Source: Psammoneis japonica
Taxonomy: Eukaryota
NCBI GenBank assembly: GCA_008632985.1
Contig: QPGO01000034.1
Coordinates: 263,311 to 327,310, forward strand
Direction: 5' to 3'
Length of the DNA stretch: 64,000 nt
Shown: positions 1-64,000 of the stretch, in pieces
How the letters are laid out: every line of letters starts with the position of its first letter
How positions within the stretch are numbered: the stretch's first letter is position 1
Position numbers and translations under genes: made by a program
The notes under the pieces: model-generated
Seen by the model: the letters and a program-made list of their open reading frames with translations, nothing else
What the model was told of the DNA's origin: nothing
Databases searched by the model: none

Positions 1-1266
1 GTTGCTCCAACCGAGGCTGCGGCGAACTTTGCTTCTTGAACATCAATGTGGTGAGAATCCAGAATACGATCCAGCAGTCTCAAAGATGATCCCAACGCCA
101 TAGATTTACAGTCTTCCGCTGAAATGCCCGAGTCAAAAGAGGTGTGATCCTTCTCCTCTGCAGAATCTTTGGGCGGCAGTAGCATCACAAGAGTGCCCGC
201 GCACTCGAAAATCTCCGACACTGTTTGTGGAGGCTCAGGAGGTGGAACCCATCCAGAAGACACTTCTTCCGTTTTCTCTTTGCCGTCTTCATCGTCCTCA
301 TCGATAAAGTCATCCCTTCGACCGCTCCAGTAGAGAACCTTTCGTTTTAAGACTCTGACCATGTCAGTCAAAATCGCATGGCATTCGGTTTCAATACTCT
401 TGAGACTTTCAAACCCGGACGAGTGCTTGCGGAGGATAGACGAAGCAGAAAGATAACTCTTGGCAGCCAAGCGGTACTTTCCGTTTGAGACGTGCTGCTT
501 TAGCGTCGTGGGAAGCTTGAGCAGAGTGTCAAGTCTTGTCAAGAGTCGTTTGACGCGAAGCTTCTCGGCAACGGCATCACGAAGCGATCCAATGCTTTCC
601 TCCACGGATCGTGTCTGATCATCAATGGTCTGCATACCACGAGAGAGCCTTGCTAGGCCATCTTCGTTGGCGGTTACTGAAACACCGATAGATCGAATGG
701 CATCGGTAGCGTCAATAAATTTTGAGTAGTTCTCATACACTAATGTCTGCATCGTGCTGTCGAGCGTTCGAACATCCAGAGCTGTGCAAATATCGGGAGC
801 GAATGAAAGACATATGAGCATAGTATCGTGTATCGTGTGTAATAAACAAAGCGTTTCTTCAACTGACAGGACGAAACTCACCCAACTGTTCTTCGGTTTC
901 CAACAACGTGTGCACCGATGACCCGACAATGTGTCGTGAAGTGTGGCTTTCGGCGTCAAAGTACGGTGAATCCAAATCATCATTTCCCTTCGAAACACGC
1001 GATGAAGAATCTAGCATGGAAGCGTCTGGCTTGGACCCGTCGGAAGAGGAAGAAGACGAGGAATCATCGTCTCTGTCGTCGCTCGCTGCTGCCGTCTTGC
1101 CATAAAAGCTTTCCAGTAGCTTTTTTCGAATAAGCGCCTCTCGATCCTGAATTCCTGTACCGGAGCTCCCCCCTCCTATTGTTAAGTATTCATCGTCAGA
1201 TGATGACGAAGACGATGATGAAAGCGAGTCGACGTCGTCCGCGACATCTGGATTTGCGAGGGCCAT
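1..1266 (-). CDS. VPS51: Vacuolar protein sorting 51 (GARP complex subunit); 3' end runs off the window. Exons 1266-882 and 781-<1
   Basis: Removing the GT-AG intron 881-782 gives ALDVRTLDSTMQTLVYENYSKFIDATDAIR, the Vps51 N-terminal signature, preceded by DLDSPYFDA. Confidence 0.88.
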
Positions 1267-1439
1267 GGCGAGCAAGCTGAAAGCGTTGTGCACTAAAAAA
1301 AATAAAAATAAATATCTTGTTTATCAGATGCCTTGCCGTCGTCCGTCGCTCGCGCATCACACACCAATAAACTCCAAAACACCGAAAACACACAAAAAAA
1401 AAACCACTCAAACAACACGCAACGAACAAAAGGGCAACC

Positions 1440-3888
1440 ATGAGCTCCGAAGCATCTGAACTACAGCACGCAGACCCGATAGACAGCGACGTTGCTGCGA
1501 AGGACATTACCTCACAGAATCTCGCTGACGCTAATGTCATACCTGAAAAAGAAGAGCTTCAGATTGACACGGTAGATGCGAGGGAAACCGCCTCTAAAAA
1601 CACCTCTGTCAACACAGCACGAGATGATTCATTTGCACGTACGTGGGACAGCACTAGTCGGAAAGTGATTGTATACAAAGTTCTCAAGTTTCTAGGAACC
1701 AAGGATGCACCTAAACTTGTTGATTCGTGGTTGGCGAAATTGTCGGATCCCAAAAGCATCAGGGTCGACAAACTCAAGAAGCCGCCGAACAAAAGCTGGA
1801 TGACTATTACTTTGGAACTAGATTCTATGGTACAGCCTTTTTTGGATTTAATTAACAGCGGAAACTTCACTAATTCGCGTGGGGAAGCACTCTTTGCGAA
1901 ACGAGCCGACGAGGGGGGGATGAACGACAGAGGAAACAAACGTAAGAATGCCGATGAGAGAATGCCAAATCGTGTCAAGAAGCAGAAGCAAGCACACGAC
2001 GAAACAAATAGGTTACCCAAAACAGCAGACCAGGTTCGCGATATAATTACTCCAAACTGGAGGGAGCCTTATGAGAGACAGCTTATTTCAAAGACAAGAG
2101 AGATGAGACGCAAATGCGCAAGCAAGGTTGCGAACGAAGTCAAGGCCAAAATCAGGTGCGCTACTTTTGTAACTATTTGCTGTGTTTTCTTATTGCGATC
2201 TAGAGTATTTATTTGATGCAATAGAACTAACTTTCAAACTCTATGTGCTACGAACAGAACAATTCAGAAGGAAGCAAAAAGAACGAGCACCGAAAACCTG
2301 TGGAGGAATACAAATGGATCAAGGAGCGACGCGCCATTGACGTCAAACCAATACTGCCTTCCCCTCAGCAATTTGAATATAGGAACAAATGTGAATTTAC
2401 GTTTGGTTATCGTCACGAAATTTTGACAAAGGTAAACGACGCGGCTCCAACTGCAGAAGACGAAGACGACGGAAGGAAAGAAACCAACAGCAACAAGAAT
2501 GTCCGAGATGCCGAAATCAAAAAGACTCCATGCGTGGGGTTCATGGCGTCCGGCTGGAGTGGAGGTGTATCACGTCCTCATTCTTGTCAAAACGTTCCTG
2601 CAGAGGCATGCGCAATCGCTGATATTCTTGAAGAATTTCTTCTATCAAGTCCCATTCCACCCTATGACTCATTCGCTGTAAGTGAGAGTTGTCAAGCAGA
2701 GGGTGAAAAATTTTGCTCTGCTAACATGTTCTTCTTCTCGTGATTTTATTTAGCATCGTGGTTTGTGGAGGACGGTTGCTATTCGTACGTCGAAACGCAC
2801 AGGAGAGTGCATGATTGTGATTGTTCACGCTCCTCCATCAGGTGGTGTCGGGGCGAAGGACGACGCAGCAGAGGACTACACTGAAGTGTTTGCTGCAGAG
2901 AAAGAGAGACTGATTGAAATGCTTGCCGACAAAGAACTTGCCAGTCCAAAGCGTGACTACCCTGAATCTCAAAGAGAAGCGGGGCTTGAAAGTACAGAGG
3001 TTACCGTTGGCGGAATTTCCGATGACGACAAGTCAAAGACGTCGTCTGACAGCTCTTGTCCAGTTCGCGTAACTTCCATTTTCTTTCAAGAATACAGTGG
3101 TCTTTCCGCGCCGAAACCGGATGATCCTGTTCAGGTACTAGACATGTTTCTTTGTGCAGCTTCGAAGATTCACTCTGCTGTGCTCACGTTTCCATCTTCG
3201 TTTTAATTTCAGCACGCATTTGGAAAGCGGACGCTTCACGAGAAGCTAGGAAAATGCTCTTTCCAAATTTCGCCTGGAGCTTTCTTCCAGGTCAACACGG
3301 AATGCGCAGAAGTTTTATATAATGTCGTTGTCGAGAAAGTAAAGGAAGTTTCTCCAGATCCTAGCAAAACTTTGCTACTCGACGTGTGTTGCGGAACTGG
3401 TACTATTGGCTTAACATGCATGAAGGAGGTGTTGTTGGTCGTGTAGTTGGGGTGGACATCAGTGCACCAGCCATTGAGGATGCCAAAATCAACGCGGAAT
3501 TGAACGGATTCTCAAATACTGATCAGAACTCAGACGGGGGGTCGACGAGGTTTGTGGCATCCCGCGCGGAGCTTGTACTAGCAGATGAGCTGAGAAAGAT
3601 AGAACCGACACCGGATCTTTCTATTGTAGCTGTTGTAGATCCAGCTCGCGAGGGACTGCACGCGGAAGTTATCAAGGCCATTCGAGCCAACGAGAAAATA
3701 CAACGACTCGTTTATGTGAGCTGCAACCCCACGGTGTCTCTTGTACAAGATGCTGGCTTTTTCTGTGCCCCACCAACAAAAGATACAAGGGTCGGCCCTT
3801 TCGACCTACAGCAGCGCAACCTGTTGACATGTTTCCTCTTACGTCGCACTGTGAAATGGTGATGACCTTTGACAGACTTGAAGAATAA
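1440..3888 (+). CDS. TRM2: tRNA (uracil-5-)-methyltransferase, TRM2/TRMT2A family; multi-exon, two apparent 1-nt frameshifts (~3430, ~3780)
   Basis: Motifs YRNKCEFTFG, FQISPGAFFQVN, LLDVCCGTGTIG, VVDPAREGLH, LVYVSCNP and PVDMFPLTSHCEMV occur in order across exons; stop TAA at 3886-3888. Confidence 0.88.
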
Positions 3889-3960
3889 AATATACTGTAA
3901 ACATTGTAGAAAGATTATTTTTTTCTTCGCCACATCAGGAGTGAGAACTCGGGGTTTACC

Positions 3961-4874
3961 TTATTTTCGCTTCCACCATGGAAACCATGATCTACCTTTC
4001 GTGGAATCGGTTGTTCGTTCCGACTGAATTTCCTCAGTGACAACCTCCAGAGTCGGTTCGTCGATTGGTACGACGTCATCTTCAGAGGGTGGAACATATC
4101 GCTCTCCAAAGCTTAAAATCGATTTGCTGTTCGCTTTGACAACCTTCTCTAAAGCGAGTAAGCGAACGTCTAAGGCGTGGAGCTTTGCCTGAAGAGCTTC
4201 ACTTTGAGCCCGCAACTCGGCTCTTTTCTCTTCATTCTTCTTTCTATCTTTTTCCTTGCTTCTGTTGTACTCCCAAACGATAATTCCGCCACTAACGAGA
4301 AAAATAAAAGACTCACCAACAAACTCAGCTCCACTACTCAACGCCTTTTCTTCCTCAAGCGGTTTGATAGATCGAACAGAATAACCAGCACTCCATCTAA
4401 GAAAGAAGACCGCGGCGAAGTACAGTATTGGTTAGGAAGGGTCAAACGTAAAAATAGAGGAACAAGGGCAAGCGGAACCCTTTTGACAGAAACGAAAAGA
4501 CGAATAATGAAAGCTACACTGGCGATGCTTCTTGAAAGCATTGAAATTGGAATCGATCAATACAACGTCAAAGTGCAAGGCTTTGCGATACGTACATTGT
4601 CATTCGAGAAGTTACGGCGTGAGAGGTCTGGCCAATACCAATCAAGATTTTTTGGGTGGCTGAATATCGAGAGAATTCGTGCTTAATTCTTTTGGACAAA
4701 GGCTTCGCTAAACTCTTAATTGCCAAGCCCGCAAGCTTTGATAAACTGCGGCAAGTAGTCAGTAGGGAAAACGAGACGATTGAGAATCGAATCAAATGGG
4801 AACAATAGTTTTAAGTTGCATCCATTGCCATCAAGAGAGCAGTCACGTATTACGTACGGAAGAGCTTGAGCCAT
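3961..4874 (-). CDS. OPA3: OPA3-like mitochondrial protein, multi-exon
   Basis: Micro-exon MAQALP (4874-4858) splices to LSKLAGLAIKSLAKPLSKRIK; last exon GAEFVGESFIFLVSGGIIVWEY followed by a coiled coil is typical of OPA3. Confidence 0.8.
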
Positions 4875-5399
4875 GATGTCTTATATCAACTTCCAAAGAG
4901 CAGGAAAAGCGTGTTCAAATCTGGGTGGTGAAAAGGTGAAAATCGACTGTCTGATCCTTGATCACGCCTCGTTCAAACTCAGAATTGATGACTCCTGGGA
5001 GGCTGGGGGGTGTCGAACGTACAAGATCCCTTTAGCGTACACTAACAGCAACTTCGATGGGCTGAAAGCTTATTTCCAAGCCACTTCAGTTCCAACACAC
5101 TATGATACGGTACCCCTGAACACAATCCACACAAAAAAATAATGAGGCTTCGTGTTGGTTGTTGGTGTGGATGATTTTGCTGCAGTCTGGGTGTGCGAAA
5201 GCTCGAGTCGGTCCTTTCCACCGCAACAGTTCCACCGAGCTTGACAAATATTTTTATCCTTTTACGAAGACTTTCTTATTTACAGCCTCTTTCAAAATTT
5301 TTGAATCGGCATCCATGAAACTGAAAACACAACGACACAACGAACTGAAAGTACTTTTTTCTTTTTTGGACGAAGTCTTATTTTAGAGCAATCAAACGA

Positions 5400-8300
5400 C
5401 TAAAAGACATCGACATACAATGGCTATCCAGCAGTTCCTCACATCCAGCCACGGTTACACAATGAGTGGGATTTGCACAGCAGAGTTCGTTGAAACACAC
5501 TGTACGACGTCAGCAAGAACATGTGTCTGGCATGCACACATCTGTTGCACTTGGCAGTAGATCGAGATATGAGGCGTCATAGTCGTACAAACGTCATATA
5601 GTCGTAGTGGGTAGAACCGACTTCAACTACGAGATGCATCATCGCACATTGAACTTCCACAAGATGTCGTTCCCGCTGACGTTCATGACCTCACCGGTGT
5701 GATGCCGCTGCTGTTAGCAGTGCATCCCAATGTAGAACGCACGAGCGAACGATGACGTGTCAAGTAAATTGAGACGAGCGATCTACAACGTGTCGGGTCC
5801 ATCAATCATGCACGGAAGTTTGCTTCAACCCTCATTTTTCATGAGATCTGAACTTTTGCAAAGGAAGACTCTCCAGCCATCTCGACACAAAGCATCACCA
5901 GTTGCAGCTGAGACAACATCTGCGGGGACCAGAATGCACTGGTCGCAGAGTCTGCAGAGACCGGGAAACACCGGTTGCAGATTTGTCATTTCGCATTCAT
6001 TGTTGTTCATTGCACTCTTGATGTGCTGAAGATTTGTTGCACACACTCGTCTGCTGAGTCCAGAAAACACTGGAAGTGGACCCTGCAGTGACTGGGAACA
6101 CCAGTTGCAGGTCGGATTGTCTGCCATCTGTTGATCACATTGACTTCACTCCGACCATTCTCATTGCAAGTCTCATGGGTCGTCGTGTTATCTGGTGTGC
6201 ACCTGTTGCTGCGTTGTTGGTTCAACTCATCTTTGCGCAGTGTGAGCCTGCCGTCACAAGCTGTCTCATGGATGACAGCAACACCAGGCACCGAGACAAC
6301 ACAAACAGACGTTTTGAGAAGCTTTTTGTTGCAGGAATGGAAACGAGCACGTCCCTTGGGTTTGTTTGGTGTGTGACAGATTGTTAAAACCGTCTCAGAC
6401 TGCTCGACTTTCTATCAACAGATTGAATGAAGCCAGACACCTGTTGGCTCCATCTGAATGGAACCAAGTGTCGGAAGACCTGCACGATTGTTGTCGCATC
6501 GATGACGACCACATTCCACGGGATTGCCGATGGATTTCCGACCTGTTGCTTTCGCCAAGAGCTCGACACATTGTTCCGAACGACAACAGAAGGTCTGAAG
6601 GATTCACTTGTTGCAGGCCTTGCAAAAGAAGTCTCTGCACTGCTTCTGTGCCTCTGTACGCAATGGCAAATAATTGCTGTTTTGGAACACCACCACCTGA
6701 ATTATCGTGTCTTGCCGAAGTGGAACTGGCTTCATTGACACCTGTGAAAACATGTGGCTGCTGCTTCAGTTTTGTCGGTGGCAAACAGAAGAAACTGCAA
6801 GGCAGTCTTTCCCATTGCAAGATAAACACACAAAGAGCATCGCCCGCACCATTGTGCACTTTGACGTGTTGAACCTTCATCAAAATGTGGTTGTGTTGGC
6901 ATCCGGCAAAATGACACCAGAGCAAAGGCGAGTGGCCAGACAAAAGAACAAAATCAGGACTCACTGTGTAATGAGAGCACTAGAATGGCTTGTCCATCAC
7001 CACGAGAATTGGATGAATCAAGACATCGATCTAGAGGAAGTGCGAAGTAATTTACAGAATCCAGTTTTAGTGGACAACAGCAGTTTGGACGAAAGCGAAA
7101 ATGCAAACATTGAAACCACGGAGTCCTGCAGTGTTTGTTTCCCCGATGGCACCGTTTCTTCAACAACTGGTGGACAACGTAATTTAGACAGCTTCAAAGA
7201 CTTGGTGCACGATGCAGCTGCAAGCGGTTTTGACATTGAATTCAAAGCTGATCTTTTGAAAGAATCAGTCAGTGACTTTAAGGATGACAACCTGGCAAAT
7301 GCTTGCTTGCTGCAATTTCCTTGTGGGCGTGGCGGCATTGATGAAACAAGAATGAAAGAAGACGGGAGTCTCGCCGACTGTGCAAATCTAGCACATTGCG
7401 CAGATCACTTGGCCCGCATTTCTCAGCCCCATTTCCACAAGCAACTCTTTGTTCTGACCCTGTGCAATCTGACTGTGAAGCAACGAATGGTGCACAGTGC
7501 TGGATGGAAAGTAAGAGACAAAAATCAAGCCAGACAATTCTCAAATGAACTGACACAAGACGACGTCGACCGTGCCACACATGATGGACAGACTGGTGAA
7601 CGCAGGAATTATGCATTGGGACATCATTTCTTGAGTGCAGTGGATGTGGTGTCGGCATCTGTTCCACACACAAATGAAGCAGCAAAAAAAATGAGAAGAA
7701 ATGCTGAAACCCACCAACACCACTTTGGACAACCTGGAGCATTTTTAACGACAAGCCCCGATGATGCCAATTCCTTTTTAGTTCAAATTTGTGTGGACAC
7801 ACTCATCGACAAAGGCAGAGATGTGACAGAAATGTCGGATGAAGAATTGGCCGAAAAGGCTAAGGCAAGAAACGAGCTTCGTGTGGAGCACCCGGGTGTC
7901 ACGGCTTTTGCACTCGAAATGTCATTGGAAATCATCATGGAAGAAGCAATGGGATGGGACTTAAAAAGGAATTCACCCAGAGAAGATTTTGAGTTCTACA
8001 TGGGGAGACCCTCCGCTTTCATAGCTGCAATGGAAGAACAAGGTAGACTCTCGGNNNNNNNNNNNNNNNNNNNNNNNNNNNNNNNNNNNNNNNNNNNNNN
8101 NNNNNNNNNNNNNNNNNNNNNNNNNNNNNNNNNNNNNNNNNNNNNNNNNNNNNNNNNNNNNNNNNNNNNNNNNNNNNNNNNNNNNNNNNNNNNNNNNNNN
8201 NNNNNNNNNNNNNNNNNNNNNNNNNNNNNNNNNNNNNNNNNNNNNNNNNNNNNNNNNNNNNNNNNNNNNNNNNNNNNNNNNNNNNNNNNNNNNNNNNNNN

Positions 8301-9430
8301 NNNNNNNNNNNNNNNNNNNNNNNNNNNNNNNNNNNNNNNNNNNNNNNNNNNNNNNNNNNNNNNNNNNNNNNNNNNNNNNNNNNNNNNNNNNNNNNNNNNN
8401 NNNNNNNNNNNNNNNNNNNNNNNNNNNNNNNNNNNNNNNNNNNNNNNNNNNNNNNNNNNNNNNNNNNNNNNNNNNNNNNNNNNNNNNNNNNNNNNNNNNN
8501 NNNNNNNNNNNNNNNNNNNNNNNNNNNNTTCCAGATGCTGCATGCAGCCATCACATGCATGCTAACATCGCTTGTTTTTCTAAGCTGAAACAATTTCCAA
8601 AAAACAGAAAAAATTCCGAGAATGAAATGACCACCAGTGGAAGCGCGCGCAAGCGTAAATTGCACGAGATGCAAAATGCCAATTGCCGTTTCAATCTCCC
8701 CGCCGCACACAGTAAATACAATGTAATCAGGAAAGCTCACAATGCAAAAATTAAGTGGTTCTCTTGGGATGGCTCATTCCGTTGTAGATGCGTCAAAGAA
8801 ATTGTCCCCAAGAGGAGAAAATGCGATGCTTTCCAGAATGCACCGTGCCCTGCAATCAGCAGATCTAAGCTGACATGTAACACAAACATCGCAATTCCAA
8901 TGCCAGGCATCCCAGGTGGATCATGTAGAACTCAAGCACAGCAACAAAAGCATCGATCCACCCACCTTTTCGCTTGAGCCTGAGTCTTCCACTTTCAAAG
9001 CCTGTTTGAAGGACCCAACCCAACAGATGACAGCTGAGGAAAAAGAGAAACATGTGCTCGGACTGAAAGTAACCCAATTGCCCTTCACAATGAACAATGC
9101 GACTACAGGACACAAGCTTCAAGGAAGCGGTGTCGACAATGTGTTTGTACACAGCTGGAGCTGTGCACAAAACTGGGCATGTGTCATGCTCTCCAGGGTT
9201 AAGACCAGAAATGGTCTGTATCTTCGGCAACCGCTGAAGAGAGATTTAAGTCCACACAGACTGCCGGACGGGTATAACGCCCTGCTCCGGTTGATGGAAG
9301 GAAGAAGTGTCACACACTTCACCAACGAACAGTGTGATGACATTTTGCAGTCCAATTGACAAGTGGAACATTTTGACACTGCACATGGGAATTATTTCTA
9401 CCTTTTGGAAAATATTCCAGGCTTTATACG
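5400..9430 (+). mobile_element. Decayed Helitron (Rep/helicase remnant) with an assembly gap (8055-8528) and apparent internal deletion of most of the helicase; termini not resolved
   Basis: Helitron-associated CxxC...PLYAMANN...PPELSCL segment (~6610-6730); LLQFPCGRGG; Rep motifs FGQPGAFLTTSPDD and EEQGRLS; HHMH...CRFNLP; PIF1 C-terminal motifs TGHKLQG and WACVMLSRVKT (~9105-9205). Frameshifted; conserved Tyr positions read Cys/His. Confidence 0.85.
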
Positions 9431-9899
9431 CGATAGAAAACAAAGGGTCTAATCTAATAAATCGATGTTAGTACATTATTACAATGATAGACACACTCAG
9501 CAACCAGTGATACACAACGTTAGGACAGTTCTCTTATCATCTACCATAGAACGATCACACCAGAATTATCAAAAAGGGGAAACCCACGTCTCTTCTTATG
9601 ATATATTCATACACGTATACAAGAATTAAATCGCCATTTTTTGATATAATATTAAAACATTAAATATAGAATTACGTCGCACATTAATTAATTGCGAACC
9701 CATCATTTAAGCGTGCGAATTTTTTAAAAAAATGATTGGTGGCAAGTAAAGATCAAAGCTCTAAAATTTGATGCTCGCGCGCATGGCAATCCAAACCAGC
9801 CCGGGTTCCACACCTCCTCACTTCGTGTCCAGAGTTCCTACCATAAAGGAGGAACCAATTTCCGGTACGGACGAGGGAGACGGACACTAGAATTCAAGA

Positions 9900-11541
9900 A
9901 TGAAGCACCTCCGGAGTAGCGGTAGGACGCAGATCGAATCTGACGTAGACTACAACTTAGAGAGACCGACGAAGAGGGGACGTCTTGACAAAACAGATGA
10001 GACGTTTATCGAAGATGCGTTTCTACAGCATGTTGGTGATGATATATTTCTCCGTATGATGGGTTTCTTCGTTTCAGAATCGGGTGTAGTGGATGGAGAA
10101 TCTCTGAAGAGTATCATGTGCGTATCCAAGGAGTGGTACAGACTTTCTTCTTCTCGAGTACTGTGGTCGACTGCTGCTAGAAGCCATTCTTTATCATGCT
10201 TGATCAAAGAAACTCGACCTTCCCATCACATCTGTGAGTTAGTGTTGCAGCCAACGCGGCCAGTCGAGCGTTCTTCGTCTCCAAGGAGACTGGGCGGCGA
10301 GTCTAAGTCGAGCCTCATTGGATTTGCCAATCTCGGAGTTCTTCGACTAGAAGATGACGGTGTCTTCTTTAAAGCCAAAGAAAGGGCTACTGGTTATCAG
10401 TTTGTGATCCATATTCCAGCTGGGTGTGATCGAGACTCCGCCATGCTTTTTGAGATATTCATGTCACACTTTCTCGGTGAACGCACCTTCCTCAATTGGG
10501 ATAGGAATCGTCGTATTGTACATCCTTCGACTGCAAATAACATACTTCTTGCAGGACTCGATGTAGTACATGGGCGTCTCGTTCGATGGTACGACATCGA
10601 TGACGAGAGCTTTCAGAAGTGGCACCGGAAGTATGAGAGAAATGCAGCAGAGCTTGTTTACTCCGGAGCCATTTGCCAACTTAGACAGCTTGAGAACTAC
10701 TCACACCTTGCAACATCAAATAGGAAACATATACAATTTGGTCATTGGGCAAGTATTGTGGACTGGATCGCTGAGATTATTGAAGTGTTCGACCTCAAGG
10801 TCTGTGTTGGATTTAGAGCCATGGCGTACTTTGACCTCTTCATTTCCTCTTCAAAGGTATGTAACCCGTCAAAGTGTCAAGTGCGAATTTCTGTGTCTTG
10901 ATTTCTAACTGATTCTTCTATTCAACACTCTTTCTAATCAGAAGAAAACAAAACAACAAAGCTATCAGTTGCTTGCAGCTGCCTGTCTTCTTATTGCTTC
11001 GAAGTGCGAAAAGTGTTCGATAAGTGAAGAAGATCTCTCCTTTTGCGCAGATAACACCTTTAGCACACTAGCCGTCTTAGCTGCTGAAGATCGTGTGCTA
11101 CGCAAGATCAATTGGAGGCTTTGTATTCCCGGGATCTTCGATTTCGCCACCGCGTACATTGATGCACTTCGTCTTGATAGTAAAGCGAAAGTCACTTGGA
11201 TGATTCGCTATCTATCTGAACTTGCACTTCAGTGCTCAGTGTATCTACGGTTTCTTCCGTCCTGCATAGCAGCATGCGTTGTTTCACTCGCTTTCCAGTC
11301 TATGCAGATACCGGACGTTTGGCCAGAGGAGGTAGCGGCGACTTCTGGCTATTCTTGGAACGACCTTCAAAAATGTATGCTTGCTTTGTCTGCAGACCTG
11401 GAACACATCAGCGCAACCATGACAAACTTAAACATGATATCACGGAGGTACTCGAGAGGAGATCGAGGACATGTAAGTGGCTTATCCATTCCTCGCGTTA
11501 CTTTGTTTCCATCAACTCCTCGGGCACAATCTCGAACATGA
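9900..11541 (+). CDS. Cyclin with an N-terminal F-box-like segment; intron 10857-10941
   Basis: DDIFLRMMGFF...IMCVSKEWYRL is F-box-like. Cyclin box: IVDWIAEIIEVFDL...AMAYFDLF...QLLAAACLLIASKCE...EDRVLRKINWRL, then YLSELAL...FLPSCIAA. Confidence 0.82.
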
Positions 11542-11710
11542 CTTAGAACAAGGTTTTCAGCACTGAAACAGACCGACCTACAGTATTTCACATCCAATGC
11601 ACTGGTAACACTTTGACACTAAAGTAAAAATATGAATACTGTATGCTTTGCTCACTGATAACACAACACAAATAATATAGCCCCAAACCACAAAGGCATT
11701 CTCCCCATCA

Positions 11711-13019
11711 CTAGAACGGGTGGGCTTCGTTTGCCGGAGGTGCCACGCTTATATCTTGATGTGTACCGAACGTCTGCTGAACTGGCAAATAGTCCGCTGA
11801 AAAAGATAGAGCCATAACGCCAAAATAGTTCAGAATAGGAATGAGTAGTAAAAAACTGTACACCCCGCTTACTTACGAAAGTTTTGAGGCTGGAATTCAG
11901 GCTGTCCGCCCTGCGCTGGTAACGACACACTTGAGTCCAATGAAAATGGTTCCGTAGTGCTGATCTGTTCTTGGTGGTGCGGACCGTTTTGTGGAGGGGT
12001 TCCTTCTGTTGTGGCATTTGGCGGATGCGCCGGGAGATCGTTTCCGGCAAACTGTTGGAAAGTAGAAGCTACAGCGGGTCCTGGGGGAACTTGAAAAGTT
12101 CCCGGCGTGGCTCCAGTGGACGGGGGCACTGGCGCCATTTGATATGTCACTCCGGGGCCGACTTGCTGTGGCGCTGCGTTCCACTGAGGTGCGTATCCGT
12201 TTTGGAAGTATCCAGACTTGACAAACTGCTCAGCGATATCTTGCCTCCTTTTTCTCGTGGCCTTCTCCTCTTCGTTCTTTTTGGCCCTCCATTCAGCAAT
12301 ATCCTTCCTGTATTGCTCACGCTCCTTCTTTTCCCTCTCTATATGCGGGCGTCGCTCCTCCTCGGATGCGGTCTTCCATCGTTCGCCCAGCAGGCACGAT
12401 ATTTCTGTGTTTTTCATTTGTGGGTTCTCAGCCTTGAGCTTCTTTCTCATCCCTTGAGAGAAGAAAAGAAAGGCAGACATAGGTCTCTTGGGAGCGGTGG
12501 GGTCTTTCCGTGTTCGTTTTGACGATACCTGCCATGGTCCCGTGTACAAACTTTTTTCGGCATTGTATCTTAGCTTGTCTTGCCTTGCAGCCTCCTCCCA
12601 CTTCTTTTTCTCTTCCACCGATAGATTTTTCCATGCTTCTGCAACTCGCCTCGAAATTGAGGTAACCTAAACGTCAAAAGTAATCAGAGAAGTACGAAAA
12701 TGCCAGTAAGACGACTTCAGTTTTTCCCATTTGGAAGAAAAAGTAGTACCAATGAGCGAGCTGTGATTCAAAAAGATCTCGCTCCTTGCGAACACACCTT
12801 TGTCGTATGCCCATCTTCCTTTTTGAATTCTTCCATTTTTGACATTGAGAACAATATGTATTGACTCTTGAATCGCTTCGGAGCCTGTGGCGCTTTTCGA
12901 AACCCCCCTGCTGCACCATTTTTTCGCTTGCGTCGTTTCTTCGATTCCTCGGCATTTTCTTCAGCAGCTGCCTCCCCGACTTCTGTATTATTCAACACTT
13001 GGTCGCTAGTACCATCCAT
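11711..13019 (-). CDS. Two-HMG-box protein, three exons
   Basis: APKRFKSQYILF and KDPTAPKRPMSAFLFF...LGERWK boxes; GTAAGT donor at ~11875 and TTTCAG acceptor at ~11797 give a last exon ending ...EAHPF* at 11711. Confidence 0.82.
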
Positions 13020-13804
13020 ATTGCAAGGAGTATGGGAAAGATTATGAATATAGTGAAACTTGCTAAAGGAAAAACCGTGAAAGCAAGGACGATGGATGAG
13101 AGAACAGTGATGTCAAGGGGGAATCGATCCCCATCAAAAGATAACGCTGAAGAGAGCGCGGGAGGATTAGACACAATTTCTACAAGAAATACGAGCTCAC
13201 AAAATAGCTAAACATCGAGTTTCGCGAAAACAGGCGCTGCAAAAATGCTCATGTCGAAGTCTCGGCGGTACCTCAGAACTAGTAAAAGACGAGGACACGT
13301 CAACCTCAAACGAAAGCAAACGCGAAACTCAATACTGTAGCAACATAATCAAATATTTACCTTTACGCTCAAAGTCCTTCACACCGGTGATGGGCAAATG
13401 AAATACTCATCATGATTGAAGATGATGCCACACGAAAAAAACAACCGCTTTCAACCGAAATGAAGTACTTGTTCTTCCATAGTGTGACAACGGTGTAGTA
13501 CGACACGTAGAAATTAACCAATAATGAACACCTTTGAAACTGGATGTTTATCCAAATTTATACTCTCTATAGCACTTAATATATATAATCAAGAGAAAGC
13601 ATTCGGGTCGCATGCATTTTTTCGCGCGACAGCCAGGACGACGGTCTGTCGCCACTCGCCACCATCCAAGAAAAGGCTACCGTAGCATAATCGTTGGTAA
13701 ACAAGTTGAGGTAACCCTATCGAACTGTGCTGCTGATATTCATTCAGGCATCACAATAAGCTGTCTACAATTCACTCTTGCAGGAAGAAATCGCAGTTGG
13801 TATC

Positions 13805-16059
13805 ATGTCACGCTCTGGTCAGGTGAAGAACCGCGCTCCGGCGCCGATTCAAATTTCAGCAGAACAAATCATCCGGGAAGCATCAGACAGACAGGAAAAG
13901 CACGTCCTGGCTCCCATTACCAAAATCCATGACCAGGAAGAGTACCAGTCGCATTTGAGTGACCGCCGCAAGCACTTTGAGGATAACATTCGCTATCGCA
14001 GAGAGCACATTGGTAACTGGGTCAAGTATGCTCGCTTTGAAGAAGAAAACAAGGAGTTTGAACGAGCGAGATCTGTCTTTGAGCGAGCACTCGAAGTCGA
14101 TCACCGGTCGGGCGAGTTGTGGCTCCGATATGCTGAGTTGGAGATGAGAAATGAGTTCGTCAACCACGCACGAAACATATTCGACCGAGCGGTGCAGATT
14201 CTTCCGCGGGTGGATTTTCTGTGGTACAAGTACGTCTACATGGAGGAGATGGTGGGGGACATTCCCAAGTGCCGTGCGGTGTTTGAACGGTGGATGAAGT
14301 GGATGCCCGACGACAACGCATGGCTGTCATATGCTCGATTCGAAACAAGAAGTGGCCACTTGGATCGAGCGCAGGCAGTGATGCGTCGATATGTTAATGC
14401 GTATCCTTCTGCAAGGTCCTTCCTTCGTTTTGCAAAGTGGAGTGAGTTTGAAGCAAAAGATATTGCTTTGGCCAGGAGCATTTTCGAGGCCGCTCTCTCG
14501 GAACTTGAACCAGAGGAAGTTAGACAAGCTCGCGTCTTTAAGCAATTCTCGTCCTTTGAGGAACGCCACGGAGAATATGAAAGGGCACGTGTGATTTACA
14601 AGCATGCAATTAAGCTTCTCAAACTTGGTGCGGATCAGGCTGGGCAGCTCACGCCGGAGGAGGAAGAAGAATTATCAGAGTACGAAAAGCACAAACGGGA
14701 AGAGCTGTATAAAGCTTATGTATCTTTTGAAAAGAAGCACGGCGATCGGGAGGGCATTGAAGACGTAATTTTAACCAAACAAAGAGCTGAATACAAGAAG
14801 AGATTAGGCGAAAACCCACGAGACTACGATGGCTGGTTCGAGTACGCAAAGTTAGAGCAAGAACACGGAGACGCGGAGGCGGTGCGCGAAGTATATGAAC
14901 GCGCCGTCTCCAACCTGCCTCCTTCACAAGTAAAGGACCATTGGTAAGTAGCAGGTGCTGGACACGCCTCTCCGTACGCGCGTTACAAGCAGATAGTAAC
15001 GCTCACACATGTTCGACACTCTCGTGCTGCAGGAGAAGGTACATCTATCTCTGGATCTACTATGCCCTCTTTGAAGAGCTGAAAATGCACGACCTTCCGC
15101 GAGCATCAAAGGTATACCAAGCTTGTCTTTCTATCATTCCCCATTCAAAGTTCAGCTTTGCAAAGATTTGGATCAACGCCGCCAAGCTCTATGTTCGTCG
15201 TCGAGATCTAGAATCTGCAAGAAAGCTGCTCGGAAGGGCCATTGGACGGTGCGGAAAGGAGCAAATTTTTAGGGAGTACATTGAACTGGAGTTGGCTCTC
15301 GGGGAAGTGGACAGATGCCGAACGCTGTACACCAACTATTTGAAGGCAATGCCGCACAATTGCAAAGCTTGGTCCAAGTATGCTGAGTTGGAAAAATCCG
15401 TGGGGGAAACGGAGGTGAGAAAACATGTTGATCTTTTCTTGTCGTAGCTCTTGAATGTTCTTACACCTTTTTGTAATCCGTTCATTCGCCTTGCCCTGAA
15501 GAGGTGCAGAGCAATATACGAATTGGCGATTTCGCAGGAAGCTCTGGATATGCCAGAGATGTTATGGAAGGGATACATCGATTTCGAAATAGAGGAAGGG
15601 GAAGGAGAGAATGCGCGGAAGTTATACGAACGCCTTTTGGAACGAACTGGTCACGTCAAAGTTTGGATCTCGTTTGCACAATTTGAGGGTACGGAGATCG
15701 GGGGTGGGGTGGAGGTTGCTCGCTCGACATTTGAAAAAGCACACAACAAACTCAAGGACGAGGCATCATCTGAAGAGCGGGTCCTACTCCTGGATGCATG
15801 GAGGGTATTCGAAAAGGCTGAGGGTGACACAGAAAGCGTTGCAGCCGTCGAATCTAAAATGCCGCGTCGTGTCAAGAGAAAGCGCATGCGAACGGACGAG
15901 AACGGAACAGAGCTAGGATGGGAGGAATACTTTGACTATCACTTTCCTGACGACGAAGGAGCCGCTTCCAGTAATCTCAAGATTCTCGAAATGGCAGCGA
16001 AGTGGAAACAACAGCAACAGGACACTGACTCCGATGAAAGCGACTCCGATGAGGATTAA
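13805..16059 (+). CDS. CRNKL1: Crooked neck-like pre-mRNA splicing factor (CLF1/SYF3/CRNKL1); introns ~14944-15032 and ~15415-15503
   Basis: [20 protein letters not shown], many HAT repeats ([25 protein letters not shown]), C-terminal [12 protein letters not shown]...[11 protein letters not shown]. Confidence 0.95.
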
Positions 16060-16123
16060 CTACTGTGAACTGCTGGTTCGCTGACATGATCTAATTTAGA
16101 ACCGTATTCAAAGTTGTCTGAAT

Positions 16124-19100
16124 TCACGTCAGTTCCTGAACCCACTCCTTTCGTGCATCATCGCAAAACAGAATCTCAAACTTTCCGTTGGTCGACCAAC
16201 TCCTCTTCAGGGCATTCATGACGATGCTTGGTGTTGCATATGAGGGCAGAAATTGGGCATTGACTGCATCGATTGAAAGGTTTACCCTCTTGTGCATAGC
16301 GCGCTGTATTGGTCCCGGGACGGCAAACAAATCCGTCAGCACAATGTCTCCACTGCGGTCCGTCCCAAAGACGCATCCTAAGTCCTCAAAAGAATCAGCC
16401 GTAACACAGATAGTCTCGGCTGATTCCACGTCGAAATGCTTGGCTGATGATGCCGTCCATCGGTTTTGTTGTGCTTGCTTAGGTCGAGCGAAAGTCAAAC
16501 CCACCGGGTAAGACTCTTCGTTACGAAGTATCTGGTAAACTTCGCTAAGCTCAGGACTGGTAGCTTCTCCAACCAAGCGGCAGCCTGCACCAACGGCAAG
16601 CGCGTTGATGAACAGCAAATGATCACCGATCATTATACCACTTGCTTCGGCCATGCCTGGCACGTCATTGAAGCCTTCGAGTATAATTCTCTTCGAAGCA
16701 GTAGAACTTTGTACTTCTTTGAATTTGAATTCACTGGGTCCGCCGATGTTCACCATTGAATTGGCGGGCTTCTCAAAGGTTGTGTAGATAAGGTATGGCT
16801 TGGCAAAAGAGAGAGAAAGGGGCCTTACAGAACCTACGCTTTCGAGCTGCGAGAGCGCTTTCTGTTTACCTATCCCGTTTGGACCAAGCACGAGTTCCCC
16901 ATTGACATGTGATAGCAAATCACCTATGCTGACTTTCTGTTTTTCAGCCTCGTAAACTATCCCATCTCCGTTGTTCTGATAGCTATGGACAACTAGACCA
17001 AAGTTATCCCGAGAAGCAGCGAACTTCAGACCTAACTCTCTGTCTTGGGTAAAATTCACGGACCGGATGGCGAAAACTTCCTGACTTCCTTCGTTGCAAT
17101 GATCCGACTCTCCAGTCACATCATCGTCGCCAGCTACAAAGCGTTTAATACGATCTGCGTCGTCCTTATTGGCAAGCTCAAACGAAATCGCCTTTGGTCG
17201 GCTTGGGTCCCGTAGGGCGTCGAATAGGTCTTCTCTACTCTCATAGTGGCTTCCGTTGACTGCTACGATCGTCGACCCTTCAAATACGATTGGATCAATT
17301 TGCCGATCTGTGCATACTTTCCTCGCCTGACTTCCTCTCGGGAAATCAACCACCTTTAGTAGCCCACTGTCGTCATTCAAAAGAAGGTTCATTCCCAGCG
17401 GCAGATTTTCCCTCCACACGAGCTCTACCAGATGATCATTTTCGTCAGGAACAACATCTGTAATTACCTCTTCATCAGCCTCGATAAGGTCACCCTGCAT
17501 TTTAAAAGCGGCAACGAGGGTTGAGCAGCTGCTGAAAAATGTGCCAGCCAGGGAAACCGTTCGAGCAAGCTTACCATTTTAAGCCCGGCCGTCTTCATTA
17601 CGAGTCCCCAGTACGGAGAAAGATTTTCGTTGAGATTCGCTAGAATGTATCCACTATGTCCCGTCAGAACTCCCATAATCGTCCTGACGACGTAGTCACG
17701 AAGGGGGCCTCTGAAAATGGCCGCAAGTTTGTTAAAAATCCATGTCAGTTTACCTTCTCCTTGAAGGTTAAGGTCGATTTCGCCAATTTCACAACTTCGG
17801 TCGTGCAAGCAGAGCACAGGTTCCCAATCACTCCAATCGTCATCTCCTTCAGGGGAAGACTCGTTGTTGTTAGATTTTCTTCTACGACGCAGTTCAAACT
17901 GAAGGCGAATCGAACCATCTGATAGCTTGACATTCGCCTTTCCATTCCCTTTTAAGTAGGGCATGTACGTTTGCTCGAAACTCCAAATGACATCGTCAAG
18001 CACTGCTGAGATATTCTGCACGTCAATAATCAAGAGCTCTGTAGCTTTAACAGTCCCAGGAGGTATCTCCTGGTGTATGGATAAATCAACAGAGGTATGG
18101 CTGCTAAAGCTCGCATCAACGCTCATGCCATGTACTCCAGCAGCTGCCTGATCAGTTTGATCAATGGCAGGAGCAGTAGGGCTTTGACTTGACGATGTTC
18201 GTTTGGTTGCGCGCATGCCGGCGACTTCGACAGTGATGCTTTCCTTCTTCACCTTGAACCCCTTGAGTGAAAGATTTCCAAGGTGGTAAACAAGGCCATC
18301 TTTCACTCCATCGAAAGGTGGCACAGGCATTGATGGAAGTATCCTTAACACAAAGTCAAGAGCTGTATCCGTTGCGGACGACAACAGTTTACGTCGTGCT
18401 TTCTCATCTGTCACTGCGTCTTGCGCTGTGTCCTACAATTATATTTACAACAACAGAGGTCAAAGACGTGAGCAACACATAGCACCCAGCCCAGCCGGAT
18501 TTGTTCAAGAGGAAGGTGGTGCAGGTGCACATACCAAGATTTCGTCTACATTCAATGCTTGCATTTGCTTCATGACAGAATCCTTAGTGATTCCAGCCTT
18601 CTCCGCAACTTCCAACGTCGTGTCAACAATTTTGTTGCCAGAAACACCTTCAATCGCATCAAGAACATTCTCACTGTGCTTAACCAATGTTTCACCTGCA
18701 GCCACGACGCTATCATCGTTGAGGATATTGATGGCTTCATCCAAGAGATTCGAGACTGTAAGCTCTCCGGAAAGAATCTTTCGTACACGACGCAATACCT
18801 CAAGAACCGTGGGATCACTGACCGCCGATTCTGCCACATCCAGCTGTTTATCAATTTCCTGTGCTGCTCGGCGAGCCATGGGTTCAAAAATTGCCGCTGT
18901 ACTTTTCTCTCCGCTGACAATAGCGGCAATATCTTCGGTTGATACATCCTCGCCGAGGGAGACTTCTAAATCACACAGCACGTTTTCGAGTCGCACGAGA
19001 GCAACATCTTTGTATTCGCTGCGCTGTGAGAGCATGGCGATGAGTGTTTCGTGGGTATCCTTAGAAGCCGAGGACGCCGTGTGCTGCAAGCTAGCCAGCA

Positions 19101-20454
19101 TATCTTGTAATTGATTGCCGGACGCATCACCGCTGCGTTTCATTTGGGTTATGGCATCCGCAATCACCCCGTCCAGCCCACCGTGAGATCCAGATCGTAC
19201 TTCAATAGCGGACACGAGGCGATCTCGAACGGATTCGCCTAGCTCAACAGATTTCAACCTTGCAACTGCGGCGTCCCCTTCGGTGAAGGCTTTTGTGAAT
19301 CGCGATCCAATATTTCCGGCCCAATCTAATTGATCTTGTGAAAACAAGTTTGCGGCCCTCGTTTGTATGCGGTGAGCGCCTTCTAAAAACAGACTGGCTG
19401 ATTTAGTGGACAGCAACCGCCCAGTAGCCTCTTGCCATTCCGATGTCTTGACAGAAATGGTGTCAAAGATTGCATTGAGGGTCTGGTCCGACTGCGCTGC
19501 ATCCCGCATTGAGTCAAACATTGTCGAAAAATCTGTCTCCAACTTTGCTCGCAAGTCTTCAATGTCAGCAGTATTAACATCGCCATCCTTCAACAGCTCC
19601 TCTAAGGCATTTAAGGCTGTCTCTTGAGACCTTGCAATCGATGCCGCAAATGTACTATCAGATGCATCATCATCGACAAGTGTGATCCCAGTTTTAAGAA
19701 GAGCTTCTTCTGTCGCTTTTGGAATGTCCGAGGAAACGAGTTGCTGCAGACGCTCCTTCCCTTTTTCTAGCAAAACAGTGAGTTCCTCATCTTTGAGCAT
19801 GCTGTAAATCTGCTTCACCTGGGTTTCATCTGGAAGCATGGACTCGGTTAAATCCTGCACACCTTCCTTCGAGATGGTGGTGGCGCTACTCGAAGATTCT
19901 ACCATTTGACTAGCTTTCTCCTCCACAATTTTCGTAGTCTTGTTCACAATATCTGCTACATGCTCTTGCTTCAAAAACATGTTCGTCGCGGCTGCGGTTT
20001 CATTACCCCGCCGCATCAATTCATCAAGAAGAGGATAAAACTTCGCACTTCGCGCTGTACGGAGTTCTTCTGGAGCCAATTCCATCAATTTCACAGGCTC
20101 AGGTGGTTCCAATAGCTCATATCCCTCCGGCTGCTTCCCAGATTCATCGTCGGCGGCAGCGACTAAGAATTTGTTCTTGGAAGCGGAGTAGCAGTGTACC
20201 ATCACTTTCTGTCCATCGAATTCGCCACCAACACGCAACGTGGTCATGCCAGGAGATGCAGGAAGTCTGCATCCAAGGGAATCTGACCGAAGGAAAGCAA
20301 CAGCAGATGATCCAATAGATTTACCGGGGATCCTCCACAGACGAACGTGATAGACGTCCGATTCGTCCGAAGGGCACTTCGTAATGACTCCCACACCAAA
20401 CGATGTATAGGCAATATCACCGGGATGGTACGACTCGGCTTGTCGCTGTTCCAT
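16124..20454 (-). CDS. Large hypothetical protein (three exons): helical N-terminal region, possible BPI/TULIP-like middle segment, PDZ-like C-terminal repeats
   Basis: Three long ORFs (18505-20454, 17464-18414, 16124-17500) joined by short GT-AG introns; ILPSMPVPPFDGVKDGLVYHLGNL; PLGMNL, ELGLKF, IGDLLSHVNG and IGDHLLFIN are PDZ-like. Domain calls are tentative. Confidence 0.6.
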
Positions 20455-20920
20455 CGCTTCTCGGATTCTCCCAACTGCCTTTGCCCAACCTTACCGTTAT
20501 GAATCTACGACTATGCGTTTGTTGTGGCCGAGAACTGGGTGTTTTGGTTGGGTTCGTTCTCGCCCTAACAGTGTATGGATTAGGTACGGTATGTTTGTTT
20601 GCGGTTTGGGTTCGTTGCTCGTTGCTATCATATTGCTTTGGCGCTGGGGGTGGCTTTGGCGATGAAAACCGGCGAAAAGCGCGCGCGACGAAGGAATTAT
20701 TAAAATACATAATATATTCAAGAATTAATACTTTATATATTGCCAGAGAACTGCCAACCGCAAAGTGACCAGAACCGTCTTCTTCCGTACGGTACAGACC
20801 TCCCAGTTGGGAGTGGACCAGATAGAACGCAAGACAGCGACACAATATTTTATTATTTGTGCGTGAGGAAGAGGATGAAGGTGCAGCACAAGGGTTAATG
20901 GAAAACAAGAAAACCGTACA

Positions 20921-21244
20921 ATGTTGGGAAGAAGCAGAATGTCTGGGTTGCAAAAGGAGGTGTTGGCTTTGTACAGGCAGATTCTCCGAGAGGCAGTAAT
21001 AAAAGATCGCGTAGATGGATCCAACCAACATCGGTCTTTTCTGTCACTGCTTCATGATCGACACAATCCAGCCACCGTTGGAAAACGTTCCACAACCTCT
21101 TACGCCAGTTACGAGTTTCGTCGAGAAGCATCTATGTGTCAGAGAAGTGACTTCAAAACCATTGAATACAAAATAAGAAAGGGACAAAAACAACTGAAAA
21201 TGCTGCGAATGCCGGGAGTCAAGGTTGTTAGTGGCATATCCTAA
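20921..21244 (+). CDS. SDHAF1: LYR-motif protein, succinate dehydrogenase assembly factor 1-like
   Basis: SGLQKEVLALYRQILR...EFRR...DFKTIEYKIRKGQKQLKML. Confidence 0.78.
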   Translation: MLGRSRMSGLQKEVLALYRQILREAVIKDRVDGSNQHRSFLSLLHDRHNPATVGKRSTTSYASYEFRREASMCQRSDFKTIEYKIRKGQKQLKMLRMPGVKVVSGIS

Positions 21245-24200
21245 TGCACGAGGCGTAGCTGGTCGGCCCTGTACCACATTGTTTCGAGACAAAGAAGTTA
21301 CTTTGGAACTCGTGGATTATCATGCAGAAGACGACCTTGAGAGTGAGCGCTGTCCAAGCAACATTCAGATATCGCAATGTCGAGATTCATTGCAAACTCC
21401 ATTATCGTTTTCACAAGTTGTAGACTGCCCTAGACGTTTCGCTCGTTCTCCCCATTGAATAAGTGCGGTAAAAGATGTTGGAAGCTACATGCTATGCATT
21501 CCTGTCAACGAATCGCTTTTTAGACGAAGATTCAACTCCAAAGACTAAAAAAAAATTACATCATGAATCCCATTATAGTATAATCGCTGTACCGTACCCT
21601 TATCCCTTCTCCGCCAGTTCTACCGTACCGGCAGGCATCCAACGAAACTCCTCTCTACTATACTCTAGCTCTCTACTCTAGTAGCTAGCTACTAGTAGAG
21701 AGTAGACGTCTACTCCCAAGAGTAAAACAGACAGTACGGTAAGGTTGCTTTGACGACTGACGAGCGGACGGATGGATGGAATTAATCAGCCAGGAATTTT
21801 GCGCGCAACGCCTCTCCACTGCTAGCTGGTAGCTAGGAGTGCTCTAGCTAGGGCCCCAGGGGAGTAGAGAGCAGCTGCTGCCACTGCCGGCAGCTGGAGA
21901 GTAGAGAGTGGCTACTGCCAAGTAGCAGAGATTCTCTGAGCACCCCAAACACGCGTGAGTGTGCCCAGCCCCAATCTGTCAGGGCTGTCAGACCTCCACA
22001 TGAACTGCCCTTGTCGACCTTCAAATGCCAGTTGTCGGATTTGGCGCGGTTTGACACACCCCTGTTTTTCACCAAAATGGAGCTGCTTGTGGCAGATGAG
22101 CCGCAACTTTCCAGGAAACAAGGGTGACAATTTTTGGCATTTGGCTGGCCACAGACACGTCTGCAGTCACCACGCCACTCGCGCAGAGCCACATCCATTG
22201 TCCATGCATTCTGTGACATCTCATGAGCAGACAAGTTTGACCCATTGCTGAATTTTTTTGCAAACACACTCACACACATTCAGTGTGCAGCATGTGTTGT
22301 CAAGAAGCAGACGAAATTACACACACCACATTTGTGGTCATGCACTGTTGTGTGTGTCAATCACACGACAATCATGGACACATGTGATGGTCAGATTGAC
22401 CACACAAAATGGATCAGATGTCTAAATTGCAAACACAGTTGACAGATGATGTTGACACATGAGATGTCAATGTTGATTGCATTCAGACAATCTGTTGTCA
22501 TGGTCAGATTTTCCGAAAGGCCTTTCTTGCTCTGCAAGAGCAGTGCAGACACTTTGGGCCATTGAGAACTCTTTGAGAGAATCAGGTCATGACAACAGAT
22601 TGTCCAGATGCAATCAACATTGACACCTCACAATGTGTCAACATCATCCATCGATTGCATCTGCAATTTTGGTCATCCGATCAATTCTGTGTGATGATTG
22701 TTGTGCAATTGACGCACACAATGTTGTGCAACCACAAACACGCGCAACTTCATTTGCTTGACAATGCATGCTGCAAGTGCAGTGCATGCCCAGGTTCATT
22801 TTCACAGTGTCACAAGCTCCAACAAAATTGACCACAAACCAAGAACGGTCCATCCTCAGATGGGCTCAGCCCACTGTCCATCTGGCAATGGCTTTTGAGC
22901 CAAAAATGATGGTGCTGCTCAGTTTGTGTGGCCATGTCTGCAGTCTGCAGCTGTGTGCGCTGAAGCTCTTTGTGTTGGCACTTGCAACCAAGTGTGTCTC
23001 TTGCGTGGGCCCACAAAGTCACAAAAGACTCAAAACAGCTGACAGCTGGGGAGGAGGCAGCATTGCCAACAAGTTTTCATCGTTGAACAGAAAATCTCTC
23101 CAGCAAACTTGGCACAAACACCATTGTTTTGCTCTCTCAAGCAAGAGACTCAAAAAAGCTTGTGAAGTGCTTTGCAGGGACAACAGCTGCTCGCAGGGCC
23201 CACCAAAAATTGATCTGTCAAAAAAGCTGCACTGAGAACTCAATTTTCAGAAAATGAGAGTTGACCCACTCAACTCAGCACAAACCTTTGTCCAATGGAA
23301 ATGATCTTGTGGTGTGCAAGCTGCAAAAAAGGTTGGAAGCTGTTGCCCCAAATGGACAGCACAGGTGAGCCAAGCCATGGGTGGGATTGCCAGATCAACT
23401 CCTTCATGATCTGCCAGACACTGTCAGCAGCCCGTCAAGTCAAAAGTCAATTCATTGTCTTCATGGGGCTGATCTGCCATGCTGGATTAGATGATGATCT
23501 TTGGAGCAAAAATGTGTTTGCTTCAAAGACCATCTAATCTGAGAATCTGGGCAATCTTGGAGAACAATTTTGAAATGTTCCCTGGTTGTCATTGTGGCAA
23601 TGGTGGATGTCATGCGATTGTGCTGCAGAGCAGCATGAGAACACTGCCATGTCACATGACCCTGATTTGGGGTGATGTGACAAAACAGCACACAGTGTTT
23701 TGAAGAATGTGACAATGCACCAAAGCCTTCAATTTTGTTCCTGTGATGTTGCAAGCTGTTGCCATTTTGGCTTGCAGAACATTCTTGTTTTGGGAAACTG
23801 ACTTCCACTGTTTGCCCACATTTGACATTTGTGTGCAATGGGTTTTGGGTTTTTTCATTTCAAAAGACAAGACACCAATTGCCACAGAAGCATCTCATTT
23901 TTTACATCACATCTCAACACAACACAGGAACAGGAGGAGAGCTGCCCTTTGCACTTTGCACAATCTGACACTTGACTTCCACTTTGACTGTGCAAACAGG
24001 GTGACCTTGTGTGATGGAATCTTTGCCTGATTGCTCAATTTTTGTTGGCCATGATGTGCAATGCAACCAACATGTGCGTCACCCCTGGTGTGCCAGAAAT
24101 TCATTTTTGTTGCCCTGAAAGTTAACAAAAACACCCACGTTTACTTTTTCAACCAAGCTGGGCTTTTCCCCCTCTTCCATTTCTGACAATGTGTGGCTGT

Positions 24201-25183
24201 CTGTGGCATGGAGTTGCTGCTTGCTTGTCTTGTCATGCCCTTGCAAGGCACATTGAGTGGACTTGTGATGAAGCTTGCCCATGTGTTGTTGACAAAGAAG
24301 GAGGCAATGACACAACTCTTCACAGGACATTGATGGGGCAGATGTCAAGCAGTGACAGTTTTGGTGGGTGGTGGCAGCCATGATGACAATTTAGAAGAAA
24401 TCAGCCATGAAATCAGCTGCCAATGAGCTGGACTCTGCCTGTTCTGATGATACAATGACAAACATTGTGGCAATGAGCAGCTGACTTCTCCTGCACCATC
24501 ATGGTTCAATGGTGCTGTGGTGTCAGAGAATTCTGCAGCAGCTCTTGTCCCTTTTTCATCTTGGGAGGATGAAAGCAACACAGGCATGTCTGACAACACA
24601 GCTTGTGTTGGTCAGCTTTCTGATGCCATGAGCAAACATTCACAATGCATCTCCTCTTTGGACTCAGTGATGACAGCAATTTTGGCTTCCCACCCAATGT
24701 CACCAATGAAGGCAGTGATGCTGCAATGCACCTTCCTGAAGATGGTGATGGTGGTCGTGGCAAAGATGATGAGAAGAGGAGTTGGCACATCATTTGTGGT
24801 TGAGGCATGTCCCTCTTTTTCACACACCAAATTTGTGAATCTCATCTTTTTGCCCCAATGCAGCAACTTTTGCTTGATGCCATGTGCAGCCATTTGTTCT
24901 TCAAGCATGTGCCACATCATGGCTTGTGCTGACCCTCTCATCATGCACATTGAGGTGTGTGTTCACAAGGTTTTGGCTCCATTCCTCCCACCTGTTGAGC
25001 TTTGGTGCTTTTTTGTGTGTGGACAATGAGAGAAAACTTTTTTGGCAATGAGGAGTGTGTTGCCAATGAACTGTGTGGTTCCAAGGTGTGTGGTGAGTTG
25101 AACACAGGCACACCACAGTGGAGGGGGCACAGGCTGCATTGATGACTGTGTGTGGCACATGGTGACATGTCCACACAGGCGAT

Positions 25184-27020
25184 GTGCCAGTTGATTCAAT
25201 GGTTGAGACATTGAAGTGCCCACTGAGCAAGCGAGATGGTGAAGAGGCTTGCCGGCAACCGTCAGGCAGCATGATGGCATCTCATCCATTTGTGGAGCTT
25301 GCACTTTGGGCAGGATGCATGACAACTGTGCACTTTCAACATTTGAGACAACCACAGGTGCACTGCTTTTCTCCAATTTGTGTTTTCATTGATGGGGCGC
25401 ATTGTGGCCACAATGACCAGCTGCAGTCAGAGCCTGTGTTGGCTTCATTTGGAAATTTCTCCACGTTGATTGGGCACAGCCCTGATGGTTTTTGCTTGGC
25501 CTGTTGCCAAATTCCATGCTGACTCCTCAAGAAAGAAAGCATTGCAATTGAGGCTCTAGTCTCATGGTGAGTGCTTGGGCCTGCAGCTGCATGGTGGTGC
25601 ACTTCAGGCAGTGTTTTGAGAGCTGACTCATCTGGAGCAGTGTGGTGAGGAGACCAGCAAGGAACTCCCCTGTAAAGTTCATGAACTTGGAGATGGGCAT
25701 CTTCTTTTTTGAGTTTGCAGTGATCATGTTGCACTTCAGGCAGTGTTTTGAGAACTGACTCATCTGGAGCAGTGTGGTGAGGAGACCTGCAAGGGGGGTT
25801 TCCCCTGCACAGTTCATGAACTTGGAGATGGGGCGGCATCTCCTTTTTTAGTTTGCAGCATGTGCTGGAGATGCAGTTGGTCATGATGCCTTGACTTGGC
25901 ACTGCAAATCTTGTGGCAAACTGACTCATCTGGAGCAGTGTGGTGAGGAGACCAGCAAAGGGGCATTCCCCTGCACAGTTCATGAACTTGGAGATGGGCA
26001 TCTCCTTTTTTTAGTTTGCAGTGTGTACTGGGAATGCAGTTGGTCATGATGCCTTGACTTGAAACTGCAAGTTTTGTGGCAACAAGCTCAGTTGACTGAT
26101 CTGCTCCTGCAACAAGTCTTCTGAAAACCCGCTTGACAACCCTGATGTTGAGGAGTGTGAACTTGTCACTCAAAAGACATTGCACCTTGCAACATCAAAC
26201 TTTGCACTGGCAAGATTCAAAGGTGATGCAAAGTCAGCAAGTGCTGTGAGAAAGCCAAGTCAATCTCACAGCCTTTTTCATCCCTGTCTTTGACAAGATT
26301 TCCTGTGGTGGCTGCCAGTGTAGCATCTTTGGACTGGCACCTTTCTGGCTTCTTTGCGTGCATTTGCTCAGCATGATGAAACATTCCCTCAAAGCTCTTT
26401 TCTCTTTTTGGTCATGGCAAAGATGTGCACAACCATGAACAAAACAAAAAAACAACCAAAAGTCCATTTTCAATGTTGGGAACTCAAGCAAAGGGCTCAC
26501 ATGCTGCCTTGCAGAGCAAACAACAGATTGGCTGTGGCTTTCCACCAGATGTGGTGTCAAGTGCTGGAGTGACAACCTTCATGGGCACACAGGGCAAGGA
26601 GCATTTCTGGTTGAGCCTGCTTTCAACTGCAGCTCTCCCTGGAATGAAGGGAGGCTCCTCATTGGAAAAAAGCTTTGTTTTCCTTCTCTGGCAGGGAGTT
26701 GTTCTGTCACATGCTCCACCACAATCACCACAATGAAGTGCACAAATTGGAGACAAAAAAGGCAAGAACTGGAGGACCGCATTTGTCTGCACCACTCAAA
26801 CAAAGTGGTGGGACCTGTGCACAAAATCAAATCAAAACATCCTCTGCTGTTGGAAACAAGCTCCCACAGTTTTGTGGCATGCTGCACATCCTGAGGCAGA
26901 CTGCACTGTTGGGGTCTTCTCAAAGCCACTGCGGCAACCATCTTGAGGTTTGAAAGCATTTTTCAAGCCCCCCCCCTGCCAGAAGGACTGGCAAAACACA
27001 GCAGCTTCAAGGTGGATCTG
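25184..27020 (+). pseudogene. Decayed Plavaka-like (CACTA/EnSpm-related) transposase
   Basis: PICVFIDGAH...QSEPVLASFGNF (~25373-25460), GDAVGHDAL (25867-25893), SIFGLAP (~26322), KLPQFCGMLHILRQTALLGSSQ...ARRTGKT (~26858-27000) match, by recall, the PIxxFIDxTH...EPVxxTLG, GDxxGHDxLCG and KFHxxxH...FGS...PAxxTQK motifs of this family. Confidence 0.65.
25598..26070 (+). repeat. Three imperfect tandem copies (~130-180 bp) within the transposase remnant
   Basis: Core CTGACTCATCTGGAGCAGTGTGGTGAGGAGACC...GTTCATGAACTTGGAGATGGG starts at ~25624, ~25756 and ~25921. Confidence 0.9.
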
Positions 27021-29345
27021 ACAAACAGATGTGGTTTGAGTGGGAGTGTGCAGACTTGTGTTCATGGAGAGTGAACATTGGCAAGAGAGATGAGCTGATT
27101 GAAAAACAAGTGAGACAAGAATGTGCATGGGTTCTCTTTGCAGACCAAGAAGGAGAAGAGCAGTGTTCTGCCCAGTTGCAGTCCAGCTCTCTTGCAAGAC
27201 AACTTGCCCCAGCAATGTGTTTGTGTTCCTTCACAACAGGCAGCACAAACAAAAAGCAGTGGTGCACACAACATGCCCAGTGTTCTGAGCATGATGTGGC
27301 ACATCTTTTTATCCAACTTCTTCCCAGCTGCATTTTGAGCCTGCTGCTGTCATTTCTCAGGAACCAGTTGAGCAACAATGTGGTGGCAGTTGCGGCAAAC
27401 TGTGAGTTGTGCATGGCATTGAATGCTCCAGTGAGAAAGCATGACACCATTTGACACAGCCCAAAGTGCCAAGAAGGATCTTGGTTTAACTGGGTGATGC
27501 CAGTGCATGCAGAAATTGGCCAAGAAGATGATGGTGAAGACTGCAAGGTCCCTGCTTGTGCTCGCATCTGTGGCTTTCATCCGTTGAGCCACAAACTGGG
27601 AAATGATCCATTTTTGCTCTTGTCCAGCCCACAGTCTCAGCAAAAATGCAGCAACAAAGCATCTGACAACATGAGGTTCTGGAATGTGGGCAGTTTTCTG
27701 CCATGAGGGCAGTGTTGTTTCTTTTGAAAGCTGGTGCTGAGACAGGGGCTTGTGGTGTGTTGCCCACAATTGACTGCTGCCTTTTCCCAAAGGAAACCAC
27801 ATGAAAAACATGATGGTGTCCTGTCAGAGGACAAATCAAGCTGCAAAAATGCTTCCTTGTTGTGCCTCACCTGCAACATGGCACAACAGCAATTGTTGGG
27901 CCAACCACCTGGCTCTGACAGTTTGCCGGCAAAGCTGGAAAAGAATGATGTGGCAAAAACAGCAAAGCTTTGTTGGAGTTCTTGTGAACACCATGCAACA
28001 ACAACAAAAAAATGCAGCAATGCAGAGACAGAGGTCACAGCCACTTTACAAAGCCACTGTGTGCTCGTTGGGCTGTGTGTGCATTTCTCTGATGGACATC
28101 AGTCTTGCACCCTTTGCCGAAAGCTGCCAAGCAACAGGTTTGCTCACAATGTTGAATGAGGCAGCATGAAAGCAGCAAAGCTCAGCTGCACTTGCAAACA
28201 GCATGTGACAATCATGCAGCTGCACATCTGGTGATCACAGTCACTCTGCACAGAGCACCTGTCCACTTGTTGGACTGCGCACATGTCCCCTGCATGGCAA
28301 CCTTGTGCGCTCCATCCAAAACCACAATTTGCTGCACAACATGTCTCCTTGGAAGTGAATGGATCTCCATGGGATGACGCAACCTTTTCATCTTGCAAAG
28401 AGAAGATTGTTGGCTGTTGCCATTGTTGTTGCTCCAAAACTTGTGTGACAGAGCTTTCAAAAGCTGTGCCACCTTGCCTTGTTGTCACACCCAAGGCTGC
28501 CAAGTTGGTGAGATGCACTGTGCTTTTCTGCAGTTTTAGCAAAGTGCTCAAAACCCAAAACCTGGAGCAGTTTCACTCATCACAGCATGTGGGAAAAATC
28601 CCTGGGCTGTCACAACCTTGCCAAGATTTTGGCAATGCTTGAGTTTCCTGAGCATGGACATGGCATTCTCAGCCCTCATTGAAGCAAGGTCAAAAACTGT
28701 GTCAGTCAAGAACAATGATGATCACAACTTGTCCATTGCCTCTTTGTGGTTGCCATGGACTGGGTTTCTGTTGCTGTCTTTTTTGACGCCCACCCAGGTT
28801 GTCACAGGGGGGGTGATTTTGTCTCAGTTTCCGGGGACCACTCAGCTTGCTCTTGGGCCTGAGCACCATGACCACCTTGATGCTCCACAAACCACAAAGA
28901 GACTTCAAGTCTTCCTCATGCAGCAGATGCAGCCAAGTTTGGACAATGTTCCATTCTCTTCATGAGTCAGTTTGTTCCCAGCACTTGACTGTCTGCATGA
29001 TTGCCCCCACGTGTTTGTTCTTGAGAACACCAGGTGCTGACTTTGTCAACAATGTTGCCTCAAACCTCATTCCTCTGCCTCAGTTTTGATTGACTTTGTC
29101 AGCCAGCTTTGCACCAAACAGGTTTGATTGTTCCATGCCAGTTTGGAATGACACTGCTTGTCAAGGAGCCCAAACCTGTCAAGACTGGACATGATGTCTG
29201 TGGCTGCCCTCCCTGTTGCAGACCTCAAACAGCACTGCAGCGGAGCAAGGTTTCATGGATGGAATGGCAAGCATGGATGATGAGTTGTGTTTGAAGCTCT
29301 GGCAGCCCAAGCCCCACACAGCTTGCCACCTTGTTGCCCCTGTCG

Positions 29346-30059
29346 GCATTTGCCCAGAGATGAGTCAACCTTCTCTCCAGCTGTTTCCATGTGTTTGCAA
29401 AGCATCCCATCATTGCAGATGGCAGAGAACTCTTCTCTGTCTCCCTGCCATGTGTGACAAAAGTGGGCAGCAGGTGTGTTGGCAAAACAATTCATTGGAA
29501 AGCAACAGCTGGCTTGCTGGCATGCAAAATGGCAATGCATTGTCCAAACTGGTCCACTGATGATCTCCACAAAACTCTGTGCTGATGTTGTTTTCAAATG
29601 CACTGTGAACACCTTTTTCATTTGCCCCCATCTGCATTTCCCAGGGATGAGTCAACTTTCTCTCCAACTGTTTCCATGTCTTTGCAAAGCATCCCATCAT
29701 TGCAGATGGCAGAGAACTCCTCTCTGTCTCCCTGCCACGAATGACAAAAGTGACCAGGTGTGTTGGCAAAATGATTCATTGGAAAGAAACATCCAACTTG
29801 CTGGCATGCAAAACTGTGATGAGTTGTCCAAGCTGGTCCATTGATGATCCACAAAACTCTGTGCTGACATCATTTTCAAATGCACTGTGAACACTTTGTT
29901 CATTTCCTTTTTGCAAACCTCTTGCAGCACAGATGCATGCTGCACACACAACTCTAAAAATGCAGCTGCATGAAGTTTTTGGATGCTGGACCAGGCATTG
30001 TCACAAAGCAAAAACACAAAACTCCATGCTGACATCATTTTCAAATGCATTGTGAACAC
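29346..30059 (+). repeat. ~290 bp tandem duplication plus a partial third copy
   Basis: GATGAGTCAAC...GCAAAGCATCCCATCATTGCAGATGGCAGAGAACTC...TTTTCAAATGCACTGTGAACAC at ~29346-29612 and ~29634-29894; partial copy ~30015-30059. Confidence 0.9.
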
Positions 30060-30899
30060 ATGCCTTGTTTGCTTCCCTTTTGAAAACCTCTTGCAATGAG
30101 GCATCCTGTGCAACTTGCAGCACAGATGCACAGGCACAACTCTGAACAAAAAAAATTTTTGGAAGGCCAGCCCACCCAGGTGTCATCATGAAGTGGCAAT
30201 TGTCCCTTGACAAAGCTGCCAACCACATTGAAAGTGTCGCCCATTTCCTCACAGATGAGATGTCCATTGCAGTCACCAGCAAGGCTGCCATCCACAAGTG
30301 TGTGCTCTTGTTGTTGGTCCACTTCAGCCAGTTTGATGTTGCCATTGGCATTGCCAGCACCAATGCTGGCATCAGAGAGAGTTGGGTCATGACCCATGGC
30401 CAAATCCTCGACAATCATGGTCATGCTAGAAAGCATCATTGTTGAGGATGCAGTGGATCTGGAGAAGGCACCAATGCTGAGAACAAGAGCAGCCATGGAA
30501 AAGGTGGCAACCAAGGGAGCTAGAAAGGTGCCATGTGCTTGTGGAGCAGGAGACTCATGCGCGCACAAGATGCGTCAAGACAAACTCAAAAACAAGTTTT
30601 TGAGTTGGGATGAAGCTCTTGATGCACCAGTGACAGACAAGAAGCCAAGGAAGAAGAAAACCATCAGTGGCTGCACTGTTGGAAACTGTGAACTGAGCAG
30701 TTGACATCCCTGAAAGTGACGTTGAGGAATTTCAGTTGCTTTGTTGTCTTGTCAGTGTGACAATGTTTGGTGCACAATGGATGTTTGACGAGTGTGCCAA
30801 ATTGGCACAACAAAAACAGCGCGACATTGTGGAGAACTGAAAACAGCGCTGTTTCATTGGGAAAGAATTGTGATGATGGCATTGCACCCCCAAATTGCG

Positions 30900-32731
30900 T
30901 GACACCACAAAATGTTTTTAGCCCCACATGAAATTTTTTCCTTGTCCCAGGTTTTGATTTTGAAGGATCGCTTGCATTTTCACAACACGAGTGATGAGAC
31001 ATTGTGTCAAAACAGAGTTGCAAAATGTGTGTGGGAATGAAACTTCTGTTTAAACCACAGCATTGCAACCAGTGCTCGACTCTGCTTGAAACTCAGATGA
31101 AAAACAGGCCATTTGTGGCATCTGATTTGTGCTCTCTCAGTGCTGTGCCCGGTGCTGTCTGACACACACTGTGATTTTTGCTGCTCTGTTTTGAGATCAA
31201 TGGATCTTTTGTTGAGTTTCCAGCTTCATGGTGTGCCTTGTGAATGGCAGAGAGAGTGTTGCAGCAACTGTCACCCCTCCTTTTTGGCTCGAGGCATGTG
31301 CAGTTGGCACGCCACAGCACAACACACAGAGAGAGAGCCCCAAACACAAACCCACCTCAGGATGACAGGCAGGCCATGTGTCTTGCATTGGCTGGAAAAG
31401 GGATCAAAAGGAAGCAAGAATCTCTTTTCAGCATGGCATTTTTTTTCCTGCTCATTTTCTTTCTCTCATGGCGACCAGCCGAAAAATGCAACATGCCAAC
31501 ATTGAAGATCTTCAACACTCAAACAGACATTCTCAAAATTGCTGTGTTCAGAGTTGAACACATGTTTAAATTTTTCTCCCCTCACACAAGTTGGACACAA
31601 GCAACATCACAAAACATGTGTTTTGACCCACATGAAATTTTTGCGTTGTTGCAGATTTTGATTTGGGAGGTCACTTGCATTTTCACAACAGCCCCACCTC
31701 ACAAAACAACAGTGAACTGGAATTGTGTGGTGTGTGTGGGCATGAAACTTGTGCTCAAGCCGCAGTGTTGTAGCCAGTGCTCAACTCTGCTTCAAACTCA
31801 GATGAAGAGGGGCATGTTTGGCCAGATGAGGCCAGGCAACAAGGCGCGTCATTTGTGTGTCTGATTTTTGCACTCTCTGAATGTGCTGTGGTGTCCAATG
31901 CACACACTGTGATTTTGCACCATTTTTCACTCCTCAGTGAGCTTGAGATCAACAAATCTTTTGTTCAGTGTCCAGCTTCATGGCTCGCCCTGTGAATTGT
32001 GGAGAGAGTGTTGCAACAGCTGCCGCCCCTTTTTTTCTCAAGGTGCATCACACAACACATGCAGAGAGCCCCAAACAAGCCCGTCTGGACAGGGCAGGCC
32101 CCTTGTGGGTTGCATTGGTTGGAAAAGGGATCAGAAAGAAGCAAGAATCTCTTTTCAGCACTGCACTTCAGAGCTTGGCACGGTGCCCACCGACATGGCA
32201 GGATGAACCTGGTGTGGACATTCCTGCTCATTTTTCTCATGGCGACAGGTCGGAAAATGCAACATGTGTCCAATGCACACACTGTGATTTTTGCACCATT
32301 TTTCACTCCTCAGTGAGCTTGAGATCAACAAATCTTTTGTTCAGTGTCCAGCTTCATGGCTCGCCCTGTGAATTGTGGAGAGAGTGTTGCAACAGCTGCC
32401 GCCCCTTTTTTTCTCAAGGTGCATCACACAACACACAGAGAGCCCCAAACAAGCCCGTCTGGACAGGGCAGGCCTTGTGGGTTGCATTGGTTGGAAAAGG
32501 GATCAGAAGGAAGCAAGAATCTCTTTTCAGCGCTGCATTTCAGAGCTTGGCGCGGTGCCGACCGACAGGATGAACCTGGTGTGGCCCGACATTCCTGCTC
32601 ATTTTTCTCATAGCGACAGGTCGGAAAATACAAAATATTCATTAATTAAGATCTTTCATACACAAACGGACATTCTCAAAGTTACAATATTCAGAGTTGT
32701 ATGCGTATTTAAATTTTTCTCCCCTCACACA
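30900..32731 (+). repeat. Nested duplications: a ~700 bp unit repeated (30900-31590 and 31605-32731), the second containing a near-identical ~375 bp tandem pair (31891-32265 and 32266-32635)
   Basis: Shared CCCACATGAAATTTTT...CTTGCATTTTCACAACA, GGAAAAGGGATCA...GCAAGAATCTCTTTTCAGC and TTTAAATTTTTCTCCCCTCACACAAG strings. Confidence 0.9.
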
Positions 32732-32904
32732 AGACACAAGCGATCGCAAGAATGCCTCGCTAAAAGCACTACCATACTGTAGGGCCTATACTCAAATAGT
32801 AGGTCTTATGTAGTGCTCTCGACAGATGAATGTCGGTTGTAGCTTGGAGAGAAGGTAGCCTTAGCAAAAAGTAGGCTGGCGAGGTCATAAAACCAGAAAG
32901 AGGC

Positions 32905-33930
32905 ATGGCGGCAGCCGGTAACGAGGGAACGAGCCATTCCCCTGCGGCGGAAAGTCATCGAAGTAGCTCGAGCGAGGACGAGAAATTGTCGCCGTCTTTA
33001 TCGTCTGCTGCTGACAAGAAGCCAAAGAAGGAGGTTCGACGAAAGAGGAGAGCTCCGTTAGTTCCGTACAAAAAACCTAAGGGATTTCCCAAACGGCCTT
33101 TATCAGCATACAATTTGTTCTTTCAGTGCGAAAGGGAGCGAATTCTCAATGCCAGCCGTCCTGCCTCCGATTCTCCAGCAAAAAGCAGCGACACCGCAAG
33201 AAAAGACGTAGCAGACGCCTCGAAAGTCAGAACAATGATTTCGATTGAACCCAGCTTCGAGAATCAAAAAGGTAATAGTTCTGACAGTTCAATTGACGAT
33301 GACAAACGCAAGAAACGTCGACATTTGAAGACCTCAGGAATAGGATTTGCCAACCTGACGAAAACGATCGCTGCAAAGTGGAAGGTCCTTGATCCTGAGA
33401 CCCGCTCGAGATTCGAGGTGCAAGCGGCAAAAGAAAAAGAGAGCTACAAGAAAGCAGTTCAAGCATGGCGCAACAAGAAGCAGGAATCGTCAGAAGACCA
33501 GGAAGACTCGGCAAAAGAAGAAGCGATCAAAGAAATAGAGTCCGTTCCACAGCAGCCAGAGCCAGCTAATATCCAACCAGACAACAATGAAAGACAAACT
33601 AGCTCTAAACCAGAACCAAATCGCTCGGAGCTTGCTGAAACTCCTCCCGCGACCATAAGTATGAGTGTGGAACAAGACTTTCATGAACGTACCATTCGTA
33701 TGGAAGACGACTTCGCAATGTCAACGAGCGGTTTGGACGGACGAAACCTCGAAAGTGCATTAGCCTTGGAAGATGTTAGCCCAGTAGAGATCATGGCTGC
33801 GGAGCACCAAAACAGCTCGAGCAAAACCGACAACGCGGAGAATTCAATTGTGCAGTCTTCTTTGGCGGTTCTTGGTTCACACCTCGACGACGAGACAGCC
33901 GACTTTCTGACAAATCTAAAGTACGACTAA
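32905..33930 (+). CDS. HMG-box protein with a split box, single exon
   Basis: KPKGFPKRPLSAYNLFFQCERERIL...GIGFANLTKTIAAKWKVLD...AAKEKESYK; 341 aa open frame. Confidence 0.88.
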   Translation: MAAAGNEGTSHSPAAESHRSSSSEDEKLSPSLSSAADKKPKKEVRRKRRAPLVPYKKPKGFPKRPLSAYNLFFQCERERILNASRPASDSPAKSSDTARKDVADASKVRTMISIEPSFENQKGNSSDSSIDDDKRKKRRHLKTSGIGFANLTKTIAAKWKVLDPETRSRFEVQAAKEKESYKKAVQAWRNKKQESSEDQEDSAKEEAIKEIESVPQQPEPANIQPDNNERQTSSKPEPNRSELAETPPATISMSVEQDFHERTIRMEDDFAMSTSGLDGRNLESALALEDVSPVEIMAAEHQNSSSKTDNAENSIVQSSLAVLGSHLDDETADFLTNLKYD

Positions 33931-34192
33931 TGTTGAAATCCGAGGACCGATGATGTTGATGTCACGAAACACATTTCAAAATTTATAGCCCCATCAGGCA
34001 CATCACTACCACATTGAAAATTCATAAAAACACACAAGGGTGTTGCATCATTGCGACAATTTGCCCTCATAACGAATAAGTGATAAACCAAATCGCCAAA
34101 GCACCTACAATTCATACCTAGGTAATCTGAACTGATGTTCTCTTGCCAAGAAGCTGGCGTCTTTACCGAAGAACGCAACATATTCTGACAGG

Positions 34193-35624
34193 CTAATCTT
34201 CTCTCAAGCGCAAACCACTGAATCTCGAGGGGTTAAAGGGTTGCAAATCAACGTGTTCCGTACTCTCTCCTCTTATTATGTAGTGAGCCATGCTTTCACC
34301 GGTTGCCGGTGCAAGTAGGATTCCCCAACAGCCGTGTCCGGCAACTACAAAGCACTGGCAACCAACCGCATCTTTGGGTAGGGCACCCATCATTGGCAAA
34401 CCATCAACCGTCGTCGGGAGGTAGCATGCTTGTTGTATCGCAGGCTCTGCACTCAAAGCCCCATGATCTTTCGTACCACCGGAAGCCTCCCGTACAGCCC
34501 GGACAATTCGGTCAACAGCCTTGCATTTGGACAGAAACATAAATAAGACCACGAAAAACGTGTGAGAACTCAACAACATGGTAGGCTACGACGCGAAGAG
34601 CGACGCGTCATACCTCAGGTCTCACTTCCTCTTTCCCTGGCTCTTCTTTGACCACCAGAGCCTGATCAGGAAATCCTGTGCAATACGCAGTAGAGTCTGG
34701 ACGCGGATATACTTCCGGATCCCCACATCCGTCAAAGAACACGCTTTGTGAGAGAACTCGAGGCGTCGGAATTACCACGCTGTGATACTTCACCCCTGTC
34801 ATTGCATTTGTTGCCCAAGGCCCACACGCAAAAAGAACTGCATCAGCTTCAACTACGCTTCCATCATCCAGCTTGGCGCCGACAAGCTCATCGCCTTCCT
34901 GAACCACCGACAACACTCGGCCTTTGACAAGGGTGGAACCAACACCCCCTTCGGTCTTAGGTTTGGACGCTACTTCCCAAAGACTTTCGCAAAGTCGCTG
35001 TGGATGGACCTGAGCAATCGTACGTTCATCACCTAGAGGTCGTATCCCGCTTGCGTCCTCAGCCCATTCGACTCCCTCTAGCTTCTTTCCTTTCGGCCCG
35101 TCTTGGTTGCTACCCTTCACGCTAATGCCGGCACAAGTCAAACGTCTGTACTGGAGTTTTTTTGCTCCCAATTTGTCTGCTAGTTCTTGATGTAAATCAA
35201 AAGATCGCCTCGCTAAGTGCTTTGTAGCACTGAAGTCATTCCAATCCAAAGCAAGAAAGCCACCGGCCTTACCAGAAGCAGCCGGGCACAATCGACCGGT
35301 AGGATCAACAAGCGTCGAAGTTACCCCAAAGTTCTCTGCGAGGTAGTAAGCTGTAGATATTCCAACGACGCCAGCCCCAGCAATAACAACATGCTTTACT
35401 TGATCGCTTCCTGTCGAGCCGAGATTGTCTTCCAGTGAAGATTTCATGTTGGTGGTAGCTGACCTAGGGGACGACGATGAATGACTAACTGGAAAAGCCT
35501 TTGACAGAGACACGAGGACAAAAAATGCGAGGAAGAATGGAACGAACGCTCTTGATTTTCTCAGTCGCACAAGTAGAAGGGACATCGTAGCAAATAGGCA
35601 GCAACAGGTTTCTTCCCAAATCAT
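34193..35624 (-). CDS. FAD-dependent oxidoreductase (DAO family, TDA3-like); one intron ~34614-34521; N-terminal presequence; exact start uncertain
   Basis: VVIAGAGVVGISTAYYL, ASGKAGGFLALDW, AQVHP, DPEVYPRPD, QACYLP, AGHGCWGILLAPATG. Confidence 0.88.
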
Positions 35625-36087
35625 TGTCGTCCGCCAAAAAGATAAAAAATATGCAAAAATCGATCTGGGGGGAGCAACCCGGAAACACCATGAAGTCTCA
35701 TCATCAGATGAGATAAGCTACTATGTAGCAAGAGAGTAAATCAATCACTGCCGATGTATTAGACTAGTCCTACCGGCACTCTAGTAGAGCTACTAAAGAG
35801 CTACATCCGCTCAAGAGCCCTACTCTAGCTGAAAACAGGAAAGGAGGGTCGGGCTTGGACTTCCTAGACTGCTGAGCAGTTTGCTTGGGTGCTTAGTCAC
35901 CACCTACTCCTGAGAGCTGTCTTCATCCTTCACAGATTTTGCCAAGGTCCAACAGCCAAGTTGGCGGCATACCGACATGGTCTTGCATGCTTGTTGAGGA
36001 GTATCGGTAATTCTTTAATTGAACTTCGTGAGGCGTATGGCATGAAAATAGTCTGTATGCAACTCTTCTTCTCGGGAATAACCAATT

Positions 36088-37188
36088 CTATGGATTGGCT
36101 GTTTCTTTTTCGGCTTCAAGCAAAAAGCCCGCCGGTTCGTCCGCATGATTTCTGGTCCCGTCTCGTATGCGCGGAGCTAACTCGATCGATTGCAAGGTGC
36201 AGGTGTCGAACCCTGCCTCCCGGACAGCGTTTTCAAGCGTCCGCGAGAGCACTTTTATCTCGTTCTCAGAAGTAGCCGATAGCTTTACTTGGGCGACTCC
36301 ACCCTCTTGAGAATCCACAGAAGACAGCCGCGAATGAACCTCTAGAATCTGAGCAGGTGCTGCCTTGTGCAGCGAAGAGTCAATCTTGTTTATGCATGCA
36401 ACGCAACCCATTGACGGAATACGAAATGATACGGTGGCCTCGACAGCGTCTCCATGACCGTCCTCGTACACTGTTCCACACATGTACTACTTCTGGCAAA
36501 AGCGCAATCAAGCTGGAAATGATTGTCGAAAACCATCGAATTTCGCCTACCCCTCCCGTGAAATTCATGGCGGAAGAGAAGATGAGGAAAGACAGAAAAT
36601 ACGGACGAAGCGGCCCCAAGTATTTGTTAAAGCCGGCACAACCGCTTCCTGCGACAACAGCATTGATTAGCAACTCGATACCACAGCAAGCACTTGAAAG
36701 CAACGGAAGAGCAATGATCTTGAACCACTTCGCATGAACCGGCGGAGAATTGAGAATACTATGAAGCTGGCACTTCGTCCATCCTTTTGTTGTGATTCCA
36801 GCCGCTACAAGTCGCACGGAATACAAAACAACAAGTCCAAAAATTATCTTTTTCCATACGCCGCTACACCATACGAGATAGTAGGACGGCTCCAAAGACG
36901 ACATTGACGTATCATCTTTTTGTGTTGTTGATTCGCCGAATTCGCTGTTATTGGTGATTGATTCATTTGAGTTTGCACCACCACCTCGTGCGAACGACGC
37001 ATGAACTGTTCTAAGCTCGCGTCTTCTGATCACTCTTTTTCCCGTTGACAATCCTCCTGGGTAAAAAATGGTTTCAAAGGAACGAGAGCTGTGGCGATGT
37101 GATTGCTTCTTCCCATGCCATTGTCTTGGACAACACCAAAATTAGATATCAACAGGTAGGACCACATTAAATGCAAGAAAATCGACAT
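36088..37188 (-). CDS. Membrane protein with MerT-like transmembrane segment and C-terminal HMA domain; apparent frameshifts ~37040 and ~36480
   Basis: LPLLSSACCGIELL...GCAGFNKYLGPLRPYF in one frame and IPSMGCVACINKID (HMA MxCxxC) in the overlapping frame. Confidence 0.7.
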
Positions 37189-37333
37189 TGCTTCTCCTTC
37201 ACTGGAATGTACCGGTAGCAACTACTAGAGCAACTATCAACAAGTGTTTGGAACACCAAAGTCGGATGCATTGCTGTGAAGGGGCCTGACTCCAAACTTT
37301 GACCTCCCCCTACCTACGTATCTACCGGGCCAA

Positions 37334-38991
37334 TACATCCAAAAAAATCTACCCTCAGTTCTACCCTGTAGAGAGTAGTACTCATCCTACGGGGAAGAAG
37401 ACCAACCCGTAGCCATCAGTAGAGAAGCTACGTGCTAGTAATCAACCTACGCAAACCCCACGCGAGGAGTTGAACCCGAAAAAAAACTTCAAGACGAAGC
37501 GAGCGACGCTCAAAAAACACCGCGCCGTCACCTTGACCATGGCCTTTGAACGCCCGTAGTTCTACTCGGTACCCATTACAGCAAAGGTATGAATGCCAAC
37601 ATTGACTAATGAGACTATGAAAAAAATGATGCTTGCTTTGGATTTTTTGCTCACCCTTGCCTTTTGGGTGTTTGATGACTTTTGCTGCAAGAGAGGAAAC
37701 ACGCGGCGCCACCGCGTCGGTAAAAGTAGCGTTGATATTTCTACTCGGTGATTTGAGGACAAAGGTGAGAATGCCAATGCTTGCTAAACTTAGCTTTAAA
37801 AATCGTATGGTTGTGTTTGCACTCATTACAAAGCCCGTCTTTTGGGCGTTTGATGCTTTTTTCTGAGGCACAGCTTTTCTCTCACTTTTTCTATTGTTTT
37901 GTGGTCGCTCATAGGTCTACCCGGCACCCATTGCAGCGACGGCATGAACACCGCTACGGATTAATATGACTATGGAAAAAAATGATGCTTGCAGTGGATT
38001 TGTTGCTGCTCCTCACCTCTTGGGTGTTTCGCGACTTTTGCTCCCAGAGAGGACACTGACAGGACTGCCGCGTCTGACACAGTAGCATTCATAATCAAGC
38101 TCGGCTTCGGACTGCAAAGGTAAGAACAACAAAATTTGCTAATAATAATGTCGAATATGTGATGGAAATGTTTGTTTGTTGTACACATCTCATGTTTTGT
38201 GCGTTTGATGATTGTCAAGTGTGGCGCAGTTTTTTCCTCACAGTTTCTCCTGTCTCGCCGTCGCTGACAGGCCCACTCGGCACCCATTGCAGCATAGGTG
38301 CCAAGGTGAATACGGACCAAATAGTTATAAAAAATGTATCTCAAGCCAAGGATGCGGAACAATCTATTTAAAGATCAACGGCAGCAACCCTTGGTCGTGC
38401 CTTCCGCGCTAGGGAGCAGCTTGTTTTCTTCTCAAGCTGGTGGAAGTGCAATGAGGTGCTGATTGTTCCTTAGGCTAATGCAATTGTTTAGTAATATTTA
38501 AATATAAAATTCACAACAGTAATCTCAAATAGGTGCTTTAGAGCTTGTCAAAGTTGAAAGTAGTGCAAGTCGTTCGTCTGCTTTCCCACAGGGAGTGTGA
38601 AGGTTTCTACTGCACTCAGGACGCCTGTGAGTGCTGCTTGCCATGCCACCATAGATGCAGTTGGCATTGGTGCAGTTGCCGGGGTTGCATACGGCAACGC
38701 TCATGGTTGAGATGCCGCATTGAGACGAGTAGAACTTTCGAGTATTTTTTTTGTTCCTCCCGTCGCACTCGACATCACGCACCAAGGACAGACTGTTTAG
38801 ATCGCGCGAAAGGGGCGCGCAGGGTAGAATTTTTGGCTCCGAAAATTCTACTGTGCCTTCTACCTGAGTGGAATAAACAGTGGATGTACGGTAGATCTTT
38901 TTAGAAGATACCAACACCGTATTGACATTTTTACATACGAGAATTCCACTTTCCAGTAGAAAAATACTACTTGGGTAGAATTTTGGGTGTA
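37334..38991. mobile_element. Possible non-autonomous DNA transposon with imperfect ~20 bp terminal inverted repeats and internal ~357 bp degenerate tandem repeats
   Basis: TACATCCAAAAAAATCTACCC (37334-37354) versus GGGTAGAATTTTGGGTGTA (38973-38991); internal units anchored by ACCCATT(A/G)CAGC at ~37570, ~37926 and ~38282; no coding domain recognised. Confidence 0.35.
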
Positions 38992-39685
38992 ACGGTACTG
39001 TACGGTAGTGGCCCTATCGGAGACAGTCGCTCGCGCTGCCTCGTCTTCTTTCAGCATTTTTATTTGATTGATGGTTGTCAATTGATTGCGAATGGCACCA
39101 TCAGTCAGGTGAGTTGAAAATGTGTGTTTCAGTCGTACAGTTGCTGCAAGATCAAACAATGATGAGATTGTGATGCACTTACGAGTGTGGTTGACATTTG
39201 CACAAAACTCTTGATTGCTGCTCACAACATGAGATGATGCATCTCATTTTTCTTTGGATTTTTCAAAAGAAAATGCTGGCAACACAAGCNNNNNNNNNNN
39301 NNNNNNNNNNNNNNNNNNNNNNNNNNNNNNNNNNNNNNNNNNNNNNNNNNNNNNNNNNNNNNNNNNNNNNNNNNNNNNNNNNNNNNNNNNNNNNNNNNNN
39401 NNNNNNNNNNNNNNNNNNNNNNNNNNNNNNNNNNNNNNNNNNNNNNNNNNNNNNNNNNNNNNNNNNNNNNNNNNNNNNNNNNNNNNNNNNNNNNNNNNNN
39501 NNNNNNNNNNNNNNNNNNNNNNNNNNNNNNNNNNNNNNNNNNNNNNNNNNNNNNNNNNNNNNNNNNNNNNNNNNNNNNNNNNNNNNNNNNNNNNNNNNNN
39601 NNNNNNNNNNNNNNNNNNNNNNNNNNNNNNNNNNNNNNNNNNNNNNNNNNNNNNNNNNNNNNNNNNNNNNNNNNNNNNNNNNNNN

Positions 39686-39948
39686 TGGACCAATGGCCGC
39701 TGTCAATTGATCCAATCAACTGCAACTCAAGTGGAGTGCAAAACAATGTTCAAAATCCCTCCATTGAGCATTGAGAGTGATCCATTCAATCAACACTCTG
39801 CACACAAATGGAGAGTTGCTCTGCCGCATGCTTGCAATTTATGAATTTGCTTCACTGCGACAACCAAACTCTTCGTCAGTCCAAATGCTTGCACTCTGGT
39901 CACCATCATCAACCAGCTCTGATGGTCAGCAGTTGGGCATTTCAAACA
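39686..39948 (+). repeat. 5' LTR (partial)
   Basis: Aligns with 43935-44190 (ATTGATCCAAT...GTGGAGTGCAAAA...ATCCCTCCATTGAG...CTGATGGTCAGCAGT...AAACA). Confidence 0.85.
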
Positions 39949-42900
39949 GACTTCCTTTGTGCTGAGTGAGACAAAAGAGGCAACCAATCATCATTGTGTT
40001 TTCTCTGAGACACCTCCTGCTGAGGCCATCACAGGCATTCTTGACTTTGCAGAGATGAAGGCTCACAGTGCAACAAGGTGGTCAAAGAAGCTTGTGGAAA
40101 ATGGCTTTGTCTGCATGCAGGAGAAACTTTTCCAGCTCCTCAAGATTCTCAAAGATGGAGCTGCTGAGAATGGTTGGAATGAAGATGATGACAATCTGGT
40201 GAACACAATCATGTCTGACACCACCAATTTGTTGACACACCGTGGTCAAATCAAAATGGACCTCACCTGTTGACACAAGTGCGTGTGCATCAATCAACTG
40301 ATGAGGCCAGCACAAGATGCAAGGATGCCACACCACCTTGTTGTGAGTGCACTTTCTGAAGAAGGAAAGACCAGAGTTTTGGTCTGGGAAAAGCATCACA
40401 AAATTCTCAAGAATGACAAGACATGTTTGTTGGGAAACCTTCTGTTGAAGGCAACAATCCAAGAAAGTCACCTTGACACCAATGCAACTGCAACAAGCAT
40501 CAGGGTAAAACTTGGCAGCAATCTTGACAAGTGCATTGGCAATGCATTGAGCAACGTCATTGACAAATTCAATTGATGCCACTCCTGAATCAAGCCCTCA
40601 GGTCTCATGGTGAGACAACTGGGGATCTCCAGTTGAGCATGTTCAAGTGACACCTTGCAGCACCCAACAAGACATTTGTCAACTGCATCTGTCACAAACA
40701 CGACAAGCACAATGAAGGAAATGACATGGACCCCAATGAACTCATGAGCCTTGTGGCAAAAAAGCACAAGAAGATGGACCTGGTCAAGATGGAGGAATGG
40801 AGCACACCATCATCCCTTGAAAAGGAAAAGATTTTAGCTCCAGAAGCAAGCTCATTCCAAGCAGGCAAGCTGTGAAAGGATTTGGAGGGTCAAAAACAAT
40901 GGGGTTGTGATGGGCATGTTGATCTGGCAATGGCACAATGATGACAGGATTGCTCACTTGTTCAAGGCCAGCCCAAGATCCCAAACTTGCACTGCGCACA
41001 CCTGACGAGGATGGCAAGGTCCATCTGCCCAGTCCCTGACACTGGGCAAAGACACAAAAGGACTGCAAGCCAGTTGAGGTTGCAGGGGAAAACACAGATT
41101 CCAAGCTGTGCAGCACTCTGTGCTGCTGGAGCCAAAAGCAAACTAAATTTGCACCTCCCCTGAGTCCAGAAACCAACATCGCAATGTTTGATCTTGCTTG
41201 TGGTTGCCAAAAATTCAAGGCCTTCTGTGCCAAATGTGGGGTCAATGACACCACTGAAGATGATGATCCTGTTGCAGTGAACGAGGCAAAAATTGTGAGC
41301 AATGAAGAGGAAGACAATGAGGAAGAAGAGTGTGATGTTTCAGGGTCAGTAAAACACACCTGGGCCTTGAATCCAACCATGCCTCAGGGTCGGATGAGAA
41401 CACTCCAACCACCACTCCATTGAATCTGGGTGGGCCACCTGAGGGCACAAGCAATGATGCTGGTCTGCCCACCCAACTCACAACAGAAAAGGAAGATTGG
41501 CAGAGAGAAGGTGCATCAGCCAACTCATTGAGACACCATGAAAAATGTGGGCACATCTCATTCCGGAAACTGCAAGCAATGGCAGAGGCAGAGCAGGGGG
41601 GTGTCCCAAAGCATTTGGCAAAATGCAATGCACCTGCATGCTTGGTCATGAAAGCAGGTGATGTGATTGCAACAAGAAGGTGCACAATCTACAGAAGCCA
41701 GCTCAATCAGGCCAAGTGGCTGGTGTCAGCAGATCAAATGGCATCATCAACCCTGGGGCTGATTGTGCAGATGGCAAGGTTTCTGACAACCCCAAGCTGA
41801 AATGCAAGTGCACAACAGTGTGTGTCAACCAATGCCCCCACTTCAGCCATGCACATTTGTTGCAAAAGATGGCAAGCATGGAGGAGGAGATGCCAGAAGG
41901 AAAGAAAGCTTTCAAGCTGATGGCAAGAAATTGTGGAGTCAAAGAGCCAACTTGCCATGTGGACAATGGGATGTGTTCAAGGTGAAGCAACAGGTGCAAG
42001 CACATCATGACCAAGGGCAAGGCCTTGCATTTGCAGGCATCAACACACAACACATGAACAGCATCACCAAGCACCACATCCACAAGCTGCAGGAACACTC
42101 CTGCAGCATGCTCATGCATGCCAACAAATGATGGCCTTCAAGCATCACCACCAACTTGTGGCCATGCACTGTCTGAATGGCAAACAATGCAGCCAATGAA
42201 ACACAAAGCTTTGGCAGACGTGGACACCCCATGTGCACACCAAGCAATCAAACAACAAGATTGCAAGGAATTTGTCAAGGCAATGTGCAAAGAGGTTGAG
42301 GCACAAATGAAGAATGGAGACTTTTGCCACAGTTCCAAGATCAATGGCAACTGACAAAAGGAAGTCACTTCCATCTGTGTGGCAGATGAAATGAAAGAGG
42401 TGCATCATGGCCTGCACTGTCAAGAAATGGACAGCAAGATTGAACATGAACAGATCAAGAATGAGAGAAGAGGTTGATTGCAGCCAAAGGTGTGCCCCAG
42501 AAAACTTGATGCATGTGCACCTTCCATGAGTGCATGATTGGTGCACCAAGCAACTGGGCCATGTGTTGGCTTTCCCACAGGCTCCAGCAGAGCATGAGAT
42601 TTGTGCACAGATTCCAAAGGCATTTGAAGTTGATGAAGGAGATTCAAAGGACTTCATGCCACACTTGAGTCAGAATTTGCGCAGACAGAAACAAGCCGGG
42701 TGGGTGTGGAACAAAGAACACCTGGTCAATGAGTTGACAAAAGAGCTGGGCTTTGCACAGCCCCAGGTTGATGAGTGCACACTCCACCAAGGCAAGATGA
42801 TGCACTTGCTGTGTGTTGATGACAGCTTGTCAGCATGACCCGATGAGGAAGAAATTGATCAAATCCTGAGGATTGTCCAAAGGCTGCCAAGCTGGGCATG

Positions 42901-43885
42901 AAGGAAGAGTGAGACATGCAAGACTCCCTTGGTGCTGACATTGAAAGAAAAAGTGACGGCACTGTGCATCTCACACAGCCACACCTCATTGACCAAATGT
43001 TGAAAGAGACCTGGAGGTTGTTGATGGCAATGATGCAAAGCCCAAGGATGCTCCAGCCTCATGCTCAAAATTGTTGTCCAGGCACTCCAGCTCAGAAACT
43101 TTTAGACACTTCAACCACAGATCCATTGTTGGCAAACTGAGTCATCTGGAGAAGGCTGTCACAAGGAGTGTCATTGCTTGCATCATGCACCAATGTGTGC
43201 AATTCATGGCACATCAGAAGAAGGAACATGGTCAAGCACTCAAGTGGTCAGGATGACACCTCAAAGGTGCAAGAGACAGGGGTGCTGTGCTGAAACCTCA
43301 AGAAGGCAAAGACTTGGAAGTGAGTGTTGATGCCATTTTCAGTGTGATGGTTGGGACCCTCAAGAGGCAGCTGCTGATCATGATGCCACCAGGTCCAGAC
43401 ACTTGGACATGTTCTGTGCACTGAATGTCCCATCTTTTAGAACAAATCTCAGCTGCTGCAAACAGAGGGTGCATTGACAGAGGCTGCACTGAGTTTTCAA
43501 TCAAGGAGAGTGTGAACATGCTGGTGTGTTGAGAAGTGCAGCACCTTTCATGTGGAGCTGCTCAAGGAAATGAAGCACAGCAGCTTCTCAGCACCAGTCA
43601 CAGGTTCATCCAAGAACCAAACACTTGAGTGCAAAGTTGCACCACTTCAGAGACCATGTCTCCCAGAGAGACATTTCAGTCCATTCCATTGACACAAAGG
43701 AGCAACTTGCCGATCATCTGCAAAGCCAGTGAATGCAGACATTCTGCTGGTTGTGTCCTGGGATGGCAGGACCCATTCAAAGTCCACTGGGTGTTGAGAG
43801 TGCAATGTCTGAAAGTGCACACTTGAGTTCTGATTTGCCAAATCATGTTCAGGGGCAATGACCCCATGTCCCAAATGAGAGGGAG

Positions 43886-44190
43886 TGTAAAAAAATGACC
43901 TCACACTCAAGTTTACAGAGTTGCAGATGTTGGGCCAACAGCAGCCCCTGTTGATTGATCCAATTGACTGCAATTTGAGTGGAGTGCAAAATTTTCAGCA
44001 TTCAGCATCCAGCATCCCTCCATTGAGTGTTGAGAGTGATCCTTTTAATGCTCTGTGCAAATGGAGAATTGCTCCACTGCATGCTCACAACTTGCGAATT
44101 CACCATGACAATTGAACTCTTTGTGAGCCCAAATGCCCTGGTGAACATCATCAGCCAGTTCTGATGGTCAGCAGTCAGGTGTTCTAAACA
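43886..44190 (+). repeat. 3' LTR, ~305 bp, TG...CA
   Basis: Starts TGT immediately after the polypurine tract and ends AAACA where similarity to the 5' LTR stops. Confidence 0.85.
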
Positions 44191-44787
44191 AGCCCGTAAC
44201 TTCTCACATGAGTGCACTCTGGGCGGGCAGTCCTTCTTGGCCAATGAAAACACACAAGGGTGACAACACAAACCACAGTCAGTGGCAAACAGAACCAGCT
44301 GAAGCCACCCAGTCGGTCATGAGCCAAATCATGGAATTTGCTCTCAGTTAGAAATTAAAATTCAGACAACTCCAGAAAGTAAGAAAACGAAAAAGAGAAA
44401 AGCATGTGTTATTTCGAAAAGTTATGACCCTTCTTTGCAGACTAGATGTGAGTTTTATGGCCAGTGTGGGCCCAACAAGGTTGAACAAATCGTGGCTCAT
44501 TCTAGTTGTTTAGTTGTCCCCCCCCCTCTTGCTATGGCAATCTACAACTCGTTTTCATATTAGTGGACTTCATCCCAACAATCAGCTAATAAGCGACCCG
44601 TTGTGGAGAAGAGAGACGCAACTGAAACGCTTCTAAATGAAAGCCTGAATCTAACAACTCCTGGTCGACTGACTACTTTTGTTACCTACGATACATCTAC
44701 CGTACTTCGTTTAAAGTTATTCACAGACGGTTACGACCGCTGCAAGCACTGAGACACAAAGCTCATCTCGCAGACACTATGGGAGAA

Positions 44788-45799
44788 CTACTTCTTTGGG
44801 TTTCGCCACCAAATCGGCGGCGGCTCATCTGGATCACTTGACGATTCATGCAAACCAACCTTATCCCAATCAACCTTGTCCTCCGGATCATAAAGCGGTG
44901 CTTCGACCTTCTCGACATCGTCATCTTCGTTATGCATGAGGGGGTTTAACTCCTCTTCGTCGTCGCCCTTGTTATCCTGCTTGCGCGCCATGCGAATCTC
45001 CTGATTGGCTCGCAGCTCGTACAGATAAATTGGTAAACCCAGAATCACTTCAACCCATTGAGGCTCCCAGTCAGGCATGGCGTACCCGCACGTTACGATC
45101 CGAACATCTCTGCCATTGAATGTGCGTGTTATGTGAGGCTGAACGCGCTTCAACGCATCCGTGACAAAGTACATTGTCACAACAGTGCCACGTTGAACCA
45201 CGTCGTAAACCTCCTCCTGTTCTAGATTGGCAACTAAAAACTCCATATTGGGAGCTGGATGGCGCTTCGCTAGTCGTTCGCTGGCAATTGCCACCAAATT
45301 TTCATCAATATCAATTCCAATCGACTGTTTGACGGAGAAGGGAGGATCCATCGAGTGAAAATTCAGGCGTCCATCACCAGATCCTAAGTCGACATGAATC
45401 TTTGAGAGCAGAGAGAAGGCATGAACAAGCAGAAGAAACTGATTACAAAACACATTAGCGGAGCCAGCTTCTCCTTACATCGTCTTGCGTTGCGTTGGCA
45501 ACTTCAAGCATTTTTCGGGCAACAGCGTCCGGCACCGGAACCCAAGGACTCAATGATGCTTTCTTCAAGTATTGATCAGAAGTTGCTTCAGCAGAGGCAA
45601 ACGGTGCGGAAAGACCAATAGTTGCGCCGGGTTGCATTGCGCTGTCTTCGTCCCACCTCGTGCTCTTACGCCGTCTTCGTCGAGAGACCTTTCGAGAGGT
45701 GGACTCACAGCGCGTCGCACCGACAGCTACACTTGATTTCAACAATGGTGACAGGAGACGAGGATTGTCCAGCACTATGCGACCGATCCGAGGAAACAT
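44788..45799 (-). CDS. SAM-dependent methyltransferase, FAM173 (ATPSCKMT/ANTKMT)-like, likely mitochondrial; one intron
   Basis: PWVPVPDAVARKMLE, HVDLGSGDGRL, GIDID, TVVTMYF, RIVTCGY; Arg-rich presequence-like N-terminus. Confidence 0.78.
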
Positions 45800-46328
45800 T
45801 GTGATCAGAATAAAGCTTGCCTTTCGGCGATCCTATTGTTGATTGACCTCCTCCAAGCGAGTCAATGAGTATTGCAAAAGAAACGCAACACACTTCAATT
45901 ACAGACCTCCCAAGCCGGGAGTGAGCGAAACCGACAACAACGAGAGGACCGACGCGAGTGTGATGATGGCGCAGAGCGCTCGCGCGCGAGAAAAGAAACG
46001 AGCGCCGGACGCACTGACCGGGAACCGATAGTTAGTTATTTAGTTACCATAGCTACCGGTGTACGGTAGTCTAGAATAGTAGAAGTAGCTACCGTAGCTA
46101 GAGTAGAGAGTCTATGATACGGTATCTTCTATTTTAGAGGCCCTGTAGCTCTTGCTTCGGTCGCTCTTCCTACTGTGCCGGTAGCTCGGTTGAGTTTTTT
46201 TTGTCGATGTCCATGACGGCAAGACATAGGCAAGACGTGTCATTGAGCACACGCGGCGTTACTCCAACTGGATCTATTTTCATTTGTTACATCTCCTACT
46301 GGAATGTGCAGGGCACTCTCGACTCTTT

Positions 46329-47192
46329 TCAACTACGACTCGACTCAGCTCCAAAGTTTCTGCCATGGTGTCTATCCATAATTGACGACAACAAGGCGTG
46401 ATGTCCAGTGTCAAGCTCTATCAATTCACAAAGCTCAGAAACAAACTTCTTCCCCGGACTTCCATTTTGCGGTCTGCTTGAAGATGTGGAATCGAAAGGG
46501 TCCTGATTCACAAAACATGGCCTCGAACAGTTTTCTGACATGGCGCGAAATACTTCATTTTCTTCGTAGCCTCGTGTCTCTGCAATCAATCTGCTAACTT
46601 GGTTGCGCAGCGCTTGGTTCTCCGTTTCTAGTGCGTTAATACGTGCCTCTTGCAAGACAATAGTTTCGCGCATGGCACTGACACTTCGTCTATTATCTTG
46701 TCCTGAATGCGCTTTCCTATGACTGGATGAAGAATGTCGATGGAAAGATGCCGGCGTTGACGCCGGAGCACGGTCGCTGTAGTCAACACAAGGGGTACTA
46801 GAACGAGAGAACATTGTAAATGGTGGCGATTGAATCGGATCAGTGTTTAAGTCCTCCGGACTCCCTGGTGCTTCACGATACGTTCCGGATTCTTTTTTAC
46901 TCGCAAACGAATTTCCGCTGTCACGTCTTTGCGTCGGTTTTGCCTTGGGAGAAGCAACTGGCGGAAGAGCCGCATCCCCCACCTTCGGATTCCCTCTCGT
47001 GGATGCCCTCGATTTTGCAGAAAGACAATCTGTAGACTGATGACTCGAACGTGGAAATCTGCTTCTGCGTGGCGTAAAATCAAAAGGATCACGATTCTGG
47101 CTTCCAGCAGAGTTCGATTTCTCTTGAAAGTACCCCCGCTCATCATTGCTCGAGCGAAGGTAGGAGCGACCGCTCCGAGTTGAAGCCGACAT
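46329..47192 (-). CDS. Hypothetical Ser/Arg-rich protein with a short coiled coil
   Basis: 287 aa ATG-initiated ORF; LQEARINALETENQALRNQV heptad pattern. Confidence 0.65.
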   Translation of the reverse strand: MSASTRSGRSYLRSSNDERGYFQEKSNSAGSQNRDPFDFTPRRSRFPRSSHQSTDCLSAKSRASTRGNPKVGDAALPPVASPKAKPTQRRDSGNSFASKKESGTYREAPGSPEDLNTDPIQSPPFTMFSRSSTPCVDYSDRAPASTPASFHRHSSSSHRKAHSGQDNRRSVSAMRETIVLQEARINALETENQALRNQVSRLIAETRGYEENEVFRAMSENCSRPCFVNQDPFDSTSSSRPQNGSPGKKFVSELCELIELDTGHHALLSSIMDRHHGRNFGAESSRS

Positions 47193-47639
47193 CGAAGTGT
47201 TTAAGTGCTGTGGAAAACTGAAGATTCTTTATTGTAGAGCTGCATCTAAAGCTTAATGTAGAAGACAACCATTTTTCGAGAACAGCCTCTGTCCAATCTC
47301 AAACAGTCAATTTCACGGCCGGTTTCTTTGTCATTGTGCATTGTGGCTTCGCATCGTGCGTGGATCGCGAGACGCGCGTCGCGCGCGAGCGCGCGACTTC
47401 GTACCGATATGATTCTGTCCGTCCGTCCACCCTAAGCGATCATATTATTTTAATTTGTAATCAGTGCTGAATATGATTGTAATGAAATTCAAATTTTCTA
47501 ACGGTCGCGCCAGAAATTCGAATTCGCAAAAACGAAGAACGACAAAACCAACGGTACTTTTGACAAAAACCACAACACAACAACAACACGACACCGGCAG
47601 CACCAGTGTCGACGGTACGAGTCGTTCTATACAGCAGCC

Positions 47640-50600
47640 ATGGCGCGCCACCAGGAGCTGGAGGAAGCAAGGGTATGTGCCAAAGAAGGACTTCGTGCTT
47701 TGCTGGAATTGGAACCAGTCTCCTCTGGCGGAGACCAGAGGGAAGAAGAGTTTCTGCAGGAAGAGCGCTGTCGATTGCTGCTTCGATCTCTGCAGCAGTT
47801 GAAAACCCGTCACGATGGAGATGGCGTGCAGGAGGAGACTCAGGGTGCCCAAGGTCAGTTCATTCGGACGAGTATCAAGGATTACAATAACAAATCCGAG
47901 TCACAGAACGACGAAGAGGAACCCACCTTAAGTATCAGAGATATCATCGAAAACCTACCGTCGACTACGACTTCGAAACTTCCAACCATCCTATCCTCCT
48001 TCCTGTCCCATAGAGTTGATGCATATGCGCTTCTTCCCGCTACACAAGATGATCGCGCGAACGAGGAAGCCATGGGTGCGACGGCGATTACCATCACAAA
48101 GCTTAGCTTGCTTGCAGCACAGGTTTATGTGGAACTGATCGGAATAACAGGAGCGTGGGGAGCTGGTATGATTGAAGTTGGAGCCATTAGCAGTCTGGCT
48201 GCATTAATGCGGAGGTGGTGCGTAGAATGCCGAGGAGGAGATCCGAAGGCGCAACAGAAGGAGGCATCCAAACGAAAGTCTTCGTTTACCAACAAAGCCC
48301 CGCCTATCAAACGGTCTCGAAAAGCGTCCCCCCGAAGAAAGGTTGTTGCTAATATCGACGACTTTTCATCCGATGAAGACGTGACCGACTCGTCCGACGA
48401 GGAAGACATTTCAAGTGTAGTCGATTGTGACGGCGGCTCCTTTTCCACCGAAGATCTCATCGTTGCCGGCCTTCGTGTTGCTCTTGCGCTCAGCGACGTG
48501 CCCTGCCAAAAAGAGTTTATGAATTGGTCTGGGGAAGCCAGAGAAGCATTTGTTGATGCACTGGTTTCTTCTCTCGCCACGGCCTCGGCTCTTGAATTGG
48601 GGAATTTTAAACAAGAACACGCTTCCAACGATAGGGCTGAGTTGTGTGCTCAAGTTCGAGTCTCTATATCCCAGTCACTACAAAACTGGGTAATCACAAG
48701 TGCAGATGAAAGTGTCATTTTGGATTTGGATGCTCAGAGACTCATGACAAACAAGCAACATGATACTTCGGTATACTTGTTGCGCAGTCTTCTACCGGTT
48801 GTTTCGATGCAAAGTGAACTTCCGAATGGCCAACGTGGAAAGCAAGCTGCACATGACGTTGCCTTATCAACTTTGAAAGGCTTTGTTCAAAACGCAGCCT
48901 CTGAAACTTCAAAGTGGTCTCTTAGTACAACGAGCAATAAGAGAGCGTCTTCGTCAACAACTCCAAAGTCTGCATCTAACTTGGGTCGCAGAAACGGGCA
49001 CTCTTCGGGTCATGATGTTGCTACTCCTCGCACAAGCAGAAAGAAACGAGTTTCTTTTGGAGGTACAAATGGAGACAGTGTGTTACCTCCAACACTGAAG
49101 AAATCGGTTACGCCTAGGACAAGACTTTCCCATATGTCTATTGGAGATTCGACGCCGAACGCTAACGTACAACAGCCGCGCCCGATACTCAGTGCGGTAC
49201 TTGGACTGCTCCAGAAACTCAGTACTTGGAAAGGCTTGGAGCGTGCAAATGATCGGGCACGCGTTATTTCAACGCTGCTGCTTTGCCTTCCGCTGCTACC
49301 TTTCAGTGAACGATCGCATTTTCTCAAATTCGTCATTCAGCTTTGCCACTCCAAGATCTCGGTGCATCGACTGGTGGGTTCTGAGTTAGTTGGGAAAATT
49401 CTAACTGAAAAGTGGCTGTGGGTACACCACGCAGGAACTCATCGTTCCTCGCCAAGCGCCGTTTGGAGTAATGCAAAGACGCCCGCTACCCGGCGAGGAT
49501 CGCTATCTCCGCTGGTGAAGAGCAGTGAAGAAAATATGCCTCTCGCTCTCATCGGTGCGCTTCACGGACGGCTTACCGATAGAGCACCTGCTGTCAGAGC
49601 GCGTTCTGCCTTTTCTCTTTCGGAAACTCTTTACAAGTTTTCAAATGGAGAGGTCGACATTGAATCAGGAGACGATTCTTGGTCGGCATTTGAGCAAGCT
49701 ATTGGAGCTGTTGGAAGTGACATGCTGGTTTGTTTGCGAACCAGGGCAGCTCGCGATGAAAGAGCAACAGTAAAAAAGGCGGCCATTTCTGGCTTGGTTG
49801 AGCTTTTAGTGTTGGGCGAAACATTTGCGTTTTCAAATGTTCGCAGTATTTGTATTTCGGAGATTGACGTATCGATATTGAGGACACTTTGTGGTAATCA
49901 ATTCGTGGCTACAAGGAAAGCTGCTGCGGACGCTATTACGGCTCTTCTACAAAGATGCTACTACAATGGTCACTGCTCCATTGAAGCGGCAGTTGGACTA
50001 GAGCATGCATGGTCAAGTGCCGTCCTCCCTCTTGCGCAAGACGTAGAGGTCTCATGTGCCGGGAAAGTCATGAGCTTGTTCTCTTCAGTCGTACTAAATC
50101 CGCTGATCGAGGTAGGCGGCTATGAGACTGAATGGGATAGCGAGTCCCAGAAACGTCGGTACATGTCAGCTTGGAGAATTCTGGCTCATGCGAGCGAAAG
50201 CTCTCGACAACAGGGAGCTTCACGAGGAGAGTCGGGATCACTTCGTGCGGTGTTGAAGAAGCAGTTATCAGAGTCCGGGGATGATGAAAAGAAACTCATG
50301 AAGGCGCTGTTAAAGGAAATTCGTCGTAATGCCATCAGTACCCTTGAGATTGAGGATGAAATCACAGCAGATTTGGTACCCTCGATTTTTGGGGATGACG
50401 TTGAGGCTCAAAGAATTGGTGTGTGGTGCTTGTTCGATGCTTTTGTTGACGTTCAAATGAAGGATCTTTCAAAGCTTTCTTACGTCGTCAAGAGAAACAA
50501 GGTTGATATGGATTTCCTCGTGTCATCCTGGGAAACACTACTTCAACTCGCTGTTTCTCCGAAAACCCCGGCTCATGCCATTTCTTCTCTACAGGAATCG

Positions 50601-52328
50601 ACTCGTTCTTGCCTCAGGATTCTTTCAAAGCTGTCCTCCTTAATACACGACGACAATGCGAGTGCCTCTTTCGAGAGACTTAAGGAATTACTTGGCTCTT
50701 TTGCATTGACACCTGATCTTATTGGATCGGCAATGTCTGCACTCGTATCACTATCGTATACAAGAGCTTGCTCCGAAGATTTCGCTGTGGACGCAAAGAG
50801 CATGTGCTCAACCTGGATTAGAGAAATGTATGCGCAGTGCCAATCTTCGATTACTACGTACTTAACGAATGTGCAGAACAAGGGCGAGTCGTCATCGTTC
50901 GAAACTGGTGAAGTTTCTGTTACGAGATCGCTATACACTATCGGGGAGCTGTCTTTAGTAGGCTTCAGTTCTGATGAAGACCCACTTTCGAGAAACGGAA
51001 ATTCGAATATGAATCATGAGCTCGGATCTGTGATAGGACTTTACGAGGCCCCATCGAAGCATCTCTGCGGCCTTGTACAAGCCCTACTGCCGAAGAATCT
51101 TCCCGTTTCTGAGTCTTCAACTGGGGAGCTGACGTTGACGCCCGAGGCCATACGGGCCCACGCATTTACGGCTCTCGGGAAGCTCTGTCTTCGTGATGAG
51201 GATCTGGCAAAAGATTCGCTAACAGTCCTTGCCCGGGAACTCCACGATAGTCAGTTGTCGCCTTCCGTCAAAAGCAACGCACTGTTAGTGCTTGGTGATC
51301 TATGCGTGAAATATACAAACCTTGTCGACAGATATTTGCCGGTGATGGCGGTTTGTCTCCAGTCGGGAAACGCCACGTCTGGGGAAGCGTCCGCCCTAGT
51401 ACGTAGGCACGCCGTCCTTATGCTGTCAAGCTTACTGCTTCAAGATTACCTCAAGTGGCGCGGATTGATGTTCCACCGATATTTGGTGGCATCTGTTGAC
51501 GACGACGAGGGTGTCGCAAAACTTGCAGAAATGCTTGTGTGCGGCCCGCTTCTTCAAAAATTTCCTAAGCTTTTCTCTAACAACTTTGTCGAGTCGCTCT
51601 TTGTGCTCAACCGATGCACCGCGCACCCAATATACACGAGCGCCGCGATGGCAGGAGAGAGTGGCGGAGGAGTCGCTGTTGGTTTCGATGGAATTGAGCT
51701 AACGAAAGTCCAACGCCTACGTATTTATGAAATGATGCTTTCGCACATGTCAGACGAGGAAAAAATTGGAGCCACGGCAAGGTTAGCAAAAGATATCCTT
51801 GGTGGCGCTCTTGAGAGTGATGGAGATCTGAGTAAGGTGTGTAGACTCCAAGCTCATCTGATGACGCCGTCGACAATGAAGCAGAGGGAACGCCTGGAAA
51901 GTGCTCTGAATGTACTCCGTGACGCTTTTTCAATCTTTACAAGCCCGTTCCTCAGAGTAGGCAAGATAAGGGACGAAAATGATGACGAAATCGCGGATGT
52001 GCAGCCGAGCAATGCTTCTCACGTGAATGAAGTCAAAGGGAAACTCCTTTCCAAAATAAGCCGAAAGCAACTGATCGAGATCGTTCTTCCTATTCTTTGC
52101 AATTTGAAGACAGTTTTGCAGGAAAACAGCTCGCCCTTGCTGAAGGATTTGATGCGATACATGGTTGAAATCTTCTGTACATACAAGGTTGAAGTTGCAG
52201 AGTTCCTTGCGAACGATCCGATCCTTCTCCAAGAAGTCGAATTCGATGCTAATCAGTTCAAGAAACAAGCTCAGAAGAATGGGACGCCTTCCCGTATCAG
52301 TACACCTACAATTGCAGTTGAGGGATGA
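47640..52328 (+). CDS. NCAPD3: Condensin II complex subunit CAP-D3
   Basis: 1562 aa HEAT-type ORF with IRAHAFTALGKLCL, NALLVLGDLCVKYTNLVDRY, LLLQDYLKWRG and LPILCNLKTVLQENSSPLLKDLMRY. Confidence 0.9.
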   Translation: MARHQELEEARVCAKEGLRALLELEPVSSGGDQREEEFLQEERCRLLLRSLQQLKTRHDGDGVQEETQGAQGQFIRTSIKDYNNKSESQNDEEEPTLSIRDIIENLPSTTTSKLPTILSSFLSHRVDAYALLPATQDDRANEEAMGATAITITKLSLLAAQVYVELIGITGAWGAGMIEVGAISSLAALMRRWCVECRGGDPKAQQKEASKRKSSFTNKAPPIKRSRKASPRRKVVANIDDFSSDEDVTDSSDEEDISSVVDCDGGSFSTEDLIVAGLRVALALSDVPCQKEFMNWSGEAREAFVDALVSSLATASALELGNFKQEHASNDRAELCAQVRVSISQSLQNWVITSADESVILDLDAQRLMTNKQHDTSVYLLRSLLPVVSMQSELPNGQRGKQAAHDVALSTLKGFVQNAASETSKWSLSTTSNKRASSSTTPKSASNLGRRNGHSSGHDVATPRTSRKKRVSFGGTNGDSVLPPTLKKSVTPRTRLSHMSIGDSTPNANVQQPRPILSAVLGLLQKLSTWKGLERANDRARVISTLLLCLPLLPFSERSHFLKFVIQLCHSKISVHRLVGSELVGKILTEKWLWVHHAGTHRSSPSAVWSNAKTPATRRGSLSPLVKSSEENMPLALIGALHGRLTDRAPAVRARSAFSLSETLYKFSNGEVDIESGDDSWSAFEQAIGAVGSDMLVCLRTRAARDERATVKKAAISGLVELLVLGETFAFSNVRSICISEIDVSILRTLCGNQFVATRKAAADAITALLQRCYYNGHCSIEAAVGLEHAWSSAVLPLAQDVEVSCAGKVMSLFSSVVLNPLIEVGGYETEWDSESQKRRYMSAWRILAHASESSRQQGASRGESGSLRAVLKKQLSESGDDEKKLMKALLKEIRRNAISTLEIEDEITADLVPSIFGDDVEAQRIGVWCLFDAFVDVQMKDLSKLSYVVKRNKVDMDFLVSSWETLLQLAVSPKTPAHAISSLQESTRSCLRILSKLSSLIHDDNASASFERLKELLGSFALTPDLIGSAMSALVSLSYTRACSEDFAVDAKSMCSTWIREMYAQCQSSITTYLTNVQNKGESSSFETGEVSVTRSLYTIGELSLVGFSSDEDPLSRNGNSNMNHELGSVIGLYEAPSKHLCGLVQALLPKNLPVSESSTGELTLTPEAIRAHAFTALGKLCLRDEDLAKDSLTVLARELHDSQLSPSVKSNALLVLGDLCVKYTNLVDRYLPVMAVCLQSGNATSGEASALVRRHAVLMLSSLLLQDYLKWRGLMFHRYLVASVDDDEGVAKLAEMLVCGPLLQKFPKLFSNNFVESLFVLNRCTAHPIYTSAAMAGESGGGVAVGFDGIELTKVQRLRIYEMMLSHMSDEEKIGATARLAKDILGGALESDGDLSKVCRLQAHLMTPSTMKQRERLESALNVLRDAFSIFTSPFLRVGKIRDENDDEIADVQPSNASHVNEVKGKLLSKISRKQLIEIVLPILCNLKTVLQENSSPLLKDLMRYMVEIFCTYKVEVAEFLANDPILLQEVEFDANQFKKQAQKNGTPSRISTPTIAVEG

Positions 52329-52458
52329 AACGACCAGTGCCTGTTTGTGCTGGGACCGTTTTACGGAAGCTTGACATGTACCTTTCGCTGTGTGTAGTCG
52401 TAGTGAAAAAGCATTTATTCTACAAAAGTAACATGTGCGAAAGCAACGTGGCTTTCAT

Positions 52459-53462
52459 CTATGACTTATCTCTCTTTTGCAGAGTAGGGGAGCTCTGTTC
52501 TACAACTGTTTGAATCGCCTTTACCATTGCATCACTATGCGCGCCGACAGGCTCAGTAGTAACAATTGGAATGTCAATTTGAAGAGATTCAATTGCATCC
52601 TGGACAATCCTGGGGATGTCTTCAGAGACGTGCCGACCAAAGGGCGAAAGAAAGAACGGATGGCACACAATTTCGTCTGCGACAGTTCGAGAGACAGAGC
52701 AGTGAGAAGAAGCACGTGACGTCCGCGGCAAAATACACAAATCACAAGCATGAGATGCACCCTACTCGTCCTCATATTGTTGAGCTAGCTGATACAGAAC
52801 ATACCTACGCCGGCATTCAGGAGTTGTTTCAATCCCTCCTCAATGGAAGGACTCGCCAATTCCATGTGTGCGGCTTTCACCACAACACTAGGTCCCACAG
52901 TCGATTGATACATATATGCTAATTCATGCAAGCGGTCATTTGACGCTTGCTTCTTTGACCCGTGATCCATCAACAGTACACCAACAAGTGCTCCCTCTCT
53001 CTGCGTCCCTTCGTCTCCGATTACCGTTGCGGGTGCACCATCGGGATACATATGCGGAGACAAAGTCGGATCAAACACATCAGGCGAAGGCAATGATTGG
53101 AGGCTGTCCCCGACTTCCGTCGCAAACCCACTACTCAGTTTAAGGGGGTCGTATTTTTCTCCGCCATTCACTTCCTCAATATGTGACTTACTGGCTGATG
53201 CTGGATCAGCAGATATACCGTTTGGATATGCGTGCGGACTAAGCAAGGGATCGAAGTACTCAAACAGGTCTGGTTCATCTTCAGCCCCCCCACTTGACGA
53301 TGCTTGACATGCAACGCTTCGTAAACATTTTCGGTTACGCCACGCCGGTCCTCCGCGGACTGAAGACGGAAGCCACGCAAAGCTCCCTATTGTAATGAAA
53401 CTTCCGCTGAGAAGCAAGCACACCAGAAAAGTTGACAGAGCGCTTTCGATCTGCCCGTTCAT
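52459..53462 (-). CDS. Sirohydrochlorin chelatase (CbiX/SirB family) with signal-peptide-like N-terminus; one intron ~52805-52687
   Basis: LLMDHGSKKQASN, AHMELASPSIEEG, CHPFFLSPFGRHVSEDIP, TEPVGAH. Confidence 0.88.
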
Positions 53463-54300
53463 GTTCGTGTTGAAAACAGCTGAAGCCTGAGAGTCGAAGA
53501 TCTGTGTTTCAGGAGGGTATCTATCTTATCGTTGGTGTTCTACCGGTGATGGTTTCGGTCACGCTGTGAGTATTGCGAGCTGTGCCTGAATCATCGCATC
53601 GTCGTCTGCGGCCCCCTTCGCTCAATCCGCCACAACCTGCCACAATCTTTTCTGGAAGTCTGCGCGGAGTGAGTGAGATGATGAGTTATGAGCTGTCTGC
53701 TGGCGAGCTCCTCTATCTCAAGGCTTTTGCTCTAGAGATCGGAGTTCGAAGGCGGAGGGTAAGTCCAAGGCAGTAAGTTACAGTCAGGCTCTCTCTACTC
53801 TCTAGAGAGTGGAGAGGGCCCTAGAGTAGAGAGACTCCCAACAACTAGAGTAGGGACAAGGGAAATGGCGAAGACCATCAGCCTAGTCCTCCATAAAAAG
53901 AATAGCACAATCCACAAAGTTTGACACAAAAGACAGCAAGAGCAAACTTAACACCAACTCGTGATTCAACAGCTTCTCGTTGACATCTCGTCGCACAGGC
54001 GTCCTCGATGGAGTGAATAATGTTCACGGCTCCACTGGACATCGCCATTTGAACAATGCTAGCAAGTTACATGAAGGAGAAAGTGACGATATGATTGAAC
54101 AGTGCGGAAGCGCCGACCGAGTACGAACTGTGACGCATTCGACCAACATGGTCCCAGCGAGAAAGTCTTTATCCGTCACTCCCGCTTCAACAATCGAGTG
54201 AGAGCTGCTAGTAGGCCTCGGTTTCTTTGAGACTCAAAGGTAGTATATTTCTAGAAGACTGTCCTTAGACAGTAATGATTCATTTCTTAAGTATGAAAAC

Positions 54301-55254
54301 CTAAACGCGGTCTGTTTCATCGGTGCCTGTTCGTCGCAGTTCGCTACGCATTTCTTGCTCTTCCAGCCAAATCTCCCTGGGACGACCTCCTAGATATGGC
54401 ACACGTCCACAGCCTAAAACTCCAGAAAAAAGAACAGTACCAACAACGAAATATGTCACAAAGAGTGCAACAGCAAGCTCCACACTCCAACTCAGAAGAA
54501 AGTCAAAAGATTCCACTCCATCTACCCTGCCAAACTGGACAGGCTTCCCACCTTCTTCTGCGGCTTTATTGCCCCCCTTGTTATCAAGAACATCTTGTGA
54601 CTCAATACTTGCACGATAAACCACAATGACGGTTGCGATGGCGACAACGATAGTGACGGCAAAGATGACAACGTGACTTCCAAGTTTCTTACAACAACCG
54701 AATCTTTCTAAACATCCTCCAGGATGACAGCATGCACACGCAGACATGTACCATATACTCAAATCAAAAAGGGAATGAATAGAAGTCCCGACTGTCCAAA
54801 GCAGAATCATGCCGTAGGTGATTGTAATGCTCGTGTCCGACGAGTCAGTGGTTTTGTTGTTGCTGCTATCAGTAAATCCCGGAACGGTTGTGTTAACATT
54901 GATCGAAACAATAGAATCGTCCAGCCTATCGAAGGCTTCATCAGTAGAAATTAGGGACAAGAAGAAAATGTTGGTCAGGATGAGGCCAAAAGCTATCGAA
55001 CCAATCAAAGTCACGAGGCGTTGGCCCATTCCAATCGGATGGAGTCGGTGATGGCAACAGATGCCAAACACTGGATGGTTGTTCATAAAATACTGAAACC
55101 AGTCTTGACAGCAACTGTTCCCTGGTAAGTGATAGCATCGATCTGCAAGATATGGTACGATACTGGCTGCGTATTCATGTTGTTCTTGCCGATGTCTTTC
55201 AGGTCTTGCTGTGTAGTGAGATAGTTGTTGAGCGGCAACAGACTTTCCAGTCAT
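54301..55254 (-). CDS. Hypothetical multi-pass membrane protein
   Basis: 317 aa ORF with about four hydrophobic segments and NNHPVFGICCHHRLHP. Confidence 0.75.
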   Translation of the reverse strand: MTGKSVAAQQLSHYTARPERHRQEQHEYAASIVPYLADRCYHLPGNSCCQDWFQYFMNNHPVFGICCHHRLHPIGMGQRLVTLIGSIAFGLILTNIFFLSLISTDEAFDRLDDSIVSINVNTTVPGFTDSSNNKTTDSSDTSITITYGMILLWTVGTSIHSLFDLSIWYMSACACCHPGGCLERFGCCKKLGSHVVIFAVTIVVAIATVIVVYRASIESQDVLDNKGGNKAAEEGGKPVQFGRVDGVESFDFLLSWSVELAVALFVTYFVVGTVLFSGVLGCGRVPYLGGRPREIWLEEQEMRSELRRTGTDETDRV

Positions 55255-55774
55255 TCTTTACGAATTTTTCTTTCACAAAGAAAAATGAGGTAAAGCGTAT
55301 TGAAACGTCAGAGCGAGTTTCTCGTTGGCGGAGTCTGGTCCAAGGTTGGAAGGTTGCGATGTTCGATTGCTCCTTGGTTGTTCGCAACAACATGGTGCGT
55401 GCGTGCGTTGGGGCATTTTTCCCGGGACTGCCCGCGAGTCGTTGCATTCTCGCACACGGGACTCAGTAAACCGTTTTCGCATAAAAGCAAATAGAAGATT
55501 TAACGTTGGATTACCGGTCAACAGATTTGGCGGAGGCTCAACTCGCTCCGCGCACCTGAAAACTCCCTCCACCTTCGGCGGCGTTCAGCCAGGAAGCCAG
55601 CGCATTCATAACCAACTCCGAACTCACTCCGACCTCCGACCTCCGACCTCCGACGCCGTTCACCGAACTTGTGGATCTGATCTGCTCATCATTGTGCCTA
55701 CGGCCTACGGCACCTCTCCCTTTTACGTCGAAGGTCGACACATTCTTGCTGTTACCGCCCATTTCTGTAGACAG

Positions 55775-56671
55775 ATGAAGGTGTTCTTGCGTTACGAGGA
55801 TAACAACAACAAGGATCTTCACAAGACGTTGAAAATTACGCTACCCAAGTCTTGGAAGAATGGTCCAACTTCTCGTCTAGTGGCTCAGTTTGTGGAGTCG
55901 TACAATTCGAACGAAACGCTTGGATCCCTGAACTCTTTAAACGAAGACGACTTGCATTTGGAGCTGCAGCAGAATGGTGGAGAGAAGCTCTCTTTGCCGT
56001 CGGATGCCGTTGTGATTGAGGTCATTCCCGATCGTTCCGACGTCTTTGTAGTTCATGGTGCATCTAGTTCTTTGAAAGAAATCGAAGATGCCGAGAGGGA
56101 GCAACGTGAAAAAGAACAGGAAAGGTTGGCCAGCACGGTTGCATGCACACACTTTGGTTGTAAGAATCGTTTCCCCAAAGGTGGTCCATATCCATCGTGT
56201 ACGTTCCACAAGTCACCTCCGGTTTTTCATGAGACGGCCAAATTCTGGAGCTGCTGTCCAAACAAGAAAGCCTACGACTGGGAAGACTTTCAAAAGATTC
56301 CCGGTTGCCAAACAGGTGTATGCACCGACAAGAAGGAAGAGGATCAAAAACAATTTCTGGGAGGGACTGACCTGCGTGCTCAAGCCGGAGAGGCCTCGAC
56401 CCTGAAATCGATCGATGACTTCAACAAGTCACAAGCTGCCGGAGGATCCGATGCCGCACCCGTGCTAGATCGCTTGAAAAATGTTTTGGGAGAATTAGGG
56501 ATTGAAAATGAGCTATACGATCAGGTAGTAGAAGGTTTGAAACGAGAATTCGGTGGCGAAGACGCGGCAGAGGATGATCCTCAAGTTTTATCTCATGTTG
56601 CGAGGGAACTAGGTGTCAAACTCAAAGCCGCCTTGAAGGATATCGCAGTTGAACAGCTGCGAATCAAGTAG
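55775..56671 (+). CDS. CHORD-domain (Cys/His-rich zinc-binding) protein
   Basis: CTHFGCKNRF...CTFHKSPPVFHETAKFWSCCPNKKAYDWEDFQKIPGCQTG; probable start MKVFLRY at 55775. Confidence 0.88.
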   Translation: MKVFLRYEDNNNKDLHKTLKITLPKSWKNGPTSRLVAQFVESYNSNETLGSLNSLNEDDLHLELQQNGGEKLSLPSDAVVIEVIPDRSDVFVVHGASSSLKEIEDAEREQREKEQERLASTVACTHFGCKNRFPKGGPYPSCTFHKSPPVFHETAKFWSCCPNKKAYDWEDFQKIPGCQTGVCTDKKEEDQKQFLGGTDLRAQAGEASTLKSIDDFNKSQAAGGSDAAPVLDRLKNVLGELGIENELYDQVVEGLKREFGGEDAAEDDPQVLSHVARELGVKLKAALKDIAVEQLRIK

Positions 56672-57207
56672 CACTATTTGTGATTTAGGTCTAGAGTCTA
56701 GACGATGAGTAGCGCCGGTGACTTCCGCACGCCGAAGAGAGCACGAAATCTTGCGTGACCAGCAAATGAAAACGCCTTGTCCATCAATGTAACACACAGC
56801 AGACTGCTTTCAGCTTGAAGAAATAGCGAAACCGCTGTCGAAACTTTAATAGAGAAACTGTGAAAATCAGAATGATCTGCTTCCGCACGCATACTCTCTA
56901 GAGTAGAGAGTATCTAACGCAACATAAACTCTAGGATGGGCGTCGTCTCAAGGATGTAGGCTACATACTCCGAGTCTATCGCGTCGTCTGTCATCTGCGT
57001 GCGGCGGCGCGCTCGCTCGCCTGTGATTGAGTTGGTGTCCCTCCCTGCTCCATCCGTCACAAAACTTCGACGAGCAGTGCAACGACGCGGCGAGCCACGC
57101 ACAGCAAGCACGAGACGGTTACCGAAGCAGTCGCAGTATGCATAAGACGAGTACGGAAGGGTCAGGAAGTGAGTTCATTTTTTAATCTTTAGTTTGAAGG
57201 TGTCACA

Positions 57208-60200
57208 ATGTCAGAGTCTGGGGCAACAAAAGTAGGCGAGCAGAGAGATGAGTTTTCACGTAGTACTACCACCACCACCATCACCAACACGACGCCTGAG
57301 CTCGAATGTGGAACGAGCTTGGCGGAAGGCGAACATTTCGACGATAAGGCTCCAACGCACGGTCATTTGCATCAAAAACAGGAAAACTCCATCGATTCTT
57401 TGCGTTCTTTGATCGCCTCCGATGTAATTTCTTCATCTGGTTCGATCGAAACGTTTGTATCTCCATTCGAGGTTCCCACGAAGGGAAACAGCGCAGACCG
57501 GAAGAATCTATCGGTACCTCTTGTCTATTGTGACCAGACTGCATCAAACCGTCCTTGCCGAAGCATCGAGAAATACATCTCACAAACGTGCCTACCTCTT
57601 TATGGAAACACGCATACGAACACGAGCGTCACTGGTAGTCAGAGTACCGCTTTTGTCGCTGAAGCTCGACAAATCGTGGCCGAAGCGACCAACGCGAAAA
57701 TTACTGGAAAGGCCAGTTTGGATGTGGTACTTTTCGCGTAAGTGCCAGTGGTAGAAACGCTATCTTGTCTCCTCGTTTTATCTGTGTCTCATTTAAAAGT
57801 ACTGCTACTAATTTTGTGGAACTTTCAAGTGGCAATGGTACAACCTCGGCGGTGGAGTTGCTTATTGACTGCCTTGGAGTGAAGCACGCAGCGCGGCTAC
57901 TGGCGATAATCACGAAGAAAATCGCCCGGTTGTTTTCATAGGTCCCTATGAGCATCATTCTAACTTGTTACCATGGCGAGAATCTGGATGCGAGATCGTG
58001 ATGGTACCGGAATGTCAAGAGAGCAAAAGCGTCGACATCGCAGCTCTGGAAAGGTCGTTGAAGTCACCAAAGTACGCTCATAGATTAAAAATGGGGACAT
58101 TTAGCGCTGCGTCAAATGTCACCGGAAAAGTTTCCAAAGTGGACGAAATTGCGTCAGTATTGCACCGGCATGGAGCACTTGCATTTTTTGACTATGCGAC
58201 CGCTGCACCATACATGCCCATCAACATGAATCCCGCCCCATCCGAAAGATACCCCACAGCATCTCTTGTTGCCAAAGACGCAGTGTTTTTGAGCCCACAC
58301 AAAATGCTGGGTGGCATCGGTACGCCCGGAATCTTGATTATCAAGAAGCACCTTGCGCAGCAAACGACTCCTCCTCATCGCAGTGGTGGCGGCACTGTTT
58401 TTTATGTCACCAATACGCATCATCGATTTTTGAGCAACAGAATTGAACGTTACGAGGGAGGAACTCCAAACATTTCTGGAATAATTCGTACTGGACTTAC
58501 CTTTTTGTTGAAACGTCAAGCTGAGGAACAATACGCAATGTTGCAGTCCGAAGCGGCAGAAGACAAAGTGCTAGATGCTTTGCCGAGCACTATTTTGGAG
58601 AACGAGTATCATACCTACTCACATGTCCTCGAGGTTTTGAAAGAAAGAGCCCCCAATCTCGTATTGTTGGGATCAGAGGAGACAACTGATCGAAACCTGC
58701 CGATCTTCTCGTTCCTCGTTCAATGTGGGGAACGCTTTCTCCATTACAACTATGTGTGCGCAATTTTGAATGATGTTTTTGGTATCCAAAGCCGAGGGGG
58801 GTGTCAATGCTCTGGTCCATACTCGCAAAAACTCTTAGGTCTAACAACCATAGGTGCTAATGGCGTGGAGGTGCCAAACGAAGAAAATGATTTGATTGAG
58901 CACGCCCTTGTGCACTGCAAGGAACGGGCAGAACTGTTGCGTCCAGGATATACCCGACTGAGTCTTCCTTTCAAGGGCCTTACGACAAAGGAGGTGGACT
59001 ATGTCCTCAGGGCTTTGGAGTGGGTTTCTGCGCATGGTTGGGCTCTCATGTGTCACTACAGGTGCAACCATCGGACTGGTGAGGTGCGTTTTTGCTGGTC
59101 CTTTGGTTCCGCGTCATGTCGACGATTGCGAACTCAGGACCTTTGTTCTTTTTCATAATTACAGTGGCGACACAGCAGTAGACAAGGAAAGCCTCTGGGA
59201 AGGACCGAACGCAAGTGGCTGAGTCATTTTGATTTTTCTGGGTCTAGCACGAATATCGATTCGGAAGCGGCGTCTCGTGACATTGCCGACGCAGAGACTC
59301 TTTTTGACGATGCACTTGCCAATGCTGATGCATTACTGGAAACAGCGAGGTTAGATCGAAGCAGTATAATGCAGGTTCTGAGGATGAATGACACAAGCAA
59401 TATGCTGGGCAACGACGATGAAGCCATAGAAACCTTGCGCTGGTACGTTTATCCAAAGGAGGTGGCGAAGTGGCTCTCTGAGGGTACCGCGCCGACCCAT
59501 GTTGCCAGTTCTCACATTCTGGGGGCTATTCACCCTGTGGCTCTCGGTCGAAAAATAAATGCAAGTTCTCGTCATGGCAACAAGAAGACAAAGAAATCAG
59601 AGCAAGCTAGCGGTGATTACGCAGCTGACGCTTCAACAAACCAGAATAATTCGAACTCTCCCTCAGGAAGCGAACAATGCACCAATGGAACCTTCAGTTC
59701 ATCGAAGGGCTTGCTGCGTAATAGCAATACAACTGAGTCCCTAATCGTATTCTTCAGGGACGGGGAACACACGGGAGAGGCACCTTTGCAAGAAATTGAA
59801 AATGGACGGGATGAAGGTGAACTTTCCGAATATTGCGAAGTGTTTGATCAGACCACCAATACTTGGGTACCCATTTCTGATATCTCGAGTTTCAGGAAAA
59901 CGGAGCAGAAAGAGGAATGTGATTGTGCAGCATCTGCCACGGGGGCGATTTTAGATGCCCATTCGGGTGTGTCGCCGAAACAAAGCGAATGGCCTACAGC
60001 GACTCCTGAATCTACTAATACTACAGCGAGCTCGTCAGTCGCTGGTCTAAACGCGGTCGACCCCATAAACCATCGCAAAAAGCCTCCTCGAGATAGTTCA
60101 AGCTGGGGACAAGCGCCATTGGTTCAAATCAATGGTGCCGATACACTCAACGTCGACATTCCTCGAACCAATGGGACGACGAAAAGTAGAATGGCGCCGT

Positions 60201-61279
60201 GGATAAAACCGCCATCAAAACTGATGAGAAACATCACCCAGGCTGTTCTTCAATGGAACATGATTGAAGAAGGTGATAGATTGCTTCTTGGACTGTCAGG
60301 CGGGAAAGATTCTCTCAGCCTGCTTCATTGCCTGCTGGAATATCGACGGCGAATGCCGTTGAATTTCACAATTGAGGTTTGTACTGTTGATCCGATGACT
60401 CCCTCTTTTGACCCAAGCCCACTTGTCCCTTACGTCGAGGGTATGGGGTTGAAATATCACTATATCCGAGACGACATCGTTTCTCGAGCAAGTTCAAGTG
60501 GTAAGGATGGAAAGGTCGTGTCTTCGCTTTGTGCTTTCTGTGCACGCATGAAGAGAGGAAATCTCTACGCTTGTGCTCGACGAAACAAGTGCAATAAGTT
60601 GGTTCTTGCGCAACATCTCGATGATTGTGCCGAGTCGTTCTTGATGAGCACGATGCATAATGGGTTTCTTCGAACTATGAAAGCAAACTATAGAATCAAT
60701 GCCGGTGACATCTCTGTAATCCGTCCCATGGTGTATTGTCGAGAGTCTCTCATGACTGAGTTTGCAAAATCTGCTAATCTTCCGGTCATCAATGAGAATT
60801 GTCCCGCCTGTTTTGAGGAGCCCAAGGAACGCGCGAGGATGAAGGCGTTATTGAGAAGAGAAGAAGCGCTGTATCCTCACATCTATGAGAATATCCGTCG
60901 TTCATTGATACCTTTAATGCATGATGATGCAACGGGAATAATGCGCTGCTACACTGAAGAAGCTGTCTCAAAAACTCGCAAGGTTGGCAAGAATGCGAAA
61001 GCGAAGAAGATTTCTCAGCTAAAGGCGGAAAAGGAAGCACTGGAGAAATCAAGAAGTGAGCAACCAGTTTTATCTGAAGACGTAGCGAAACGCAGTGGTA
61101 AGCTTCTCGAAGAAGCCGACGAAGAAGAACTAATAAGGGAATTGACACGGCGGAAAGCGGATAGATTCAGGTTATCGGGTGCAATGGGCCGATTGGCGAA
61201 TGACGGAGATGAAACGGGACAAGTTTGTACTCTGAATGGCGGCAACGGTACCATTTCCTGCCGAGAGCTCATGGAATAG
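57208..61279 (+). CDS. Fusion of a class V PLP aminotransferase (cysteine desulfurase-like) and a TtcA-type tRNA 2-thiolase; introns 57738-57829 and 59084-59164; apparent 1-nt frameshift ~57890
   Basis: YCDQTAS, YGNTHT, GPYEHHSNLLPW, SPHK, RYEGGTP, GIQSRGGCQCSGPY; after the second intron the frame runs unbroken into LSGGKDS, SLCAFCARMKRG, LAQHLDD, IRPM and NCPAC. Confidence 0.85.
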
Positions 61280-61489
61280 AGATGGGACGGCTTGATGCAA
61301 AGAGGATAACGCGAACTAAACGTCTTCCTTACATTGACATAAAGTTATAACAATTTTGTTTAGCTTCGTAGATCAAGATTCCTGTAGCTACCCCCCTCAG
61401 GTCGCTTTTCTCCAACTTCCCACGCTGTATCATGTTCCACTTAATCTAAGGCGGTTGTGACTGGCGGCAAGTACAGAGAAGATGTCATA

Positions 61490-62826
61490 TCATACCACAA
61501 AGACAACGATGAGTATTATAAGAGCAGAAGTAGAAGCAACCGTGAGAACCGCAAAAGCAATCTCGACCTTTCTGAATTTTGTCCATGCGTTTCGCCTCTG
61601 CGGTTCAAGACCTGGATGGCGCCTGTCATCTGCCTCACTCTCCGATGCCTCGTGAATCGATGCCAAAGAACCAGCGCGAAAACCACGAGACACAAAAGTC
61701 CCATCCCGTAGGGTTGAAATATCATCAGCATCGTGGTACACAGGGATCGTCTGAGGCAGAACTCCCCGAGAGAAAATTGGCTCAATTGTTTTCTTGGACA
61801 TGGGCTTGCCGACAGTTGACAAATCACTTGCGGCTGCAGCAATTTCTTCGGAAGTCATTCTATTCAAATTTTCTTGTGTCATTGGTGCCACTTTGTCAGT
61901 GGCGTCCACAATAATTCCCTCACGAGTGCATTGAAAAATGGCGCAAAAATCAATATTTGACTCGGGATCAAATTCTATTCGATTTTCGGACGAGTCTAGA
62001 CTGACAGAGTCGCTCTCGTCAAATGATTGTTTCCTGTCGATTCTACTTTTCATATTCCGCAACTTCTCTGCTTGTCTCAGCAACTTGACCATGAAGGGTT
62101 CATCCCCACTTTCTGAGTCTGTGTCGAGATCATAGTGTGGTCGTTGTCTTGATGTGACTAGTTTTGTCGCTCGTTTCTGTGTTTTATCAGAAGATACTTC
62201 GGAATGCTGTCAAAGACTGAAGTAGTGTCAGCTTCATCCCGAGTCACAGCCGATTCTGGTGGCTCAGCTTTTGTGGTGGAAAGGCGTTGGTGGCATGACT
62301 TTTCTTTGGGTGTGATGCGGGTGAATTCTCAAAAGCAGAGCTGGCGTAGTCCTTGTACTTGTTGACATCAGCGAATGAGCTCTCCGTCGAACTTTCTATG
62401 TTAGTTAAGCTTGGCATGTCCTTGTCTCCGTCTTCAATGAGTTGTTGCACTTGTTGGACAACAGAAAGTGACATGTCGCCCGTCGTGCCAACGCGAGTGA
62501 CCGTGACAAGTACGAGAGAGCTGCGACTCTTACAATATCAACAAATTGGTATTGATTTGAATAACGTATGACATGAAGCGGTGCGTAGCCGAGAGATTAG
62601 TAATTGGTCGTTATCACTTGACACTCGGAACAGCAACATTCTTCGGTGCTTGGCGTTTTTTGTTGTTGTTGAAGAAAGCATGGCGGGAAAGCATGACTTG
62701 CAGTCCTGCGACATTCACGACACTTTTCGAAAGAGCGGTAGTCGTAGAATTAGTACTAGAGCCCACGCACGATGGCGGCAAGTTCATTGCATTTTTGTCG
62801 ATGTCCTCGTTTCCATATATTTTCAA
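61490..62826 (-). CDS. Hypothetical low-complexity protein with a C-terminal transmembrane segment; exon structure uncertain
   Basis: Consecutive minus-strand ORFs (62614-62826, 62244-62474, 61490-62092) linked by a likely intron and frameshifts; ends IAFAVLTVASTSALIILIVVFVV. Confidence 0.5.
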
Positions 62827-63013
62827 ATATATGTAATAAATAAATTGATAATAGTATATTTAAATAAATTATGTATATTTTAATATAACACTCAACGGGC
62901 AATATTGATCGTTGAAACTGATATTCATTATTCAGTGATTTAATTATTTCAAATTTTCTAATTGCTATTTTTAAATAGTAAAGCAGGCCAACTAAAATGA
63001 CGTTTGATTTGAT

Positions 63014-63027
63014 TTTCGCGCGGGAAA
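63014..63027. promoter_or_regulatory. Overlapping pair of E2F-like sites (TTTCGCGC on +, TTTCCCGC on -)
   Basis: TTTCGCGCGGGAAA about 165 bp upstream of the PHD-PWWP start; matches the TTTSSCGC consensus in both orientations. Function not demonstrated. Confidence 0.4.
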
Positions 63028-63190
63028 GCAACACCAGCGGGTATTCGTGTCGACGCTTTGATACGTGTACGTGAGACGAGAGACGAAGCATCCCGGATCC
63101 CGGTAGCAAAACAATCGAACAACAGCATTGCAACAATTGTGTTGAAAGAAGGACGGGACCTGTGCTAAACTACCGTCGCGTCGTGAAACA

Positions 63191-64000
63191 ATGGCCGGGC
63201 GCTTCGGGCGGAAAGGGATCATCACTAGCTGGAGCGAGAAGGGCTCTAAGAAGAAAAGGGCCGCCCCCAAAGTCGCGGCAGCGCGGAAGATGACGACGAC
63301 GAAGAAGTAGGGGGTTGCCTTGCTTGTCATATCGACGATGATCATCCCAACGTGATTTTATGCGATAAGTGCAACGGTGAATATCATATCTACTGTCTAA
63401 ATCCTCCCCTCACCTCTATTCCATCTGGGGATTGGTTCTGCGGTGAGTTGCGGATATCTTTTTCTGCTGATTTGGCTGAATTTCAATGTACATACCTCAC
63501 ATAAAAATGACACATTATGATTCCTCTGAAACCGGTTTTCATTTCAGAGAAATGCACCGTAACTCCTGACGATAATGACGGCGACGGATTAGACCGTCTG
63601 GTGGATGCCTTGCCACCTGAATTCACATCCCGGTTTGGAGAAATTGTGTGGGCCGCCGGAGGAGTAGGCTTTGGTTGGTGGCCGGCGGCTATATATGACC
63701 CGAGATTGACTGTAGGAAGTGCTCGAGAGTTGGCAAAGAAAAATCTAGGGAAGAAGCACCTGGTGTACTTCTTCGAATGTCACGAAGCTCCCTTTTCAGT
63801 CATGCTTAACTCGAGGCTGACAAAGTGGAATGAGGGTATTGCTGAAGACTACCATCTAGGGAAAACCGCAAGGGCAGCCGGAAAGAACCGATCTCAGAAG
63901 TTTGCGCACGCCCTTCAGTCTGCGATTGTAGAGAATGGCAAGCCAGTCGAGATGCGACTCGACTGGAATCATCAGGAATTGCCGCAGTCAATACCGTCTC
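63191..64000 (+). CDS. PHD finger plus PWWP chromatin reader, 3' end off window; intron ~63443-63548; apparent frameshift ~63268
   Basis: CLACHIDDDHPNVILCDKCNGEYHIYCLNPPLTSIPSGDWFC, then FGEIVWAAGGVGFGWWPAAIYDP. Confidence 0.85.

Follow-up and report, generated by a model that had tools for sequence, protein, structure and literature searches.

A short stretch of mobile DNA in Psammoneis japonica, a Helitron at positions 5786-9392 of a 64-kb window (the whole stretch of contig QPGO01000034.1 that was analysed), raises the question whether loss of the dinucleotide TpA and decay of CpG are the work of one mutation process or of two. A preliminary description had proposed two, with TpA lost from the Helitron and CpG largely kept. 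We consider it probable that the tract is a deleted member of a multi-copy Helitron subfamily which was hit by TpA to TpG or CpA changes before as well as after its amplification, and in which CpG decay is a separate process that has barely begun.

Composition and anatomy of the Helitron copy

The TA-poor tract coincides with the Helitron copy (5786..9392, plus strand) and holds 45 TA and 108 CG in 3127 non-N bases. Judged from TA positions, the last flanking TA lies at 5784 and TA density is back from 9393; the DNA on either side of these ~3.6 kb is TA-normal and CG-normal. Background values from 44.5 kb of the window give observed/expected ratios (o/e) of 0.59 for TA and 1.01 for CG. Host genes in the window are themselves TA-poor (o/e 0.59); one gene of the host is condensin-II D3-like and lies at 47502-52328. 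The depletion here is confined to the mobile element, with TA o/e of 0.05-0.32 within the Helitron as compared to 0.59 in the background. In three successive parts from 5' to 3', TA o/e amounts to 0.05, 0.23 and 0.32 and CG o/e to 0.65, 0.62 and 0.60, so that TA differs among the parts (p=0.0067), over a sixfold range, whereas CG is homogeneous (p=0.95). For 5790-6650 the background ratio would predict 32.6 TA, of which only 3 are found (P=4.5e-11), and four 500-nt windows (6001-8000) show TA o/e of 0.09-0.22, the minimum among 169 background windows being 0.29. TG/CA o/e is raised to 1.4-1.8 and GC content is unchanged (0.45-0.48). A recount of 6481..6600 (plus strand), a TA-free and CG-rich stretch, gave the 11 CG and 0 TA described before. 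The statement that CpG was largely kept needs qualification: CG o/e is 0.60-0.65 versus 1.01 in the background, hence composition alone allows up to about one third of CG to have been lost, and the polarised CG loss is 8-27%, which is not above control. Such o/e values would allow a real CG loss of at most about one third at silent and non-coding sites.

The tract is a dead, internally deleted Helitron, a deletion derivative rather than an autonomous element. DUF6570, Helitron_like_N and a helicase tail are collinear with 1900-aa relatives, as in Helitron/RepHel proteins (PF14214, PF20209, PF05970); unlike these, the window copy is without the PIF1 core, is frameshifted and carries missense changes at a catalytic-motif Tyr, and canonical termini were not found. 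A possible 5' end (A|TC at 5781|5782; 5781..5783, plus strand) is suggested by the sequence, and a high-depth contig begins at 5786. Junction hints from the contigs comprise one unitig starting at 5786 and loose ends at 9431 and 8907; no CTRR 3' end was seen upstream of the 9431 hint. The N-terminal RepHel part (DUF6570, 6318..6827, plus strand, Pfam E=1e-5) matches amino acids ~20-195 of the relatives (phmmer, E down to 1e-49) and lies in another frame than the rest. This frame break is due to two surplus bases in a CA run (6826..6832, plus strand): other contigs omit 2 bases at 6826, 6829 or 6831, and the frames of 6318 and 6701 are offset by 2. The surviving frame, 6701-8977, comprises 758 codons, 158 of them N, with the frameshift near 6826-6870 and a deletion near 8907; to that extent a long frame does persist, as had been noted.

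The Rep half (Helitron_like_N, PF14214, E=1.6e-8, above the cut-off) spans 6830..8053 on the plus strand and has 641 homologs, 149 of them at E<=1e-30 and the best with 54% identity; Tyr accounts for just 2 of the 451 residues in 6701-8053. A 474-nt N run (8055..8528), equal to 158 codons within the frame and fitting a 163-residue stretch of the relative P0010, conceals part of Rep. Distal Rep follows at 8531..8905 (plus strand) and matches amino acids ~788-911 of the 1900-aa relatives. At the internal deletion junction (8904..8910, plus strand), mapped against P0010 and P0016 and accompanied by the loose ends at 8907, ~840 residues are gone. They include the PIF1 core, located at amino acids ~1403-1568 in relatives and absent from this copy by both Pfam and the phmmer map. 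What remains of the helicase half is a C-terminal tail of ~150 residues (8904..9359, plus strand, stop codon 9357-9359) aligning to amino acids 1743-1889 of P0016 (phmmer E=4e-38), downstream of the PIF1 domain of that protein (1403-1539); the tail by itself has no Pfam match. Neither blastn nor tblastx detected a second copy of the Helitron within the 64-kb window.

Two Cys codons had been singled out as former Tyr codons, and the panel alignments bear this out. TGT at 7322..7324 (plus strand) turns FPYGRGG into FPCGRGG, at a position that is Tyr in 77% of the panel relatives (51/66; 75% in a 110-protein panel). TGT at 9180..9182 (plus strand), in WACVMLSRV, replaces the invariant Tyr of the helicase YVxLSRV motif, present in 42/42 panel relatives. 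The state of the relatives at both named positions is Tyr, not Cys or His.

Polarised loss of TA and CG

The direction of change was read against panels of 79, 110, 48 and 42 intact relatives, in a codon test spanning 2562 coding nt; polarisation rests on these distant relatives and on the 40 of 199 variant places that were listed. Of 153 decidable sites for non-synonymous reversion to TA, the panel preferred the reverted state at 35, as compared to 22/443 for control transitions (p=1.8e-9), a clear TpA-type signal. Reversions to CG were favoured at 8/132 (p=0.66 against the same control), thus no comparable G:C>A:T excess is present. Counted as paths lost versus kept, TA gives 35:26 and CG 8:45 (p=2.9e-6), a result stable at four thresholds. 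TA was lost at 55-58% of informative sites and CG at 8-20%, a figure no higher than that of the controls. Tyr codons are affected most visibly: 20 of 22 informative ones (91%), the Tyr of both named motifs included, now encode Cys or His, whereas among informative CGN Arg codons 3 were lost and 8 kept (p=4e-4 for 20:2 versus 3:8). Single TA>TG/CA steps account for Cys/His, Met/Thr and Ala at places where the relatives have Tyr, Ile and Val, either invariantly or nearly so, and Tyr content is normal in 150 of 165 relatives. TA and CG loss are therefore supported as separable processes, since TA loss exceeds CG loss and varies along the Helitron while CG stays flat. TA loss leads in this element and is no by-product of CpG decay, in agreement with the preliminary description.

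The polarised outcomes comprise 25 TG and 14 CA, a bias that a binomial estimate does not show to be significant; it therefore seems unlikely that only a single-stranded transposition intermediate was edited. When close paralogues were sought at the protein level, identity reached at best 54% for proteins of similar length, 65% across half of the query for shorter proteins, and 54% for representatives. With nothing beyond 54-65% identity in these searches, no unmutated ancestor of the subfamily was recovered; metagenome contigs, scanned once with protein guidance and once with a degenerate DNA pattern, gave no match.

Conversion had also been described as uneven, with a patch at 6965..7190 (plus strand) retaining several TA. 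Eight TA do survive there, in 226 nt, versus 3.25 expected at the Helitron's own rate (P=0.018, for a patch chosen post hoc). The unevenness is not that of one patch, however; it is made up of the 5'-to-3' gradient and an effect of sequence context. All 8 surviving TA lie in seemingly disfavoured contexts (GTAA, TTAC, TTAG or CTAG) and none in TAT/ATA. The context rule suggested is that T-A-Y is preferred over T-A-G and that T-A-A is a poor substrate or spared. The sparing of T-A-A is drawn from surviving TAs, products and xTA codons, and is absent from the unbiased sample of copy differences taken alone, where A stands at +1 in 6 of 31 events (hand count). TGTTGCA showed no clear enrichment in the 5' region of the Helitron (32 versus 21.6 expected). 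The suggested rule on the 3' neighbour of TA would constrain the responsible enzyme.

Sister copies and the history of the subfamily

Other copies were sampled through 678 contigs of the public run X1 aligned to the window. In 425 of them, which include some derived from the locus of the window itself, identity to the window is at least 95%; transitions make up 177 of the 196 variant places. Run X2, a marine sediment metagenome, yielded just 4 matching contigs and runs X3 and X4 none. The 40 variant rows listed include 26 copy differences within the Helitron, of which 20 are TA-derived, 3 involve CG and 3 are of other kinds. The TA-derived ones consist of 11 paired TG/CA swaps, 6 sites at which other copies keep TA and 3 at which the window keeps it; at all 3 listed CG differences the window lost CG and other copies retain it. 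For the 11 swaps the ancestral state is clearly TA in 4 and leaning to TA in 3, CG in none, and 4 are uninformative.

Low TA might conceivably be native to this Helitron family, through codon choice or selection and with no directed mutation, and the TA-poor host genes of the window would fit such a view. We find it hardly credible. Most relatives (150 of 165) have normal Tyr content, their invariant or nearly invariant residues were altered here by single TA>TG/CA steps, and other copies still have TA at 6 of the sites listed and differ at 11 more, TG in one copy being CA in another.

A contig over 7287-7564 has a depth of 721, about tenfold that of two diverged contigs (66-68). It differs from the window by one TG/CA swap at 7381/7382 and shares with it the Cys codons at 7322, 7397 and 7463; these Tyr-to-Cys states would hence predate the amplification of the subfamily. 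From contig depth, which is itself no copy number, the window Helitron appears to belong to a multi-copy subfamily. Comparison of the copies indicates that much of the TA loss is older than the amplification and that the window copy later gained private TA hits and few CG hits. To call the element an early-stage target, as the preliminary description did, is too simple, since many of its Tyr-to-Cys states are common to the high-copy subfamily and private hits were added later. The subfamily looks young: most of the contigs are at least 95% identical to the window, and its protein homology is still clear.

We propose the following course of events. Conversion of TpA to TpG or CpA, that is A-to-G change after T on either strand, would have hit the Helitron lineage repeatedly, and adenine deamination would be the likely chemistry. 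Many hits would have fallen before the subfamily was amplified, presumably as a non-autonomous element mobilised in trans, and later ones independently on the window copy and its sister copies. CpG-to-TpG/CpA decay would be a second process, probably the gradual deamination of 5-methylcytosine that methylated repeats are known to undergo. It may hardly have begun in the Helitron, presumably owing to the youth of the element, but would be near complete in two further tracts of the window, which are older and no longer recognisable.

Comparison tracts, known mutation systems and significance

These two tracts have lost both dinucleotides. Tract B (22000..32610) has TA o/e 0.04 and CG o/e 0.16, with 0.03 and 0.10 in its core and CG at 0.37-0.38 at edges where TA is gone; tract C (39686..44250) has TA o/e 0.04 and CG o/e 0.09. 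No Pfam domain was detected in 53 ORFs of >=90 aa in tract B or in the 19 of 25 ORFs scanned in tract C, the other 6 overlapping an N run. Internal repeats of the two tracts offer a weak before/after pair (8 differences in 344 nt).

Deamination of 5-methylcytosine underlies the CpG decay of methylated transposons. Tracts B and C resemble this system in that CG>TG/CA loss is limited to the repeat tracts and clearly present there (CG o/e 0.09-0.16), whereas it seems scarcely to have acted on the Helitron. CpG decay fails to explain the TA loss, which involves A:T pairs. Diatom repeats carry CpG methylation in the cases reported (PMC5124317, PMC9998398). The Helitron might have kept CG not by being young but because, as a short intergenic element, it is un- or weakly CpG-methylated, the two processes still being separate. 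Its length of just 3.6 kb between TA-normal and CG-normal flanks speaks for this possibility, as do the margins of tract B, which retain CG (0.37-0.38) though TA is gone, and the alternation of methylated repeat blocks with unmethylated gene-rich blocks described for Cyclotella cryptica (PMC5124317). The apparent youth of the subfamily (425/678 contigs at >=95%, some from the window's own locus) and its clear protein homology, as against 0 Pfam hits in 72 ORFs of B and C, fit age equally well. We regard low methylation as unlikely, though worth serious attention, and continue to favour youth as the probable reason.

In Neurospora and other ascomycetes, repeat-induced point mutation (RIP) changes CpA to TpA, lowers GC and creates many stop codons. 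It is likewise a directed, dinucleotide-specific transition mutagenesis which disables repeats and mobile DNA within sharp boundaries. RIP makes TpA, whereas here TpA is destroyed and the changes run towards GC. We rejected RIP on the depleted TpA, the TG/CA o/e of 1.4-1.8 and the unchanged GC content (0.45-0.48). Given the genetic code, conversion of TA yields no new stop codon (only TAA>TGA) and kills by missense, mainly Tyr to Cys or His.

In the papers searched, we found TpA-targeted DNA hypermutation described solely in one 2026 preprint, on the unrelated alga Bigelowiella natans. According to this preprint, new mutations in two hypermutable regions of B. natans were A>G or T>C and all at TpA (210/211 and 20/20; Mettrop et al., bioRxiv 10.64898/2026.01.13.699255). 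The Helitron signature matches it: A turns to G where a T precedes and T to C where an A follows, both strands are hit, the affected mobile or foreign DNA has definite boundaries, and the changes run GC-ward, against the bias that mutation usually shows. Coding sequences depleted in TpA in B. natans are also reported to be enriched in transposon domains (same preprint). That system differs in that the rate was measured in mutation-accumulation lines and the targets are integrated giant-virus and virophage DNA, whereas here there is a historical footprint alone, on a Helitron and in another organism. The main text of the preprint gives no flanking-base preference (bioRxiv 10.64898/2026.01.13.699255) and, in what it reports, CpG is not mentioned; here CpG decay overlies the TpA process in the older tracts.

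A single activity, such as a deaminase of A and C, might instead attack both TpA and CpG with TpA as the better substrate, the tracts representing different stages. The same preprint cites ADAT2-type enzymes, reported editors of A and C in DNA. In B and C both dinucleotides do end as TG/CA inside the same boundaries. We judge this very improbable: the log-loss ratio TA:CG varies (~5.6, 1.9 and 1.2 in the Helitron parts, ~1.1-1.3 in the core of B and in C), TA is sixfold variable where CG is flat, CG reversions occur at the control rate, and the process described for B. natans is TpA-only (bioRxiv 10.64898/2026.01.13.699255).

With two separate processes, the Helitron offers a clear example, with the direction of change established, of a TA process that is far advanced beside a CpG decay that is not; the TA process can then not be a by-product of the methylation and deamination of cytosine. 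More tentatively, and with slightly less than even confidence, we suggest a TpA-specific A->G editing directed against mobile DNA: mechanistically independent of cytosine methylation, acting early and repeatedly, preferring T-A-Y and sparing T-A-A, creating no stop codons, and erasing Tyr including that of catalytic motifs, while non-autonomous Helitrons still amplify. If this is true, each insertion could be dated by two independent clocks from its two-dimensional TA/CG profile. The TA footprint and the CG footprint can each be read separately for the time and manner of a transposon's silencing. That a mutated, protein-dead Helitron lineage apparently still multiplied bears on the efficacy of such a defence against non-autonomous elements.

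Layout and boundaries of the Helitron copy

The source DNA of the window is eukaryotic, and the forward strand of its TA-poor tract at 5786-9392 codes for a Helitron RepHel protein. The tract, which ends at 9392, has 3127 non-N bases and only 45 TA; the last TA of the 5' flank stands at 5784, and normal TA density is back from 9393. A DUF6570 domain (6318-6827, +) lies in a separate frame. It is followed by Helitron_like_N (6830-8053, +; Pfam E=1.6e-8, above its cut-off), an in-frame run of 474 N (8055-8528) whose counterpart in the relative P0010 has a similar length (163 residues), a distal Rep piece (8531-8905, +) and the tail of the helicase half, its last ~150 residues, from ~8907 to the stop at 9357-9359 (phmmer E=4e-38 to residues 1743-1889 of the relative P0016). 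Since full-length relatives have ~1900 residues with the PIF1 domain at ~1403-1568, about 840 residues including the helicase core are gone from the window copy. The N runs at 8055-8528 and 39290-39685 (396) both have lengths divisible by three.

The CA run at 6826-6832 has two bases fewer in other genomic copies, represented by contigs of the public sequencing run X1, which explains the frameshift of the window copy. Without those two bases the DUF6570 frame would join the Rep frame, so the frameshift is found in this copy alone or in few copies. The window copy is a deletion derivative, and a dead one. Its ends are uncertain, with a candidate 5' end A|TC at 5781|5782 and contig junction hints at 5786 and 9431; no CTRR 3' end was found in the window before the hint at 9431. 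The flanks (5500-5781 and 9431-9700) are likewise repeated in the genome, since many high-depth X1 contigs cover both, and are not depleted in TA (o/e ~0.6-1.0). Position 5596 is G in all 17 contigs as compared to A in the window (CG elsewhere, CA here).

Loss of TA and loss of CG

Outside the Helitron and two further TA-poor tracts, B (22000-32610) and C (39686-44250), the background of 44.5 kb is mostly genic and has a TA o/e of 0.59 and a CG o/e of 1.01. A normal host gene at 47502-52328 (+), a condensin-II subunit D3-like open frame of 1608 codons (best relative 47% identity), shows TA and CG at background levels. Within the Helitron, TA and CG o/e are 0.05 and 0.65 at 5790-6650, 0.23 and 0.62 at 6651-8054, and 0.32 and 0.60 at 8529-9390. 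The first segment has 3 TA where 32.6 are expected at the background ratio (P=4.5e-11), and the 11 CG and 0 TA counted by hand at 6481-6600 in the preliminary description were confirmed. Conversion had also been described there as uneven: the patch at 6965-7190 does stand out, its 226 nt containing 8 TA (P=0.018 for a stretch chosen post hoc), but it belongs to a 5'-to-3' gradient.

For polarisation, 165 protein relatives were collected, of which 15 with <1.5% Tyr were dropped as apparently mutated themselves, and matches covering <60% of a segment were left out. The alignment comprised four in-frame segments of 2562 nt, excluding the 474-N run, with panels of 79, 110, 48 and 42 proteins. For each base we asked whether reversal of a transition would give a panel-preferred residue (one with a frequency of 0.25 or more that is also three or more times as frequent as the present residue) or a panel-disfavoured one; the polarisation rests on this protein panel, no ancestor sequence of the subfamily having been recovered. 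Among decidable non-synonymous sites, TA-restoring reversals were preferred at 35 of 153 (22 TG, 13 CA), CG-restoring reversals at 8 of 132 and control transitions in other contexts at 22 of 443 (p=1.8e-9 for TA and p=0.66 for CG against control). The panel would disfavour mutation of the present step on 26 TA paths and 45 CG paths. The estimated lost fraction is 0.57 for TA and 0.15 for CG; over four thresholds it ranged from 0.55 to 0.58 for TA and from 0.08 to 0.20 for CG, the latter never above control.

Tyrosine codons bear the clearest trace. Of those that are informative, 20 are changed (15 to Cys, 5 to His) and 2 kept, as compared to 3 changed (to His or Gln) and 8 kept among informative CGN Arg codons (p=4e-4). 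Both Cys residues suspected of replacing Tyr do so: codon 7322-7324 of FPCGRGG reads TGT, against Tyr in 77% of 66 relatives, and codon 9180-9182 of WACVMLSRV also reads TGT, against Tyr in every one of the 42 panel relatives. In the Rep segment, Tyr makes up 2 of 451 residues (0.4%), against 2-4.5% in most relatives. By these codon counts, intact relatives do not share the Cys and His of the window copy, and CG loss stays below TA loss.

TA loss and CG loss are thus separable, and four lines of evidence agree. The polarised TA loss is strong, while polarised CG loss is not above noise. Along the Helitron, TA is heterogeneous (p=0.0067) and CG flat (p=0.95). At equal TA depletion CG differs sevenfold between the 5' part of the Helitron and the core of tract B (TA 0.03, CG 0.10) or tract C (TA 0.04, CG 0.09). 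Finally, five Tyr-poor relatives repeat the pattern. The Tyr-poor relatives (15 of the 165) come from environmental assemblies, and such a set would contain too few proteins with CGA>TGA stops. In P0002, conserved Tyr is His or Cys at 5 of 6 positions with conserved Arg kept at 9 of 9; in P0023, Tyr is replaced likewise at 6 of 6 with Arg kept at 7 of 9. P0007 and P0121 have lost half of their conserved Tyr columns, and conserved Arg is mostly kept in the relatives examined (n=5). Since conserved Tyr is replaced in these proteins, the TA-erasing footprint extends beyond this locus and subfamily.

Tract B as a whole has TA and CG o/e of 0.04 and 0.16, and in both B and C TG/CA stand at about twice expectation. 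At its margins and in one patch inside it (22000-22600, 30401-31100, 32000-32610; TA 0-0.08, CG 0.37-0.38), tract B is in the same state of TA ahead of CG as the Helitron. Tracts B and C look older than the Helitron, as would be expected if CG decay were the slower process; equally live is the explanation that the Helitron kept its CG for lack of methylation there rather than for its youth. None of the 72 ORFs (at least 90 aa) in the two tracts gave a Pfam match despite abundant open frames, which are expected because TAA and TAG cannot exist there. A tandem duplication of ~376 nt (31913-32288 vs 32289-32664) reaches across the right-hand boundary of tract B, where the first TA stands at 32611; between its two units, 8 differences occur in 344 aligned bases (2 TG/TA, 2 CA/CG, 4 other).

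Other copies in the genome

Of the words sampled from the stretch, 62% occur in X1. With a likeness of at least 80%, 678 X1 contigs match 5500-9700 (223 at ≥99%, 202 at 95-99%, 186 at 90-95%, 67 lower), some of them from the window's own locus, and 177 of 196 variant places are transitions. Forty of the 199 variant rows, which amount to 29 events, 26 of them inside the Helitron, were listed. Of the 26 listed inside the element, 11 are adjacent double differences, with TG in the window and CA elsewhere or the reverse. Among the others, TA is still present in other copies at 6 sites, is kept by the window and absent from others at 3, and CG is kept by others at 3 (7626, 7794, 9053); 3 are other changes. 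Read by hand, 7791-7794 is TG TG TG in the window and TA TA CG elsewhere. By the protein panel, 4 of the 11 listed swaps are clearly ancestral TA and 3 lean to TA; the other 4 carry no information, and CG is favoured in no case. Different copies thus took separate hits at the same TA sites, one strand or the other being affected.

Contig depth reaches 721 (7287-7564) and 706 (5786-5989), against 66-68 for two long diverged contigs. The first differs from the window only by the swap at 7381/7382 and the second at one base, so that several copies have in common the TA-free 5' region and Cys at codons 7322, 7397 and 7463, probably about ten as judged from contig depth, which is no copy number. 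The copy had been taken for an early-stage target. Much of its TA loss thus came before the amplification of a subfamily already protein-dead; later hits accrued separately in each copy, as in a depth-478 contig still carrying TA, TA and CG at 7790-7795. Rounds of hypermutation alternated with amplification, missense inactivation being no bar to the spread of a non-autonomous element.

Neighbour bases and a candidate mechanism

In all three tracts surviving TA are enriched in TAA/TTA and depleted in TAT/ATA, and TGN products mirror this. Counted on both strands, the base 3' of A is A in 41% of Helitron survivors and 46% of those in B and C (background 21%), and T in 12% and 4% (background 26%); the bias against background has p=4e-5 and 1e-8, respectively. 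TTAA occurs in the Helitron at 1.14 of background density and ATAT at 0, and all TA of the patch 6965-7190 lie in GTAA, TTAC, TTAG or CTAG. Assuming background-like ancestral composition and CG decay split evenly between products, the net TGN gain per expected TAN for N=A, C, G and T is -0.20, 0.60, 0.37 and 0.81 in the Helitron and 0.07, 0.90, 0.49 and 0.72 in B and C. A hand tally of panel-judged codons gave 1 lost and 6 kept for TTA, 4 and 3 for GTA, and 2 and 0 for ATA. In the small, unbiased, hand-counted sample of copy differences, A is at +1 in 6 of 31 events and sparing is not visible. The data are suggestive of a preference for T-A-Y, then T-A-G, with T-A-A spared. A preference for T-A-Y would account for Tyr (TAY) being the hardest-hit residue and, with no need of a strand bias, for the ratio of 15 Cys to 5 His. 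The natural target of TadA/ADAT enzymes is A34 of tRNA, which follows the invariant U33, and the E. coli enzyme TadA reads U-A-C; such reading would fit this preference.

The A:T>G:C transitions are restricted to TpA, bounded to the Helitron and recurrent, and affect both strands (25 TG and 14 CA outcomes). By the genetic code, TA>TG/CA cannot make a new stop (only TAA>TGA), so that the survival of long frames is a by-product and does not point to selection. The process runs opposite to RIP. In its signature it agrees with the hypermutation seen at TpA in viral DNA integrated in Bigelowiella natans, where new mutations in two regions are A>G or T>C in 210 of 211 and 20 of 20 cases, every one of these at TpA (bioRxiv 10.64898/2026.01.13.699255). 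The likely cause would be a deaminase that reads T-A and acts on adenine in DNA, as proposed for B. natans; an ADAT2-like candidate is named for B. natans in that preprint (Mettrop et al., bioRxiv 10.64898/2026.01.13.699255). CG loss may be ascribed to 5mC deamination, since diatoms are documented to methylate CpG in repeats (PMC5124317, PMC9998398). No description of a TA-erasing process other than that of B. natans was found in the literature searched, and the available main text of the preprint does not mention CpG, diatoms or flanking-base context (bioRxiv 10.64898/2026.01.13.699255). The Helitron case supplies counts of polarised changes, hits that a subfamily has in common and a suggested neighbour rule.

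Follow-up and report, generated by a model that had tools for sequence, protein, structure and literature searches.

Loss of TpA and CpG to transitions in Helitron, Copia and repeat tracts of a contig with diatom affinity

We identified a skew from TA and CG towards TG and CA in the window (the whole stretch of 64,000 nt analysed here) that is real and far beyond chance. It is confined to three tracts, i.e. a Helitron remnant, a 10.7-kb repeat-containing tract and a Copia remnant. These tracts probably represent mobile or foreign DNA, mutated in place by the host through a targeted, context-specific transition process, for which we propose the steps given below.

Composition of the three tracts

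The main hypermutated tract (21924..32610, 10,687 nt, unstranded), delimited by TA and CG counts and exact edges, contains 26 TA and 94 CG, where 434.6 and 604.9 are expected from the flanks (binomial p = 6e-151 and 2e-153, respectively), and TG (n = 1283) and CA (n = 1218) are each enriched about twofold. Counts per kb between 22001 and 32000 are 1–4 for TA (observed/expected ratio, o/e, 0.01–0.06), 3–19 for CG, 107–139 for TG, and 99–137 for CA; TA never falls below 24 in any 1-kb flank window (median 39, n = 83, overlapping). Across six frames, the tract has 566 TGA, 23 TAA, and 17 TAG stops and 12 Tyr codons, as compared with 449, 245, 237, and 638 in 12.6 kb of flanks. Mutated DNA (A.274, C.231, G.241, T.253) matches the flanks (A.269, C.238, G.238, T.255) in base composition, and the four YpR dinucleotides together are conserved (24.5% vs 23.5%). 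A sequence-only reading of this DNA had already noted the TA-rich flanks, the TG/CA enrichment, the scarcity of Tyr, the dominance of TGA and the roughly unchanged GC content, all of which were borne out, and its hand count for 22021–22980 was exact (2 TA, 18 CG; TG 115, CA 135). Its title spoke of TpA only, which is right as to TpA loss but understates CG, which is as strongly depleted in the cores. No Pfam family reached its cut-off in either the six frames of the tract or 37 ORFs, and no protein domain is recognisable. Two of the three unrelated transposon classes claimed by that reading were verified (Copia and Helitron), while the 10.7-kb tract has no class assignment.

The final TA to the left of the tract is at 21923 and TA resumes on the right from 32611. 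CpG persists best at both edges, and the TA-free zone reaches 250–600 nt past the CpG-poor core on either side. Inside the tract are a palindromic, MITE-like high-copy element (22401..22693; it matches itself in inverted orientation at 73% over 302 nt; arms 22460–22519 and 22571–22630), with a word depth in public run X1 of 1115 in bin 22236–22669 vs about 66 elsewhere, and two tandem arrays found by repeat search, one with units of about 132–166 nt that is wholly TA-free (25595..26082) and one with TA-free units of about 284–288 nt (29334..30095). Tandem units of about 700 and 376 nt, detected by self-comparison, span the right edge (30902..32741); all four repeats are unstranded. The copy at 31163–31602 is mutated, whereas its homologue at 32276–32741 retains 11 TA and 13 CG, with every TA at or past 32611. 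As the right edge cuts through a repeat unit (the mutated homologue of that point is at about 31480–31602), homologous DNA on its two sides met different fates. A diverged tandem duplication in normal DNA (37551–38293) is untouched.

The Copia/Ty1-type LTR retrotransposon remnant (39686..44184, plus strand, 4,499 nt) was recognised by homologues, tblastn pieces (40791–43720), and an LTR pair. It has 11 TA vs 182.9 expected and 21 CG vs 254.7 expected (0–4 TA and 1–5 CG per kb in 40001–44000) and carries frameshifts, in-frame TGA stops, and an internal deletion. A gap of 396 N (39290..39685, unstranded, from the N count) adjoins its 5' end. The partial 5' LTR (39696..39933) pairs with the 3' LTR (43944..44175), both on the plus strand.

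The Helitron remnant (5785..9347, plus strand) was assigned by Helitron_like_N (4.6e-8), DUF6570, 25 homologues (36–52% identity), and tblastn pieces (6306–8047, 8534–8917, 8907–9347). It lacks most of the helicase and is broken by a gap of 474 N (8055..8528, unstranded, from the N count), without which it has 45 TA vs 125.7 expected (p = 3e-17) and 109 CG vs 174.9 expected (p = 3e-8). TA o/e rises from 0.03 (5785–6300) through 0.16–0.23 (6301–8054) to 0.33–0.35 (8529–9347), CG o/e is only 0.52–0.78, and DNA is normal again from 9348. The remnant is an intermediate stage of TA/CG erasure. The signature that the sequence-only reading ascribed to both elements is as marked in Copia as in the main tract and partial in the Helitron (TA o/e 0.03 at the 5' end, 0.35 at the 3' end).

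Derived state, order and context of the changes

Tyr content is 1.0–4.2% in the 58 intact homologues and 2.4–4.2% in 56 of these, so that intact relatives are not TA-poor. The Copia homologues (n = 33) have 1257–1546 aa and contain PF13976 and PF07727 (n = 25) or PF07727 alone (n = 8). None of the Tyr columns conserved in intact homologues is retained in the Copia remnant (0/29; 12 TGY, Cys, and 12 CAY, His) or in the Helitron remnant (0/10; 7 Cys, 2 His). Because intact homologues are Tyr-normal and the window copies lack conserved Tyr, the loss of TA is derived. Arg columns are retained in 12 of 32 cases in Copia, all as AGR codons (17 others now read His, Gln, stop, Cys or Trp), and in 12 of 14 cases in the Helitron, including four CGN codons. 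The shares of TA and CG left are 36% vs 62% in the Helitron, 6% vs 16% in the main tract, and 6% vs 8% in Copia. With a metagenomic Helitron contig (L014; TA o/e 0.03, CG o/e 0.30), whose Arg CGN codons are mostly retained and whose Tyr is gone, TA loss equals or exceeds CG loss in four of four cases. Several tyrosine-free Helitron proteins from other assemblies show the same signature.

The two LTRs of one element are identical at insertion. Those of the Copia remnant now share 71% identity, and their 55 substitutions (49 transitions, 6 transversions) include 13 CA/TG doublets; 13 transitions fall outside YpR contexts, and other processes must thus have contributed too. Between the aligned tandem copies, the mutated copy has TG (n = 5), CA (n = 2), TA (n = 1) or other dinucleotides (n = 2) where the unmutated one has its 10 TA, and CA (n = 4), TG (n = 1), CG (n = 2) or CC (n = 1) at the 8 CG of the latter. 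TG/CA thereby replaces 7/10 TA and 5/8 CG, whereas TG and CA themselves are retained at 19/24 and 36/44 sites (79–82%). The LTR pair and tandem copies show that the changes arose in place and that the LTRs diverged after insertion. The second process that the sequence-only reading had postulated besides CpG decay, TpA to TpG/CpA on either strand of silenced mobile DNA with GC content unaltered, is supported by the Tyr columns, the LTR pair, the tandem copies, the Helitron, and X1.

The 82 surviving TA are distributed as RTAY (n = 7), mixed (n = 37), and YTAR (n = 38), where 24.2, 42.1, and 15.7, respectively, would be expected (p = 2e-10 by chi-square test). Judged from these sites, some of which were possibly newly created, the TpA step appears to favour 5'-T-A-pyrimidine. 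Former Tyr codons (TAY) became TGY (n = 49) or CAY (n = 23). An independent test on codons pointed in the predicted direction without reaching significance (p = 0.13). Since TpA is self-complementary, A>G is indistinguishable from T>C.

The independently assembled contigs of X1, a run possibly from the same sample as the assembly, reproduce the TA-free sequence of the main tract, with word depths of about 54–88 in most tract bins and 58–72 in flank bins; the longest X1 pieces among the matches listed are >99% alike to the tract. Of the 141 X1 contigs matched to 20500–33500, 103 are only 90–99% alike, indicating diverged copies elsewhere. Most of the tract is single-copy at 31-mer depth and its right edge is inside a repeat unit, so that an earlier description of the mutation as repeat-restricted holds in part. 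Between 20500 and 33500, the differences listed between X1 and the window comprise 35 bases and 12 indels, with four further ones outside the listing. Those involving CG or TA run both ways (9 vs 10 by direction for CG, 2 vs 3 for TA), as expected of two haplotypes or strains and not of samples ordered in time.

Relation to known systems

A targeted process that erases TpA has one earlier report so far, in an unrelated alga: in mutation-accumulation lines of Bigelowiella natans, integrated viral DNA is hypermutated de novo, with A>G/T>C changes at TpA only (Mettrop et al., bioRxiv 10.64898/2026.01.13.699255). The sequence-only reading was unaware of any description, but this preprint provides one. 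Its main text gives 230 of 231 mutations in hypermutable regions as A>G/T>C, all of these on TpA, and shows neither a C>T excess nor a CpG component, with no mention of CpG at all; a hypermutable giant-virus insert is single-copy with a TpA o/e of 0.45, and TpA-poor coding sequences are enriched in reverse-transcriptase and DDE domains. As described there, TpA in the window is changed to TpG/CpA on either strand, only integrated foreign or mobile DNA is affected and neighbours are normal, and long-term TpA depletion with CpA+TpG enrichment occurs in clusters of kilobase size. The TpA step bears the same signature, here found in what is most likely a diatom. Unlike Bigelowiella, which belongs to Rhizaria, the host groups with diatoms by one gene of the window, encoding condensin. 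The targets are a Helitron, Copia, and unclassified repeats that are near saturation (TA o/e 0.03–0.06) instead of a giant-virus insert, CpG is co-depleted, and the process is known from assembled sequence alone, whereas de novo events were seen in Bigelowiella. Host lineage, saturation in transposons, and a CpG co-erasure that lags TpA loss go beyond the preprint's main text.

Like fungal RIP, the pattern is that of a host process mutating mobile DNA in place by context-specific transitions and leaving dinucleotide-skewed relics. RIP needs duplicated sequence, unlike the tract with its edge inside a repeat unit and its mostly single-copy depth. TpA is destroyed and GC unchanged here, whereas RIP converts C:G to T:A, mainly at CpA, thereby creating TpA and lowering GC (PMC2621366). 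The decay of methylated, silenced transposons likewise turns CpG into TpG/CpA and Arg CGN into TGN/CAN, and 5-methylcytosine decay would account for the CG half of the pattern; it is unable to remove TpA, whose loss is faster and more complete. Deamination-based mutational restriction of invading nucleic acids is shared with ADAR hyper-editing and APOBEC editing of animal retroelements and viruses. The substrate of ADAR is RNA and that of APOBEC is C in TC/CC contexts; neither accounts for a DNA transposon that lost TpA on both strands or for LTRs that diverged after integration. Candidate chemistry would be offered by the TadA-family deaminases ADAT2/ADAT3, which deaminate A preceded by T/U on its 5' side to inosine, a base that is read as G, and have U33-A34 as their natural tRNA substrate. 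DNA editing by these enzymes in amphioxus and trypanosomes is summarised in the same preprint (bioRxiv 10.64898/2026.01.13.699255), and the link is a possible lead only.

Proposed process and alternatives

As the data show, the A:T pair of TpA is converted to G:C on either strand. TpG or CpA results, some 95% of TpA is lost in the end, and Tyr codons and TAA/TAG stops are removed. The data also show CpG conversion to TpG/CpA in the same domains, more slowly or later and most strongly in the cores, with CGN Arg codons becoming Cys, Trp, His, Gln or TGA. The sharp edges, which end before neighbouring genes and in one case lie within a repeat unit, suggest that silenced insertions are targeted through their position or chromatin domain and not by sequence homology alone. 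The TpA step would most likely be adenine to inosine conversion in DNA by a TadA/ADAT2-like deaminase, and the CpG step 5-methylcytosine deamination, of which CpG-specific C>T is the classical product. The latter is suggested by the DNMT5-dependent methylation of diatom transposons (PMC9998398). As the Bigelowiella lines show no CpG component in the preprint's main text, the CpG step may be unrelated to the TpA step. No deaminase gene was found within the 64,000-nt window. The TpA-erasing process may have a defence role.

The same targeted process may instead act on pyrimidines, with a TET/JBP-type dioxygenase oxidising thymine in TpA and 5-methylcytosine in CpG; mispairing 5-formyl products (5fU with G, 5fC with A) would let one enzyme family erase both self-complementary YpR. 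5-Formyluracil does mispair with G, and in some protists 5-hydroxymethyluracil takes the place of T, with a preference for TpA. In the same domains, TA and CG alike give way to TG/CA while the YpR sum is conserved, and because TpA is palindromic, T>C at its first base fits the tandem, LTR, and codon data equally well. This chemistry is unlikely, given that the Helitron and L014 lost TA without a matching loss of CG and that TpA in Bigelowiella is reported as mutated without CpG change. A single deaminase that acts on both A and C in DNA, for which methylation would be unneeded, is also unlikely. It would fit the depletion of both dinucleotides in the same three domains and the about equal window–X1 differences per remaining site (19/94 CG, 5/26 TA), and such activity is cited for amphioxus and trypanosome ADAT2 (bioRxiv 10.64898/2026.01.13.699255), but the footprints differ, as CG outlasts TA both in the Helitron and at the edges of the tract. 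Moreover, CpG C>T is typical of 5-methylcytosine deamination and diatom transposons are methylated (PMC9998398), and the Bigelowiella preprint describes hypermutable regions without C>T excess. A RIP-like process that senses duplicates by pairing (e.g. pre-meiotic) and mutates all copies at another target dinucleotide appears improbable: although repeats make up or occur in each of the three tracts (Helitron, Copia, tandem arrays, high-copy palindrome) and the 103 diverged X1 contigs indicate further copies, word depth is single-copy over most of the tract, homologous DNA differs in fate across the right edge, the duplication at 37551–38293 escaped, the Bigelowiella insert is described as single-copy yet hypermutable, and the direction is opposite, as RIP makes TpA from CpA (PMC2621366).

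Readings other than targeted DNA mutation fare worse. That the elements arrived TA- and CG-poor, or that RNA selection removed UpA and CpG, could draw on the reported under-representation of both in many viruses and expressed RNAs and on the TA o/e of 0.59 in normal DNA of the window. It is very improbable, as homologues are Tyr-normal and the window copies show Tyr to Cys/His and the CGN>TGN/CAN products of Arg, including stops, the elements are broken by frameshifts and deletions, the once identical LTRs differ by CA/TG doublets, and an unmutated paralogue lies in the window. Modified bases can cause systematic miscalls on some platforms, and neither the assembly nor X1 has a recorded sequencing platform. 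An artefact of sequencing, base-calling or polishing is still hardly credible in view of the same TA-free sequence at flank-like depth in X1, a protein-level pattern with stops and frameshifts that marks truly decayed elements, and the recurrence of the signature in proteins of other assemblies and in a metagenome contig unrelated to this one. ADAR-like A-to-I editing of transposon RNA, fixed via reverse transcription, would agree with the 5' U preference typical of RNA adenosine deaminases (bioRxiv 10.64898/2026.01.13.699255) and with the replication of Copia through RNA. We give it next to no weight: the Helitrons of the window and of L014 are DNA transposons, which rules out editing of retroelement RNA as the cause, LTR divergence came after integration, both Copia strands are affected about equally (12 TGY, 12 CAY), and the non-coding tandem arrays are affected as well.

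Three depleted domains and the elements in them

Depletion of TA and CG in the 64-kb window was limited to three domains, namely one Helitron, one repeat tract and one Copia element, whose sharp edges lie at 5785/9347, 21924/32610 and ~44184, respectively; exact edges were set from TA positions. A per-kb dinucleotide table of the whole window gave 1–4 TA (observed/expected ratio, o/e, 0.01–0.06) and 3–19 CG per kb at 22001–32000, 0–4 TA and 1–5 CG per kb at 40001–44000, and a partial depletion in the third domain at 6001–8000 (TA o/e 0.13–0.21, CG o/e 0.60–0.69). All 83 overlapping windows of the flanks had at least 24 TA per kb (median 39). Pooled mutated DNA (14 kb) had o/e values of 0.04 for TA, 0.12 for CG, 1.93 for TG and 1.85 for CA, versus 0.59, 1.00, 1.12 and 1.09, respectively, in 37.8 kb of flanks, which bears out the TA depletion described in the sequence-only reading; its hand count for 22021–22980 (2 TA, 18 CG) was matched exactly on recount. 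The main tract (21924–32610) alone contains 26 TA versus 435 expected (p 6e-151) and 94 CG versus 605 expected (p 2e-153). The same reading was right that the change is GC-neutral, as each of the four base frequencies of mutated DNA lies within 0.01 of the flanks and GC is 0.45–0.50 inside the depleted domains versus 0.41–0.51 outside. By our own sum of dinucleotide counts, pyrimidine-purine dinucleotides (YpR: TA, CG, TG and CA) make up 24.5% of mutated DNA and 23.5% of the flanks. A preserved YpR total together with unchanged base composition is what transitions from CG and TA to TG or CA are expected to leave. Because TA is gone, six-frame stops in the main tract are essentially all TGA, as had been noted (TGA 566, TAA 23, TAG 17), and 12 Tyr codons are left.

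The Helitron remnant (5785–9347, + strand) was recognized by Pfam Helitron_like_N (E 4.6e-8) and DUF6570. It has 25 homologues of 36–52% identity with PF14214, of which the full-length ones (~1850–1990 aa) also carry helicase domains including PF05970; the element is thus classed as a Helitron by a protein with Rep (Helitron_like_N) and PIF1-type helicase domains, the helicase via homologues. Its tblastn pieces (6306–8047, 8534–8917 and 8907–9347) indicate that the window copy contains an internal N gap and has lost most of the helicase. The Copia/Ty1-type LTR retrotransposon remnant (39686–44184, + strand) was delimited by homologues, tblastn and an LTR pair found by sequence self-match (39696–39933 and 43944–44175, + strand). 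A read-through query retrieved 33 homologous polyproteins of 1257–1546 aa with PF07727 in 33/33 and PF13976 in 25/33, and the tblastn pieces lie in polyprotein order with frameshifts and one deletion, so that the element has the gag-pre-integrase and RVT_2 polyprotein between LTRs of the Copia/Ty1 type. Pfam had no match on the mutated Copia DNA. Searching the whole window by tblastn with eight Helitron and Copia homologues gave matches at 6306–9347 and 40791–43720 only. The main tract yielded no Pfam family in six frames at E ≤ 0.01, and for its 37 ORFs, searched at E ≤ 0.1, the top match was PepSY_TM (E 0.0042, far short of its cut-off); by our estimate, ORF lengths are close to chance expectation under TGA-only stops. 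The tract contains three tandem arrays and a palindromic element, the latter with a depth of 1115 in X1, a public sequencing run whose assembled contigs we compared with the window. The claim that three unrelated transposon classes are affected therefore holds for the Helitron and the Copia element, and the main tract is without a protein-family match. Both assembly gaps (8055–8528 and 39290–39685) fall in or at the hypermutated Helitron and Copia element.

Derived loss of TpA at the DNA level

Codon fates were scored in columns with at least 60% agreement among at least five intact homologues, to which the window codons were aligned. None of the 29 conserved Tyr codons of the Copia element is kept (12 to Cys as TGY, 12 to His as CAY, 5 to other residues), and 12/32 conserved Arg codons are kept, all AGR, while 17 became His, Gln, TGA, Cys or Trp, the products of CGN>CAN/TGN. 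Control residues of the same element are largely retained (Trp 11/13, His 20/22, Phe 18/22). The Helitron likewise kept 0/10 conserved Tyr (7 Cys, 2 His, 1 Phe); 12/14 Arg remain, including four CGN codons. The Tyr content of 58 homologues is 1.0–4.2%, and at least 2.4% in 56 of them, hence intact relatives are not TA-poor and the TA-poverty of the window copies is not ancestral. LTRs of one element are identical when inserted. The Copia LTR pair now differs by 55 substitutions (49 transitions, 6 transversions), including 13 adjacent CA/TG doublets, as expected from separate opposite-strand strikes on an ancestral TA or CG. In a pairwise alignment within the tandem array at the right edge of the main tract (no strand assigned), ten TA of the unmutated copy (32276–32741) correspond to TG (n = 5), CA (n = 2), TA (n = 1) or other dinucleotides (n = 2) in the mutated copy (31163–31602), and eight CG to CA (n = 4), TG (n = 1), CG (n = 2) or CC (n = 1); TG was retained at 19/24 and CA at 36/44 positions. 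Codon fates and tandem copies run from TA to TG or CA; with the LTR pair, they point to DNA changed where it lies and support the mutational interpretation of the sequence-only reading. Substitution classes that do or do not preserve YpR were not informative, as a control duplication in normal DNA was similar.

Independently assembled X1 contigs span 20500–33500, and the run contains 90% of sampled words of 20500–30400. The longest pieces among the matches listed are more than 99% alike to the window (e.g. 2811 nt with 8 differences, 2720 nt with 4), so the TA-free state does not come from this assembly alone, with the caveats that X1 may be the assembly's own source sample, that its platform is not on record and that contigs lose rare variants. 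Word depth was ~54–88 in most main-tract bins versus 58–72 in flank bins, and most of the tract is single-copy by 31-mer depth. Diverged relatives are present elsewhere, as 103/141 X1 contigs matched to the stretch are only 90–99% alike. Thirty-five base differences between window and X1 were listed, 32 of them inside the main tract (29 transitions, 3 transversions). By our count, 24 of these 29 transitions swap CG or TA with TG or CA (19 CG-type, 5 TA-type), versus a chance expectation that we estimate at ~47%, because TG and CA occupy that fraction of the tract. The differences run both ways (the window has CG at 9 sites and X1 at 10; for TA the numbers are 2 and 3, respectively), which makes haplotype or strain variation likely and gives no arrow of time. 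At 26648–26704 and 30807–30848 in the main tract, X1 holds two variants at about half depth each (32.4 and 31.6 of 64; 47.1 and 47.5 of 94.6), which suggests two haplotypes or a mixed culture.

The signature recurs in other Helitrons. Eighty metagenome Helitron loci had a median TA o/e of 0.59. One of them, L014, a full-length Helitron relative that takes up its entire 7,761-nt contig, has 13 TA (o/e 0.03), a CG o/e of 0.30 and TG/CA of 1.7, and kept 2/41 conserved Tyr (24 Cys, 7 His, 7 Phe) and 53/62 Arg; the control loci L009 and L013 kept 35/40 and 34/41 Tyr. Judged from these sequences, L014 is a case of the window signature in an unrelated Helitron lineage. A weaker case is locus L058 (1–4289; TA o/e 0.18, CG o/e 0.06, Tyr kept 7/24), in whose host the order of TA and CG losses may be different. 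An intact Helitron protein also served as query for HMMER across the whole library; among the best 150 representatives, 7 of the 138 evaluable proteins had at most 1.0% Tyr. Six of these seven, from public assemblies (425–1570 aa; 0–1.0% Tyr), had raised Cys and His, with Tyr at 0/866 (P0184), 0/1355 (P0195), 2/946 (P0315), 9/1570 (P0306), 3/425 (P0294) and 10/966 (P0014) residues. They share 26–53% identity with each other and with the window copy, and several independent lineages are thus involved. Long ORFs that lack tyrosine may be usable to recognize TpA erasure.

Sequence context, targeting and the two losses

Surviving TA were unevenly distributed over contexts: the 82 sites in the three domains comprise 7 RTAY, 37 mixed and 38 YTAR, versus 24.2, 42.1 and 15.7 predicted from the flanks (chi-square p 2e-10). 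This suggests that, whichever strand is hit, an A with a 3' pyrimidine is preferred as target, and the surviving TA might include newly made ones. Pooled over the Helitron, the Copia element and L014, 49 of 90 former Tyr codons (TAY) became TGY and 23 CAY, an excess that fits the 3'-pyrimidine preference. A preceding-base test of this preference went in the predicted direction and was not significant (odds ratio 2.5, p 0.13). Runs tests for strand-coordinated editing found no runs of Cys or His (p 0.42–0.91). In the Copia element, former Tyr codons are TGY at 9/11 sites in the first half and CAY at 10/13 in the second; the split was made post hoc and the runs test was not significant, and the strand preference might change partway along the element.

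The TA edges are sharp and stop short of neighbouring ORFs (e.g. the HMG-box ORF from 32875). At 32610, the right edge cuts through a repeat unit, of which 32611–32741 retains nine TA and the homologous part at ~31480–31602 is mutated. Elsewhere in the window, a diverged tandem duplication at 37551–38293 (unit ~356 nt, 69% identity), overlapping ORFs without Pfam matches, has normal TA and CG. Duplication alone is thus insufficient for depletion, and the edge inside a repeat unit together with this untouched duplication favours a positional, chromatin-like domain over pure homology sensing; we infer that such a domain would direct the targeting.

Genome defence by context-specific hypermutation has so far been associated mainly with fungi (repeat-induced point mutation, RIP), and APOBEC and ADAR are its counterparts in animals. 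Fungal RIP changes C:G to T:A at CpA, makes TpA and lowers GC, whereas in the window TpA is removed at unchanged GC; it also needs duplicated sequence and strikes all copies, whereas here an edge falls within a repeat unit and 37551–38293 is unmutated. These observations, together with the flank-like word depth of most of the tract, speak against fungal RIP. Hyper-editing of retroelements by A-to-I conversion at the RNA level would also produce A-to-G changes, and one of the affected elements is a retrotransposon; the Helitron, however, is a DNA transposon, whose depletion is not explained by RNA editing and reverse transcription, and this explanation is contradicted by the affected DNA transposons and by LTR divergence that arose after integration.

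TpA loss at least equalled CpG loss in all four cases compared. Relative to flank expectation, the Helitron has 36% of TA and 62% of CG left, the main tract 6% and 16%, and the Copia element 6% and 8%; in L014 the o/e values are 0.03 and 0.30. The Helitron and L014 are nearly TpA-only, with Arg kept in 12/14 and 53/62 columns, and the Helitron shows a gradient in TA o/e, which is 0.03 at its 5' end and climbs to 0.35 towards its 3' end, with normal DNA (0.86) from 9348. At the main-tract ends TA is already absent where CG persists (11 CG in 21952–22182, 16 CG in 32024–32622; 3–7 CG per kb in the core). The Copia element and main tract are also CpG-depleted (o/e 0.05–0.12), and this CpG loss may be a process separate from TpA loss; CpG>TpG/CpA changes and their products are seen in the tandem copies, the Copia Arg codons and the dinucleotide counts. 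TpA>TpG/CpA hypermutation would then be accompanied by a slower CpG decay, which is probably driven by methylation. In the model diatom Phaeodactylum, DNA methylation is reported to disappear and young transposons to become de-repressed when DNMT5a is lost (PMC9998398), so 5mC deamination is the conventional way to account for the CpG step.

A parallel in Bigelowiella and the lineage of the window

The sequence-only reading was unaware of a prior description. A TpA-specific A:T>G:C process is, however, already in print for a chlorarachniophyte: according to a preprint, a mutation-accumulation study of 15 Bigelowiella natans lines found 231/302 nuclear single-nucleotide mutations in integrated giant-virus and virophage regions, and 230 of these 231 were A>G or T>C, every one at TpA (bioRxiv 10.64898/2026.01.13.699255; Mettrop et al., 14 April 2026). 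The rate there was ~6e-7 (1e-7 to 1e-6) per site per generation, in some lines only; the genome has 124 clusters of 1-kb windows depleted in TpA and enriched in CpA and TpG, reverse-transcriptase and DDE domains are over-represented among its TpA-poor coding sequences, and an ADAT2 homologue is proposed as candidate enzyme (bioRxiv 10.64898/2026.01.13.699255). The window resembles this system in its A>G/T>C changes at TpA to TpG/CpA (TAY fates, tandem copies, dinucleotides) and in the restriction of depletion to mobile or repeat DNA with normal neighbouring host DNA. Frequencies of TA (0.0407) and TG+CA (0.138) in the window flanks are close to the published B. natans coding-sequence means of 0.041 and 0.137 (bioRxiv 10.64898/2026.01.13.699255). 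Unlike in Bigelowiella, the targets here are ordinary transposons and the process is at saturation. Bigelowiella hypermutation is TpA-only without an excess of G:C>A:T; in the window, the Helitron comes close to this, and the Copia element and main tract are also CpG-depleted, perhaps through a separate process; the preprint's main text does not mention CpG, and its Fig. S8 sets TpA against other dinucleotides (bioRxiv 10.64898/2026.01.13.699255). A literature search, in which subscription journals were thinly covered, found no TpA-depleting hypermutation besides that of Bigelowiella, none in diatoms, and nothing usable on cytosine methylation in Bigelowiella.

The data are best read as hypermutation of the Bigelowiella kind, directed at mobile DNA and converting TpA to TpG/CpA, in a diatom and at saturation; the results thus suggest that the same signature occurs in diatoms and has run to saturation on ordinary transposons. 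A far broader reading strikes us as improbable, though worth stating: diatoms and probably other SAR protists would run a chromatin-targeted DNA base-editing defence in which a single enzyme system with a 5'-T-A-pyrimidine preference, whether a dual A/C DNA deaminase or an oxidase of 5-methylpyrimidines, strips all silenced transposons and viral inserts first of TpA and later of CpG, commonly enough for tyrosine-free relics to be a metagenome marker. Diatoms are dominant among marine primary producers, sit on a supergroup branch apart from chlorarachniophytes and include genetically tractable species. If the signature does operate in diatoms, editing of adenine (or thymine) in DNA would count as a defence widespread among eukaryotes rather than a curiosity, one that GC-based or RIP-index scans miss, as the sequence-only reading had noted, and TpA o/e, tyrosine-free ORFs and TGA-only stops would be simple markers for surveying public assemblies. 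The responsible enzyme would be interesting as a natural DNA adenine editor. For annotation, TA-free tracts yield long spurious ORFs and conceal transposons from profile searches, as on the Copia DNA.

The lineage of the window was assessed from a condensin-2 D3-like ORF (1608 aa, 47502–52325) whose best matches have 56% identity. Of its 20 organism-named homologues, 19 are from diatoms and one is from a bolidophyte (Triparma), the diatoms being Nitzschia, Cylindrotheca, Pseudo-nitzschia, Fistulifera, Amphora, Thalassiosira, Cyclotella, Cyclostephanos and Bacillariaceae MAGs. A quick maximum-likelihood tree (23 rows, SH-aLRT support only) placed the window among diatoms, in neither the Thalassiosirales-plus-Triparma group nor the raphid-pennate set. 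This one gene points to a diatom lineage, with which the long, intron-poor ORFs of the window agree. Bigelowiella, which the dinucleotide frequencies of the flanks had brought up as a candidate source, was discarded on the strength of these homologues, the tree and the ORFs. The cyclin gene at 9891–11541 (+ strand) consists of two ORFs ~8 nt apart with the break within the Cyclin_N domain, which indicates a very short intron or a frameshift. An Aminotran_5 ORF (57869–59158, + strand) is followed by a PP-loop ATP_bind_3 ORF (59159–61279, + strand) after one in-frame stop codon, and the pair could be two genes placed end to end, or a single one that is read through or has a short intron.

Follow-up and report, generated by a model that had tools for sequence, protein, structure and literature searches.

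A Psammoneis japonica gene joining a desulfurase-type PLP domain to a TtcA-like PP-loop domain, a further member of a eukaryotic fusion family

Introduction

2-Thiocytidine at position 32 of tRNA (s2C32) was long considered restricted to bacteria and archaea. Bacterial TtcA is a stand-alone protein of 311 aa that takes its sulfur from IscS in trans. In ThiI, an s4U8 synthetase of the PP-loop type is fused to a rhodanese persulfide carrier, and in MOCOS/ABA3 a NifS-like domain is fused to its own sulfur acceptor domain. Both follow the logic of the gene described here, a sulfur-mobilising or sulfur-carrying module joined to a sulfur-using enzyme, but with other domains and other chemistry, and they serve as analogies only. 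In a study of E. coli TtcA, mutagenesis identified C122, C125 and C222 as essential [4Fe-4S] ligands, and the enzyme requires persulfide sulfur supplied by a desulfurase (Bouvier 2014, PMC4081106).

The closest described system is the 'IscS-TtcA' fused protein of Aplysia californica (LOC101861551, 1177 aa). A preprint (bioRxiv 10.64898/2026.09.27.754811, September 2026) describes this fusion together with s2C32 in tRNA-Lys(UUU), the first detection of s2C32 in a eukaryote; there the two are linked by co-occurrence and not by a genetic test. Here we analyse a gene of the ochrophyte alga P. japonica that codes for the same domain order as in Aplysia, a CsdA-type PLP domain followed by a long variable linker and a TtcA-like domain. 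We consider it probable that this single fused protein passes sulfur mobilised by its PLP domain to its TtcA-like domain, with s2C32 as the most likely product.

Results

Both introns of a three-exon gene are skipped in a sequencing run

The window, a 64,000-nucleotide stretch of contig QPGO01000034.1, carries a three-exon gene at positions 57208-61279 of the + strand, whose product has ~1299 residues (roughly 143 kDa). Its parts are as follows.

57081..57207, + strand: 5' UTR in the spliced contig (X2 record 2 begins at 57081)
57208..57737, + strand: exon 1, coding for an acidic Thr-rich N-terminus, an ECGTSLAE motif and the start of the PLP domain (LVYCDQTAS... YGNTHT); X2 joint 57737>57830
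57738..57829, + strand: intron 1, 92 nt, GTAAGT..CAAG; skipped in the X2 contig, retained in the X1 contig
57830..59083, + strand: exon 2, main body of the SufS/CsdA-type PLP domain (Pfam, NCBIfam, PDB SufS chains, hhalign)
59084..59164, + strand: intron 2, 81 nt, GTGCGT..TACAG, phase 0; X2 record 4 joint 59081>59163
59165..61279, + strand: exon 3, coding for the PLP-domain extension, variable linker, TtcA-like domain, charged stretch and Cys-pair tail, with a TAG stop (single 706-codon open frame; X2 contig)
61280..61326, + strand: 3' UTR in the spliced contig (X2 record 4 finishes at 61326)

An in-frame stop (57190-57192) lies upstream of the ATG at 57208. Three public sequencing runs, X1, X2 and X3, come from one sample and one study and are all labelled 'DNA?', which is a guess. 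The X2 contigs skip exactly the two proposed introns, both skips being bounded by GT..AG; for intron 2 the tool placed the cut at 59082-59162, and 59084-59164, 2 bases rightward, fits equally. A contig of X1, which stems from the same sample as X2, retains both introns, and none of the stretch was found in X3. Exons 2 and 3 stay in frame once intron 2 is removed. The 706-codon frame (59159-61279), far above chance expectation in length, begins where the PLP domain ends and stays open across the linker as far as the stop. The single spliced gene of the original prediction is thus borne out, and intron 59084-59164 and all the motifs lie where that prediction had placed them. No single X2 contig holds the complete CDS, because 58683-58743 is uncovered by the X2 contigs listed. 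As X2 is labelled only 'DNA?' and is not recorded as RNA, we infer that its spliced form is cDNA; so read, the locus is one nuclear gene, transcribed and spliced to a single mRNA.

The frame break near 57890 is absent from the reads

In the sequence of the window, the frame from 57831 reaches a stop at 57939-57941.

57892..57893, + strand: one base absent from the window (T inserted in both runs; homologues read straight through)

The original prediction had made its gene model depend on this frameshift not being real. The break does stand in the window's own sequence, as it would in a disrupted pseudogene, but an additional T follows 57892 in both of the two runs covering the site (one sample, possibly the source sample), and the insertion restores ...GVKHAAAATGDNHEENRPVVFIGPYEHHSN..., matching homologues. 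Moreover, the sequence downstream of the break is intact and the catalytic residues are all conserved, which leaves a pseudogene with a negligible chance of being the right explanation. Since the T is found in both covering runs, the frameshift is an error or a variant of the window's assembly. A tiny intron at this place was rejected, as the sole GT..AG available is 13 nt long and the reads gain a base rather than lose any. Left uncorrected, the frameshift would break the annotation of the fusion gene.

The N-terminal PLP domain is related to SufS and CsdA

We aligned the window protein end to end with 75 fused proteins, giving 76 full-length proteins in all. Two sites of the PLP domain are of particular importance.

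58301..58303, + strand: codon of the PLP-binding Lys, K335 (1299-aa numbering), within SPHK at 58292-58303; aligned with the SufS SGHK lysine, invariant in 76/76
58802..58810, + strand: Cys-Gln-Cys (C502, C504) of RGGCQCSGP, with RGGCQC at 58793-58810; both Cys invariant in 76/76

Pfam recognised Aminotran_5 (PF00266, E 6.5e-26), and the NCBIfam model TIGR01979 of the SufS subfamily matched the exon 2 piece (E 1.8e-25) with 89.7 bits, short of its curated cut-off of 475.1 bits, marking a distinct subfamily. When the family profile was compared with the PDB, SufS chains reached E 3e-50 and NFS1/IscS-type chains about 1e-14. The only matches to the PLP domain on the E. coli K-12 chromosome were sufS and csdA, and hhalign against E. 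coli SufS gave a probability of 99.8 with both the PLP Lys and the catalytic Cys aligned. It is the second Cys of the CxC, C504, that aligns with the catalytic Cys of SufS R(T/A)GHHCA, making C504 the predicted persulfide-forming cysteine. K335, H334, D298, R499, C502, C504 and SGGKDS are invariant in all 76 full-length proteins. By profile and alignment, the sulfur-mobilising domain is thus SufS-type, with an identifiable catalytic cysteine. The desulfurase-like PLP domain that had been predicted from SPHK and RGGCQC is present, but as a SufS/CsdA (type II) and not an IscS-type domain. The Aplysia preprint also terms the PLP domain IscS-like, and there the catalytic Cys is unnamed.

With SufS and CsdA (PDB 8d8s, 1i29, 5ft4) the domain has in common its fold family, the PLP-binding Lys and, in R-x-G-x-x-C-A, the catalytic Cys. 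It differs from them in its fusion to a thiolase, in a conserved extension of ~100 residues that follows the domain (WRH..RKWLSHF, LRWYVYP), and in that RxGHHCA is replaced by RGGCxCAGP, which contains another invariant Cys. Neither C502 nor the extension, with its RxWLS and the invariant Trp in LRW, has a SufS counterpart. Type II desulfurases normally require an acceptor such as SufE, SufU or CsdE, and a search of the linker and tail at E values up to 1 revealed no domain of this kind. These peculiarities, together with the score far under the SufS cut-off and the fact that solved SufS/CsdB-type structures are also named selenocysteine lyases, would fit a PLP domain that does not feed the nucleoside reaction at all and instead builds or repairs the protein's own [4Fe-4S] cluster, or acts as a selenocysteine lyase or other class-V enzyme. 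We regard this as quite unlikely: the PLP Lys is invariant, as are both the Arg and the catalytic Cys of R-x-G-x-x-C-A, TtcA needs persulfide sulfur from a desulfurase (PMC4081106), and substrate channelling is the simplest explanation of a fusion conserved across supergroups.

A search of GTDB genomes, sensitive enough to reach close relatives of the PLP domain only, brought up no bacterium with the two domains fused or encoded side by side. The sole GTDB locus, in a 'Verrucomicrobiota' MAG, was rejected as a prokaryotic relative, since its contig proved diatom-like. Two Atlas searches returned generic bacterial PF01171 and PF00266 clusters only.

The C-terminal domain is TtcA-like

The following features lie within exon 3.

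60170..61000, + strand: TtcA-like PP-loop domain (NF007972, PF01171, E. coli TtcA alignment)
60296..60313, + strand: SGGKDS PP-loop, invariant in 76/76
60530..60541, + strand: CAFC, aligned with E. coli TtcA C122/C125 ([4Fe-4S] ligands), conserved in 75/76 and 76/76
60800..60811, + strand: CPAC, aligned with E. coli TtcA C219/C222 (C222 being the third cluster ligand), conserved in 75/76 and 74/76

Pfam assigned ATP_bind_3 (PF01171, E 2.9e-12) to this domain, so that both families expected by the original prediction, Aminotran_5 and ATP_bind_3, are present. The NCBIfam model for TtcA (NF007972) scored 193.1 bits (E 6.5e-57), against 53.5 for the TilS N-domain, 23.8 for TtuA and 23.4 for NcsA. 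Its equivalog cut-off is 272 bits, making the domain TtcA-like and not an equivalog by the NCBI threshold; with both scores under the curated cut-offs (272 and 475), neither the TtcA-like nor the PLP domain is an orthologue by those thresholds. BLASTP against E. coli TtcA gave 31% identity (E 3e-42) with C122, C125 and C222 conserved, and CAFC and CPAC are the sole CxxC motifs in the 1299-aa product. With E. coli and Salmonella TtcA the domain shares the PP-loop, the two CxxC motifs (three of whose Cys bind the [4Fe-4S] cluster) and the absence of zinc fingers. An identity as Ctu1/Ncs6/NcsA/TtuA was rejected, the cut-offs being 500 bits for NcsA and 450 for TtuA and the extra zinc-finger CxxC pairs being absent; so was TilS, whose N-domain model has a cut-off of 93.6. 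Because TtcA scored far above TilS, TtuA and NcsA, the domain does not group with Ctu1 or TilS, and the TtcA pattern of two CxxC motifs proposed earlier holds.

The same fused protein might nevertheless thiolate another target, such as a different position or nucleoside in tRNA, some other RNA or a small molecule; the eukaryotic clade would in that case be a functionally diverged TtcA paralogue. A score below the equivalog cut-off, the mere 31% identity and the long branch that separates the eukaryotic clade from E. coli TtcA in the domain tree all point that way, as does the modified tRNA-Lys(UUU) of Aplysia, which is not among the four tRNA-Arg and tRNA-Ser species that serve as substrates in E. 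coli. However, the PP-loop and all TtcA cluster ligands are kept, TtcA is by far the best-scoring model, and s2C32 is the sole experimental correlate so far. Another target is therefore, in our assessment, unlikely, and s2C32 stays the preferred product.

The fusion is widespread among eukaryotes

Both domains occur in 67 of the 68 nearest cluster representatives of at least 900 aa, and the PLP domain in 95 of the 150 nearest representatives. Fused representatives come from diatoms, bolidophytes, a chrysophyte, alveolates, Rhodelphis and most animal phyla. In the domain tree the window protein falls within a diatom clade inside the fused family. This tree follows organismal groups, which speaks for the fused state having long been under selection. 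Full-length transcript-derived orthologues are found in Thalassiosira (P0010, marked 'type:complete', and P0019). The fusion family is thus already known and not special to this alga, the P. japonica gene being a further member; the suggestion that the architecture may exist unannotated in other eukaryotes was right as to its occurrence there, but the Aplysia preprint already has it in print. A literature search on diatom TtcA and 2-thiocytidine yielded nothing on this gene in algae, and no tRNA genes lie within the 64-kb window.

The window protein shares with Aplysia IscS-TtcA the conserved PLP Lys, Cys-x-Cys, SGGKDS and C..CxFC..CPAC pattern, and the PP-loop domain of animal members such as that of Acropora is about 51% identical to its own. 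It differs from the Aplysia protein in belonging to a separate clade and in having a Cys-pair tail, the ECGTSLAE motif at the N-terminus and a weak GYF-like module.

The linker is variable and the tail carries a cysteine pair

Roughly 350 variable and poorly conserved residues separate the PLP and TtcA-like domains, and a cysteine pair lies near the C-terminus.

59756..59887, + strand: weak GYF_2-like module in the linker, suggestive only (PF14237, E 0.16, 12.2 bits, cut-off 25.8)
61226..61261, + strand: cysteine pair C1283...C1294 in the tail TGQVCTLNGGNGTISCRELME (sequence comparison)

In the paralogue P0126, GYF_2 reached E 1.1e-4, likewise under the cut-off. Kelch and UPF0242 matches in the linker were weak and were disregarded.

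A linker so long and so poorly conserved could be a site of cleavage, a possibility raised in the Aplysia preprint (10.64898/2026.09.27.754811), or could harbour an internal start, in which case the locus would yield two separate proteins and be fused at the gene level only. The PP-loop part stands alone in 75 of the 120 database gene calls listed, but these short entries come mostly from short contigs. A single X2 contig, spanning 58744-61326 across intron 2, joins the last part of the PLP domain to the TtcA domain and the stop codon, the 706-codon frame is open throughout, and the long representatives are fused in all but one case. Two separate proteins are highly improbable in view of these data, and a single fused protein is the reading followed below.

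The Cys-pair tail occurs widely among protist members but hardly ever among those of animals (124/174 versus 1/88), and it is the single feature of the fusion family so far undescribed. A targeting tripeptide of the CIA pathway, [LIM]-[DES]-[WF] as given in PMC10245660, was considered and rejected, since the protein terminates in ...LME.

Discussion

For the single fused protein we infer desulfurase activity, intramolecular sulfur transfer, a tRNA substrate and a cytosolic location, the last because the N-terminus is acidic and lacks a hydrophobic signal peptide. The N-terminal SufS/CsdA-type PLP domain would take sulfur from L-cysteine and hold it as a persulfide on C504. A [4Fe-4S] cluster, with C1051, C1054 and C1144 of the TtcA-like domain as predicted ligands, could then receive this sulfur at its free iron, either directly or with the C-terminal cysteine pair as intermediary. 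The TtcA-like domain would adenylate its target by means of the SGGKDS PP-loop, and the sulfur would replace the activated oxygen. The most likely product would be 2-thiocytidine at position 32 of cytosolic tRNAs, and P. japonica would accordingly be expected to produce s2C.

We further propose, as a tentative and rather unlikely extension, that in diatoms and many protists the enzyme is a fully self-contained cytosolic sulfur relay. C1283 and C1294 would move to and fro between the persulfide at the SufS-type active site and the [4Fe-4S] cluster of the TtcA-like domain, serving as a persulfide shuttle, as a two-electron resolving pair or as both. Bacteria leave this role to separate acceptor proteins, DTT fills it in vitro, and the animal members would have lost it. 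If so, these algae would thiolate cytosolic tRNAs independently of the Nfs1/Urm1 route for sulfur supply. The lineage-specific tail hints at a way in which a type II desulfurase might manage without a separate acceptor protein.

Ochrophyte algae thus carry and splice the same fused gene as Aplysia. Some model diatoms are amenable to genetic engineering, and such diatoms could supply a knockout test of the enzyme proposed for eukaryotic s2C32.

The fused gene is a single spliced gene

The locus at 57208-61279 is one spliced gene whose product carries two domains and all the catalytic residues; the observation behind the original prediction was confirmed and its interpretation is supported. Its motifs were all found at the positions claimed, and the whole product, which is 1299 residues long with a T included behind 57892, has no CxxC motif besides CAFC and CPAC.

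Features of the fused gene (window coordinates)
57208, +: ATG start codon; in-frame stop upstream at 57190-57192
57208-57737, +: exon 1; GTAAGT directly 3'
57830-59083, +: exon 2; preceded by ...CAAG, GTGCGT directly 3'
58292-58303, +: SPHK; Lys codon 58301-58303
58793-58810, +: RGGCQC
59165-61279, +: exon 3; preceded by ...TACAG, a single 706-codon open frame with TAG at 61277-61279
60296-60313, +: SGGKDS
60530-60541, +: CAFC
60800-60811, +: CPAC

We compared reads over 57000-61500 from three runs of one sample in one study, none recorded as RNA. One contig of run X1 spans the whole interval with both introns retained, and both are absent from the contigs of run X2, whose type is only guessed and whose listed contigs are without coverage of 58683-58743. 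In a 1451-nt X2 contig 57737 is followed directly by 57830, and the 92 nt left out begin with GT and end with AG. In a 2532-nt contig 59081 is followed directly by 59163, leaving out 81 nt that are likewise bounded by GT..AG (a cut 2 bases rightward is equally good and gives the intron 59084-59164); this contig continues over the linker and the PP-loop domain and, past the stop, reaches 61326. These joins indicate that a spliced form exists connecting the end of the PLP domain with the TtcA-like domain, and the proposal that splicing of 59084-59164 keeps both domains together was thus borne out.

Within exon 2 of the window the frame of GNGTTSAVELLIDCLGVKHA meets a stop at 57939-57941, and the frame giving ...RPVVFIGPYEHHSN is one base out of step with it. 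Both X1 and X2, which are from one sample that may itself be the source of the window, have a T inserted behind 57892. The codon at this base translates as Ala whichever base stands there, and the protein then reads on ...GVKHAAAATGDNHEENRPVVFIG..., in agreement with homologues. Since the T is present in both runs and restores the match to homologues, the frame break is put down to a fault, or a variant, in the assembly of the window; the frameshift near 57890, named originally as evidence against a single gene, is absent from both. The two runs also share single-letter differences from the window at 57675, 57907, 59253 and 60161 and an extra T at 61457, downstream of the gene, and X1 alone lacks one base at 59089 (intron 2), suggesting that the window's assembly carries scattered small errors or allelic differences.

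The PLP domain resembles SufS and the C-terminal domain TtcA

The anticipated Pfam pair was found: exon 2 matches Aminotran_5 (E 6.5e-26) and exon 3 matches ATP_bind_3 (E 2.9e-12). Searched by itself against the PDB, the exon 2 piece matched SufS-type chains (best 5b7s, E 8.8e-15), and its sole matches on the E. coli K-12 chromosome were sufS (E 1.6e-12) and csdA (E 4.3e-7). A profile built on 75 full-length members of the family matched SufS chains at E 3e-50 and CsdA at ~1e-30, but NFS1/IscS-type chains only at ~1e-14. By these comparisons the PLP domain is assigned to type II (SufS/CsdA). Alignment of the family profile with E. coli SufS by hhalign (probability 99.8, 378 columns) pairs SPHK with SGHK and IQSRGGCQCSGP with IAVRTGHHCAMP, placing C504, the second Cys of the CxC, at the position of the SufS catalytic cysteine and making it the candidate catalytic cysteine.

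In NCBIfam, the C-terminal domain scored highest with TtcA (193.1 bits, E 6.5e-57, below the curated cut-off of 272), against 53.5 bits for TilS-N, 23.8 for TtuA and 23.4 for NcsA, which agrees with its proposed identity as TtcA-type rather than Ctu1/TilS-type. It shares 31% identity over 234 residues with E. coli K-12 TtcA (E 3e-42), CAFC aligning to C122/C125 and CPAC to C219/C222; C122, C125 and C222 are described as essential [4Fe-4S] ligands in the available text of PMC4081106 and PMC5372739. The PDB copy searched held no TtcA structure, the closest chains being NcsA (6scy) and TtuA.

Catalytic residues are conserved across the family

Conservation was scored in 76 full-length proteins: the window and 75 others, selected from 260 proteins for a length of at least 900 aa and a PLP match that covers the domain. 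D298, H334, K335, R499, C502, C504, S973-S978 (SGGKDS), C1054 and H1079-x-D1081-D1082 are invariant in 76/76; C1051 and C1141 are kept in 75/76 and C1144 in 74/76. Conserved elements go on past the SufS-homologous part (TGEW.H, R.WLS and, within LRW(F/Y), an invariant Trp), indicating that the 'linker' begins as a conserved continuation of the PLP domain.

Two further motifs were seen in diatom and bolidophyte members. ECGTSLAE (57301-57324), a short Cys-bearing N-terminal motif upstream of the PLP domain, is common to homologues P0010, P0019, P0049, P0081, P0087, P0109 and P0123. KKPPRDSSSWG (59906-59938), in the linker about 50 residues ahead of the TtcA-like domain, recurs as KKPxRDSxxWG in such homologues and is not kept family-wide.

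The fused protein ends in TGQVCTLNGGNGTISCRELME. Two Cys 2-12 residues apart within the last 30 residues occur in 34/76 full-length proteins, against 6.4% of control 30-residue windows drawn at random from these proteins. Such a tail is present in 124/174 proteins from the PP-loop-domain and cluster-representative searches that extend 100 residues or more past CPAC, and in 1/88 proteins with a complete C-terminus from the animal-centred search with an Acropora protein. It is so far a feature without earlier description; speculatively, it may serve as a persulfide shuttle or as a resolving pair. The tail of the fused protein does not match the CIA targeting tripeptide, [LIM]-[DES]-[WF] in the available text of its source.

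The fusion is widespread in eukaryotes

The PP-loop-domain query matched 911 proteins of 387-1232 aa (E ≤0.001). By our count, 45 of the 120 listed carry both PF01171 and PF00266, and the other 75, mostly on short contigs, PF01171 alone. Named two-domain proteins among those listed include ones from Thalassiosira (transcriptome ORFs), Seminavis robusta (annotated 'cytidine(32) 2-sulfurtransferase'), Mayamaea, Skeletonema, Triparma, Bolidomonas, Paraphysomonas and Acropora. A HMMER search of 1.84 billion cluster representatives yielded 6254 matches at E ≤0.001 (368 at E ≤1e-30); among the best 150 of these 6254, the same PLP domain occurs in 95, including 67 of the 68 of at least 900 aa. Named cluster members include Rhodelphis, Besnoitia, Chromera, Perkinsus and Amoebophrya. 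With the Acropora query, 104 of the 120 proteins listed have both domains by our count; sources are cnidarians, sponges, placozoans, echinoderms, hemichordates, amphioxus, tunicates, molluscs, an annelid, a brachiopod, a nemertean, ticks, spiders, horseshoe crabs, crustaceans, mayflies, a nematode and a tardigrade. The suggestion that the fusion might exist unannotated in other eukaryotes therefore stood as to its presence, which is widespread, but not as to annotation, as it is already in databases.

The available text of a preprint on Aplysia californica (bioRxiv 10.64898/2026.09.27.754811) reports s2C32 in tRNA-Lys(UUU), the first eukaryotic s2C, and a fused 'IscS-TtcA' of 1177 aa, which occurs in molluscs and, according to data that the authors do not show, also in birds and insects. 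There the PLP domain was compared with IscS and the catalytic cysteine was not identifiable; whereas that text leaves it unnamed, our SufS alignment names a candidate, C504. Our literature search found the fusion described nowhere besides this preprint, and nothing on algae. The fused gene adds an algal member to a widespread fusion family known from databases and a 2026 preprint.

We built a quick PP-loop-domain tree with 62 rows: the window, 60 proteins that we chose from these searches (26 named, 34 unnamed) and, as root, E. coli TtcA, a single outgroup on a long branch. The window lies inside a diatom clade (8 rows, SH-aLRT 98) that adjoins bolidophytes (13 rows, 97), both enclosed in a larger group including a chrysophyte (27 rows, 96). 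The 14 animal rows fall in one well-supported group (17 rows, 96), which also takes in the eukprot entry Nk52 and two sequences without a name; alveolates group together (9 rows, 91). This topology fits an old fused gene with mainly vertical inheritance, which is as much as a single-outgroup tree shows. P0126/P0261, a second, longer fused form (1612 and 1655 aa) from the Thalassiosira transcriptome sample that also yielded P0019, sit on a long branch inside the diatom clade, and their linker has sub-threshold matches to GYF_2 (E 1.1e-4) and GYF_ATXR3 (E 7.7e-5). Given this longer form beside P0019, some diatoms may have two fusion paralogues.

Genomic neighbourhood

The fused gene lies among ordinary nuclear genes. 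Its upstream neighbour is a CHORD-domain gene (55742-56668, +; PF04968, E 6e-17), and condensin Cnd1-like, HAT-repeat, DAO and HMG-box genes are found farther away. The 64-kb window holds no tRNA genes. Downstream, 61493-62209 (-) is a 239-codon open frame without Pfam match, and an X2 contig extends into 61367-61500. The window has assembly gaps (N runs) at 8055-8528 (474 bases) and 39290-39685 (396 bases).

In a search that reaches close relatives, the sole 'prokaryotic' match among GTDB genome contigs was L004 1-11219, from a MAG titled 'uncultured Verrucomicrobiota bacterium'. It carries the CHORD gene and then the fused gene, as in the window, with intron-like gaps and frame breaks, and its GC changes abruptly near 2 kb, from 0.64 to ~0.47. 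The match is diatom-like DNA and suggests contamination or a chimeric contig in a bacterial MAG; the gene pair is thus syntenic in another diatom-like genome.

Proposed mechanism and location

By analogy with the two enzyme families, PLP-dependent cysteine desulfuration would place a persulfide on C504, and its sulfur would pass to the open iron site of a three-Cys [4Fe-4S] cluster, a handover favoured as the TtcA mechanism in the available text of PMC4081106. C32 would be adenylated at the PP-loop and its activated oxygen swapped for sulfur. Because the N-terminus is acidic and without a hydrophobic stretch, we infer that the fused protein is probably cytosolic rather than targeted to the plastid, secretory pathway or mitochondrion. 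In the cytosol it would be reasonable for the enzyme to bring its own sulfur supply.
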